Source: Octopus vulgaris
Lineage: Eukaryota
Assembly (NCBI GenBank): GCA_951406725.2
Contig: OX597814.1
Span: 69,564,001 to 69,628,000, forward strand
Reading direction: 5' to 3'
DNA length: 64,000 nt
This document shows positions 1 to 64,000 of this stretch, piece after piece. The notes beneath the pieces were generated by a model that made no database searches, was not told where the DNA came from, and was given only the letters and a program-made list of their open reading frames with translations. Position 1 is the stretch's first letter. Each line of letters opens with the position of its first letter. The position numbers and the translations under genes are program-made.

Positions 1-765
1 AGCTGATTCTTTTGGTTTCACAAAAGGAACTTTGCAGACTTTGCAGAATGGTCTTTCCTGATACTTCTCAACCATGGTGGCTCTAAAAGCAGTACTTCAC
101 ATTTGCTTCCTGCTTTGCATCCAACTCAGCACTACGTATCCTAGTTAAAATTTTCCCAAACTATCTCCCTCCACTACTTTAGATTCATCAGTACATACAA
201 ATAAGTACAAAAGTACCTCCAGTTGCTTCAAAGTGACTCTTGTAGTGACACTTCCATTACTTCAGGGCCAGTCCATATCATTGTGAAATTCTTCTTCCTT
301 ACTCTCACTACAGGGAACTATTCTGATTTTCTAAAATGCATAAAATGGCTGACCCCCAGTTGACTATCTACTTGTTACTCTCACTTCCACCATCTCATTC
401 CAAGTAGAGAAAGCAGTCATTAACAACTACATTATCTGATAGTTTAAACACTTCTCTCTCCTTGATGATCATCTTTCACAAAGAAAATGTAGAAACCTGT
501 TTTCCTATAGTCCTCACTGGTAGGCATTACAAAGACTGTACTTCTTTTCCAGGGCCAGAAAATACATCAGCTCCCAAAAGTTACTAATTTTATACAAAGC
601 TCAAGTAAGACCCACATTTGGAACAGGATTATTACTACATGTACAGACAGTCCAAAGTGCATCCAAACCTAAGCCACTCAACAGACTGGAATGAAGTCAT
701 TTATCTTCAAGTCTTATATTATTACTCATGTTTTTCCTGCAACTGTGAACTGGCTTTAGGATAAC

Positions 766-975
766 GCAGCAAGTGGGCAGAATTGTTAGCATAATGCTTA
801 GCAACAGTTCATCTGTTTTTATGTTCTGAGTTTAGATTTCTTCGAGGTTGACTTTGCCTTTTATTCTTTTGGTGCTGATAAAATAATTACCAGTTGAATA
901 CTGGGGCTGATGCAATCAACTTACTCCCTCCTTGAAATTGCTAGCCTTGTACCAAAATCTGAAACCAATATTATT
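766..975 (+). mobile_element. tRNA-derived SINE (family with central GCCTTTCATCCTTT..GTCGATAAA..TACCAG domain), diverged
   Basis: Collinear similarity to the copies at 49574-49800 (+) and 2437-2650, 44770-44972, 49966-50178 (-). Confidence 0.7.
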
Positions 976-1454
976 GGCTTTGGGATTAGAGGAAGAAGAT
1001 AGCATAGCTCCTACCTCCAGACCAAACATAAAAGTGCCAAAAGGAAATCTAGTGGGAAAACATATTTAAGAAGTGAATTTCTTATGTGCGTAATACAAAT
1101 TCTTTACCAATATTAATTCAATATTACTTCATAGCGAATTTGAATGTGTGTGTTGGTATGGGTATTTGAGAGAGAGGGGGAGAGAGAAAGAGGGGGAGAG
1201 AGAAAGAGGGAGAGATAGAGAGAGGGGGAGAGAGAGAAAGAGAGAGAGAGAAAGAGAGAGTTTGGGTGTGTGGAATTTGAGTTTACAAACTTATCCAGAC
1301 TCAAAAATTGTATAATTTTTGCCAATGCTGATCACTACCAGTTTCCTCAAACCTTGTTTTCTACATGTTATAAAGATGTGTGTGTGTGTGTGTGTATAGA
1401 TAAATGCATCAAGCTAAGTAAAATCATGTTAACCTAAGTAAAACTGTTGCTTCC

Positions 1455-1722
1455 ACACATACCAGCTTGTCCTTTCAGGTGCTGGTACCACATAAAAAGT
1501 GCCCATGCTGGTGCTGCATCAATGTGCCCATGCTGGTGCTATGTAAACACACCTGTGCCAGTGTTAAGTGGTTGGTCTTAGGAAGGGCATCCAGCTGTAG
1601 AAACCATACCACAACAGACAAGTAGAGTCTGGACAGCTCCCTGGCTGGCCAGCTCCATGTCAAACCATCCAACACATGCCAGCATGGAAAGTGGATGTTA
1701 AATGATGATGATGATGATGATG
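1455..1722 (+). mobile_element. RTE-LINE 3' tail fragment with 24-nt repeats and (GAT)n tail
   Basis: ttaggaagggcatccagctgtagaaac...catgccagcatggaaagtggatgttaaatgatgatg, shared with all RTE 3' ends in the window. Confidence 0.75.
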
Positions 1723-1766
1723 TGTGTGTGTGTGTGTGCGTGCATATGTACGTATGTATATCTTAC

Positions 1767-2059
1767 CGATCAGTCAGTGGAGTTATAACAAGTCGAGGAG
1801 TATTTCCTAAATATTCATGACCATACTGAAACTGAGCATCACAAATGTTGGCAAAGCAGTCTTTTTCTTTCTCATCCCAGCGGTGTCGTAGTTGTGACAG
1901 CCAAGTAAATGCCTGTGCACTGTCTATTTTTGCAGAAATTAGTTTTGCAACCACATCACGTGCATGTACATCAATAGTGCATATAGTCATTATTTTCTGA
2001 CGATCCCCTTTGCTTAGATCTCCAACTAACATATTGATCAAAGCATTAAGTTGGTTGAC
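1767..2059 (-). CDS. Dynein heavy chain exon (293 nt, VNQLNALI...[10 protein letters not shown])
   Basis: Acceptor tttttcag, donor GTAAGA at 1766, ends in phase 2. Motifs DVHARDVV and [16 protein letters not shown] (start of AAA1 region). Confidence 0.95.
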
Positions 2060-5000
2060 CTGAAAAAAATTTAAAAGATGTTTACACAAGAGATATCAAG
2101 GGGTTTGAAATTTGACTATTGTCCCTAAGGATATTAAAAGCTCAGAAACACAACAGTAAATTAAGTCAAGTTCAAAATTACAGGCTGAAAATTCTTTCAG
2201 TTGACATGCAATATGCATAGCTTCCAGTCAAGCAGTTGACTTATATTTCTTTATGATGTAATTATTGCTACAGAAACTAGTGACCAATATGATCCATTCA
2301 GTGATTTATAAAAGCAGTGTAGATTCTTAAGAGAAACAGGCTTATGTTAGGGAAACAACAACAACAACAACAGCTGCTGCTGCTGCTGCTGGTGGTACTA
2401 CTGCTGTGAATGCATATGTGAATACAAGGTGATATAATCTTTCTACTCTAGGCACAAGGCCTGAAATTATGGAGGAGGGTGCCAGTCAATTAGATCGAAT
2501 TTAGTATGCAACTGGTACTTAATTCATCAACCCCAAAAGGATGAAAGGTAAAGTTGACCTCAGTGGAATTTAAACTCAGAACGTACAGACAGACAAAATA
2601 CCACTAAGCACTTCACCCGACGTGCTAACATTTCTGCCAGCTCGCCACATACAAGGTGATATAACACCAATGCTATTGTTATTAACATTACTTCTACTGC
2701 CAATCAACAAATGTATGAGCCCTTTGTTGATATATTGTCATTCTCCTATTATTTAGGAGGTATAATTTCTAGCTGAAACCATTTCCGTTCAAATACATAT
2801 AGGTAAGTCAACAATATCACAATTTCTTTTTCCCCACCCACTAAAAATCAACTATAGTTCTATGGCTGAAAAATATAATTTAGTTCTTACCCCAAATTAA
2901 TAAGAATAAAAGTAACACCAATTATAATATATATTCTAAGCTTATTTAAATTAAGCTTCTTTATACAGATATCTGTATAGAGAAAATCTCAGCAAAATCA
3001 TATACCAATACAGCAGTATTTGAATGTGACTTAGATAGAAATAATTATACGGGTATCAAATTGTTGGATCAGGTGATGAAAGACACAGAGAGGGTCATAG
3101 CTCAGCTAATTAGGGACAGGGTTAGTCTAGTTGCAATGCAGTTTGGTTTTGTGTCAGGGAGAAGTACCACTGATGCTACATTTCTGGTAAAGCCACTTCA
3201 GAAGTACCTAGCCAAAACCAAACCTCTGTACTTGGCTTTTGTTGACACAAATAAAGCCTTTGACAGGGTCCCATGATCCCTTATCTGGTGGTCAATGCAG
3301 AAACTAGAGATAGATGAGTGGTTGGGAAGAGCTGTACAAGCCATATACAAGGACGCTACCAGTAAGGTGAGTGTTGGCAATGAGTATTGTAATGAATTCA
3401 GGTTACAAGTAGGGGTTCACCAGAGATCAGTCCTCAGACCCCTCTTGTACATCATAGTCCTCCAAGCAATAACAGAGGAATTTAAGAAGTGCTACCCCTG
3501 GGAGCTCCTCTATTGCTGATGACTTTGTTCTTATAACTGAATCACTACCAGAACAGGAAAAGAAATTTCAGGTGTGGAAACAAGATCTGGAATTGAAGGA
3601 TTTCAAAGTTAACCTAGCAACAAACAAACTTTTAGTAAGTAGGAAAGCAGACAAATCACAAATCCGTTCAGGTAGATGACCCTGCTCAATCTCTAGGAAA
3701 AGCATAGGTAGAAATTTCATAAGAGGTTCCCAGTGAAAGCTATGGACACGTAAGAGGTGCAGCAATATCAGAAGAAGGTTAACTGTTCACTGGAAAAATA
3801 GGTTTTGTGTGCAGAAGGTGACTAGGTACAATAAACACTAAAAATGTACAGAAAATAGACTCCATCTATTACGCCAGGGGTGTAAGCTAGAAGTAGTTGA
3901 TAGTGTCTGTTATCTAGGTAACCAAGTCAGTAGGGGTGGTGGATGCTCTGAGAACATAGCTGCTAGAATAAGAATAGGCTAGGCAAAGTTCAGAGAGCTC
4001 CTACCACTCTTAGCTAAAAAGGGCCTCTCCCTCAGAGTGAAAGGCAGCTTGTATGATGCTTTTGTTGCAAACAACTGTGCTACATGGCAGTGAAATATGA
4101 GCTCTGACCACTGAGGACAGAGAGTATGTGTCTTGAGAGTTGGACATAAGAAGCATCAGATGTGGTATACAAAGGAGATGACTGTGCTGGTATGGTCATG
4201 TGATGTCTATGAACAAGGACAGCTGTGTAAAGAAGTGCTGATCTTCAACTGTGAAGGGAACCTGTGGAAGAAGTAGTAATAGGAAAACATGAGACAAGGT
4301 GGTGAAGCATGATCTTTGGGCGTTAGGCTTCACAGAGGCAATGACTAGTAACCAAATCCTTTGGTGATATGCCATGCTTGAGAAGACCTATCAAGCCAAG
4401 TGAAGTCATAGTCGTGGCCATTACCAGTTTCATGTAACTGGCACCTGTGTGGGTGGCACATAAAAAGCACCTGTCAAGCATTGGGCCTCATGGGGTAATG
4501 TGGCCAATGCTGGTGTTGCATGACTTGCACCTATGTTGGTGGCATGTAAAAATGTCAGACCCCATGGATGCAAAGACAAATGACCAAGACCTTTGACAAT
4601 ATGTGATGCTTGAGAAGAAGACCCATCAAGCCAAATGAAATTGTAGTCATGGTAGATACTGGTGTCACACAGCTGGCACCCATGCCAATGTCATGCAAAA
4701 GCACCCATTACACTCTTGGAGTAGGTGGCATTAGGAAGGGCATCTAGCCATTGAAAACATGCCAAATCAGACTAGAGTCTGGTGCAGCCCCTCAGCTTAT
4801 CAGCCCTGGTCAAACTGTTCAACCCATGCCAGCAGGGACAATGGACGTTAAATGATGATGATAATGATGATGATGAAATAGTTTTATAGTAATTGAATAA
4901 CAGTCATTAGATTAGAAAATACTATAAAACTACTATAATAATGTAGATATTTCTGAAATGTAAGAATAAGCAGTAAATGCTTTTCTATTGGTGAAGTTAG

Positions 5001-8000
5001 GCAAGACAAATGTGAAATGTGCTATGTCAGGATAATGCCTTATTATATTTAGTTGCATGTCTCAACTTTCCAAGTTTAAATCTTTCAGCCCTCTGCAATC
5101 AATAAAATAACTACCAGTAAGGATACCAAAATGAACTGAATTTACAAGAATTCTGTCATAGAAAACTTGGACAATGGAAGGAATCAATGCTATTTACTGT
5201 AATATTGGGTCAACCCATAAATAATGTGGGTTTTTTTAATTGAATGAACTAAAAGATGGAGGGGGTCAGGATAAACTACCTACATCAACTTGCTATAAAA
5301 GCTGGTAGTAATTTTACCTTGAACTTATTCTTAGTGCAACTTTTGAAGAGTGCAGTTTGATTTTAACAGTTACTTTTTCAAAGCTATAATGGAAGGGACA
5401 AAGGAGAATATTTGGCATATTTTGCTTTATGACTTCAATAAAGACAACAATGCAACGGAAAGTGCAAGGAATATTAATGCAGTATAGGAGTATCAGACAA
5501 TAAGTGTAAACTAGTGTCAACAGTGGTTCCAGAAATTGCAAGTTGGAAACCACAGCCTAAAAGACAATCCTACAAACCCTAGTGGAACAAAACAGTTGAA
5601 GAATTAGCAGAGAATCTTGGATTTGGTCATTCAACCATTCATCGACACCTGCATGCGATCAGAAAAGTCAGGAAATTGGGCCAATGGTTCCTCACAAACT
5701 TTTCAAGTCTAATTGCATGCAGGGAGTGAATGTGTGATCTTCTTTGCTGTCATGTCTCATGAATGAACCTTTTTTATGAATAGTGACTAGCAACAAGAAA
5801 TGGTTTCTCTATAAAAATGTCAAGCACTGAAGACAGTGGGTAGGGAAAGGAGAAACACTGGCAGCCCAGGCTAAAGAAGATCTTCACCCATGTAAGGTGT
5901 TGTTATCTGTTTCGTGGGATATGAAAGGTTTTTTAGTCCACTTTGAACTTTTAAACCTGCAGCATAAGCCAACGCAAGAAGTAAAATGACCATCTTTGGT
6001 TTCAACACGAGAGGTGTTCTTCCATCAGGATAATGCTCGGTCACATACAGTGAGTATGACGTTCCAAAGGTTGGAGCAGTTTGAATGGGAAATGATGCCC
6101 CACTCACCATATTTGCCAGACATTGCCCCATCTTATTATCATTTATTCCACAATCTTCAAAATCATTTGGGCAGAAAAAACATGTAGATGAGGTCAAAAC
6201 AGTACTGGAGGAGTATTTTTCATCACAGACAAGTGAATTTTGGAAGAGCGGCCTTGCAAGTGTACCAGATAGACTATTACATCATTTAGTTCCAATTTGA
6301 TGTTTTGTACATATTCAAATATTAGAAATAGGAAATTAATATTCAGCAGAATTACTTTTGTCAATGTCATGTAAATGGCACCCATGAAAATGTTGCCAGC
6401 AGGACTGGATTTAAACCATCAGGGGTCCAGAGCACTTCAAGTTTGATGGACCCCTTATACACAAGAATTAAAATCTTTTCCAGTTTCCAGTATGGGTAGG
6501 TGGGGTTACTGCACTTTTGACTTTGAATAAAATATATTTTTTACAAATGTTCACTTCCTTGCCAAAACTATATCAGCTCTCTAAATGTAGTAAAACTTAA
6601 AACATATTCAGAACACTATTTCAGAAAATTATCACTGTTCTCTTTGAGCATATAAGACAAATTTAGGTGGAGCAAAATGTGTAAGACAAGATAAGGTAAA
6701 TCTGCCTCTCCAGTTTTCCAGAATTACATTTGAGAAAAGACTCACACACATAAACATCCATCCTAAGATGTCAGAAAGATCATAAATGCAACAAAAATTT
6801 TAAATATCTTGGTCAAATGAAAGCAGAGCATGGAAAATATAGCATGTTATAAAATTAATGAAACTCAACATAAAATATTCTCTGCTGGAGTAGCTTTCTT
6901 CAATAATATATTTATTATGCACAATGCAGTTAAAGAGAAGTAATTATTAAAATTAGTCATTACTCATTCTACCCCAATTTGACTTTTTGTTTTAAACCTG
7001 ACAATTACATTGGTCAACACAATTTTTCTGCTGGGGCAAGAAACTTTTTTTCTTTGCTAATTTTGGGGTGCTGAATCCAAAAATGACCTCCATTTTCTCC
7101 CATCACATAAGCTGTATAAAACATTTAAAAAAAAAAAAATCACAATTTTTAACTAATAATTTTATTGTGTCCTGATATTTCTAAATACTATTTTTAGTTC
7201 TTCAAGCTATAACAATGCAAATTAGCATCAAAACAAACACTATAAACATTAATATTGTGCAAGGAGAGTATACGCCTGTGGACAAAAGGTACTCAAACCT
7301 CCCTTAAATTTGGGATTCTGATGATATGGCATGCACCGGAGAATCATCATGATGATTGCTACTTTTGTATGGTTAGCTTGGTTGGATTCAACAAGAACAA
7401 AAAGAAAATATCCTACCCCTCCATCCCCTCTGCTATTCAGCCTGTACGACATTCTAAAGATTTTCCAGTTCCAGTTTTCAAGGGATTTGCTGATATTCCT
7501 GTTTCCATTGTAGTCATATGACATGCTCAAGAACCAGAGTACGAGGAGATGACTGAAAGCAATTCTAACCCTAATTTTGATAATGCCAGTCAAGCTGACA
7601 GTGATTTTGACTGTTTCGAATCAGCAAATGAACCAAAACTGTTCTATCAAGATGAACTGAGTAACTTAATTTAAGATCTGAATTTATCAAAAGAGTCAGC
7701 AGAGATGTTAGCATCACACCTTCACGAGAAAAATTTGTTAGCAGTTAAAACAAATGTCACTTTCTACTGCAACTGAGATGCTGAGTTCACCCCATTCTTT
7801 GAACAAAACAATGATCTTGTGTTTTGTAAAGAAATTGAACAATTACTTCTTAGATTGGGCATTGATGAATATGATGCTTGTTCATGGTGGTTATTTATCG
7901 ATAGTTCAAATCGCAGTTTGAAGTGTGTACTTTTATACAACACTAATGTGTATGCTTCTATACTGATTGGACACTCTGCTACATTGAAAGAAAAGTACCA

Positions 8001-11000
8001 GCTGATAAAACAGGTGATGGAAAGTATTAACTACTCTAGTCATAACTGGATCATTTCGTCGATTTAAGAATGCTACACTTTTTACTTGGATAACAGTCTG
8101 GCTACACAAAATACCCATGTTTTTTATGCTTATGGGACAGCCGTGCCAAAGAGCAGCACTGGGTGAAAAAGGTTTGGCCTGTTCGGGAAGAACTGAAACA
8201 TCATAAATCCTTCAATTGTGTCAAAAGAGAAAATAGTCTTTCCTCTTCTCCACATAAAACTGGGTTTAATGAAACAATTTGTGAAAGCTCTAGACAAGGA
8301 AGGTCATTGCTTCAAGTATATTGGTGAAGTATTTCCTGGTCTCAGCATTGAGAAGCTGAAAGCAGTTGTTTATGATAGACCTGATATATGAAAACTTATT
8401 CAGGATGAGAACTTCGTAAGCAGTTTGACTGTCCTAGAGTCAAACGTGTGGAATGCATTTGTAGCTGTTGTTAAAAACTTTTGGGGAAGTAAGAAGTCAG
8501 CAGACTTGTTGAACATATGCTGACATGCTATCATGCTCTCAGAGCTAACATGAGTATTAAAGTACACTTCCTTCACAGTCATCTAGACAGGTTTCCTGAA
8601 AACTGTGATGTAAGTGATGAACAAGGAGAGCATTTCCATCAGGACATCAGAGTGATGGAAGAAAGATATCAAGGACGTTGGGATATTAGAATGATGGCAG
8701 ACTACTGTTGGAGCATTAAAATGGACAGCCCAGAGACCAATCATTCACGCCAATCACAAAAACGGAAATTTATTCCATAGCTGTCAAGATCCTTGCTGGA
8801 ATGACTTATGATGATTTGAAGTTCTTTACTAAAATAGTATTTTCTGACAAATGTGATTTTCTTATATTGTGTTTTCAAATATTTTTTTCTTAAATAATGT
8901 CTTATATTTGTGTTTCTGTCATGAACATTAAGCATGTCCTAGACCTTGATCTATAGGGAAATTGCAAAAGTAGTCCTACACCAGCCCGTAGTACCCAATG
9001 ATGTGGGCACTCTGACCTGGGACAGATCCTGAATCCTTCATGTATCTTTTCCTCTATCTATCTATCTAACGATCTTGAATAATGTTAGAGACCATTTGAA
9101 ATGCACTTTGCTTTGATTTGCAATACCAACATTATCCAAACAATAGTCATAAAACAGTAAAAACTAGTCGATTTTTACAAAAATGGCTAAAAATGCCAAT
9201 GTCAAAAGCAAGTAAAGTAGACAGGATGGGTAAAAATAGTTGTGATTTTCAGAATCAGTATGCTCAAAAATGATATATTTCACCTAAAATATACCCAAGC
9301 AGAGGACAAAAGTTTTTGTTTTTTTTTTGTTTAGCTATCTCAATTACAATCAGGTCAAATTTGAGGAAACATTTCTTTAAAAAAATAGTACCTGTCACCT
9401 GTTTCAAACACTCAATTTCAACAACTACATAAACTATACTGACCAATTTTCACTCCCAAAGATGATGCAATGGTACAAAATGGGGATGCAATAATTGTAA
9501 TGTAATGGTTTCAAACAAGTAGAGAGAGAATAACAAGAAATCAGAAATTATTCATTTTGATCAAGTTACCAATTTTACCCTGCTTCCATATAGTAATTCC
9601 AAGTGTTTGAGAGAATGATAAAAAAAATATAGGAAAAAATAAAAAAGAAAAAAATGGTTTGATTTAAAAAACATCAAATCTATAAATCTGAAATGAGAAA
9701 GTTTGTTTGTTTGTCTGGTTTTGGCATTGGAATGGTTTAAAGAGCACTAGATCACGTCAGATTGACTCCAAAATTTACAGGGACATGTAAATTAGGTGAG
9801 GATGTGAGTGGGCTAGGTTAGAAATCCCTATCTTAAAAGGTGTGGTTACTAGGGCAAAAAATACACACTTTGACAAGTCTTCTCTCATTCTCTTATCTGT
9901 CTGTCTTCCTCTGTCTCTCTCTGTTTCCTCCCTTCCCTTCACTTTCTCTCTATAACAACATTTGACAGCTACTACTATCTTTCCCTCACCGCCTCCCTCC
10001 CCCCTCTCTCTCTCTGTACGTCTGTCTGTATTCATAGAGAGTTTTATTATCACCACCACCACACAATCATGAGAACAAATATTATGAATCCAATACTTAT
10101 TGGGTTAATTTATATATGTGTATGTGTGTGTCTGTATCTATATATAAAATGGGGTCTAAATGGGGCTGGAAGGGGATTCAAATTTACAAGAGGGGTAACT
10201 TGAGGGGGGAAATTGATTGGGAGACGTTTTATGGTGCTACAGTGGTTGCTTTGGTGTGAAAACTGGGATTTTATTGATTTTGGGGGACACTTGGTGGTCT
10301 AGATCGGACACCTTTTGCCCAATTTCAATCAAATTTTCAACATGGTAAGGTGGAAGCAGATTTGTAATTTAAACGCGGAAATCTAATTTTTTTATAAATG
10401 GCATAGAGATAGATAGAGAAAGATAAAGAGTAAGAGAAAGCGAGGGGAAAATCCGAAAGGAAGAGTAAGAGAGTGGGAAAATGAGAAAGGATAGAGAAAC
10501 AAAGAGGGAGAATGTGGCGATAAGAAAAGAAAGTAACAACCACAACCTCCCCCACATGTAGAGCGGGTCACCTTAAGCTAGTCTAAATATATATATGCAA
10601 TAATTCTAAAGCCAGTAAAGAATGCTTTTAGCTGTTGAAAGATGTAATTTTATAATTAAAACTAAATTCAAAATTTTAATTTTGGAACATAGTGGCTGTG
10701 TGGTAAGTAGCTTGTTTACCAACCACATGCTTCTGGGTTCAGTCCCACTGCGTGGCTCCTTGGGCAAGTGTCTTCTACTATAGCCTCGGGCCAACCAAAG
10801 CCTTGTGAGTGGATTTGGTAGACGGAAACTGAAAGAAGCCCGTCGTATATATGTATATATATATATATGTGTGTGTGTGTGTATATTTGTGTGTCTGTGT
10901 TTGTCCCCCTAGCATTGCTTGACAACTGATGCTGGTGTGTTTATATCCCCGTTACTTAGCGGTTCGGCAAAAGAGACCGATAGAATAAGTACTGGGCTTA

Positions 11001-14000
11001 CAAAGAATAAGTCTCGGATTCGAGTTGCTCGATTAAAGGCGGTGCTCCAGCATGGCCACAGTCAAATGACTGAAACAAGTAAAAGAGTAAAAGAGAGAGT
11101 TACTTGTTACATAAAATAAGACCATAAAATGCCACACTGAAATAAGTTTGGAAGTAGAAATGTGTGTATGTGTGCGTGTGTGCACGTGCATGCATGCATG
11201 TGTGTCCATGTGCCTTTAGTAGCAATCAGTCAAGTCAAAGTAATTGTTCATGAAAGAAGGAAATTGACCTTGAGACAATAACTTCTTTCTTTCAATCTCT
11301 TTATCTTTATATACATTCATACTTACACACATACACAAACTCACATACACTCACAAATACATATATACATTTTCAGGAGTGTTCTGTTGTTTCCTTTCTC
11401 TCTGTCATTGTCCCAATGTTTTTTAATTGAATAAATTGGTGCCTCTAAGGTGGCAAAATTTATGGTTATTTATCATAAAAGAGAGTCCATTATATTTTTT
11501 AAGAAGTCAAGATAGCTTTGTATACTGAAAGAGAGCCACTTCCTGCCTGATTGCTGGGAGGTGGTGGGGGCTTCTGTATTGAGTGCTACATACCCTTCAT
11601 TGCAAGGGCCTCCAATACCTAGCAGATGCCTGTAGTAATTGACCCCTATCCCTAATAAATCTGGCCTTGGTTTTCAGTGTCATGTAAATGACACTAGAGG
11701 AATGGTAGTCATGGCCATTGCCAGTGTCATGTAAATGGCACCTGTGCAATTTACTCTTGGAGTGGTTGGTATTAGGAAGGGCATTCAGCTGTAGAAACTA
11801 AGTCAAATCAGACTGGTACCTGGTACAGCTCTCTGGCCTATCAGTTCCAGTCAAACCGTTTTACGGATGCCAGCATGTAAAGTGGATGTTAAATGACAAT
11901 GATGATGATGATAATGATGATGTTTAATAAGAATCTGAAAACAGAATTATATGCTCAGTTGTCCATTATTCTAACACTAAGTAATTATTTCATGCTTGGA
12001 TATGGGAAAACAACATGAACCATATCAAGTATAATTTAATTATAAAAAAAGCAAAACAGTTACATAACATGAAATATCTTTTTCTTTCTTTCAACACTAA
12101 TTTTCGTCACATGAACATTTACCTGCTTCTTAAAATAGTCCTTCATAGCATTTTCATAACCTTCTTCAAGTCGAACAAATGCCATGTTAACATCACTGGT
12201 CCACCAGATCTGTGTTCCACACAAAGCAACTTGAGCTGGGAAGTCGAATATCCAACTCTCTCGAGGTTTTTCTTCATATTCAGCCACAGCAATAGTCATC
12301 TGAAATCGTACTGTATTTCTCATGTGATCTAACACGTTATTCAGCCAGATCTCAACCTAGAAAATTAAAGCTTTGTTTGTAGCACACTTTGTGACCACAT
12401 TATTTTAAAGGTTACTGATTCTGTCTCTGAAGCCCAACAACTTGAATCTTACCATACCTTTTTTTTTTTTTTTTTTTTTTGGGTTTTCCTCTGCCACCCA
12501 TACTTTCTTGAAGAATATCAATGAAAGTTCAATCAAAATAAAGTTTGGATAATGGCAGTTATAATTATCATGGCTGCATTTCAGAAGATAAAACCTCTGA
12601 ATTTGCTTATGCAGCATTCCTACAATAATACCCAATAGTCTCTTCTAAGTAAGCTTGTGCTTGTTTTAAGTTTAATTTTCCATGCTAACATAACTTAGAC
12701 AAGAATTAATTTGTACTTTTTCCACATGCCTATTTGCAGTTAGAAAATAATGATCAGGAACACAGTGAAACACAAGTGAGAGGATACTTATCTTTCAGCT
12801 GGCTAGCCAACATGTACGAAACTCTCTTTTTCTCATATACTAAATCATTATTGCAGTTTCCTTGTTTTTGATAACAATTTTAAGCAGTATTCTTCAACAT
12901 GACTAACTACCATGTTTGCAGCATTAGTATTCAATCTAAATTGCCAATTTGGTTTTTCCCAAGAATAGTGTACCCCACACTACATTATCCAATGCTGTCT
13001 GAAGGAGATTTGGCAGCTATGTAGTGGTACCCTTACTGGTGTTATTTAGTGTTATTTGTCTGAAATCTCTTGTCACACATCTTGTGATCTCTCAAGCAAC
13101 TCTCCATCCCATATGTCTCCTCCCATAGAATTTGCAAAGTGTGCTACTATTTCAGGTACATATAATCAAACTAACAACAACTTTCATATAGTTAGATCCC
13201 AATAATATTTGAAGCAAGAGAAAATTTATTGTCACTCTAACTGTGGATGAGACTGATTTCATTTAATACTCATGTTGTTCCCAACTCAGGTTCCCTCTCA
13301 TAAAACTATTACAAAGGAAACCCTTGGACAGTTCAAATTCTATTCTTTTAAACTGTTTAATTTCTTCACTTTATAAAATAAAGAGAAGAGAGAATGAATT
13401 GGAATATTGTCATTGAAAGCCAAACCAACACCTACAATGTGTATCAAACAAGCCTTGTCACCTGTACTAGGATAGAAAAATTTCCAGTTTCACTTGGACA
13501 GTTAAATTTGCAAGATCTTAGATAACCTAACAACACCATAGGACACACAGAAAAGGCCTGAAATTACAAATTCTCTAACCCACCCAACAAATATCAGTAT
13601 AAACTATATTAATGGCAGTGTCTTTACCTGTTTCAGACAAAGATATTGCAATAAGAACTGAAAAAATACATATTGCCTATCTATATTTTTATACATAAGT
13701 TTAACACCTGTTATCCATACAGATCTCTGGAGGGTTTGTAATAAAGGTTTGGTTCCTATTTGAATCATTTTACTCTACTTAAGTGGTGTCCTATAGTTTC
13801 CAGTCCAAGAAAAAGTAGGTTCAGTCCAGTTAATTTGCCTCTGACAACAAGAAGACAAAAGTTTTACAGTAATTTAATAATAATTTAACATATAATAAAT
13901 TTTTGCTATTATTTCCATAATACAAATTTGAAATTAAGTTATGAACTTCCAAATAATTTTGGAACTCCAATATAAGAAATTCTTACCTGTCCAGAGCAGT

Positions 14001-17000
14001 CACACAATTTACTAAGTTCTATCTTTTCTCCATCTTTGCTAAACATAGTTTTTGCCAATTTGGTGTTTGGTTCAAATTCTAATTTAGCAAGACTGTCAAA
14101 GAGTTTTACAAGGTGAACACAAACCTGAAACAAAATATTAATATTAGGTGTGTTTTTTGTAATGATCGTAATAAAGCTTTAATAGCAGTTTTATCTGTAA
14201 TTTTATATATTAGATGTGAACAGGTTGAGAAAATTCATTTACTGAAGTTTAGAAGTTCAGAAATAGATCCAGAGACTTCCTCTGTAGACTAGTTAATTTG
14301 ACATAACATTACTGTTCATACCTATGACCTTATCAATCAAATTGTCATATTCATGTTCATATCTTCCAGTGATTAACTGTTACATTACTTCTGTAAATAT
14401 AGCAATAAAAAAATCTTTCATCCAATCTTTACTTCAGGTTCATGTACTGGAATAATTATCTCTACTATTCAATAAGAATACCATACAATCAAATGTAGAT
14501 GTGAAGTCAATTTACAATCTTCATTAAAGCATCCTTCATTACTTCTGTCACTTGTATGCAATAGGATTGAACATTAATAACCTAACACGTTGAACTTTGG
14601 TAACCATAACTACTAGAGATACAACAGTGATGCAGAAATTGCAGAAAATGTTGGTACTTACCACAACTCACTAACGAAACAAGATACAAAAGAAAGCATT
14701 GATTCAGCATACCAGAATACACAATGATCTGAATGCAAACATTATACTAGCAACCACAGTGCTATAAAACATTTTTCTCCATATATATATAATTAAGAGA
14801 AAGACTAAATCAAAATATATTATCTGGTATACTGCACCATTTCATATCTTACATAGCTACAAATATTCCTCAGAAATACTTTACTGCATAAATATTGCTA
14901 AATATTTCACACCAAGTATGGGAAATTATTTAATTGCCATAAAGTAAAATTTTTGTATCCAACCACCAGGAATTTGGCTGAAATTATTGTAGCATATAAT
15001 TAAATTAGACAGTATCTCAACACAAAATTAGTGAACTTGAGAAAAACCAATAGTGTGAATTGTGAAATTAATTCTAACGATAATTTCTCTAAACTAGATT
15101 TTGATACTTTAAGTAAAAGTTATTCTGACTGTGAAATTAATAATACCTTTAAGATAACATCAATATTGATTATAATACTGCTGATAATCCTGCCTTAACA
15201 CTTACTTTTGAGAATACTAATTCTTTTAACCATGAGTACGACATACAAGTGAATAAATACCTTATGGTTGCTAAAACAAAGTTGTTTGTCCTTTGGAGGG
15301 TTGGTGGAGGAGTATGATGTATTGGTGTAAGATCTTGGCATGGAATCATGCGTGCTGTTGCATGGATTCATCTGCTACAATTTGGATATCTAGATTATGT
15401 AATCATTCTCATTCATTTAAGTATATAAGAAAATGTAATTCTATGAATCTTAGTAAATGCATTTGGGATTTAAAAGAAGGAACATTAACTATGATTTGAA
15501 GTGGCCTATTTTTGGTTGCACACCATTGTACAATACTGGAAATTTTAAATGTGTCTTTGCCAAGGGGAGATGTTATATAATTTCTTCTAAATTAGTATTG
15601 TTGAATTGTAGAAGTAATTTTACATTGAGGTGTTCTCATAAATATAGAAGAATATTTTAATATTTCAATACTAAATACCATATTAATTGTAATTGCTTTT
15701 TCTATAATCTATCAGGTCATTCCATAAGTTCTGTCCAAATTTTGAATAAAGAAAACAAGTAATCAATGTTATATTTAATTGAAATTTAATCATCAATGTA
15801 CTTCCCTGATTATTTATGACTTCCTTCCATCTATTTACAAGCTTTTAAATCCCATCAATGTAAAATTCTTTTGGTTTCAAGGCGAAGAAATCTGAAATGT
15901 CAGTTTCGACCTCCTCTTGTTTTGCGAAAGTTATGTCCTCCAAATGATTCTGTAAACTACGAAACAAATGGTAGTCTGAAGGAGCAAGATTGGGAGAATA
16001 AGGTGGATGATGAATTTTTTCCCAACCAATCTCTTCGATCTTCTGTGATGTGATCTTTGTAGTGTGGGGTCATGCATTGTCTTGAGGAAACATGACTCAT
16101 TTTTTTGATTCACTAAAGCAGGTCGTTTTTTTCTTCAAGGCTTGGTTCAAATGCTCTAATTGCTGACAGTAGACTTGAGCATTGATTGTTGCATTAGATG
16201 GTAACAATTTAAAGTGAATTACTCCTTTGCAATCCCACCAGATAGAGAGAAGAACCTTTTTTCCCATTAAATTCCCTTCTCGGTTGTGGCTGAGCTTTTT
16301 CCCTTTTACCAAGCCACAGTTTATGACATTTAACATTTCAATAGAAGATCTATTTTTCATCACCAGTCACAAGTCTATCCAAAAAGGGTAAAATGAGATT
16401 GCGAGAATGGAGAAAAGAGTAGATGTCAACTTGGGGTTTGTGGTTGCTTTCGGACAATTCATGAGACACCCATTTTCCAAGTTGCTGAAGATGACGATGA
16501 ACAGTTGTATGGTTTGAACTAAGCTTTATTGCCAATTTTTCATCAAACTTTACTGGATGTCCTGTTCGATCTTCATCTTCAGGGCTGAAATCTCCACTTC
16601 TGAATTTTGCAAAGTATGGGACAACCTGCTGATACACAATTTTTCTAAAAAAATATTTAATAGATAGCTAATTGTCATGATGTAGAATTTCTGTTTCTAA
16701 TTGTCATGATGTAAAATTCCTGGTTATTTTTTTATTCCTTTGAATCTACTGATGTAATCAAAAGTTGTGAATGTGCAATGGCCCAGTGGTTAGGGTAGTG
16801 GACTCGCGGTCATAGGATCGCAGTTTCGATTCCCAGACTGGGCATTGTGAGTGTTTATTGAGCAAAATCACCTAAAGCTTCATGAGGCTCCAGCAGATGG
16901 TGGTGGTGAACCCTGCTGTACTCTTTCACCACAACTTTCTCTCATTCTTTCTTCCTGTTTCTGTTGTACCTGTACTTCAAAGGGTCAGCCTTGTCACACT

Positions 17001-20000
17001 TTGTGTCACGCTGAATCACCCCGAGAACTATATTAAGGGTACACATGTCTGTGGAGTTCGCAGCCACTTACACTTTAATAAATGAGCTGCAGCGTCACTG
17101 GTACAAAGCTGTATCAGCCTTTGCCTTTCCCTTGGATAACATCGGTGGCATGCTGCTTCTCTACTTTCCGATAATATAGTTACATCATCCATAAAAGCCT
17201 TTAATGGTGTCTTTGTAACAGCTTTCTCACAGTTTGTAGATCTGAGTAGCATTTCCATGACTAGCACGAATAAGATGACTGATATCGTGCATCCGGCTGC
17301 AATACCTAGTTCAAGCCATTGCCACTCCGTTGTGAACTTTCTTGCTGTAAATCTCATCCTCAGGTTGTCGTAGTATGACATGAGCATTCGTTGAACATCT
17401 TTTGGAATCTAAAAGAAGTCCATCGCTGTTTTTATTATTGCGTGCGGAACAGATCCATAAGCATTGGCAAGATCTAGCCAAACAATATACAGGTTTTTCT
17501 TCATTTGTTTTGCACAGGTGATGGCTTCCCAGATGGCAAATGCGTGTTCTATGCACCCAGGGATTCCGAGGATTCCTGCTTTTTGGATTGCTTCATTAAC
17601 ATACCCATTATGCTGTACAAATCTTATGATTCGTCTAGCAATTATTCCAAACATGATTTTCCCGTCTGTATTTAGTAGTGAAATTGGTCTAAATTGACCT
17701 AGTGTTTTTGTCTCTTTTTCTTTAGGTAGATAGATACCTTCAGCTATACACCATCGCTCCGCTACATCTTTCTTCTTCCACATTTCTCTTATCAGTGCAA
17801 ACAGCTGCAAGCGTAATTTAGGGCAATATTTATATACCTTGTAGCTCACTCCATCGTTCCCTGGTGCACTTTTTGCTCTTGCTTTTCTTATGAACTCATC
17901 CATTTCTTTCCGTTTGATGTCACTCAAATCAAATGGTACACTTGGTTCAGGTGGTTTCTTCAGTCCGTGCATTTCTGGGAGTGCTTCATTTCTGTCAGAG
18001 TCGCTGTATGTCTCTTTCAGATGCTGTTTGAGCTCTTCTTTTGTGCAATCCAATTTTCCGCTTTTACTTTCAGTAAATAGATGTTTCACATATTGATAGG
18101 GTTTGTTCACAAAGCTACAATAGTTTTTTTCTCTCTCCTTTCTTCTGCTCCTCCTTCTTTGTTTTCTTAGCAGATCTCGATGCCTCTTTTTATCTCTTCA
18201 TACAGCTGCTTTAGCCCTTCTCTTTCCTCCTCCTTCGCATCCCTCCATCTGGTTCTGAGTTTTTTCTTCTCTTCTCGAATCTTTGCGATCCACCTTTCTC
18301 TCCTCGATAGTCCGCTCTTTGCCGTTGATTCTACCTTCCCTGTTGTTTCCAGTCCAAATCTTTTCTCTCCTGGTAGATTGTATTAGTCAGGTTTTCGAGC
18401 TTTTGTTCATCGTCACCTTTGAATTTGGTGGTCATTCTTGCTACCTTGTCAAATTTTTTATAACTTGCTGCATCATTTGCTTTCGGCCACTTAATATTTG
18501 TCCTCTTCACGCCTATCAGTCTTTTTTACTGTTCCAACTCAACCGTGGAATGAACCTCGCTATGGTTATTTTCCAGGGGGTTCTGGCCACACGTCTTATG
18601 GTTTATCAACCCGCATTGTTGAATTACTTTCTTCTGACACACCTTCCCTTGGTGGATTTTCAGCCTGATGTAACTAGCAAACACCTTTCCGCAGCAGCTG
18701 AACTCTTCATCTACCATTCCTATAACGTTTCCTTTCTCATTGTCCATTTCCGGTCCAAGTCCATTTCGTTTTTTTCCATCCCTATTTGATCCTTTATTCT
18801 CCCCCCGTGGTCAGGGATCATGGGGGCATGATTTCCCATGTTTTTCGTTGCAATTTTACCCCAGATCGGGCTGCAAGCCCATTTGATCCTTCGTTACGCT
18901 GTCGTACTATCAAGCGTCTCTCCACCTTGTCATCCCTTTTTCTGGATTGTCAGCAAGTCTTTCCCTGCAGTCAGTATCTGAGGAATTACAGCTGAGTTTC
19001 GTGGTCTGCTACCACAAGAGCTCCTTTATAGGATCCAGTTAGCTCAAGACATCATCAGGAGGAACCACGTCCAGTTTCAGCCCCTACTCCTCTACCGTTT
19101 TGACATGGCGCCCCCCCCCTTTCGGAGGTGTCTTCAGCTCTGGTGTTGGGTGCATGTCTTCTTTCTTCTTTCTTCTGTTCCCTGGCCTCTTCGATGTATC
19201 GTCAGCGAGTGTCAGCTGGTGACTGATTGACTTGTCAAATTTTTCCCTATAAATACCTGCCGCTAGGCTCCAGCAGGCAGCCCCAGCAAGTTGTCACATG
19301 ACACTGTCTCACCTTAACTGACTAGTGAAGGCACGTAGTTTTAGCCCGCGCATTTTCTAAATGACCGTCACCTGTCAGTCAGCGAAGCTGATTCAGTGTC
19401 AGCTTGTCTCGCCTAATGATGTTATTTCCCACCGGCATGTTATGACTTTCAAGCCATTTTCAGTCTTCCTGCTTCAGCCATATATAGAAGCTGGCTTTTT
19501 CGACCACCTCCTGTACTCTCCTTATTAGTTTTTGCAGCTCGGAGCTAGAAAAAACAAATCTTCTTTTGAAAAGCGTCGTCATTTTCCTTTCAATGAAGCC
19601 TCTAGCCCCCACTACCAGGTGATAATATTCAACATTCCATCCCCGTTCTCTGCATTCTTCAATTAGCTTTTCGTATATCTTCTTCTTTAGTTCCTCTGCA
19701 TTGCCGATGTTCTCTTCCCAAGGTACTGTCAGTTCTAGTAAAATTCCTATTCTTCGGTCTCTGTTCCATAGGACTAAATCCGGTCTTTTTGTTGTTTTTA
19801 TTAATGGAAATATTACTTGTCTTTCCAAGTCCATGGCCACCTCCCAGTATCCCTTCCATCTTTCGTCTATCTCGTATACTTTACTTGTAGGCCTGGTTTT
19901 ATATCCTTTTTCCTCCTTGTGGAAGTATACTTTCCTGCGCTTTTCTACTTTTGGGTACTCTCCCCTATTGTACCTCTCGATCTTCTCCTTAATTACTAAA

Positions 20001-22161
20001 TATATAATTTAATTAATGAATATAGATTAAAAGATAGTCATTTCATTATTTTGTTGTTATTGTTGTTGATATTGTTATTATTATTTTTATACTTGTTATA
20101 TGTGTACTAAAATTAAAAGTATTAAGTATTATTTTTTGGGGAAATAGTTTTAGTAACGTTAAATAATTTTGAATATGTAGTAAAAATTTTATTTTTCATA
20201 TACTATTTATTTATAATAATAATATGTACTTTATTTATTCCCTTAATGAGCGAAGTATTAGATTTAAATATGAATTAATTTACTTATATCATAAGTTTAA
20301 TTTGTTAGTTAGGATATATTTTGAATATTTATTAGATATATATTTGTTATAAGTGATAGTGCAGTTTATGGTTTGTGATGGTATTTTATATATTAGTCAA
20401 CATGACTTTGTATTATATATTTTGAATTGGATTTATTTTAGATGTTTATTTAATTAATAAATATAATTACATTATAGTTTTTAAATTAACTTAGGTATAT
20501 TAGACTATGGTTATAAAATTGATACCGATTGAATTAGTACTGAGTTTATTTAGAATGGGTCCTGGGGTTGATTTGTTCAAATAAAGGTGGGGCTCCAGCG
20601 TAACCATATTTATATGAATGAAACAAATAAATTTGTATAAGAGTATTAGATAATATCAAGTAAATTGTAGTTATATAAATTAATTTAACTATGTGGTAAT
20701 TTGAGTATATTTGTATTTTATCGTAGTTAATTTTAAATTTTAGGTTTCTAGTGAATGATATCCTACAGTTTAGTGATTTTATTCTCTCTTAGAGATTTCA
20801 TTCTCTTTTTGTTAAAGCTAAAATATATTTGTAGTTTCCATTGATAAAATGTATATTTCCATCTGTTTGTTCTATTTCTTTAAGCCACGTCTTCACGAGT
20901 AGATTTATAAACGCTAAGTAATACGTTTTTCATTTTGAAATGTTTTAGTTCATAATACACCTTTTGGAGAGATAAGTATACATTTTTATTTAAGAAATAA
21001 TAATGTACTCTTTATAAGTATTGATTGATAAATATGAATTTTTATTTTTTTTTATTTGTTAATGATATTTTAGATACGTACATTTATTTAATTATTATTT
21101 TATAATTGTTATATCTGTACGTAAATTGTAAAATAGTGACAAACTAAGTTTGTCACTGTGATTTAGATTGTTAAAATGTTTTAGTGTAACTAAAGGTTCT
21201 TATTATATTTCTAGTACTATTAAATTTAATAATAATAATAATAATAATAATAAGTACTTTTTTCGCAAATAATTTTTTAAACAATAAGTTATACATTTTC
21301 AGGTTTGGAATTTTTCATTTCTTATTTTTTATTTTATAAATATTTTTGGAATGATATCTATAATATTTATTTAAGTAATAATGGAGTAATATATTTCTTT
21401 ATTTATGTTTATCGATTGAAAAAATATGGATTTCTATTTGCTATATTTGTTGATTATAATTTAGATACGTTCTTTTATATGATTTTATAATTATTATATG
21501 TGAACTAAAATCTAAGAATATTAAGTGTGATTGTTTTGTAAAATAGTTTGGTAATTAAATATTAGAGTATAGCTAGGTTAAAGATATTTTATAGTTTATT
21601 AATGTTTTTATTAAAGCTAAATTATATCTTCACAGAGAAATACATTTTTCTATCTATTTACTCTATTTTTTACCTCAAACATTCAACATGATAAATGTAT
21701 TGTAGGCAACTGGTCCTAATGTTTTAAATTTCAAATTTAATTAATGGAGTTTCTTCTATAAGAAAAATCATGATTTTATTTCTTTAAGAAATATTGTTTT
21801 ATTTTATTTGTTTATTTATTATTGTTATTATTGTTGACCTGAGGAGTGACTATAATTTTAAATTGAATTGTTTTTCGATTAAATTTAAATTTAATTGTAA
21901 TTCGAATTAAAATTATAGCCATGAAACGTACGTAGTCTTTTTGCATATTATATATTGTTTATTCTTTTTGTACTTTTTGTGATCTAGTTATATGTTTTAA
22001 AATATATTTTATTTTTTATTTATGATTTGGTTTATGTCTATCATTGTTTGAATTGCATAATAGTGTTTTTTCTCTAATTCATATATATTATATATTTATA
22101 TTGTGAAATTTGATTTAATACTAAATTGAATTTTTCCCTGTAAGTTTGGAGTTATACACCC

Positions 22162-22195
<34 letters not shown>

Positions 22196-25100
22196 TGGGA
22201 CGAGGTGGTGAGGCACGACCTTCGAACTTTGGGTCTCACCAAGGAAATGACTGGAGACCGAGACCTGTGGAGGTGTGCTGTGCATGGGAGGACCCGGCAA
22301 GACTGGTGAGAAGTCAAAATCAAACCAAATCAACATCAGTGGAAATTGCAGCTGTGGTTAAGTGAACCATCCGATCGTTTGTCTGTTGCCAGCCTCGCCT
22401 GGCCCCCGTGCCGTTGGCACATAAAAGCACCACCCGCACATGTCCGTTGCCAGCCTCGCCTGGCCCTTGTGATGGTAGCACGTAAAAACACCATCCGTTC
22501 ATGTTCGTTGCCAGCCTCGCCTGGCCCTTGTGATGGTAGCACATAAAAACACCATCCGTTCATGTCCGTTGCCAGCCTCGCCCGGCCCCCGTGCCGTTGG
22601 CACGTAAAACCACCATCCGCTCGTGTCCGTTGCCAGCCTCGCCTGGCCCCCGTGCCATTGGCACGTAAAAGCACCATCCGCTCGTGTCCGTTGCCAGCCT
22701 CGCCTGGCCCCATGCCGGTAGCACGTAAAAGCACCATCTGTTCGTGTCCGTTGCCAGCCTCGCCTGGCCCCCGTGCCGGTGGCACGTAAAAGCACCGTCC
22801 GTTCATGGCCGTTTGCCAGCTCCGTCTGGCACCTGTGCAGGTGGCACGTAAAAAGCACCCACTACACTCACGGAGTGGTTGGCGTTAGGAAGGGCATCCA
22901 GCCGTAGAAACACTGCCAAATCTGACTGGGCCTGATGAAGCCTTCCGGCTTCACAGACCCCAGTTAAACCGTCCAACCCATGCTAGCATGGAAAACGGAC
23001 GCTAAATGATGATGATGATGATATATATATATATATATATATACATACATCATCATCATTCAATGTCCATTGTTCATGCTGGTATGGGTTGGATGGTTTG
23101 ACCAGAGTTGGTAAGCTGAGGAGCTGCATTAGACTCCAGCTGGATGCCTTCCTAACACTAAACACTCCACAGAATGTGCTGGGTGCTCTTATGAGGCACT
23201 GCATGGGTGCTTTTAGATGGCACTGCACAGGAGCTTTTATGTGGCACTGCATGGGTGCTTTTACATCTCACTGTATGGGCATGTTTACATGGCACAACAC
23301 AGGTGCTTTTACATGGTATGGCATAGTTGCTTTTACATAGGGCTGCCACAAATCTTAACACTCCTGCTGCAGAATACGGGTCTTGTTGAGTATGGCCAAG
23401 CACCAGGCATCTCAGTCCTTTGTCATCTCACCCGAAAGGTTCAGTGTCTTCAGTACTCCATCCTATGTCTTCTTGGGTTTCCCACTTCCACATGATTTAT
23501 CCACTTTGAGAGATCAGCACTTCCTTATGGAGCTGTCAGCATCTATCCACATCACATGACCAAGCCAGCGAGTCTTCTCTCTTGCACACAACAACCAATT
23601 CCTCATATGCCTAACTTCTCTCTCAGAACACTAGCACTCTGTCGAATATGTATGTACACTTACATTACACATCCAACAGAGTATACTAGCCTCATTCCTT
23701 TCTAACCTTCACATGTCCTCTGCATTCAGAACGCATGTCTCACTACCATGTAGAATTTCTGTCCATACACATGCCTCATACAATCTTCCTTTCATTTGGG
23801 GAGAAAAAACCTTTCATGGCCAACAGAGTTAATAGCTCTCTGAACTTCCTCCTTCCTATTCTCATTCTAGCTATCACACTCTCCGTGCATCCTCCCCTAC
23901 TACTCATTTGGTCCCCTAGGCAGTAGAAATTATCTACTACCTCTAATGAGCCACCAGGGCATTTGAGAGAATCAATTTCCTGGATACCTAAAGTTTTTAT
24001 GGATCCTGTGCATCTTCCACATATGAAAACTATCTTTTCTGATAACCTTCCTATTAATCCACTGCATCTCTTGTGTGTCCATAGCTTATACTGGGTTCAC
24101 CATACAGAGTTCGTGCCTACACCTTTCCTATAAATTGGGTCCTGTCAGTTTTCTTGTTTACTAGGACCTTAGTCTTTGCTAAGTTAACCTTAAAGACCTT
24201 AGATTCCATGTTTTGCTTTCACACCTTGAATTTCTCATCTAGTTCTGAAATGGAATCCATATAGTAGTTCCCAGGAGCTACAAGTCTTGACTTCCTCTGT
24301 TATGGCCTGGAGGACAATGATGAAAAGGAGGGGACTAAGGACTGAGCCTTGATGAACCCCTACTTGAACACCAAATTCTCTGCTGTACTCATGGTTAACT
24401 CTCACCTTACTAACAGCATCTTTATACCTGGCCTGTGCAACTTTCACCAGCTACTCATCTATCCCTAACCTACTCAAAGCCCATCATATCACACAGTAGA
24501 GCACTCAATCGAAGGTTTTTCCGAGATCAATGAGTGCCAGGTATAATGGCTTATTCTTTTTAAGTACTTCTCTTGCAGTTGTCTGACTATGAAAATAGTG
24601 TCAGTAGTGTTTCTTACCTGGACAAAGCCTAACTGTATTTTGTATAGCCTAATTCTGCTCCTAATTAACTGAGCTATAACTCTCCATAATTTTTATCCCC
24701 TGGTTCAGGAGTTTAATGTCTCTATAATTGCTTCTATCTAATGCATCACTCTTACACTTGTAGCAGCTAACAATTATGCTGCTATGTCAGTCAGTGGGTA
24801 TTACACCTTTCTGAATGATCTGATTAACTATGCTGGTGACCAGCCTGTATCCTACCTTACTGGATATTTTGAGCATCTCAGCAATGATTCCGAATGGACC
24901 AGGGGCTTTCCTGGTTTTCATGTTTTTAATTGCCTTATCTACCATACTGCTGTCCACTAGGATAACCAGTCCCTCTGTTCACATGAGGGAAACTCTCTTT
25001 ATCCCATTCATTCTCTACACTCAGCAGTCTTGCATAATACATTTTCCACATCACTACATGCAAGCATACCTTTATTCACCCACACACACTTCCCTCCTAC

Positions 25101-28100
25101 AATATCTTAATTCTCACAGACACATTGTCTCGCAATTCAGAACATTTCAAGTCTCTGATATTCATGCTATAGGACTTTGACAAACCTCTTCATTTCCATT
25201 TCTACTCTAATTAGATGGACTTGACATCTCGCTCCCCTTTTAGCCTTCTGATAAGATACTTTGCTACCATATATATAATATATATATATATATACACACA
25301 CACACATATATATACTAACTTCAGAAAACCTGCCAGTCACCTGTTCACCTACCAGTCTGGTGGACACACTAGTCAGACTGACTACATTCTCCACCATGAA
25401 ACAGGAATGATGGTTACTTAAAAATGCCAAAACCTTCCCAGGTGAAGAATGCACCCCATAACATAGGTTAGTAGTTAGCAACTTCAGGATCAGGACTAAA
25501 TTGAGGCCCTGAATATGACTGGCATGGAAAAGAAGGGTCTGGAAGCTTAAGGATCCCCTGAATGACAGAAATTTAGAGATGTTTAATCGAAGCTTTTGAC
25601 GAAAAAGAGGAGGATATAGCATCACATAATATGGAAGACAACTGGAGATTCCTACAGGACAACATGCTGAGGGCTACTGACCAGATCTGTCGATGGTGAA
25701 AAGTTCCCTCTCAACTTAAGGTAATGTGGTGGTGGAACAATGTAGTTGACAAGGCCATTAGGGAAAAAAAAAACAGGCGTGGAAAGACTGGAAGAACGGT
25801 GGTATCAGGGAACTGTATCAGATTACTAGAAGGGAAGCTAGGAGACAGGTTTACTTAGCCAGAGGGAAAGCAGATAAGAAAAAATTTGCCAATGTTCTAC
25901 ATCATGAGGACCAAAGACTTGAAGTGTTTCACGTTGCAAGACAGTGAAGGAGAGAAAATCATGATGTTATGACATGAGGGAGAGATGTGGAGATGCCACT
26001 ATGAAAGATTGCTAAATGAAGAGAATGAATGGGAGAAAGAGAGTCTGCCAAATATTGACTCAACAGAGGTTATCAGCTATCCGAATTGACAGTACCTTGG
26101 TAGATAAAGCAATTAAGGGTATGAAGACAGGAAAAGACCCTGGCCCATCAGGAATTCCTGCAGAGATGCTTAAAATATCTGGCAGTGTCAGCTGTAGTCT
26201 AGTCACCCATATAGTCAATCAGGTGATACATGAAGGAGTCATAACCAATGACTGGTGTAGCAGCACAATAGTCAACTGTTACAAAGATAAAGGTGAGGCA
26301 TGAGATATGAATAATTACAGAGGTATCAAGTTATTAGATCTGGTGATGAAAGTCATGGAGAGAGTTAATTTAGACGAGATGCAGTTTGAGTTTGTGCCAG
26401 GGAGAAGCTCCAATGCTATATTTCTGGTAAGACAGCTGCAGGAGAAAAACCAAGCCAAAGATAAACCTCTATAATTGGCTTTCATTGACATGGAAACTAG
26501 GGGTAGATGAGTGGTTAGTGAGAGCTGTACAAGTCATGTACCAGGAGGCTGTCATTAAGATGAAGGTTGGCAACGAGTATAGTAAAGAATTCCGGGTAGG
26601 GGTAGGGATCCAACAAGGATCAGTCCTCAGCCTCCTCTTATTCATCATAGTCTTCCAGACAATAACAGGATTTCAAGACAGGATGCCGCTAGGAGTTCCT
26701 CTATGCTGATGACCTTGCGCTAATAGCTGAGTCACTATCAGAACTAGAGGAGAAGTTTCAGGTGTGGAAGCAAGGTCTAGAATTGAAGATACTTAAGAGT
26801 AAATCTAGCAAAAACCAAAGTCTTAGTAAGTAGGAAGGCAGACAAATCACAAATCCCTTCAGGTAGATGGCCCTGCTCAATCTGTAGAAAAGGTGTAGGT
26901 AGAAACTCCATAAGATGTACCCAGTGTAGGGTATGGACACATAAAAGGTGCAGCAATATCAGAGGAAGGCTAACTGGGAAGTTAGTGTTTCATGTGGCAA
27001 TTGACTTCTCTGATACTTTCAAACCTACTTTCTTGCTATCACGATTAACAGAATCCTCTTGCTAGTTTGGGGTCCAGTTAAGACTTCCTGACGAACTCAG
27101 ATTTTAGATTTTACCTCTTTCTCTCCAAGCCTATCTTAATTATCAAATAATAAATATTATCGACACTTTCGTCTTGTTCCACTATGCCAGTCAAAACACA
27201 TCGCACAGCTTCCACACATGTGTTCCTTGACCATTTCTTCCCCCCCTCCTCCCCAACTAACCCTGTCCCTCTCCCTATGTCTTCTATATGCCCCCGTCTT
27301 CGATAACCACCATCGCCATATATAAACTAGCGATCGCAAATCACTAAGCCCACTCGCTTTCAACTCCACTACGAATGCACAGCTCATGAACGGCTAAAAG
27401 TTAAGATTTCTTCTTTCAACCTCGCTTCCTACTACCCTCTGCACGTATAATCACTATTCTTTCAGTTTCCTTCAATTTCTCTGCCACACGTATATGTGGC
27501 AGAGGTACAGGAGCAATAAATACTGAAAATGTGCAGAAAACAGCTTCCATCACATGACAGGGGAAAAAAGTAGAAATAGTTGACAGCTTCCATTACTTAG
27601 GTGACCAAGTCAGTAGCTGGAGAGTGTAGCTGCTAGAATAAGAATAGCCTGGACAAAGTTTAGAGAGCTACTAACTCTGCAGGTAACAAAGGGTCTCTTG
27701 CTCAGAGTGAAAGGTAGACTGTATGACACACGCGTATGAACTGCCATGCTACATGGCAGTGAAACATGGGCTGTGACAGCTGAGGACAAGCGTAGGCTTG
27801 CAAGAAATGAAGCTAGTATGCTCCACTGGGCGTGTAATGTCAGTGTGCATACACAACAGCGTGTAAGTGCTCTGAGAGAAAAGTTGGACATATGAAGCAT
27901 CAGGTGTGGTGTGCAAGAGAGACGACTGTGCTGGTGTGGTCATGTGCTGCGTATGGATGAGGAGAGCTGTGTGAAGAAGTATCACACTCTAACAGTGAAG
28001 GGAACCTGTGGAAGAGGTAGACCCAAGAAGACCTGGTATGAAGTGGTGAAGCATGACTTTCAAACGCTGGGCCTCACAGAGGCAATAACAAATGACTGAG

Positions 28101-29218
28101 ACCTGCGGAGATAGGCTGTGCTTGAGAAGACACAGCAAGCCAAGTGAGACCATAACCCTGGCCTATGCCAGTGTCACATAACCAGCCCATTTAAGAGTAC
28201 TCTTCAATCATTGGGCAATATACTGTGTTTGAGAAGACCTGTTGAGTCAAGAGAAATCATTGTTGTGGCCGGTGCCAGTACCACCTGACTGGCACCTGTG
28301 CTGGTGGCACATATAAAGCACCAAACGAATGTGGTTGATGCATTGCTGTCTGACCAGTCCCGTGCTGGTGTCATGTAAAAAGCACCATTTGAGTGTGTTT
28401 GTTACCAGTACTGCCTGACTGGCCCCTGTGCCGGTGGCATGTAAAAAGCACCCACTACACTCTCAGAGTGGTTGGCGTTAGGAAGGGCACCCTGTAGAAA
28501 CCTTGCCAGATCAGATTGGAGACTGGTGCAGCCTCCTGTCTTGTCAGTCCTTAGTCAAACCATCCAACCCATGCCAGCATGGAAAGCAGATGTTAAATGA
28601 TGATGATGATGATGATAACTATGGTGACTGGTACATCCTCAAAATTTATTTCCATTTATTTTACAGTATGTCATACAGCATATTTATGATGACCTAACTG
28701 TATAGGTTATTATAGCCATAACAATATGCTGTATGACATACTGTAAAATAAAAGGAAAAAAATTTTGAGGATGTACTTGTCTCCACATACTCACTATCAG
28801 TATAATTATTGTAAATCTACACTCCATATAATATTATAATCTAGTGAAGCAAACATAGAATTACCCATTGGAGGAATTTACTGTGTGAGTGACAATACCT
28901 AGTAGTCATAGACATTAAATACTAATCAATGAGGTTAGCCACAACCTGGAATATAACTGAGAGCTACCACAGTATCTACCTGGATAGTATATCCCTCTAA
29001 ACTTACATTAATATATATATATTTTAATACTAGCACATCTGTTGAAAGTTTTATTAATGATAGAAAATGGTGCACTAAAACAAGACAAACCATTGATAGA
29101 TGTCAGTAATTGAGTAAGTATATGTATAAACACAGAATTGAAGCATATGAGTAATTAGATATAGTTGTAATGACTTGGTTGAAAATATTATTGTCCATGT
29201 AATATATATGTATATATA

Positions 29219-29253
<35 letters not shown>

Positions 29254-32200
29254 TTTCAACTCCACTACGAATGCACAGCTCATGAACGGCTAAAAGTTAA
29301 GATTTCTTTTTTCAACCTCGCTTCCTACTACCCTCTGCACGTATAATCACTATTCTTTCAGTTTCCTTCAATTTCTCTCTCATATTTTCCTTTCAGTACC
29401 CTCTATTCATATTTTCTTTCAGTTTTCAACATACCATTCATGTAATGTTTTTCGTTTAGTCTTGTCTCGTCTCCCTATTTGCTCCCGTTTCATAGCCACT
29501 CATCGTCTCCCTAAAAATTGACTTCTCTGATACTTTCAAACCTACTTTCTTGCTATCACGATTAACAGAATCCTCTTGCTAGTTTGGGGTTGACCCGCCC
29601 ACCCACACTCTACACACATGCCGGAAGTTCCTATTCTTTTCATCCCTGGGTTGCTTCCCTTGAAGACTGCAAATGCTCTTTCACCATCCCTACCCCTAGT
29701 TTCGACCTAGGTAAGGTAATGATCATACAGTGCAAAATATGAATGGGTAGTGTTATGCAGGTTGAATTGAAGGCTAATGTATTACTTGCTCATGAATTCT
29801 GCCAAATGCGAGCTTTCTTTTCAGGTACATGAAGCTACTGTCCACCGATGCAGGGTCTCTAGGGCCCATACCTCCCACACCCTCAGGGTTGGCACCCTCA
29901 ACGTTGGCACACTGAAAGGTAGGTCTGGCGAGATAGTTGAGATGCTTGAACGGAGACGTGTGGATATATGTTGCATGCAAGAAGTAAGGTGGAGAGGAGG
30001 TTCTGCTAGGTTCCTCACAGGCAAGGAACACAGGTACAAGATTTTCTGGGCAGGGAACACTGACGGGGTTGGAGGCGTGGGTATACTTATCGCTGAGAAA
30101 TGGGTAGATAAAGTAATTGAGGTAATCAGAGTATGCGACAGAATACTTAAGATTAGATTAGCGCTTCATCATAGTTTAGCAACCATTATATCAACCTATG
30201 CTCCTCAGTCGGGGCTACCTGATGGACAGAAAGACCGATTCTATGACACTCTACTGTAGACAACCTCGTTGACGAACGACAGAGACCTTCTCTTTGTGGC
30301 TGGTGACTTCAATGGTCACGTTGGATGACATGCTGGGGGCTTCCACGGCGTACATGGAGGCTATGGCTCTGGTTCCCGCAACGAGGAGGGAACCAGGCTG
30401 CTGGAGTTCTGCGATGCAAATAATCTTATGATTTGCAACACTAACTTCAGGAAACCTACCAGCCACCTAGTCACCTACCGATCAGGCCAACATACCAGCC
30501 AAATTGACTACATCCTTGCCAGGCAAAGGGAGAGATGGCTACTTATAAATGCCAAAACCTTCCCAGGCGAAGAATGCACCCCACAACATAGACTGGTAGT
30601 TAGTGACTTTAGGATCAGGAGTAGGAGGACAACCAGAAGACGACCAACATGGAGAAGAAGGATCTGGAAGCTTAAGGATCCTGTGAATGGACAGAGATTT
30701 AGAGACATGTTACTTGAAGCCTTTGACGAAGTAGAAGGGGATAGAGTATCACATGGGGTAGAGGACAACTGGACGTTTCTAAGGGACAACCTGCTGAGAG
30801 CCACTGACCAGATCTGTGGCTGGTGCAAAGTCCCCTCTCATCCCAAGGTAACGTGGTGGTGGAACAGTGTCGTAGACAGGGCTATTAGAGAAAAGAGACA
30901 GACTTGGAAGCACTGGAAGAATGGTGGTAGCAGGGAATTGTATCAGACTGCTAAAAAGGAAGCTAGGAGACAGGTCTATCTAGCCAGAGGGGAAGCAGAT
31001 AAGAAAAAATTTGCCAATGTTCTGCGCCGTGAGGACCAAAGACTGGAGGTGTTTCGCGTTGCAAGACAGTGTGTGAGAGAGAATTGTGATGTGGTGGGAG
31101 AGAAGTGTGTTCGCATGGAAGATGGTTCACTTGCGCTAAACGAGGAGAAAGAAGAGGCTTGAAGCTTAAGGTTGCTGTGAAAGACAGAGATTTAGAGACA
31201 TGTGAAGCCTTTGAGGGACCAGTATCAGGATAGTTCTTAGTACCAACAGAACTGAAGAAGGGAAAGCCAGGATCAGATATCACTGCAGAGATGCTCAAAA
31301 TATCTGGTAGTGTGGTTAACAGTCGTATAGACAGGTGCATGAAGAGAAAGAAGAAGACTTGGAAGCACTGGAAGAATGTGGTAGCAGTTGATCAGATACA
31401 TAAAAAGGTAAGCTGTTGAGACAGATCTATTAGCCAGAGGGGTATAAGAAAATTAGAGAATTGCAATGTTTGGTTTCCGTGCCAGGAAAAGACTGATGCT
31501 ATTTCCTGGTAAGGCATGCAGGAGAAATACAGTGAAGAGGTAATTGTGACAGAGGTGACAGGGTGATCCCTCATATGGTGGTCAATGAGGAAACTAGGAA
31601 TAGATGAATGGTTAGTGAGAGCTGTGCAAGCCATGTACAGGGACGCTGCTAGTAAGGTGAGGATTGGCAATGAGTACAGTGAAGAATTCCGGGTAGAGGT
31701 AGGGGTCCACCAAGGCTCAGTCCTCAGCCCCCTCCTATTTATCATAGTCCTCCAGGCAATAACGGAGGAATTCAAGACAGGATGCCCCTGGGAGCTCCTC
31801 TATGCTGATGACCTTGCTCTAATTGCTGAGTCATTATCAGAACTGGAGAAGAAGTTTCAGGTGTGGAAGCATGGTTTAGAATCGAAGGGCCTTAGAGTCA
31901 ACCTAACTAAAACCAAAGTCCTAATAAGTAGGAAGGTAGACAAATCACAAACGCCTTCAGGTAGATGGCCCTGCTCGATCTGTAGAAAAGGTGTAGGTAG
32001 AAACTCTATAAGATGCACCAAGTGTAAGCTATGGACACATAAGAGGTGCAGCAATGTCATAGGAAGGCTAACTAGGAAGATGGTTTTTGTATGTGGCAGA
32101 TGCTCGGGAGCATTAACCTCTGAAAATCTGCAGAAAACAACTTCCGTCACTTTCCAGGGGGAAAACTAGAAGTAGTTGATAGCTTCCGTTATCTTGGTGA

Positions 32201-34186
32201 CCAAGTCAGTAGTGGGGGTGGGTGTGCTGAAAGTGTAACGGCTAGAGTAAGAATAGCCTGGGCAAAGTTTAGGGAGCTCTTACCTCTGTTGGTGACTAAA
32301 GGCCTCTCGCTCAGAGTAAAAGGCAGACTGTATGATGCATGTGTACGAACAGCCATGCTACATGGCAGTGAAACATGGGCTGTGACTGCTGAGGACATGC
32401 GTAAGCTCGCGAGAAATGAAGCTAGTATGCTCCGTTGGATGTGTAATGTCAGTGTTCATAGTCGACAGAGTGTAAGTACCTTGAGAGAAAAGTTGGACCT
32501 AAGAGGAATCAGATGTTGTGTGCAAGAGAGACGTTTGTGCTGGTATGGTCATGTGGTGAGAATGGATGAAGATAGGTGTGTGAAAAAGTGCCACACCCTG
32601 GCAGTTGAGGGGGCCTGTGGAAGAGGTAGACCCAGGAAAACCTGGGTCGAGGTGGTGAAGCACAACCTTCGAACTCTAGGTCTCACCAAGGAAATGACCA
32701 GAGACCGAGACCTATGGAAGTATGGTGTGCGTGAGAAGACCCGGCAAAACCAGTGAGAACAATCAAAATCAAATCATATATCAGAAAGCAGGGGTTAAGT
32801 GACCCATCCGTTCGTGTCCGCTGTCAGCCTCGTCTGGCACCCGTGCCGGTGATACGTAAAAGCACCATTCGCTCGTGGCCGTTTGCCAGCTCTGCCTGGC
32901 CCCGTGTTGGTGGCACGTAAAAGCACCATCCGTTCGTGTTCGTTGCCAGCCTCGCCTGGCCCCATGCCGGTGACACGTAAAAGCACCGTCCGTTCGTGAC
33001 CGTTTGCCAGCTCTGTCTGGCCCCATGTCGGTGGCACGTAAAAGCACCATCCGTTCGTGGCCGTTTGCCAGCTCTGTCTGGCCCCGTGTCAGTGGCACGT
33101 AAAAGCACCATCAGTTCGTGTCCGTTGCCAGCCTCGGCTGGCCCCCGTGCCGGTGACACATAAAAGCACCATCCGTTCATGGCCGTTTGCCAGCTCCATC
33201 TGGCCCCGTGTCGGTGGCACGTAAAAGCACGATCCGTTCGTGTCCGTTGCCAGCATCGCCTGGCCCCGTGCTGGTGACACGTAAGAGCACCACCCTGGCA
33301 GTTGAGGGGGCCTGTGGAAGAGGTAGACCCAGGAAAACGGTGGTGAAGCACAACCTTCGAACTCTAGGTCTCACCAAGTGACCAGAGACCGAGACCTATG
33401 GAAGTATGGTGTGCGTGAGAAGACCCGGCAAAACCAGTGGAACAATCAAAATCAAATCATATATCAGAAAGCAGGGGGTTAAGTGACCCATCCGTTCGTG
33501 TCCGCTGTCAGCCTCGTCTGGCACCCGTGCCGGTGATACGTAAAAGCACCATTCGCTCGTGGCCGTTTGCCAGCTCTGCCTGGCCCCGTGTTGGTGGCAC
33601 GTAAAAGCACCATCCGTTCGTGTTCGTTGCCAGCCTCGCCTGGCCCCATCTGACACATACACATTAAAGCATCCGTCCGTTCCCTATCCTTTCCATCCCA
33701 CCCCACCCATCACTTATACCTCTCCCCACATACTCCATATATCTACCCCTACCCTCGTGACTAGCGCACATACCCCACCTCTAGGCACGTAAAAGCACCA
33801 TCAGTTCGTGCTTTCCCCACTCTCACCTCCCCACCTCCCCTTGACACCATCAACACCACCATCTACAACACATCCACACAACACATCACATGCACACACA
33901 CTAACCAGGTATGGCCATTTGTCTCGATCTGTACCAAAAGCGACACATAACCAGCACCATCCGTTCGTGGTCGTTCGCCAGCTCTGTCTGGCACCTGTGC
34001 AGGTGGCACGTAAAAAACACCCACTACACTCGCGGAGTGGTTGGCGTTAGGAAGGGCATCCAGCCGTAGAAACACTGCCAGATCTGACTGGGCCTGACGA
34101 AGCCTTCCAGCTTCACAGACCCCAGTTGACCCGTCCAACCCATGCTAGCATGGAAAGCGGACGCTAAACGATGATGATGATGATTA

Positions 34187-34255
<69 letters not shown>

Positions 34256-34802
34256 TATATCCCACCCACCTCTCCTCTCTTGCTCCAACTCCTACTTCTC
34301 TTCACCCCAACCCTCTTTCGCTTCTCTACTCTCTTTCTCACCCCTATTCTCTTCACTCCTACTTCTCTTCACCCCCTCTCTTCTCTCTTACTGTATTTCT
34401 CTCTTCTCTCATACCCACCTTCCTCTTCCTCCTTCATCATCACCCCTCCCCCATAAACCCATCCCACCATACACATTCCTATCCCACCTTCCCTATCCTT
34501 TCCATCCCACCCCACCCATCACTTATACCCTCTCCCACATACTCCACATCTACCCCTACCCTGACTACGCACATACCCCACCTCTACTACGCCTAACCCA
34601 CACATACCCCACCTCTACCCTAACACTCAGCCTAACCCACACCACAGCCAGTTTCAACCATACCACACAACACATCACATCACAACACACCACCATGCAC
34701 ACACCAGCACTACTGAGCGTTATACTAATACAGCTGTTTGTTTTCTACACCACCTGTCTTCATCTTTTATTTTTTTCTTGTTTCTTTCTGTGAATTCTCC
34801 CC

Positions 34803-34856
<54 letters not shown>

Positions 34857-37800
34857 ATAAATCAATAAATAATGTAGATTTTTCAGTTGCATGAACTAAA
34901 AGTCGGAGGGGAATGGGATAAACAGCCTGCACTAACTTGCTATAAGAGAAGGTAGTGATTTTACCTTGACCTTATTCTTAGTGCAACTTTTGAAGAATGC
35001 AGTTCGATTTTAACAGTTACATGTTTCAAAGCTATAATGGAAGTGACAAAGGAGAATATTTGGCATATTTTGCTTTATGAATTCAATAAAGGCAACAACA
35101 CAACGGAAAGTGCGAGAAATATTAATGCAGTATATAGGGATCAAACAATAAGTAGTGTAAGCTAGTGTCACTGGTGGTTCCAGAAATTCTGAGCTGGAAA
35201 CTACAGCCTAGAAACATCATCCTAAGATCTGAAGACAGCTCGACCATCATCCTAAAGCTTGGTGGAAGAAAAATCTGGAAAGCAGAGAAGCTTATCAAAC
35301 CATTCATCACACTCAGAGACATGCTTTCAGAAAGTGAACCAACACCTCCTTAGACATACATAAAAATTGTCACATATCCTACGCAGAGAATTAACTCTTG
35401 GTGTCATGTTCTCATAATGCCTCTTTCACTGCACTAACAGATACTATTGAGAAATTTCTCTATTAATATGTCAACAGAAGACAAAGAGTGGGTCATAAAA
35501 AAAACATTTTGTGTGACAATAAAGTGGCAATGAAACAAGTATAGGATATGAAAGGTGTGAGTGAACAAACCAAATGATAACAAAGGATCTACTGTGAGCA
35601 GCTTCACTAGGCTTAAGTCAGTGCTAGAAGAAAAACTACTGTATCTAGTTTCAACACAAAAGGTGTTCTTCCATCAGAATAATGCTTGGCTACATGACAT
35701 TCCAAAGGCTGGAGCAGTTTCAATGGGAGAAGATGCCCCATCCACCATATTGAATGGACATTTCCCCATCTGATTATCATTTATTCTGCAGTCTTCAAAA
35801 TCATTTGGACAGGAAAAATATGAATTCTGTAGACGAGATCAGAACAATACTGGAGGAGTATTTTTCATCACAGACAAGTGAAATTTGGAAGAGGGGCATT
35901 ATACGCTAGAAGAAGCAGTCAAAACGACCAAAACCACATTTAATAGCAATTTTCAAAGGGAATGAAAAATAAAAACTTTTACCTTGTTATTTTTTGCGGT
36001 TATACCTAGGTTTCAAATTTCTTTAGCAAATAAAATAATCTACAAGGCGAATTCTCATCAGTAACCGGCCTTAACAACTAACTTATAATTCAGAGACAAG
36101 TAACACGTGTCTCATCTTTATATGTTATAATTTTTCAAAATTCAGCATGCAAGTGCAGTTTCAGTCGGCAGTAGATGGATAATGCCGAGCTGATTCTTTG
36201 AAAACGCTAAAATCATATCCGTAAGCATTTTAGAAGAATCAGCTCAGCATTATCCATCTACTGCCAAATGAAACTGCACTTGCATGCTGAATTTTGAAAA
36301 ATTATAACATATAAAGATGAGACACATGTTATTTGTCTCTGAATTATAAGTTAGTTGTTAAGGCATGGTTACTGATGAGAATTCGCCTTGCAGATTATTT
36401 TATTTGCTAAAGAAACTTCTATCTAATTATACATATTCTCCTTGAGCATAAATCAGAGCCATACATCAAATTGAAGACTACATTTGTCTCCTATTACAAA
36501 TTTGGCTTCAAAGACAACAGAAAAATACTTATACATACAATCATTTTTCTAGTCATCAATATACCAAAACGACCAACATATTAATAGCAATTTTCAAATT
36601 AAAATTTTAACTAACATATCTTTGCAAGAAAAGATCCCCATTAACAATAAAGATATAACAAAGAAAATACACATATAAATTAAATCATTGCTTTATATAA
36701 TAGAAAGAAAATGTAGTGCAAAACACACAAGATCACATAGATAAAATATGAATCCCTATGCCATAAAACAAAAGTCTTTTGACTGCAAAGCACACATCTA
36801 TTTGTATTGAATTATAACATTAAAGTTATCACAGCTATATATTTATTGACACTTACAGACATACAAAAAATTACACATCCTATCCTTTTAGACACTGCAA
36901 ACTAATCATCTACAAATTGAAAAAAACAGACTCACAAATAATATAGGCACTAAACAGAGACCAAAACACGTATAAAACAAGAAGACAAAGTGATAATCAT
37001 TTCACCTCCTACATTCATGCACTAGGAAAACAACCAGTAAGTATACAGAGAACAACCACAAGACCATATAGGCTAACACTGAGGTACAGTCTAGATTGCT
37101 TCATTGTACTAAAATCTAATAAAAATAGTATTTTAATATAACTGGAAAAATACCTTTTGTTTTGTTAAGTCATTAAAATTATATAACTAGAATTAAAATT
37201 TTTGTTCCCAATATGTAGAGCTGCAATAATGTTATATTGTAGCAGGAAATTGAGCTGAATATCAAAAGCATCACAGCTTATTTCAGAAAGAAGCTTAATA
37301 AAATAGCTGCAAAATAGCTTCTAAAATTCTAGGTGAATTTGAAGTACAGAGACAACTCCATTCTCATTTCCATTCTCCAGCCAAATAGACAAATTGCTAT
37401 CATGAATTTAGTACAATACTTCTCCAGTTGTGACAGCATAGTCATAGAGCCATACATACCAGCTGTTCTGTCATAGACTACAGAGTTTGTCTCTCCCAGG
37501 GTGTATAAACTGTTGTTTGTATTTTTCATTCAAAGACCAACATAGAAAATACTATGTGCAGTAAATAAAGTTGCTGTTAACTGTTGTTCATGAGTGTTGT
37601 TCATCATTTATATGCAGCCAACAAGCCAACAATATTAACTTGCAATTTTCCAAATTCAAAATTATTCACACTAATCTTTTTTCATATTTTTCCTCTCTGC
37701 CAAGAAAAGATCCCCATTAACAATAATTAGATATAACAAAGAAAATACACATATAAATTAATAGTTGTTCAGATTGCTTTATAGGTAGATAGAAAGAAAA

Positions 37801-38967
37801 TTGTGGAGTGTCCAAGTAACACTTACTGCGAGTGGGTCATTTCCAGTAGATAAAATATCAAGAAGGTCACTGGATGAGACAAAATAAAATCGAGGGAAAG
37901 CTAAGCGTTTTGTCTCCAAATATTCTGCTAAAGCTTTTTCGCACTTCACCAGTTCTTTCTGTATTGATTCTAAGCGTTGATATAAATTTGGCTGATCTAT
38001 TGCTTGGATTACATTTTTGGTAACCTCAACTTCAGAAACCATTTGCTATAAAGATTCAGACAGAAATGAACAAAAAATAGTTAATTATGTATCTCTCTAT
38101 ATATAAATGCAGAAACTCTAAGACAAACACTGAAAAAAACATGTATATTGCATAATATTTATTTTGTGAAATAAACAGCCAGATTTCCACCAAACCACAC
38201 CCTGTCATTAAAAGAAGAAAGTGAACAAAGTGAAAATGGTAATCTTTCTCTCATCTCTCTTTCTCTCACCGAGTTTCTATCTTGAATAGTGGAAAAGAGG
38301 GGAATAGATAGTGAGAGACACAGAAGACACACAGACAGACATAGCTAGCTAGCTATCTGGTCATCCCATAAGCTCTGCTTGATTTTACCTTTTTTAAAAT
38401 TGAATGAAATTTAATAGTATTTTAGAATGTCTAATGGAATTAAAAATTATTTTTATGCATTTGTGTACATTTAATGTAATTAAATATTATTTTACAGAAT
38501 AATAGAATTAAAATTTCCTTGATTAAAACCCTTTCTAATATGGAAGTATCCAAAGAGCATTTAAGGCACATAATGCTTTATGAGTACAAAAAAGGAAACT
38601 CTGCAGCCGAAGTGACTCAAAACATACACTCTGTTTATGGGAAAGAATGCTTGAATGAAAGAACTTGCAGAAGATACTTTGCAAAATTCAGAAGTGGAGA
38701 TTTCAGCCTTGAAGATGAAGAGTGAACAGGACGTCAAGTTGAGTTTGATGATAAGCTCCTTGAGGCATTACTTGAAGAAAATCCTGCATTATCAGTTGAA
38801 AAATTGGCAATAAAGCTTAGTTCAAACCATACAACTGTTCATCGTCATTTTCAACAATTTGGAAAGGTTCCTAAACTTGGAAAATGGGTGTCTCATGAAT
38901 TGTCCGAAAGCAACAAACCACAACATCTCTCTCTCTCCAAAAACACACCACCCACAAAAAAAAAATC

Positions 38968-39022
<55 letters not shown>

Positions 39023-39062
39023 AAAAAAAAAACAAAAATCAAAACAACAAACAAAACAAAAC

Positions 39063-39094
<32 letters not shown>

Positions 39095-40101
39095 ACACAC
39101 ACAAAAAATCAAAAAAAAGAGAAGAAAGAAAACCCCTCCACCCACCCCCCCAGACTACAGACCAAACACAACACACAAACAAACCAAAAACAGAAAAAAA
39201 AAAAAAAAAAAAAAAAAATATATGGAAGGAAGTCATAGATAATCAGGGAAAGTACATTGATGATTAAATTTCAATTAAATATAACATTTGATCACTTCTT
39301 TTCTTTATTCAAAATTTGGACAGAACTTATGGCATGACCTGATAGATAAACAGATAGAGACAGAGAGAAAGAAAAAAGAAGAGATTGATGGTTATGATGG
39401 TAGTAGTATGCTTTTGTGATATCAGACTCTGTCTTCCTCTTTCACTATCTCTTTTATCTTTCTACCTTTTCTCTGTTGCTCTCTCATCTTTCTCTCTCTC
39501 TCTCACTCTCCACCTATGCAACAGTAGAATAGAGTGATAGAGAATGAGAAGCACAGAGAGAGGAGAATGATGACAGCAATGATGACAGTGATATGTTTGT
39601 GTGGCATCAAACATTGTTTTCTCCTTTCTTTAGTCTCTCATTACTCTTTCTATCTCTCTTTCTCTTTCACTCTCTCCGTCTGGAATAATAGAACAGTGAG
39701 ATGATGATGATGATGATGACGACGACGACGACGACAGCAGTACATTTGTGTAACGGTAATTTCAGTTTTTCTTTTTCCTTCAATCTTCTCTTAATCTTTC
39801 AATTTTTTGTCTCTCTCTATAAAAGTGCATTAGAGAGAAATAAATAATGAGAGAGACACCTGAAGTGAGACATAACTAGAGAGAGAGAGAGAGAGAGAGG
39901 AAAGAGTATTATGCAAGTAATGGCAGTGGTTTGAAAACTGGGTAACTCTCATACACATAAAGATCTTGTTGCAAAACCCTTCTTGGATGAACTATGAATT
40001 CAATTTTGGAAGGTGTATGCTGCAGATTTCCTTTGTCTTTCATTCATGTGGATTACAGGGTATGTGTATGTGTATATATGTATGTGTGTATGTATGTATA
40101 G

Positions 40102-40161
<60 letters not shown>

Positions 40162-40205
40162 ATGTATATATATATATGTATGTATGTATATATATATATG
40201 TATGT

Positions 40206-40241
<36 letters not shown>

Positions 40242-43048
40242 CCTCCGATGGATGTGTAATGTCAGTACTCATACTCGGCAGAGTGTAAGTACCTTGAGAG
40301 AAAAGCTGGACCTAAGAAGCATCAGTTGTGGTGTGCAAGAGGGACGTTTGCGCTGGTATGGTCATGTGGCGAGAATGGATGAAGATAGTTGTGTGAAAAA
40401 GTGCCACACCCTAGCGGTTGAGGGAACCTGCGGAAGAGGCAGACCCAGGAAAACCTGGGACGAGGTGGTGAAGCACGACCTTCGAACTTTAGGTCTCACT
40501 GAGGAAATGACTAGAGACCGAGACCTCTGGAAGTGTGCTGTGCGCGAGAAGACCTGGCAGGACAAGTGAGTCCATAACCCGTGGCCTTCTACATGGGATG
40601 GAGCCAGCCTACGTATGCATACCTTCCCTTCTTGGGACACAAAACTCTACTTGTGAAGACCTGTTGAGGCAAGTGAGGATCAGAATCGAAATCGATCAAT
40701 GGAAATTGCAGATGTGTTACCAGTGCCAGTGGCATGTCGAAACTCTACTTGTGAAGACCTGTTGAGGCAAGTGAGGATCAGAATCGAAATCGATCAATGG
40801 AAATTGCAGATGTGTTACCAGTGCCGGTGGCATGTAAGAGAACCTTCTGTTTCACGACCGTTGCCAGCGCCGCCCCGACTGGCCTCGTGCCGGTGGCATG
40901 TAAAAAGCACCATCCATTCGTGTCCGTTGCCAGCCTCGCCTGGCCCTCGTGCCGGTGGCACATAAAAAGCACCATCCGTTCGTGACGTTTGCCAGCTCTG
41001 TCTGGCACCTGTGCAGGTGGTACATAAAAAGCACCCACTACACTCACGGAGTGGTTGGCGTTAGGAAGGGCATCCAGCCGTAGAAACACTGCCAGATTTC
41101 ACTGGGCCTGATGAAGCCTTCTGGCTTCACAGACCCCAGTAGAACCGTCCAACCCATGCTAGCATGGAAAACGGACGCTAAACGATGATGATGATGATGA
41201 TGATGATATATCTTTATATATATAAAACTGAGAATGTGTGTCTGTCTGTCTGTCTATCTGTCTGTGTGTTTCCCTAAAACTTGAGAACTACACAACCAAT
41301 TTCATTCAAACTTTACAAATGCCTTACTTAGGGTCCATGTAGTTTCATGGGCAAAAAAAATGTTCAACTTCTTGCCTAGAGCGAGCCCATAGCAATATCA
41401 TATCTTCTCCACTATTTCATTATTACATGTTAAAAGTGAAACAAAAACATTTCTCTATTTTATGTCAGATACTTTCACTTTAACAATAAAAATAATAATA
41501 ACAATTGAATTATATGTAGTAAGTAATAATTAAAATCAAACTAAAGTATAATATAATCGTAACATAACAAAAGTAAAAATAGCAATTGGTATAAAATTGC
41601 ATCAATGATTTGAACTTGAATAAGTGGTTTCACATGAATGGGAATAAATTAAAATTAAAATTAGCGTGCAGAAATGGAATAGTCCAGATGGATAATAAAA
41701 AATTAAATTAAAGAAAAGACTATTGTCTATAAAGTATACAATGTAGAGAAAAAAGAAGATTTGAACACACGGAGAAAAGCACCTTTGAAAAGTGTCTTGG
41801 TGGGACTATGAAAGATATCTAATCAGAGGCAGTAAATTCGCCACAATAGAAGCAAGGTTCAAGTCAACGGAGCGTGCAAGGGAGTACTCAACTCGAACTT
41901 GCAAAGTGGAAATATTTTATTCTTACCTTTATATCTGGGACGTAGGACGTCCCGGAAAAAAATTGAAAATGCACCCCTCCCCACCAGAAGTAAAAGTAGG
42001 CTGGATTGTAGCCACACTTCTATACAAGAGGGAGGACAAGATACAATTGATCGAAATTACAAGAGACGGGCTAACAATTCCAGTCTGTTATATATATACT
42101 AGCGATATCAAGATATAACTTTGTATTTTGTATTTTATGTGTAGATGTATATATATATGTAAAGTATACTAGCCATCTCAATATGGCTAACCACTAGGGG
42201 TGGGTGTTACTGTAGCTTTTTAGCCCCAGGAGATCATCGTCTCCAGCTGGCTGTAGACACAATTTCTGTGCCCTTATGATATTTGCAAAGGGAGGTCATC
42301 CCCTCTCGTAAACCTAAGTGATATGCATGGACTGCAGTTTCGAGATTATTGCCTCTTGTCAACACACGGTAATCATGGGTTTTCGATGAGAAGAGACCTG
42401 TTTGCGAATATCTATTTATTGTTTTTCCCAGTAACCACTGTCACTGATTTCGAAAAACGGTCTAAAGCCAGCTGGAGACGATGATCTCCTGAGGCTAAAA
42501 AGCTACAGTAACACCCACCCCTAGTGGTTAGCCATATTGAGATGGCTAGTATACTTTACATTGTCAAGCGCTTACTGTTTACATCTCATTCAGAGATTTA
42601 TTATTGCTTTCAGACCGTTTTTCGAAATCAGTGACAGTGGTTACTGGGAAAAACAATAAATAGATATTCGCAAACAGGTCTCTCCTCATTGAAAACCCGT
42701 GATTACCGTGTGTTGACAAGAAACAATAATCTCGAAACTGCAGTCTATGCGTATCACTTAGGTTTACGAGAGGGGATGACCTCCCTTTGCAAATATCATA
42801 AGGGCACAGAAATTGTGTTTAAAGCCAGCTGGAGACGATGATCTCCTGGGGCTAAAAAGCTACAGTAACACCCACCCCTAGTGGTTAGCCATATTGAGAT
42901 GGCTAGTATACTTTACGTTGTCGAGCGCTTACTGTTTACATCACGTTCAGAGATTTATTATTGTATATATATAGATGTACATGTAATATATACACATATA
43001 TACATGCACTAGCACTATGACCCGGCAACGACAGGTCTTTAATGCTAG

Positions 43049-43087
<39 letters not shown>

Positions 43088-43599
43088 ATATGTATGTATG
43101 TATGTAGAGAAGGATGAGCATATATGTGTGTATACTTTAAGATTATACGTATATTTGTGAGTATGTGTAAGTGTCTATATGATTGTGTGTACATGTATAT
43201 ATGTATAAGGTTATATGTGCATATATGTATCTAAGACGTATCTTCACTGTTAGACAGTGGTGAGAGGGACAAACGCACACACACATATATGCGTGTGTGT
43301 CTATATAAATGCATATGCGTGTATATATACAATCTTCAACAAGGTAACAGTCATGTATACAACTTGAACTGACACATAACATTACATAAACATACGTTCA
43401 CATGTACATACACATGTACACACACACAGACACGTCTACACACTCTCCTAAATACTCACATACATATGTAAGTACATAAGTACATACATACATGCATATA
43501 GGCATGCACACATGCATGCGCACATACATGTACACACATACATACATATGCACATACATACATACATACGCACATACATACATACATGAATACATACAT

Positions 43600-43630
<31 letters not shown>

Positions 43631-46600
43631 TACATACGTACGTACATATATATCCTGAACTAACTGTTACTTTCTCAGATGCAGCACTAAGTTTTGTCAG
43701 TGAACAGGTCGCAGTCTCAAAGTGATGAAAATATTTTGACAAATTAAATTTAAATGCTGAAGTGAATCTAACAGTTTTGTGTGTTTCTTAAATGGCTTCT
43801 AAACACCTTCCATGCTGCAATTGTTTTCATTCCAGCACATAATCTCAGATCAAGTCACTCGCTATGCAAGTACATCTCCAGATTACAGGGTGTTTGAATT
43901 CGAAAGGAGAAATGAGATCTATTTCAGCTCAAACAATTTTACTTAGCCAATACCGTCTCCAGTGTAACATTCTTTTGCATAAGTGAATTTTCCTTCATTA
44001 TTTAAAGAGCACAGTACATAGATCTATATTCACAGCAAATGCAAATAACATACTAGCACATCTTAACACAATGTTGGTTTTTAAACTCCTAACAATAAGT
44101 ATGTTTAAAGGGAATCCAGGAGCCAGTTAGTTATCCGTCTATCAACATATACTTGTTCATATATATTTAAGTATGGCTAATTGGAACTGAAGAGCAAACA
44201 AATTCAACAAAGCACTTAGTTGCAAGTGAGTCATTTCTAAGTAACTTCATTGTGGTCATAACTCTAGTTAGAGCGTCATATGAACTTCACCAGCAGAAAC
44301 TCATCTGTTTTACACTCCAATTAATCCATTGACAAATTTTCATTATCAATCAATTTCAGTTCATTAAAAGATGTTGCTTTTATCAGTTAATTATTGAGCT
44401 GTTAAAAGCAATTACATAGATTCCTGTTTATAGGCATTGGCAACAAAAAAACAGGTGATTTAGCATATTAGTGTCCATTTACTAACAAAGGTTTATTAAT
44501 CTGTGTGTGTGTACACGCTCTCTACATAGTGTTAAAATTAACTCCAAAATATTTGAACATAGAGATGCAACAGAAAATCTAAGTTGGCTAACTAATTCCC
44601 TCACTATTTAAGCTATCATAAAAACATAACCAGAAATACTGTTTAACTAAAATCATCAGAGTAATGATACATAAAATATGAAGAAAATCATCTTTGCTGA
44701 CTACATATCTGTACTAAATTAAGAAGTTAAATGAATGTTAACTGTCTCATAGGTCAATTAGATAATATATTGGTTTCAAATTTTGGTACAGTTCCAGGGA
44801 AAGGACTAAGTTGGTTACAACGACCCTAGAGCTCAATTGATACTTATCTTACGAACCCCAAACCAATGAAAGAGAAAGTCAGCCTTGATGGAATTTGAAT
44901 TTAAAGCATAAAAATGGACAAAAAGCCGCTAAGCATTCTGTCCAACATGCTAACAATTCTGCTAGCTCACCACATTCAGTCAATAAAATAATATATTAAT
45001 CTCTTAGAATATGTATCAATCATTATCATCATCATCATCATCATCGTTTAATGTCTGTTTTCCGTGCTAGCATGGGTTGGACGGTTCGACCGGGGTCTGG
45101 GAAGCCAGGGGCTGCACCAGGCTCCAGTCTGATCTGGCAGAGTTTCTACAGCTGGATGTCCTTCCTAACGCCAAAAACTCTGTGAGTGTAGTGGGTGCTT
45201 TTTACGTGCCACCTGCACAGGTGCCAGGGGGGTCTGGCATCGGCCACGATCGGTTGGTGCTTTTAACGTGCCACCGGCACGGAAGCCAGCCAAGGCGGCA
45301 CTGGCATCGGCCACGTTCAGATGGTGCTTTTTATGTGCCACTGGCACTGGAGCCAGTCGAGGCAGCGCTGGCATCGGCCACGTTCGGATGGTGCATTTTA
45401 TGTGCCACCAGCACAGAGGCCATTCGAGGCAGAGCTGGCAACGGCCACGTTTGGATGGTGCTTTTTATGTGCCACCGGCACAGGTATCACAACTACTATT
45501 TCCATTGATATTTATTTCGATGCTCATGTACTTGACTCAACAGGTCTCCTCAAGCACAGTGGGATGTTCTGAAATACAAGGTACTTTGAATGGGCAGGGG
45601 CTTTGCGGAACTGGTGCAGGAAGCAGCCCGGGTCTTTGCAGTCACAGCATATCGGTCCTTTGCCATTGCCTCAGTGAGGCCCAACGCTCTGAGGTCATGC
45701 TTGACTACCTCATCCCATGTCTTTCTGGGTCTACCTCTCCCCCTGATACCTTCAATTGTTTGGGAGTGGAACTTCTTCACACATCTCTCCTCATCCATCC
45801 GCAGTACATGACCATACCATCGCAAGCGTGGCTCTTGCACACCACATCTGATGCTTCTTATGTCCAGCATTTCTCTCAGGGTGCTTACACTCTGTCGTGC
45901 ATGCACACTGACATTACACATCCAGCGGATCATGCTAGCTTCATTCCTTTCAAGTCTACGCATGTCCTCTGCAGTCACAGCCCATGTTTCACTAGAGTGA
46001 AGCATGGCAGTTCACACACATGCGTCATACAATCTACCTTTCACTTTGAGCGAGAGACCCTTTGTCGCCTGTAGGGGTAGGAGCTTTCTGAACTTTGCTC
46101 AGGCTATTCGTATTCTAGTGGTGACACTCTCTGAGCATCCACCTCCACTACTAACTTGGTCACCCAGGTAGCAGAAACTATCAACTACTTCTAGTTTCTT
46201 CCCCCTGGAGTGTGATGGAATCTGTTTTCTGAGTATCTGTGGTGTCTATTGTCCCTGTGCATCTGCCGCACATGAAAGCTATCTTATCAGTTAATTTCCT
46301 TTTGATGTTGCTGCACCTCTTATGCGTCCATAGCTTACACTGGGTGCATCTTATGGAGTTTCTACCTACACCTTTCCTAAAGATCGAGCAGGGTCACCTG
46401 CCCGAGGGTGTGTGTGCTGAGTACGCCTTTCTGCTTACTATAACTTTGGTCTTTGCTACATTTACTCTAAAGCCCTTTGATTCTAACCCTTGCTTCCACA
46501 CCCGAAATTTCTTTTCTAGTTCCGGTAGTGATTCTGCTATGAGAGCAAGGTCATCAGCATAGAGGAGCTCCCAGGGGCATCCTGTTTTGAATTCCTCTGT

Positions 46601-49600
46601 TATTGCCTGAAGGACTATGATGAATAAAAGGGAACTGAGGACTGAGCCTTGGTGTACACCTACTTCTACCCGGAATTCTTCACTATATTCGTTGCCAATC
46701 CTAACCTTGCTGACAGCCTCTCTGTATAGGGCCTGTACAGCCCTTATTAGCCATTCGTCAATCTCCAGTTTCTGCATTGACCACCAGATAAGGGATCGGG
46801 GGACCCTGTCGAAGGCTTTCTCCAAGTCCACAAAAGCTATGTAGAGAGGTTTATCTTTAGCTAGGTACTTCTCCTGCAGTTGTCGGACCAGGAATATAGC
46901 ATCAGTGGTGCTTCTACTCGGCACAAAACCGAACTGCATCTCATCTAAGCAAATTCTCTCCCTAATGAGATGGGTTATGACCCTCTCTGTGACCTTCATC
47001 ACCTGATCCAACAGCTTAATACCCCTGTAGTTATTTCTATCTGGAGCATCACCCTTACCCTTGTAGCAGTTGACTATGGTGCTGCTACGCCAGTCATTGG
47101 GTATGACTCCATTATGAACTACCTGGTTTACAATGCGGGTGACTAGGCCATAGCCCACATAGCCAGCTGTTTTAAGCATCTCAGCAGTGATTCCTGATGG
47201 GCTGGGGGCTTTACCTGGTTTCATATCCTTAATTGCCTTAACTACAAGGGAGCTGTCTATTCAGATAGCTGGTCCCTCTACTGGGTCAACATTTGGCAGG
47301 CTCTCCTCCTCCCATTCATTCTCCTCATTCAGCAGTCTTTCATAATGGCTTCTCCAAGCCTCTTTCTTTTCACCAACATTAAAAGCAAGTGCCCCATCAT
47401 CCATGCGGACACATTTCTCTCCTGTAACATCACTATTTTCTCTGACACACTGTCTGGCAATCCGAAATACCTCAGCTCTTTGGTCCTCACGTCGCCGGAC
47501 ATTGGCAAACTTCTTCTTTTCTGCTACATCTTTGGCTATGTATACCTGCCGCCCAGCCTCCCTTTTGGCTACTTGGTACAGTTCCCTGCTACCCCCATCC
47601 CTCCAGGCTTTCCAGGCCTGTTTCTTTGCACTAATGGCTTTGTCTACTGCACTATTCCACCACTCTAGGTCTGGAAGGGATATTGCACCATCCACAGACT
47701 TGGTCTGTGGCACTCAGCAAGCTGTCCCGTAGGAATTCCCAGCTACCTTCTATGTCCTACATCTGAAGCTCCTCCTCCCTCTCATCAAATTTCTTGATGA
47801 GGATGTCCCTAAATCTCTGACCATGTGAAAGGTTCTTTAGCTTCCAAATCCTTCTTTTCTGGATTGGTTTGTTTCTTGGAGTCCTTCTGGCCTCAAGCTT
47901 AAAGTCACTAATGATTAGCCTATGCTGAGGGATACATTCTTCACCCGGGAGGGTCTTTGTATTTAAGAGCGACCCTGCATCCCGCTGTCTGGTGAGGATG
48001 AAGTCTATTTGGCTAGCGGAGTCTCCTGACTGATAGGTTATAAGGTGGCAGTCAGGCTTCCTGAAGTTAGTGTTGCAGATTAAAAGGTTACATGCATCAC
48101 AGAATTTGAATTCCTCTGTTATTGCCTGAAGTAGTCCAGTAGTCTAGTTCCCTCATCATTTCTGGTGCCAATACCATGGCCACCGTGTACCTCAGTGAAG
48201 ATACCCGATTCCCGCCCAACATGCCCCAATATATATATATATTCTGTCACCAGTGTTCTTAACTCTTATTGCTTCAATTTTTTCTTTTTTGATAGGGTAG
48301 CATTGTACAAAAAATTGAATAAAGCAAATTATAGAATTAAACCAAATTATATTTCTTAGTTCAAACTTGCCAAGACTTTACTATGCTCTATTAACAATGA
48401 ATAATAGAACATCTTTTGAGTTTAAATCTAATAGGTTCTTGCTCAATTTTCTAAACAAATCCCAAGATAACAGTAAGCACAACTGATGCCGGAAAAATAA
48501 TTTACCTTAAAATCAACATTGATTCTATCAAATCTTTCACAATCCTCTGGTAATTGACGACGAATATCTTCAGATTCTGTAAAGATGCTCTCGAGATGTG
48601 ACCAGGTGCGCTGCACTTCCATCCAAATGTGAATTATTTGATCAGTGTTTGATAATTTCTTCTGCCAGTTTGATACTTCAGTTTGGAAGAAATCAATATA
48701 TTTTGAAGTTAACATATTCTGCAACTGAGCCTAAACAAGAAAATTAATGATAGTAAAAAATGTTAACAGAATAGTAAAATAATTCTTACACTGATTTACA
48801 GGAGGAAAATGAATGAGAAATAAAGAACTTAGTAATCAAATTGTTGTATGAAAATCATCATAATTCTGCATGTTTTATTCCAAACAAAATAATTATGCTA
48901 CTTACATTAATTACAACAGAAACACAAAATTTTTACTTCTTTATATTTTATTTACATTTCAATAACTGACTGCAATAAGAGGTAACACATACACACACAT
49001 CATTATACATAAGTAGTATATGATGTTCGCAACACACAGGTATAAATAACACACCTCTTCATTTAAAACCCATACATGCTTAGAAACAGATGCATAAGGA
49101 TCTCCTTATTGTTGCTGAAATACATCTGGCATCTAGAAGGCAGTGATATCAACAACCCAACCAACAAGTGGAGCATTGGTATTGCAACACAAATGAATGA
49201 GGTATAAAATGTAATCTGTGTATGACTGAAAATAAAACATCCTTGCCATAACTTGTCAAGACTGAATTAAACATTGCTATGCTCTGAATAGTAAAACTTC
49301 TTTTCAGTCCAAATCTAATAAACTGATGCTTGAAAAAATTCACCTTAAAGTCAAAACTGATTCAATCAAATCTTTCACTATTTCCTGACCTACATGTCAG
49401 AAAGTTTAGTTTGCAGTCATTCAAGTACACTCTTGTCCCAGGTGATAGTGATAGCTGATATCCTTGTTGGAGGAGGTCCCACATGAATCCATTTATCCCA
49501 TTATCTGTTGTTGCTGCTGCTGTACTGCTGCTAGCATCACCACTATGCTTACTATTATTATTATCATTAGTAGATGGCAAGCTGGCAGAATCATTAGCAT

Positions 49601-50831
49601 GCCAGGTGAGATGCTTAGCGGTATTTCATCTGCTGCTACGTTCTGAGTTCAAATTCCACCGAAGTTGATTGCCTTTTATCCTTTCAGGATTGATGAATTA
49701 AGTACTAGTGAAACACTGGGGTCAATGTAATCAACTAGTCCCCTCCTGCCAAATTTCAAGCCTTATGCCTTTAGTAGAAAGGATTATTATTATTATCATT
49801 AGTACAGCTACTAACATTACCATTGGTACAAATCACAAACTGGAATTTTTCATACTCAGTAAACAAGGCTTACATTAGGGCTGACTCAGATGATTCCACA
49901 GACTTGATGTCCATAAACTAAGTGTGAACAGTACTTATATGCAAAGCATCACTGTTATCCCTTTAATACTGATTTCAAATTTTGGCACAAGGCAAGCAAT
50001 TTGGGGGAAGGAGTTAAGTTGATTACATTGGTCCTAGTGTTCAACTGATACTCATTTTATAGACCCTGAAAGGATGAAAGATAAAGTCGACTTTGATGGA
50101 ATTTGAACTCAGAACACGTAAACAGATGAAATGCTGCTAAGCATTTTGCCTGGCATGATAACAACTGTGTCAGCTCTCTCTAATATTAAAATTATTTTAA
50201 TATCATTATTATTACTATCAATATCTTTACCATTATGTTACCATTGTGTAATTATTATCATGTCCTGTTGATTTTTGACATGATCAATTTAAGGCTACTT
50301 TTTCAATACTAATCTCCTAATATAATAATGAGTGTAGTGTTTTTATATATTTGCATATATATATTTGTCCAAAATCGCAGAGTAGGAGTAAATGGTGAAG
50401 GGAGAAGAAAGGAAATAGTAATTCAGTGAAGGAGAAGTAATGAGAGTAATAGCCATGATTGAGCGGGAATGAGAGAAAGTAACAGCAATGAGAGAGAGGA
50501 AGTGGCAAAGAGAGCATTGTGTATCTTCTACTATAAATATCTACTATAAAAATACTCATGTATTTCTCCAACACAACATATGAATGAAAAGGGAAGGGTG
50601 ATCCACTGATGGAAGTGGGATGGTAAACAGTCAACAGTGAAGCAAAAATCAAACAGCGCTTCAGCTCTATGTGGGTATATGTGTATGAATGTAAATGGGA
50701 GGAATGTGAATGTTTGTGTGTGTGTATGGGTTTGAGTAAAATATATTTAGATATTTGAGCGAGTGCATATGTGTTTGTGTATGTTTATTAAGAAAGATAC
50801 ATAAAAAATAGAATTACAGACATGCGCTTTT

Positions 50832-50882
<51 letters not shown>

Positions 50883-53800
50883 TAAACAGACAGACTTAAA
50901 AAGAAGGAAGTGGGCTGTGACAAAGTAGAGAAAACTACATTCGCTACAGACTGTACTACTCATACATATAAATGTGTGCATATGCACATATGCATGCACG
51001 CACAAACACACACACAGTTGAAGCACAATTTGATTCTTTTTCACCTTTTTGTACCCTTTTTAATTATAAACTACTACAGTTAGCCATCATTTTTGATGGT
51101 ATGGGGTCAGCTAGTGATAAAATAATCATTAATGTTTACATTCTAATGATTTTTTTTTCCTTTCTTTGCTGATTACTATACACCATAGGGGTTAAATCTG
51201 TAGTGGTTTTTATAACTTAAAAATGAATTTAGATTAGGCCCATATCAAGTCACCATACATTGTATCAATTCTAAAGGGGCTCTTCAGCAATGGAGATAGC
51301 AATGGAAGCAGTATCCATATCTCGGCACATATTCGCTGCATGCCCTAAGTAGACATAATACTTTACTTGATTTCATCACTTCTCACCTCTATTTGGCCTT
51401 AGGCTACATCTTCCAACTGCATATACTTATTTTCATACTGGTCATTCTGAGATCTGCTAAACTCCTAGTATTCAGCTCTCAATGTCATCTTCAAATTGGA
51501 AGTTTGTTAGTTGCTCACCACTGATGTTCACACCACCTCCCCAGTCAATGTCCTTTATGATCTAGACATGTGGCAAAGTGTTTTGGAGAGATGATATCTC
51601 CTTGATCGACACCCTTCTCAATTAGGACCTTTACTGGAGGTGATAGCAGAGCTTTATCAGTTGTGCATCTAGAGTTCACATCTCGGACCAGTTTGATGGA
51701 TTGTGTCTTGACACTTTGCATTACCAGAAATTTCAACACTGCATTCATCTTGATGCCATCGAAGGCCTTTCCATAATTAATAAAAGTAATTCGTTTATTT
51801 GTTCTATGAGCTGTGCAAGAATATGCTCTCTCATATAATGCTCAACCACAGCAGATCCTCAGGGAACACTTTATTGTATCAAGTTACAGATAGCTATCAA
51901 CTTCATTACCTTACAGTTGTTTCTGCTATAATCTAAATATCCAAATGAAAATTTACACAAGATGAGTGATCAAAGGTCTAAATTATCTGCAAGTAGGGAA
52001 ATATGGAATGAGGCCCTTATTAGAAGTACCTATAAAAAAAAAAGTATTACCAACTCAAGACCCCAAAATCACTCTAAGTATTCATACAATGCAAGCACAG
52101 ATAAATCAACACAAAAATCTTCCACATGTACACACATAAAGACCTCTTCTAGCAACCTGAATATTTCTAAAACTCAAAACTCCAAGACAAAAGCTCACTA
52201 GCTTCCAGTTACTACAAACATTTATGACTAGAATGACCTGTCATTTATTGATGTAAATTATATTTTATTACCAGATGTATATAATGTAAATAACAATTTA
52301 AATTTTTTTTAAATATGATAAATTAATTTAACAATAATAACTCATAATATCGATAAAATGCCAATATTGAGAATAATTTTTTTTTAAAATCGAACTGTTG
52401 TCCAGGTTTTTTTTCCTTCTTTTTTTTAATCCAAAGAACTTCATCATAAACAATGTTTTTAACTTTTTAATCTTCTGTGTAATAATAAAAATTATTAGGA
52501 TCTCCCAATCTCAAAAAGGATACATATAGTTGTCCATGAGAAAATACTTCATTTTTAAGATTGAAACCAACTTTTTTAAATGTTTGGCCTTGTGATTTAT
52601 TTATTGTTATAGCAAAGGATAGTCTAACTGGAAATTGTAATCTTGTAAACCTCACTGGTTCCTCTGCAGTTAATTTAATCCTTGGTAATAATACTAATCC
52701 ATTTTTGTACTTTCCATTTAGTATTTTTGCTTCAGTTACATTATTTGTAAGGGATTCCACTATTAACCTTGTTCTATTGCATAACTTTGGAGTTTGTAAA
52801 TTTCTCAAAAGAATAATTGGAGCGCCTTTCTTCAAATTCAATTCATATTGTGGAAATCCTGATATTTCTAATGAATTTAAGAATTCAATGGGAAAATCTA
52901 CTGCTTCATTTGTGTCTATTACTTGATCTGTAGAATTGTATGTTCTTAATCTATGTTCTATTTTGTTAAGTAATTGCATATTAATAGTATCAACATCCTC
53001 ATTTTTAGCAATTAAAATTATTCTTTCTGATACTCATTCTGTATTAGTGTAATTAACAGCAATGTCCTCAAAAATAAATATTTCTAAATCAATTTCATTC
53101 TCAACTCTATTTCCCACTGGTAATAATATCATGTGATTGCCATCACTTGGGATCCTATTTTCTCCTACTTCTAATAGTTTATTTGCAAAGTCCTGTAAGT
53201 CATTATTTCTTAAGATATGCACTCTCATATTAATTCTTAAAGACAATTTGTGAAATAATGACCATAAATTGGATACCTTGATTGATGCATCTATTTCATC
53301 AGCTTTTGAACCTGTTGTATTTGTCTAAAATCACCAGCTAGTAAAACAGGGATACCACCAAATGGTAAATTATTGCTTTTAATTTTTTTTAATGTTTTAT
53401 CAACAGCCTCTAATATCTTTTTGTGCGACATTGCAACTTCATCCCATATTAATACATTACAATTTTCTGATGTTAATCAAATTCTACTATTTCTTCTAAT
53501 TGATGTTGTAAATTCAATCATCTATTGATGATGAAAATGGTAATTTAAATATTGAATGTACTGTTTTTCTATTGTCTATTAAAGTTGCTGCTATTCCTGA
53601 AGAAGCAGCTGCTATACTTATATCATCGTTCATTTTATGGTTTGCAAGTAAAAGATTTATCAAGAATGTTTTTCCAGTTCCATCTAGAGTAACTAAAAAG
53701 TATAATCTTTGTTCATTTCCATTAATTATTGAGTCTTTGATTGTAGTATAAATAAGTCTTTGTTCTTCATTCAACAATAGCTCATACACTTCTACAAAGT

Positions 53801-56800
53801 TTCTTATTTCTAATAGTTCATTTACTGTTTAAATATTGTTGACTTCTAGTTTAGCATAAATCAGTTCAGGTTGTCTTATTTCAGTCAGAGTCTTTTGTCC
53901 TATTTCATACAAAAGAGCTTGAAGCTTGTGTAAAAGTTTGCTGTATAATATTTTTTCATCATTTATTTCTTCTTGTTGATTGTTTGTCAACTGATTTAGA
54001 ATATCAACTGACATTGGTTGTTTAAATTTTTCATATAATGCTACAGGGTTAGAAGGACTGCAATGAATAAGAATTATTACAAATAAGTAAATCACCCGGC
54101 ATGGTAATTTTGTGGAAACAGTTTCTCTAAGTACTAGTTTTAGATGACTGTCTCCTTGTAACAATCCCCTTGCCAAACATGCTTCTCTAAATGTATTATA
54201 AACAATGCCATAATATGTTTTTACGTGTTTGAAAGATTTGGGACCTCTAACTACATTCAACAATAATCTCAAACAAAAACATTCTGTTTGATTAGATGGT
54301 ACAGTGTAAATTCTAGAACTTATTTGCACAAATCTACCATTCAGTCTTCTTTTCCATAACAACAAAGTTCTTGCAAATTCATCATTTTCATTCAATTTGA
54401 AGAATGAAGTTCAAGTAGTATTTTTTTGATTTCTAAATCTTTGTTCAATATTATTACTGGTAAAGTATACTCTTTGGCCATTTTCTAAATGTATCTCCAA
54501 TTGTTGAACAGCCGGATATCGCATGTGAATATTAAGTTGAAAGATTTTCCAAGCAGCCTCATTACTGTTGAGATAACGTCCTGCCACAAAGTTATTAACT
54601 TCATTATATTTTTCATTATTCTAAGTAGAGCAGCACTGCTACCTTTATTGAAGTATTTTATTACATATACAATGGATTGAACAGAGCATCAAAGGTCAAC
54701 ATTAATGTGGCCTTTAAATGCTTTCAAATGTAATGGATTGTAAGGTACAATCCACCTATTGTCAATTGTATACATTTTTGAGTTTGTTATTGTTACTGTT
54801 CTTCCACCATCTTCTGTATTTCTCCGTCTGTATAAAGGGTATTCAGTGACATATGTTCTGGTTTCATAAACGAAATATTTTGGGTAATATTTTCCACATT
54901 TTCCATTATTCATACATGGAGATTTTTGATTTAATAAACCATATGGACCATGAACCCTTTGTGTGGTAACAACAACACAAAGATCAGGATCATAAATGGA
55001 TTGGGAATTTCTGCATAGATTACTGAATTAAATTGATTTGGATAAAGGTTTTGCTCTAACCTAAATAAGAGCATGTGGTAAACCTCTTTTCTGCCATTCT
55101 ACTGTATATATGTAGGCTTTTGTTTTTCCAAATATTCCACCACCCTTTTCAACCAATAATTTCATCATTTTATTCAACGTTTGCTTGAAAACTCTGGCAA
55201 TTATGTTATGCCTATCTTTGTTTTTTTTGTCCTTTGTACATGTTCTCTTTGATTTCATCCCATTTCAGATTACAAGAGAATATTATGAATAAATCAGGCC
55301 TACCGTATTCTCTCACATAACACATTGCATCTTGAGTTCTTAGACTTCCAACAAAAGTAAAAGGTAAAATTACAGCCCTACCTAATTCTTGTGGATTGAG
55401 TAATCCTTCATTATTTAAATCATCTTTTAAAAGAGAATATTCTTCAACCCTGAATTTGGTTTGGTGTCCTTTAATGTATAATAAATATTCAAATTCAGTT
55501 TTGGCATACATATCAACTAAATACATTTGGAACAATCGTTTACATCTTAGAATTTGATTACAACTGTTTCTTACTCGTAAATAATAGGCTAATACTGCTT
55601 GCATGTGACTTACTTATTTGGAGCTGTTTGATTTGTATTTGGGTTGTATAAAGGTAAATCTAATGAATAGCCATCATTTCTTCTCCAATGCACCAAAAGG
55701 ATAATGTAATGGATCATAGGATCTATGTAATTCATTGATTTTCCTTACAGTATTATCTTTATAGGTAAAAATTATGTTCCAACCATTACTAAACCCACAT
55801 CATTAGATACTTGGTCTTTGTACCTTTGTGCATGCTCACCAGCTGGTACTCTATCTGCACAAATTGACAATTTAAGATTTGGTTTGTTAACCAAAGATGC
55901 CATAGTTTTAATTTGTCTAATAAACTCATTATTTTCCAAAAACATCTCTTGAATATCTCTTGTAGTTTGTAACTTTGTTGCAGGAAATCTACTATTTCTG
56001 ATATTAATTTGGTCATTTAAATCATCAATAAAATAAACTTGAGCATATTTAGGAATATTTTTATCTGTATTATACAATGAACTTATTCTATGGTAAATTT
56101 GACCTTGTATTTTGAAAACTGGCATGAATCCCACTGGAGATGTTGATTCACCAACTCCAAAGGATGTCATTGAAAATAATTCAATATATTTTTTAATAAC
56201 TTTTAAAAAGTTTTTGGAATCCAGATTTTCTCTCAAGCATTAGTTCATTTAAAGGTTCAGGTGGTCTTTCAAACAAATTTAATTTAACTTGACCATTTGA
56301 ACAACATAATCCTTTATGTTCACCCTTAAATAGTTTTGTGCACCAATGCTTACAAACTACTGACATTGTTCCTAAATTTGATAGAGTATCATAATTTTTA
56401 GTTGGATCATAATCAAATGCTGCATTTGTAAAGGATTTAACAGAAGTACATAGTTCAGCATATCTTGATCTTTGCCCCATAGTCTGAAAATTTCTTCTCA
56501 CAATGTGCAAAATTCTAATTTCCTCTCTTATTTCTTGTGTTGAATTTTCTCTCAACACTTGGTGAGCCAATCTGTATTCTTCTCTAATTTCATTCCTTCT
56601 TTGAAATGACAGTCTTTCTCGTCTTCGTCTTTGATACTCTTGATTTCTTGCTCTCTGAAATTCTTTCTCTTCTTCATCCATTTCATTTCTTTTTTGGCAT
56701 TTTCTTGCTGAGGCATTTAAAATTTTCCTAGCATCATTTACTAATTACACTTATAGTTTGTTGTTTAAATTATTAGTTGCATTATTTAAGTTCTGGTCAG

Positions 56801-59800
56801 TAATGATGAAAGGGTTATCAATATTATGAGCAGTATTAATATTGATAACATAATTTTCTGAAACAACGCTATTATTAAATGAATTTATATTGTTTGCTTC
56901 CATGGCAATCATTATATATACCATTTAAGTTATTATCATTATTGATAACGTGATTTTCTAAAGTGACACTATTATTAAATGAAGCTATTGTCTGCTCACA
57001 TGTAATATATGGCTGCTATTTCTAGGATGTCCAGCTTAAACTTCAGATGGAGTTTGAGAATGGCAACTGACAATATGAACACTGGAGGGTGTAACAAAGA
57101 ATTTAGAAATGTAGTTCACCTTAATGTTGACTTTAGACATTGTATTTGGGAAGAGCTCTAAGATTAATAATTATCAAGCAAAAGTGGGATGATTCTAAAG
57201 CATTAAAAAGCTATTGACTGTTCACAATTTGTAAGCTAATACTTTGGTTATTTCCAGTTAATCTTGCTTTTAAACGGTGTTTGTCAAATGCATGTGTGTG
57301 TGTGTGTGTGTGTGCATGCAAGCACATCTGTGAGTGTATGTGAGGGAGAAAGGAAAGCACACACACACATATATATATACATGTGTATATATAGAAATAT
57401 GTATATATATATATATATATATATCATGGCTGTCCACTCGTGATCGAGGAAGACCATTACTGACCTTCAGGAACATTGTGCACTCTAGGACTAACTTGTA
57501 TTTTGCATTTGCAGCTCCATTGGTGGCTAATGAGCCCTGCTCTTGACAAGCATACACGACTGCAAACATTGCAAACCAAGCTTTCCCCATTCACTACACA
57601 AGCAGTGCACTTTCGAGCAGCATGCTTAAGTTCTTCATGCAGAATATGTGCTCTCTCAAAGGTGTCGACCCCTTTTTTAACCTACTTCCTCCATCTGTGA
57701 CAATGACAGGCATTGCTCTCCCAGTCACTCTCCTGTATATCACAGGCCTTTTATGAGGACTTGACACAGTCCTTAAATCGTAGCTTTAGTTTCTACTGGG
57801 GCCTCTTTCCATTTACAAGTTCCCCATATAGCATCTGCTTAGGAATCCTGCTATCCTTCATAAGGTGTCCAGTCCAACATAACCAATGCTTGTGCACCAT
57901 CACCTCAATACTCAAGATATCAGCTGTCCTCAGGACCTGTGTGTCTGGAGTTTTTTAAGTTCCAGCCAACATTAAGAATGTGTCTCAGACATCTCTTATG
58001 AAAGCGTTGAAGGACCCTTACATGATGTTTATAAAGGGTCCATGTCTCACATGAGTAAAGGAGCAATGTCTGTACACATGCACGGTATACAGCAATTTTT
58101 GTTTGCTTTATGATGCCATGCTGGGACCAGACATGAGACTGTAGAGACCGGAAGGAATCAGTTGCTTTCTGCAGCCTGAAATATATTTCATCATCCAGGG
58201 AGCAAGAATGGCTGAGTGTGCTGCCCATAGAGACAAACTTGTCTACCACTTTCAGAATTGTTCCTTCAACCAAGATAGCTGGCTCTACATATAGATTTCT
58301 TAGTGCAGGCTGGAACATTACAATAGTCTTGTCCAGGCTAATGCTGAGTTCAAATGCTTTGCAAGAAGCAGAAATACAATTCATAAGTATTTGCATGCCA
58401 TCCACTGTATGAGTGACTAAGTCACAGTCATCTGCATAAAGGAAGTCACAAATAAGTGACTGGAAAACTTTTGAATTGGCAGCAAATCAGCAAAGATTAA
58501 AGAGGCAGCCAGAAGATCAATACCTGACATATATTCCCAGAGAGTTTACCTTAGCAAAAGCATGAGTAAAAGCAGCAGCAAAGTACAAAGTTGGAACACG
58601 GATATCACCCTGCCTGACACCATTCTCTACAGGAATGTGTCCCACCATACCACCACCAACATTGACCCAAGCCTCCATCCCATCATGAAATGATTTAATT
58701 ATAGATACAAAGTGATCCAGATATCCAAGTTTGCCAAGTATTTTCCATGATATTCACAATATCAAAGGCCTTTGTTAAATCAATGAATATCTGAACAAGA
58801 TCCATATTCTGCTTATAGCTCTTCTGCATTTGTCTTGTTGTGGAAATCTTATCCATTGTCCCTCTACAAGATCGGAAGCCACATTGAGATTCAGATAGGA
58901 CATCATTTACAAGACACCCATTCAGGCGGGTAAGAAGAAGATAGTAGAGCAATACCTCTGTAGTTACCACACATTGTTCTGGCTCCTTTTCTTTTATAGA
59001 AAGGAAGAATAATTACATCATTCCAGTCCTTAGGCATTGCACCATCCTTCCAGACTGCACTAATAAGTTCATGAAGGGACTGTATGATGTAATCACCACC
59101 AAATCGCAAGACCTCAGCACAAATTCCATCCCTTCCAGGTGCCCTACTAAGATTCACTTTACTTATTGATGTCATTACCTCATCTATTGAGGGCATGGAA
59201 TTTAAGGAGCGAATGATAGGTCTTTGTTGCATAGTATCAATCACTATTTCATCCACAACTGACACAGGGTTTAGGAGTTCAGAAAAGTGTTCGATCCAGT
59301 GACCTGTGATTTCTGTTGATTTAGTAAATAGAGTAAGAAGACTCCTTGGAAAGCAAAGGAATTGATGTGGAGCTCTTAGGCCCATAAACTTGTTTCATAA
59401 GATGGTAAAGCTTCTTGCTGTCATTTGCATCAGTAGCAGCCTGACTGCCACAACAACAACAGCAGCAGCAGCAGCTGCAGTAGCAACAGCAGCAGCAGTA
59501 GCAACAACAGCAACAACAACAGCAACAAAAACAACAATGATTTGAGGATTTTAGTTTTCAGAGACAATGGAACCATGTAACATGTTATTTTTCATTCAAT
59601 ATTCTCCTAAAAAAGAGTGATAAGTGAACTTCTTTAATTCTATGTATCATGTCATATTTTGTCCAAATAGTCATAGTGTTTGGTGGCTATCACTACAGTT
59701 CATTAATATTTGCCTGAAGGATAAGACATGGATAAGAGGTAAAGTTAATTCAATAAATTAAGTAAAATTAAATATGTCTTTAGGAAAATTTAACACTATT

Positions 59801-60098
59801 CTACAAAATGTTTTTTCACGAGAAAAAGTTACAAAAATAAGTAAAATACTACCTGATTTTCTTCCAATATTTCTATTAGTTCTTCACTAGTATGTAATAA
59901 GGTAAGACCAGTTCTAGAATGTTTGACATGTTCAAATTCTTGAACTGCCCAAGTTTCATTAATATCTTTAAGAAATTTTTCCATAGTAGTTTCTTTGCCA
60001 GCTTTATCTACAATGTTTTTAACTTCATCTTCGTAATTATGTAGATTTAAAGACATAAGATCTGCTAATGTAGTTGTTTCATCCATTTTGATGTTAAC
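1767..60098 (-). CDS. Axonemal dynein heavy chain, outer-arm beta type (DNAH9/11/17 group); internal part, 6 exons, gene extends beyond both window ends
   Basis: Exons 59853-60098, 48506-48730, 37827-38045, 13987-14124, 12123-12356 and 1767-2059 join in frame: ...EENQ|AQLQNML...DFK|QMV...DPLA|[10 protein letters not shown]...CSGQ|VEIWL...FKKQ|VNQL...[17 protein letters not shown]. Hallmark dynein motifs [31 protein letters not shown] and [10 protein letters not shown]. All introns are GT-AG. Confidence 0.96.
2437..2650 (-). mobile_element. tRNA-derived SINE, same family as 766-975
   Basis: Reverse complement reads ggcgagctggcagaaatgttagcacgtcgggtgaagtgcttagtgg...acctttcatccttttggggttgatgaattaagtaccag. 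Confidence 0.8.
3029..4876 (+). mobile_element. 5'-truncated, decayed RTE-type LINE (RT C-half + 3' UTR)
   Basis: ORF fragments 3061-3276 (QFGF...[12 protein letters not shown]) and 3295-3519 (GVHQRSVL...WELLY); frameshifts; (GAT)n tail. Confidence 0.9.
5205..6275 (+). mobile_element. Decayed mariner transposon
   Basis: TA followed by TIR-like ttgggtcaacccataa. Transposase remnants [10 protein letters not shown] and [17 protein letters not shown] (ORF 5996-6187). Right TIR not found. Confidence 0.85.
7008..9400 (+). mobile_element. Decayed Chapaev(3)-like DNA transposon
   Basis: Transposase fragments NHHDDCYFC (7255-7521), [15 protein letters not shown] (7819-8067) and [39 protein letters not shown] (8517-8780). 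Subterminal ctgaatccaaaaatgac / gtgattttcagaatcag are inverted. Boundaries approximate. Confidence 0.75.
10137..10581 (+). mobile_element. Putative non-autonomous mini-Helitron
   Basis: A|TCTATATATAAAAT start and ...gcgggtcaccttaagCTAG|T end; subterminal hairpin weak. Confidence 0.45.
10690..11095 (+). mobile_element. tRNA-derived SINE with internal (TA)/(TG) microsatellite
   Basis: A/B-box-like head tggctgtgtggtaag...gggttcagtccc, followed by ccttgggcaagtgtctt; A-rich tail gaaacaagtaaaagagtaaaag. Confidence 0.75.
11690..11922 (+). mobile_element. RTE-LINE 3' tail fragment
   Basis: gagtggttggtattaggaagggcattcagctgtagaaac...gccagcatg...gttaaatga(gat)n. Confidence 0.75.
12123..12356 (-). CDS. 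Dynein heavy chain exon (234 nt, VEIWLNNV...DYFKKQ)
   Basis: Acceptor ttctag, donor GTAAAT. Motif [19 protein letters not shown]. Confidence 0.95.
13987..14124 (-). CDS. Dynein heavy chain exon (138 nt, [12 protein letters not shown]...CDCSGQ)
   Basis: Acceptor tttcag, donor GTAAGA. In frame with both neighbouring exons. Confidence 0.93.
15330..15660 (+). mobile_element. Penelope-like element remnant (GIY-YIG endonuclease C-terminal part)
   Basis: ORFs 15293-15499 and 15457-15660 give NHSHSF...[21 protein letters not shown]...YNTG..KC...LLNCRS....RCSH, the pattern seen at PLE ORF ends. Confidence 0.6.
15712..16620 (-). mobile_element. Mariner transposon, 5'-truncated
   Basis: TA + TIR tcaggtcattccataagttctgtcc at 15712. 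Transposase fragments [20 protein letters not shown] and [19 protein letters not shown]. Same family as 38356-39342. Confidence 0.9.
16771..17150 (+). mobile_element. tRNA-derived SINE, 3'-truncated
   Basis: Head gcaatggcccagtggttagggtagtggactcgcggtcataggatcgcagtttcgattccc with A and B boxes. Abuts the HERO RT fragment. Confidence 0.7.
17151..19990 (-). mobile_element. HERO/R2-group non-LTR retrotransposon fragments (RLE, Zn-finger, RT)
   Basis: RLE RPDLVLW...LELTVPWEE...VVGARGF (19460-19840); Zn-finger [20 protein letters not shown] (18526-18747); [30 protein letters not shown] (17409-18110) and [10 protein letters not shown]...FMDD (17028-17387). Confidence 0.9.
20000..22090. mobile_element. 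Very AT-rich cluster of decayed or noisy Penelope-like 3' ends in both orientations, plus a SINE tail
   Basis: Plus strand 21490-21740 reads approximately [11 protein letters not shown]...TEKYIF...TFN..N.L.AT.P. A similar segment lies at 20090-20170 and a minus-strand remnant at 20780-20960. Hammerhead follows at 21836. Confidence 0.5.
21836..21937 (+). ncRNA. Type I hammerhead ribozyme motif (Penelope-associated type), long stem II
   Basis: gac-CTGAGGA-g[tgactataattttaa...ttaaaattatagcca]t-GAAA-cgtacg-TA-gtc. Stem I gac/gtc, stem II 14/15 bp plus an inner hairpin, palindromic stem III, GUA cleavage site after 21934. Confidence 0.8.
22197..23021 (+). mobile_element. RTE-LINE 3' end with ~8 x 61-bp tandem array
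   Basis: ORF C-terminus ([14 protein letters not shown]), array at 22365-22860, terminal stem-loop and (GAT)n. Confidence 0.9.
23048..25270 (-). mobile_element. Decayed RTE-LINE (older subfamily) with 24-bp tandem array in 3' UTR
   Basis: ORF 24235-24447 [18 protein letters not shown]; (CAT)n tail at 23048; array gggtgcttttatgtggcactgcat at 23180-23340. Confidence 0.88.
25314..28617 (+). mobile_element. Decayed RTE-LINE interrupted by a ~490-bp insertion at 26998-27494
   Basis: EN end ([17 protein letters not shown]), RT ([23 protein letters not shown]), C-terminus GRGRPKKTW, (GAT)n tail. Confidence 0.9.
28631..28776. repeat. Fold-back / MITE-like element: ~54-bp inverted arms around a ~40-bp spacer
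   Basis: gtacatcctcaaaattt...ttttacagtatgtcatacagcatatt versus aatatgctgtatgacatactgtaaaa...aaattttgaggatgtac; TA dinucleotides at both ends. Confidence 0.8.
29254..34190 (+). mobile_element. Near full-length RTE-type LINE (5' UTR, APE endonuclease, RT with inserted PHD-like finger, 3' UTR array); inactivated or scrambled
   Basis: [11 protein letters not shown]...CMQEVRW (29777-30259), [15 protein letters not shown] (30428-31162), [13 protein letters not shown] and YADDL (31585-32169), C-terminus 32289-32756. Stops near 30257 and 30326; scrambled 31160-31560; 3' part duplicated at 33288-33650; (TA)n on both sides. Confidence 0.93.
34855..35905 (+). mobile_element. Decayed mariner, same family as 5205-6275
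   Basis: Collinear with 5215-6260 ([18 protein letters not shown]; [10 protein letters not shown]); noisy centre. Confidence 0.8.
35997..36067 (-). ncRNA. Type I hammerhead ribozyme motif, sense to the dynein pre-mRNA
   Basis: Minus strand reads cggtta-CTGATGA-gaattc...gaaattt-GAAA-cctagg-TA-taaccg. 6-bp stem I, complete core, extended stem II, palindromic stem III, GUA site with cleavage between 36003 and 36002. Confidence 0.82.
36018..36415. repeat. ~400-bp inverted repeat (arms ~190 bp, loop ~14 nt)
   Basis: 36018-36208 is the reverse complement of 36224-36415, with scattered mismatches. Confidence 0.9.
37827..38045 (-). CDS. Dynein heavy chain exon (219 nt, QMVSEVEV...GNDPLA)
   Basis: Acceptor tatag, donor GTAAGT at 37826-37821. 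Motif [23 protein letters not shown]. Confidence 0.95.
38356..39342 (+). mobile_element. Mariner with both TIRs and TA TSD; centre replaced by low-complexity poly-A
   Basis: TA|tctggtcatcccataagctctg ... cagaacttatggcatgacctga|TA. N-terminus [22 protein letters not shown]...[14 protein letters not shown]. Confidence 0.9.
40241..41207 (+). mobile_element. RTE-LINE 3' end with a ~98-bp direct duplication and short array
   Basis: LRWMCNVS...[13 protein letters not shown]; duplication 40642-40739 / 40740-40836; (GAT)n tail. Confidence 0.9.
41211..43048 (+). mobile_element. Non-autonomous Helitron (1.84 kb) with internal inverted duplication
   Basis: A|TCTTTATATATATAAAA start followed by (TGTC)n; 3' gacccggcaacgacaggtc hairpin, then CTAG|T; no TSD. 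Confidence 0.8.
44770..44972 (-). mobile_element. tRNA-derived SINE, diverged
   Basis: Reverse complement ggtgagctagcagaattgttagcatg...; same family as 2437-2650. Confidence 0.7.
45020..48228 (-). mobile_element. RTE-LINE, 5'-truncated within the EN domain
   Basis: ORFs 47261-47713, 46394-47224 (RT core: [31 protein letters not shown]) and 45550-46005; 3' array; (CAT)n tail. Confidence 0.93.
48506..48730 (-). CDS. Dynein heavy chain exon (225 nt, [11 protein letters not shown]...RINVDFK)
   Basis: Acceptor AG at 48732-48731, donor GTAAAT at 48505. Motif [15 protein letters not shown]. Confidence 0.95.
49574..49800 (+). mobile_element. tRNA-derived SINE
   Basis: ggcaagctggcagaatcattagcatgccaggtgagatgcttagcgg...gagttcaaattcc...; tail aggattattattatt. 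Confidence 0.8.
49966..50178 (-). mobile_element. tRNA-derived SINE, inverted relative to 49574-49800
   Basis: Reverse complement contains gagttcaaattccatcaaagtcgactttatctttcatcctttcaggg. Confidence 0.8.
50313..51114 (+). mobile_element. Putative non-autonomous mini-Helitron
   Basis: A|TCTCCTAATATAATAATG start; 3' hairpin ccatca-tttt-tgatgg followed by ...gtcagCTAG|T. Confidence 0.55.
51260..51835 (-). mobile_element. Old RTE-clade RT remnant (different family)
   Basis: ORF 51545-51748 [16 protein letters not shown], followed by [13 protein letters not shown]. Confidence 0.65.
52440..56990 (-). mobile_element. Decayed autonomous Helitron (Rep HUH nuclease + PIF1 helicase pseudogene)
   Basis: Fragments in order: Zn region CKHWC...[44 protein letters not shown] (HUH), [25 protein letters not shown], Walker A GTGKTFL, PIF1 [12 protein letters not shown]...VFSHGQLYV. 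Many frameshifts; termini not identified. Confidence 0.93.
57424..59445 (-). mobile_element. BovB-like RTE LINE, decayed and 5'-truncated
   Basis: [12 protein letters not shown]...[11 protein letters not shown] (58903-59385), [13 protein letters not shown]...FIDLTKAFD (58695-58970), LLYSCETWT...RCLRHIL (57920-58405). Confidence 0.88.
59447..59538. repeat. (CAA/CAG)n trinucleotide microsatellite
   Basis: Direct inspection; intronic. Confidence 0.9.
59853..60098 (-). CDS. Dynein heavy chain exon (246 nt, [14 protein letters not shown]...EENQ)
   Basis: Acceptor ttttcag at 60099-60105, donor GT at 59852-59851, phase 0/0. ORF 59829-60086. Confidence 0.93.
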
Positions 60099-60719
60099 CT
60101 GAAAAGTAATGAAAATAAGAGTAAATAAACTTTAAAAATTAGATTTTGCTGATACCAATAATAAAATACTGAAAATATAGATTTCTTTTGGCTACATACA
60201 AAAGTCTTCAATTTGAAGGGAAGAAATTATAGGAAGATGTGCCAAATATAACTTTTCAAGCGACATCAGTAGAATAAGCGATGTAAAAGAATTTCACCTA
60301 CTGACAAAGATTGTTTTTTCTCCCACTACTTATTACTATTCATGCATTTAACAAAGAAGCTGGTTCACTTACTTATTCCCTGAAATTCAAATAATTTGTA
60401 ACTATTTCTCATCTTAAATAAGAGGCAAATACAAAAGCTGTAGATACACATATCAGTTGGTGTCCAAACCCAAAGAAAGCCATTAAAGTTAAATTCAGTG
60501 AATATGACATCAAAGAAGTAGTCTTATCTTCTTTCTCCTCTTTCCACTTTTGCTCAGTGTAATGCTAAGCCCCACAATCAAGAAAGAAAGAAAAAATCCC
60601 ATCTGCCTCTCTAGATGATTGTTTACAATGGCTTGAACTATTGAAATACTTAAGACTAGCCTTTACCCAAGAAAGGTAATCACATCCTTTCTTGTGGGGT
60701 CTGGTCCTGGTTTTTAATC

Positions 60720-63300
60720 AACATCATTATTTAACACCTATTTTGCATGCTGGCATGGATTGAACAGTGTGATAGGATCTGGCAAGATGCAGAGCTGGTA
60801 CAAAGTCAGCTTTGATACAGTTTCTACAGCTGTATGCCCTTCCCAATGCCAACCACTTTACAGTGAGTACTGGGTGCTTTTTACATGACACCAGCAGCAG
60901 TGAGGTTGCCAAGGTTGCAAAACAGAAAAGGAACAAGGAAAACAAATGAAATGCTCCCCCATGGCTAAGTGACTGAGTCACTGAGGGCTGGAGTATCTAA
61001 GAGAGGGAGTATCTGAGAGGTGGAAGTGACTTCATGCAAGATGGTGAGGAACCTAAAGTATAATAGAGGGACAAGCACAAGTGTCTTGCCATAGAGAAGA
61101 TACATGGCTACACTACATAATATAAAGATTGGTGGAAGTAGCTAGGAAGAAGATAATGATGGTAGTGAAGAAGTGTCAGAGCATATTCTGAAGGTAAAAT
61201 AAGGTGAGCATAAGAGAACATAAAGACTGTGGATTTGGGAGAGGAGTAGGTTTTTAGGACTGTGAGGGGGGAGTAACAGATGGTTACAGGAGGGAGTAGA
61301 AGTGAATGTAGTGAGTGATTTGATTTGATTTTGATTTTACTTGACTCAACAGGAAAGTTGCCCGATGATCCAAAGGTACTTTTTAAATGGACTGGTTATG
61401 CAACACTAGTGTAGGCTACAGCTGTGATTTCACTTTACTTGCCTGGCCTTCTCAATCAAAACATATCTCCAGAGGTCTCAGTCTTTCATCATTGCCTCTG
61501 TAAGGCCCAACATGCTTCACCACCTCATCCCATGTTTTCCTGGGTCTCCCTATACCATGGGTTCCTTCCACCATTAGGGAGTGACATTTCTTCACATAGC
61601 TCTCCTCATCCATTCTCGTCACATGACCATACCAGCGCAGTCGTCTCTCTTGCACACCACATTTGATGTTTCTTATGTCCAACATTTCTCTCAGAGCACT
61701 TACACTCTGTAATGTGTGCACACTGACATTAGACATCCAGCAGATCATACTACGCATGTCTTCAACAGTCATGGCCCATGTTTCACTGCCATGTAGCATG
61801 GCAGTTCACACACATGCATCGTACAATCTACCTTTCACTCTGAGTAAGAGGCCCTTTGTTATCAGTAGAGGTAGGAGCTCTCTGAACTTTGCCCAGACTA
61901 TTCTTATTCTCATGGCAATGCTCTCCAAGCATCCACCCCTACTACAGACTTGGTCACCGAGATAGCAGAAGCTATCAATTACTTCTAGTTTCTCACCCTG
62001 GCATGTGATGGAATCTGTTGTCTGAGCATCTGTGGTGTTTATTGTCCCTGTGCATCTGCCACACACGAAAGCTATCGTCTCAGTTAATCTTCCTTTGATG
62101 TTGCTGCACCTCTTATGTGTCCATAGCTTACACTTATGGGGTTTCTACCAACACCTTTTCTACAGATTGAGCAGGGCCACCTATCTGAGGGGTTTGTGAT
62201 GTGTTTGCCTTCCTACTTACTAGGACTTTGGCTTTTGCAACATTGACTCTAAGGCCCTTCAATTCTAAACCTTGCTTCCACACCTGAAATTTCTTCTTTA
62301 GTTCTGGTAGTGATTCCGCTATGAGAGCAAGGTCATCAGCATAGAGGATCTTCCAGGGGAAATCTGTCTTGAATTCCTCTGTTATTGCCTGGAGGACTAT
62401 GATGAATAAAAGGGAGCTGAGGGCTGATCCTTGGTGAACCCCTACTTCTACCCGGAAGTCTTCACTATACTCATTGCCGACCCTTACCTTACTAACAGCA
62501 TCCCTGTACAAGGCCTGTACAGCTCTTATTAACCACTCGTCTATCCCCAGTTTCTGCATTGCCCACCAGATAAGGGATCAGGGGACTCTGTCAAAGGCTT
62601 TCTCCAAATCAACAAAAGCCAAGTATAGGGGGTTTATCTTTGGCTAGGTATTTCTCCTGCAGCTGTCGTACCAGGCATCAGTGGTGCTTCTATCTGGCAC
62701 AAGACCGAACTGCATCTCATCTAAGCAGACTCTCTCCCTAATTAGTTGGGCTATGACCCTCTCTGTGACCTTCATCACATGATCCAGTAGTTTGATACCC
62801 TTGTAGTTATTTCTATCTAAAGCATAATCTTTACCTTTGTAGCTGTTGACTATGGTACTGCTATGCCAATCATTGGGTATGACTCCTGCGTGAACTCCCT
62901 GGTTTACAATACGGGTGACTAGGCCATAACCCATACCACCAGATATTCTAAGCATCTCAACAGTGATCCCTGATGGGCCAGGGGCTTTTCCTGACTTCAT
63001 ATACTTAATTGCTTTATCTACCAGGGTGCTATATATTCAGGTAGCTGGTCCCTTGACTGGGTCAATATTTGTCAGGTTCTCCTCCTCCCATTCATTCTCC
63101 ACATTCAGCAGCCTTTCATAATGGCATCTCCAAGCCTCTTTCTTTGCAGAATCAGTAAAAGCAAGTGCACCATCATCCATGCGGACACATTTCTCTTCTA
63201 TGACATCACAAATTTCTCTCACACACTGTCTTGCAATCCGAAATACTTCAGTTCTTTGGTCCTCATGTCGCTGAACATTGGCAAACTTCTTTTCTGTTTC
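60720..63300 (-). mobile_element. Decayed RTE-LINE
   Basis: ORFs 63037-63306, 62644-63000, 62134-62559 (YADD), 61806-62066 and 61452-61799; diverged 3' tail near 60720. Confidence 0.9.
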
Positions 63301-63359
63301 TCCCAATGAGGATAGATAAAGGAGAATATGAATATCAATATGCCAATGTTAGATTAAGA

Positions 63360-64000
63360 AGGCAGGCAGCTAAACTGGTTGCTTTTGTCTTGGGAGAGAG
63401 GGAGAGGAGATTGCAGGTATGATAGAGGATACCACCAGTGTGGGAGGGGGTTTCCAGTGAGAGGAACAAGCACGCCCATACACCCCCCACACACACACAA
63501 GCACAAGATAGGCATGCACACAGACAAGAATAAGCACGCATGCATGCACACACACACATATGTACAGCCCATTAGCTTTCTCTTTCCACTTAAGTAGGTA
63601 GGCAGCTAAACTAGTTGCTTTTGTCATGGAAGGGAGAGAGGGAGGAGATTGCAGACATGATAGAGGATACCACCAGTGAGGGAGGGGATTTCCAGTAAGA
63701 GAAGAGAGATATCCGGTAATGGTGGTGGGAGAAGAGAGAGAAAGAGATCCGGTATTGGTGGTGGGAAAAGGGAGAGAGATATCTGGTATTGGTGGTGGGA
63801 GAAGAGAAAGAGATATCCGATATTGGTTGTGGGAGAAGAGAGAGGAATATCTGGTATTGGTGGTGGGAGAAAAGAGAGATATCCGGTATTGATGGTAGGA
63901 GAATAGAGAGAGATATCCAGTATTGGTGGTGAGAGAAGAGAGAGAGATAGATAGATAGATATCCAGTTTTGTTGGTGGGGGCTGGAATGGGCAGGTGCAC
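63360..64000. repeat. ~100-bp duplication (63360-63460 / 63600-63700) followed by a ~35-bp purine-rich minisatellite
   Basis: About 7 units of gagagatatccggtattggtggtgggagaaga. Confidence 0.8.

Follow-up and report, generated by a model that had tools for sequence, protein, structure and literature searches.

Within an intron of a dynein heavy-chain gene encoded on the minus strand, the window (the whole 64-kb stretch of Octopus vulgaris DNA that was analysed) holds a complete type-I hammerhead motif at 21836-21937 on the plus strand, with a stem II of 77 nt. The motif is real and belongs to a many-copy repeat family, so that it is not a one-off; its arm length lies beyond the published range as compared, the hammerhead kind itself being already known. 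We consider it rather probable that this is a dimer-type hammerhead near the 3' end of a many-copy, non-coding repeat, likely derived from a Penelope-like element (PLE), in which loop II grew freely.

A complete hammerhead with a 77-nt stem II

A 2.1-kb block with ~20% GC, T- and G-rich on the plus strand, carries the motif close to its right end and consists of the following features.

20005..21835, plus strand: host-element body, AT-rich, T- and G-skewed, without an open frame (left edge approximate; multi-copy state tested and shown from 21350 onward only)
21836..21838, plus strand: helix I 5' strand, GAC, 3 bp, pairing with GUC at 21935-37
21839..21845, plus strand: CUGAGGA catalytic core (from sequence)
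21846..21922, plus strand: stem II, AT-rich, 77 nt, with 24 of 26 pairs, a 5-nt bulge and an apical hairpin (from the pairing table)
21878..21895, no strand assigned: perfect palindrome of 18 nt at the tip of stem II (from the pairing table)
21923..21934, plus strand: GAAA core (21923-25 plus A), helix III octamer (21926-33) and GUA triplet
21935..21937, plus strand: helix I 3' strand, GUC (from the pairing table)
21938..22162, plus strand: repeat 3' part, ~225 nt beyond the predicted cut (from contig depth and folding)
22163..22195, no strand assigned: (TTA)n tract at the right end of the block, followed by an RTE-like fragment

Both cores (CUGAGGA and GAAA), a GUA site and three helices are present, helix I being open; the helix III octamer, ACGUACGU at 21926-33, is self-complementary, and cleavage is predicted after A21934. 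Stem II is paired at 14 of its first 15 positions and at 24 of 26 along the same diagonal, the imperfections being a G-U closing pair, one A-C mismatch and one A-A mismatch. Folded alone, it reaches -21.3 kcal/mol, versus -6.9 +/- 2.3 for 1,000 dinucleotide shuffles, none of which was as good (z -6.3). A hammerhead descriptor run over the window gave two matches, at 21836-21937 (plus strand) and 35997-36067 (minus strand); in 300 block shuffles it gave none with a palindromic helix III and one when that requirement was lifted. An earlier note on this DNA had proposed a hammerhead with a long stem II, and the complete core, the 77-nt arm with its z score and the 0/300 shuffles bear this out; the 14/15 bp followed by a palindromic end that it described are both confirmed by the pairing table.

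Rfam reported no hammerhead among its 58 matches in the window, nor in the single match of a local scan. Loci matching the core words only were found in metagenomes (95) and viruses (11), none of them with helix I plus a paired long stem II, and a pattern specific to the repeat family had no matches in the metagenomes scanned. Two by-products of these scans concern descriptor design. A CRISPR repeat with CTGAAGA and GAAAC mimics the hammerhead core across one spacer (metagenome loci L014, L020, L027 and ~18 others), and such repeats are a source of false positives for long-stem-II descriptors. An unrelated short-armed hammerhead core, with a 4-bp stem II, occurs in one viral and one metagenome contig (L010, 501-581; L075, 3001-3081).

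Four of the five exons tested match dynein Pfam families on the minus strand, so the motif is antisense to dynein, as the earlier note had claimed, and, as a lone copy, it probably does not act on the dynein pre-mRNA.

The motif belongs to a many-copy repeat family

Family membership was assessed with contigs matching 21350-22230 at 80% identity or more, in four public runs carrying four organism labels and coming from at most three studies. All four runs gave such contigs (5,906, 3,532, 2,721 and 1,028), most of them 90-99% alike. The whole motif including the long arm was spanned from core to core by 5 of the 32 pieces listed, with 4-15 gap letters; the 77-nt arm is therefore not private to this copy. 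None of the 15 joints listed (of 16) shortens stem II alone, and in run X1 the summed depth over stem II was 50-72 thousand, against 51 and 53 thousand in the flanking bins. A short-armed version of the repeat would be hard to see, since the contig comparison skips 21792-21837.

The summed contig depth, which is no copy number, was 6-17 times higher at 22010-22039 and 22100-22129 than at 21890-21919. It climbs toward the right end, the shape expected for many 5'-truncated copies on the plus strand; 21800-21829 and 22160-22230 have little or no cover because the method skips repeats. A 13-bp AT-rich hairpin (~22105-22134) lies in the bin with the greatest depth and is a candidate protein-binding or RT-start stem-loop.

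Variation among copies was surveyed on 40 listed rows of 137, which are unphased. In stem II, these rows contain A21855C (52-80% of depth), A21909T (35-56%), A21912G (30-46%) and 1-nt deletions in an A run. A21912G lies one place from the predicted partner of 21855, and the two changes are compatible with a compensatory change shifted by the alignment; A21909T would break a stem II pair unless matched by a change outside the rows listed. None of the 40 rows falls in 21839-21854 or 21913-21942, which is weak evidence for a conserved core, given that only about one variant per 20 nt is listed. An ADAR footprint was also considered and dropped, as G>A (20-23 places) and C>T (11-13 places) track the G:C content.

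A likely affiliation with Penelope-like elements

According to the earlier note, the motif follows a decayed GIY-YIG C-terminus at a Penelope-like 3' end. A short stretch at about 21690-21735, ~100 nt upstream of the motif, presumably resembles a GIY-YIG end; the decayed C-terminus itself is not supported, with no profile, phmmer or word match and a frame that is closed in other copies. Pfam returned no families in 12 frames (six of the 20.0-22.2 kb block and six of the 36-kb region), phmmer no matches for one minus-strand frame of the AT-rich block, and protein word searches no matches to a PLE remnant; these searches are weak for frameshifted remnants and had no PLE-specific profile among them. 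In runs X1 and X2, 98-100% of depth shows stop codons at 21637 and 21676 in the GIY-YIG-like frame of other copies. No synonymous excess was found in any frame (6-10 of 28 variants in each of the six), using the 28 of the 40 listed rows that lie at 21391-21740. Given the stops and the lack of a synonymous excess, the amplified family looks non-coding at this block. A minus-strand ORF, suggested by composition and motifs, was dropped because it had no match and because depth rises toward the right end.

Within 20.0-22.2 kb, neither a tandem nor an inverted pLTR arrangement was found, nor a second pLTR. Against a Naiad/Hydra sequence file, five short motifs of the window gave one chance match only, although the line breaks of that file may mask matches. 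In the Octopus vulgaris genome, PLEs account for 6.83%, in 190 families (supplement row of PMC13282606); passages of PMC11167929 describe PLE genomic ends located shortly beyond the site of cleavage, and AT-rich targets. At the repeat, depth rises to the 3' end and (TTA)n comes next. Four features lead us to infer PLE ancestry: the type of ribozyme, a distance of ~225 nt between it and the 3' end, its AT-rich surroundings, and the inverted copies at 36 kb. The repeat is probably a Penelope-like retroelement derivative without coding capacity.

Comparison with published hammerheads

The PLE hammerheads of Cervera and De la Pena 2014 (PMC4209133; reviewed in PMC6765202) are represented by 56 motifs, in whose rows the longest stem II region, counted by eye, is 23 nt. 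The statement in the earlier note that PLE hammerheads usually have a short stem II is correct for these rows, and the stem II described here is about three times the longest of them (77 versus at most 23 nt). It also falls outside the helix II descriptor given there (3-7 bp with a loop of 3-10 nt). In other respects the motif is like the minimal PLE hammerheads of that compilation, being type I with a CUGANGA/GAAA core, a short helix I and a palindromic helix III. The U-rich and AU-rich flanks and the short helix I match the PLE consensus in Fig. S3 of PMC4209133, which also includes G-U closing pairs of helix II, and the second Saccoglossus kowalevskii motif of that figure has an identical layout: its palindrome is centred on GUAC, and A9 is not followed by an additional base. 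A further difference from published PLE hammerheads is that the searches found no PLE ORF at our copy. No natural PLE hammerhead with such a stem II was found in the literature compared, Lunse et al. 2016 and Arkhipova et al. 2017 being outside the comparison.

Craig et al. 2021 (PMC8557442) list eight Naiad cases of an "HHR_half_core", whose halves are separated by 35-50 nt; two of the eight come from cephalopods. As in our motif, their separated core halves escape descriptors, and the sense strand of cephalopod Naiads is T/G-rich like that of the AT-rich block. In contrast, the Naiad_Ovul consensus has GAAAC before CUGAUGA and a 3' end that is dissimilar by eye, and the passages of PMC8557442 compared do not describe a long stem II for the half-core cases. 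Non-LTR retrozymes share with the repeat a non-coding, many-copy and low-GC character and type-I hammerheads; a pLTR origin is proposed for them, and dispersed monomers occur (parts of PMC7229834 and bioRxiv 10.64898/2026.07.22.740005). However, they are made of short tandem units with a hammerhead each, whereas here one motif is present in the whole block, which measures at most 2.1 kb, and no tandem units each with a hammerhead were found at this locus. As to insertion size, the discontinuous Clec2 hammerhead (passages of PMC6155905) is similar in having a very large insertion in one arm; unlike our motif, it is type III, carries the insertion in helix I and lies in a host 3' UTR.

Hammerhead surveys relied on descriptors that admit at most ~24 nt in stem II, so that long-armed families may be undercounted, as may PLE clades scored as being without hammerheads.

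Monomer and dimer folds

In the monomer, helix III is reduced to 2 bp with a GUAC loop and the active fold lies 4.9 kcal/mol above the minimum free energy (MFE); in context, the pairing probability is ~0 for helix I, helix III and four basal stem II positions. For two copies, the computed energy of the double-hammerhead fold is -50.2 kcal/mol, versus -45.4 for a pair of relaxed monomers and -35.6 when both monomers are active; the corresponding values for the 36-kb motif are -24.2 versus -18.4. On these energies, the motif is predicted to cleave only as a dimer, in which two copies pair via the palindromic helix III. The lowest two-copy fold is a duplex with swapped stems II (-57.0), below the active dimer, and it may act as a trap. 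The apical palindrome was considered as a dimerisation aid and dropped, because a swapped 77-nt duplex would be incompatible with an 8-bp helix III at the same junctions. The published view, as far as the sources compared go, is that PLE hammerheads cleave as dimers and slowly, with poor cleavage in vitro; for frog retrozymes, eight of nine predicted dimers are described as not cleaving.

The following sequence of events would account for these observations. In the tandem transcript of a parent element, two motifs would form a double hammerhead, cut after GUA and process the RNA. A helix I of 3 bp leaves no contact between loop I and loop II to be kept, and loop II would thus be free to grow, probably by a fold-back duplication of AT-rich sequence. 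Amplification of the family would then have carried the long arm along, as a passenger that is tolerated.

The second hammerhead at 36 kb

The other descriptor match lies within an inverted duplication.

35997..36067, minus strand: second hammerhead with a 6-bp helix I, a 40-nt stem II region, ACCUAGGU as helix III and a GUA site (from the descriptor)
36015..36418, no strand assigned: inverted duplication with 92% identity, in which the second hammerhead lies together with a partial copy

The partial copy is on the plus strand, where its core starts at 36372 and breaks off at the end of stem II; in the upper stem, a U-G pair of one copy is C-G in the other. An inverted-pair arrangement of this kind is described for PLEs in the parts of the literature compared.

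Helix III is self-complementary in both hammerheads of the window and its sequence differs between them. The earlier note had ascribed one architecture to the two: the palindromic helix III design, the GUA site and the differing sequences stand, and an elongated stem II at 36 kb is weak, since that arm has 40 nt, a z of -0.8 and 204 of 1,000 shuffles folding as well. For the same reason, of its proposal that a long-stem-II variant is used by at least two element families, the part that stands is an arm common to the copies of one family.

The 36-kb hammerhead is sense to dynein, whose intron might be cut there provided that a partner is present. Short direct repeats surround the motif (36564-36712 with 37618-37801; 35920-35957 with 36565-36598).

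Alternative explanations

The long stem II could instead be a selected functional part, with the cleaved 3' fragment templating a far more abundant short repeat, which we regard as unlikely. Variants of this explanation would make the arm a docking site for a protein, or a switch that holds the ribozyme off until a tandem partner or a chaperone is present. The 6- to 17-fold higher depth downstream of the predicted cut would agree with templating; yet the step lies at ~21980-22010 rather than 21935, and contig depth summed in this way does not measure copy number. That the arm is kept across copies under four organism labels, and that A21855C, the majority variant, is listed along with a G variant at 21912, one place off the predicted partner, argue for selection on the stem, whereas A21909T would break a pair unless it is matched outside the rows listed. 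At 36 kb, the U-G to C-G difference points in the same direction as the former and the z of -0.8 in that of the latter. Moreover, Anolis PLE insertion in vitro did not need HHR cleavage, according to the passages of PMC11167929 compared. In its widest form, the explanation would be that whole families of long-armed dimer hammerheads have been missed by published descriptors, that a selected stem II gates cleavage or docks a retroelement protein, and that the cleaved 3' piece seeds a short repeat roughly ten times as abundant as the ribozyme, and we hold this to be doubtful. What PLE hammerheads do is disputed, and the many diverged copies would allow this to be tested with covariation and with the position of copy ends relative to the cut site; should the arm be a passenger, the finding would do no more than widen the known size range.

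A host repeat that is not PLE-derived, namely a retrozyme- or SINE-like dispersed monomer or an AT-rich DNA element with a captured hammerhead, would be in line with the lack of coding evidence in all frames searched and with the single chance match of the five motifs to the Naiad/Hydra file (with line breaks that can hide matches). We judge it improbable, as the palindromic helix III and the flanks fit the PLE type, a tandem unit is absent and helix I is non-canonical; in addition, retrozymes are themselves reported as pLTR derivatives in the parts of the literature compared. Very improbable, in our assessment, is a dead motif, whether a short-armed PLE hammerhead inactivated by a palindromic insertion and passively amplified, or core words that flank an AT-rich hairpin by chance. 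In DNA of 20% GC, palindromes of A and T alone arise easily, but the chance version is excluded by the 0/300 shuffles. Inactivation would be suggested by the active monomer lying 4.9 kcal/mol above the MFE and by the swapped duplex as the two-copy minimum; engineered hammerheads, however, tolerate a long stem II, and no variant is listed in 21839-21854 or 21913-21942, a weak argument at about one listed row per 20 nt. We thus retain the dimer-type hammerhead with a freely grown loop II as the preferred reading.

Other repeats in the window

The AT-rich block abuts remnants of non-LTR retroelements at 17028-20008 on the minus strand, which include a reverse transcriptase at 17409-18197 (minus strand; Pfam RVT_1, E 1.7e-6) and an ORF at 19460-20008 (minus strand) that we take to resemble the end of a restriction-like endonuclease. 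Within the block, the 123 nt at 20521-20643 are 72% like 10973-11095 and are probably a decayed SINE. RTE-like elements that terminate in (ATG)n carry tandem units of 61 nt within their 3' parts, at 22362-22894, 32797-33769 and 40903-41029. At 42159-42916, a 308-nt inverted repeat with 97% complementarity and arms 142 nt apart is MITE-like, and a decayed Helitron at 52467-56744 (minus strand) gave matches to Pfam Pif1 2B and Helitron_like_N.

Follow-up and report, generated by a model that had tools for sequence, protein, structure and literature searches.

A type I hammerhead motif in a fold-back repeat of an Octopus vulgaris dynein intron: a probable truncated Penelope-like insertion

Hammerhead ribozymes are described near the 3' ends of Penelope-like elements (PLEs), and Craig et al. 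2021 (PMC8557442) give as typical of PLEs an inverted, 5'-truncated copy beside the pLTR together with a one-sided tail of 30-40 bp. According to Arkhipova et al. 2013 (PMC3846280), the commonest form is a head-to-head inverted repeat whose junction is palindromic, which they attribute to self-priming; the inverted pLTR is shorter than the direct one, and target-site duplications (TSDs) measure 8-10 bp. PLE hammerheads were described by Cervera and De la Pena 2014 (PMC4209133) as pairs on opposite strands, separated by 100-700 bp, and as solo motifs derived from truncated PLEs, with a palindromic helix III and a highly conserved G10.1-C11.1 pair. For the anole PLE, reverse transcription was reported to start 111-118 nt into the ORF and the ribozyme to cut at +26 (Frangieh et al., PMC11167929). 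Inverted-repeat copies of Penelope in Drosophila yield dsRNA and siRNAs, according to a review (PMC3681739).

The stretch of Octopus vulgaris DNA analysed here (64 kb, the window) contains a motif with the parts of such a hammerhead (Table 1). The original prediction of a complete type I hammerhead on the minus strand, with all core nucleotides, was confirmed by a strict descriptor and a constrained fold: C3 U4 G5 A6 N7 G8 A9, G12 A13 A14, A15.1-U16.1 and H17 are all present. Stem I is formed by 36067-36062 with 36002-35997 (6/6 Watson-Crick pairs), and loop 1 is closed in the constrained fold by a further, distal helix of 6 bp (36077-36072 with 35984-35989). The motif has three helices: the open-ended helix I with these two segments, a stem II of 5-6 bp plus an upper helix, and a stem III of 2 bp. 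Position 11.1 is U, which gives G10.1-U11.1 in place of the conserved G10.1-C11.1 pair, and nucleotide 9 is directly followed by 10.1. The descriptor gave a single match on both strands of the window, namely this motif; 200 order-2 Markov shuffles also gave one match, and a palindrome of at least 6 combined with a stem I of at least 6 occurred in none of them. The search with Rfam models that had been proposed as a check was run, and no hammerhead model matched the motif in any of the three scans, possibly owing to the 40-nt stem II. An Rfam match to MIR399, below its cut-off, reflects only the hairpin.

Table 1 Features of the hammerhead locus (positions within the window)
Feature	Position	Strand	Remarks
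Mariner transposase remnant	35611..35897	plus	adjoins the insertion
Candidate target-site duplication, left copy	35898..35904	plus	7 bp; doubles as microhomology
One-sided 3' extension beyond the ribozyme	35905..35996	minus	very high copy
Type I hammerhead, distal stem I helix included	36077-35984	minus	descriptor and constrained fold
Hammerhead minimal motif	36067-35997	minus	
Catalytic core CUGAUGA	36061-36055	minus	within the fold-back duplex
Stem II, long, AU-rich, with internal loop	36015..36054	minus	40 nt
GAAA (36014-36011), stem III and UA	36003..36014	minus	outside the fold-back duplex
Palindromic stem III	36010-36005	minus	monomer: 2 bp + tetraloop; dimer: 8 bp
UA	36004-36003	minus	predicted cut 36003/36002 (GUA)
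Direct (ribozyme-bearing) arm of the inverted repeat	36015..36208	minus	
Loop at the inverted junction	36209..36223		15 nt
Inverted 5'-truncated copy, head to head	36224..36418	plus	first transcribed in the dynein direction
Candidate target-site duplication, right copy	36426..36432	plus	7 nt outside the inverted arm
Upstream exon, axonemal dynein heavy chain	37827..38045	minus	73 codons, DHC_N2

The host gene resembles an axonemal outer-arm dynein heavy chain; DNAH17, 9, 11 and the ciliary beta chain are among the names of the matches, and the best protein matches are gastropod (73-77%). Using 10 of the 120 listed homologues as queries, we mapped six exons on the minus strand (60101-59889, 48730-48503, 38045-37827, ~14154-13978, 12398-12117 and 2074-1766). 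Dynein exons on this strand flank the motif on both sides, which places the hammerhead in sense within an intron. The next exon found after 38045-37827 is that at ~14154, giving an intron of 23.7 kb, and the hammerhead lies 1.76 kb into it, in agreement with the predicted sense orientation about 1.8 kb downstream of the exon.

The ribozyme is embedded in a fold-back whose anatomy can be read directly. An inverted repeat of about 190 bp with the 5' strand, core and stem II of the ribozyme in its left arm had been proposed, and such a repeat is present over 195 alignment columns (404 bp in total); its plus-strand mirror copy ends, as had also been stated, before the core GAAA and stem III. The arms differ at 12 columns (11 substitutions and one gap), and the computed fold of the repeat has an energy of -310 kcal/mol (z -47). 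Eight of the 11 substitutions are transitions. The left arm has 12 CpG bases, and five of the 11 substitutions are at these positions (Fisher p 1e-4; when the site next to the gap is omitted, p 2e-3). The 36224..36418 arm lacks five of the six CpGs that the 36015..36208 arm retains; visible CpG losses are thus five in the masking arm and none in the other (5 to 1 if 11.1 was C).

These differences bear on the concern that the palindrome might be an assembly artefact made from a chimeric fold-back read. None of the listed contigs of the four sequencing runs used spans the palindrome, and 36438-36601 has no contig cover in 4/4 runs, as would fit an artefact; 36766-36900 is likewise uncovered in all four, and such holes prove nothing. 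However, arms that differ by CpG-enriched transitions argue against a chimeric read, and the CpG-type differences probably reflect methyl-CpG decay over time. Moreover, two of the four runs, X2 and X3, which belong to separate studies, each have a single-copy-depth contig (58.6 and 53.4) that links 36415, at the outer end of the mirror arm, to 37701-type sequence, which adjoins the exon, the letters in between being not known; this joint was not found in runs X5 and X11. Independent confirmation of the palindrome is partial, and we regard an artefact as highly improbable.

The repeat nature of the unit was assessed with contigs from four of 24 sequencing runs, placed at 80% likeness. Depth is given as summed contig depth relative to one single-copy contig per run, a rough proxy that does not give copy number. 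On this scale, the ribozyme bin 36028-36068 reached 48-232x in 4/4 runs (four studies) and the 3' extension bin 35905-35945 reached 979-2320x in 4/4 runs. The palindrome-centre bin 36192-36232 reached 0.6-8.6x in 4/4 runs, which is 1.6-6.9% of the adjacent arm bin. The deep ribozyme and extension bins against the shallow centre show that the hammerhead unit is one copy of a dispersed multi-copy family, while the centre of the palindrome is nearly locus-specific and not common to the family. The original suggestion of a non-autonomous retrozyme-like family therefore holds as regards a multi-copy family and fails at this locus as regards a strict retrozyme, which has two or more tandem units, each with a complete hammerhead: the 64 kb contain one complete motif and no tandem copy.

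On its 3' side the unit runs for some 90 nt beyond the ribozyme and reaches ~35905. Family contigs align from 35899, and 67 contigs in X3 and 40 in X5 have loose ends at ~35899; the left copy of the candidate TSD is therefore also counted as microhomology in Table 1. Depth rises about tenfold at 35985-35990, just 3' of the distal helix of the ribozyme, which indicates that the 3' extension is common to a far larger set of copies in which the ribozyme region is diverged or missing; several contig joints bypass the ribozyme or switch to the inverse orientation at stem I. A 34-bp piece at 36565-36598, outside the candidate TSD, is 87% like the 3' extension (35920-35957) in the same orientation. 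The mariner remnant that adjoins the insertion is 79% identical to 5962-6255, itself beside a Transposase_1 match, and it does not continue across the other side of the insertion.

The insert contains no ORF in six frames, hence neither reverse transcriptase nor GIY-YIG, as a truncated end would be expected to look, and in line with the earlier statement that the arms hold no coding remnant. The core includes an ATG, from which an ORF might start in the manner seen near the anole ribozyme; this frame meets a stop after 11 codons in either arm. Pattern scans of sequence collections yielded no relative: of two scans of viral contigs one gave three loci and the other none, a metagenome scan gave one locus, and two scans of prokaryote genomes gave none. 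By blastn, the four loci show no similarity to the window. One hammerhead-like motif, compact and with an identical palindromic stem III, lies at L001:3001-3037 (minus) of a 99-kb viral contig; it looks unrelated and has no further similarity to the window.

The fold-back could also have arisen independently of retrotransposition, either as a MITE-like palindrome that carries a hammerhead or by a later template-switch inverted duplication in a solo copy. The long terminal inverted arms, the lack of an ORF and the presence of other palindromes in the window are compatible with this. A MITE unit is nevertheless excluded: copies sharing both terminal arms and the interior were not found, given the low relative depth of the centre, and the family extends 110 nt beyond one arm. 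Against a template switch speaks the 7-bp direct repeat located outside both arms, which suggests that the mirror arm came with the insertion. A repeat of this kind was likewise found in 46 of 23,020 null windows of the intron, the window for the candidate TSD having been picked post hoc, and no empty site was seen. We consider an origin unrelated to retrotransposition quite improbable.

Contigs of the family also provided information on the state of the window copy. The letter common in the family at 35996 (47-71% of depth) restores a seventh stem I pair that is missing in the window, that at 36044 (60-83% of depth) restores a missing stem II pair, and the variant at 36042 (23-67%) strengthens the upper part of stem II. 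Other variants, at 36021 (22-66%) and 36075 (0-89%), would disrupt predicted pairs if their partners stay the same. Among the 40 variant rows listed, of 114, none falls within the core. In run X3, one contig fragment of another copy has C before GAAA, at the place of U11.1 in the window. Judged by its letters, the window copy seems decayed, with G10.1-U11.1, without the seventh stem I pair and with a weaker upper stem II.

Whether this copy can cut was judged from folding energies. In a monomer that lacks the upstream arm, another fold has the lowest energy; the active one lies 7.9 kcal/mol above the ensemble, which corresponds to a probability of about 3e-6 from secondary-structure energies alone, tertiary contacts being ignored. 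With two copies, the minimum-energy fold is a double hammerhead with an 8-bp stem III (-30.4 vs 2 x -9.2 kcal/mol). A partner for such a dimer was not found: no other complete hammerhead lies on the sense strand of the intron, and the 64-kb window has no tandem copy of the unit. A helix III of 2 bp plus tetraloop is reported to be monomer-competent in invertebrate retrozymes; a coral hammerhead monomer cleaved at ~0.8 per minute and an axolotl motif with this helix was cleaved to 22% in an hour (PMC7229834, PMC7761336). By analogy with these retrozymes, whose helix III geometry it shares, the unmasked RNA might be cleaved as a monomer, in which case masking could have an effect.

The upstream arm changes this balance strongly. 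With it, the active fold is computed to lie 69 kcal/mol above the ensemble, compared with the +7.9 kcal/mol obtained without it, and the predicted sequestering of the ribozyme in dsRNA is thereby supported thermodynamically, at the level of a folding model. Because the units stand head to head, the antisense arm would be transcribed before the ribozyme on either strand, and masking needs no design, as it would follow from the geometry of any such insertion.

Release of the masked ribozyme by ADAR editing or unwinding, with conditional cutting of the pre-mRNA, had been proposed as well. A near-perfect intronic duplex of 195 bp is a typical ADAR substrate, and the cut site and the 3' strand of stem I lie outside it. 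Yet when editing was simulated with the needed adenosines spared, the active fold at 50% (8 draws each) was disfavoured by 49 kcal/mol where A was read as G and by 40 kcal/mol where A was unpairable; full editing narrowed these gaps to 35 and 13 kcal/mol. Seven adenosines of the core and stems are within the duplex, and the probability that all of them escape at 50% editing is 0.008. The sense strand of the intron moreover offers no second complete hammerhead. With a gap of at least 13 kcal/mol in every case, and with adenosines of the core themselves within the duplex, the proposed release was not borne out; we give an editing-triggered switch next to no credence.

The idea that the fold-back is an evolved, built-in safety catch is likewise not supported, because head-to-head inverted copies are the commonest PLE arrangement and the palindrome centre is not family-wide; ordinary PLE insertion geometry would account for it. 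A weaker form would be a passive, selective filter, in which a ribozyme that was monomer-active when it inserted, and would otherwise have harmed the dynein pre-mRNA, is tolerated since the mirror arm covers its core. The strong masking agrees with this, as do the helix III geometry compatible with monomer cleavage (PMC7229834) and the relative depletion of retrozymes in Xenopus introns reported by Li et al. (bioRxiv 10.64898/2026.07.22.740005). Two skews point in the same direction, with six of eight transitions giving G-U in the sense duplex (p 0.14) and the CpG losses on the masking arm; they are weak and not significant. On the other hand, the same geometry arises anyway in PLE insertion, and the active fold remains disfavoured without the arm. 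According to PMC4209133, a single minimal PLE hammerhead motif showed no cleavage, and Frangieh et al. (PMC11167929) describe the anole ribozyme as protein-dependent and saw no RNA-seq reads that end at its cut site. In work summarised in PMC2995048, introns were still spliced after hammerhead cleavage, and 42-44% of the Xenopus retrozyme copies are intronic despite their depletion (Li et al., bioRxiv 10.64898/2026.07.22.740005). A selective filter at this locus is therefore unlikely.

Taken together, the locus is probably an insertion, now dead and with much of its 5' part missing, that derives from the hammerhead-bearing end (pLTR) of a PLE or of a non-autonomous derivative, silent in the dynein pre-mRNA, with limits at about 35905-36425. 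We infer the PLE origin from the anatomy. The hammerhead is near the 3' end of the insertion, with the cut site ~100 nt from the 3' boundary. The anole reverse transcription start, as computed from PMC11167929, lies 85-92 nt past the ribozyme cut, compared with the ~100 nt of the window element. The adjacent inverted copy is 5'-truncated and head to head, and its 3' end is shorter than that of the direct copy; the extension, present on one side only, passes the mirror arm's end by ~110 nt, and family contigs run past 35899. The PLE or retrozyme background given in the original prediction thus stands as regards a PLE-type hammerhead and an inverted end, and not as regards a built-in function of the fold-back.

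On this reading, an element-encoded nuclease would have nicked an AT-rich site, and reverse transcription would have begun ~100 nt downstream of the ribozyme and copied ~300 nt. The head-to-head mirror copy would have been built by self-priming or strand switching and have halted short of the 3' end, and repair would have left the 7-bp duplication. Both arms would since have decayed neutrally. In the dynein pre-mRNA, the 195-bp hairpin would keep the ribozyme unfolded and the intron uncut; the hairpin may be an incidental substrate for editing or siRNA production.

Other repeats were noted in the window. A second compound repeat with PLE-like geometry is present at 42157-42963, with inverted arms of 311 bp (42159-42468 / 42606-42916, 97%) and a 147-bp direct repeat (42460-42606 / 42817-42963, 96%); it includes a hammerhead-like string with a palindromic hexamer and TA, in which the first box is one base longer, TAAA replaces GAAA and stem I is missing. 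Older imperfect palindromes are at 28579-28827 and 22963-23102 (75% and 83%). Runs X2 and X3 may lack the stretch 36416-37700 or differ from the window there, their contig linking 36415 with the 37701-type member of a 90-bp duplication (36625-36712 / 37701-37801, 86%); the best-matching runs share only 0.40-0.44 of the words of 35300-38300. Mariner transposase remnants with HTH_48 and Transposase_1 matches are located at 38480-38917, 5831-6255 and 35611-35897, and the introns elsewhere contain many fragments of LINEs with reverse transcriptase that end in short tandem repeats.

The window element is, in the preferred reading, one more truncated PLE-type insertion and a clean example of the PLE footprint, with its inverted copy, extension and candidate TSD. 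It also exemplifies a large hammerhead-bearing repeat family in Octopus vulgaris. A more general proposal would be that head-to-head PLE insertions are self-masking and that, if the ribozyme is monomer-active, genomes preferentially retain those intronic copies whose mirror arm covers the core. We hold this to be a long shot; if true, the inverted PLE end, so far seen as a by-product and a source of siRNAs, would be a selective filter that hides active ribozymes in genes. A full-text literature search, at the level of listings, found no paper that states core-covering mirror arms as such a filter. Masked copies favoured in sense introns would give the inverted end a selective role, and an excess of them would bear on the question of what PLE hammerheads do in cells.

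Amniote intronic hammerheads and the CPEB3 ribozyme are single-copy and conserved. The window element resembles these domesticated ribozymes in its sense orientation in a long intron and differs from them in being a masked, apparently decaying copy of a large repeat family. Like the inverted Penelope copies of Drosophila (PMC3681739), it is an inverted repeat which, when transcribed, would give a long hairpin, whereas its transcription would be host read-through. With the non-LTR retrozymes (PMC7229834; bioRxiv 10.64898/2026.07.22.740005) it shares the non-coding nature, the type I hammerhead, a helix III of 2 bp plus tetraloop, a unit of a few hundred bases and a GC content below 50%; unlike them, it is a single unit with an inverted partner in place of a tandem array. 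The PLE type I hammerheads (PMC4209133) are similar in topology, in the long helix II and small palindromic helix III and in the occurrence of dispersed solo copies and of opposite-strand pairs 100-700 bp apart; the window motif differs by its G10.1-U11.1 in place of G-C, by the missing extra nucleotide 9/10.1 and by its incomplete second motif. Compared with the insertion unit of EN+ PLEs, it lacks an ORF and a tandem second pLTR, and its extension is ~110 nt instead of 30-40. It agrees with this unit in the shorter head-to-head inverted copy, the palindromic junction, the one-sided 3' extension, the hammerhead near the 3' end, the short candidate TSD and the scale of ~200-300 bp.
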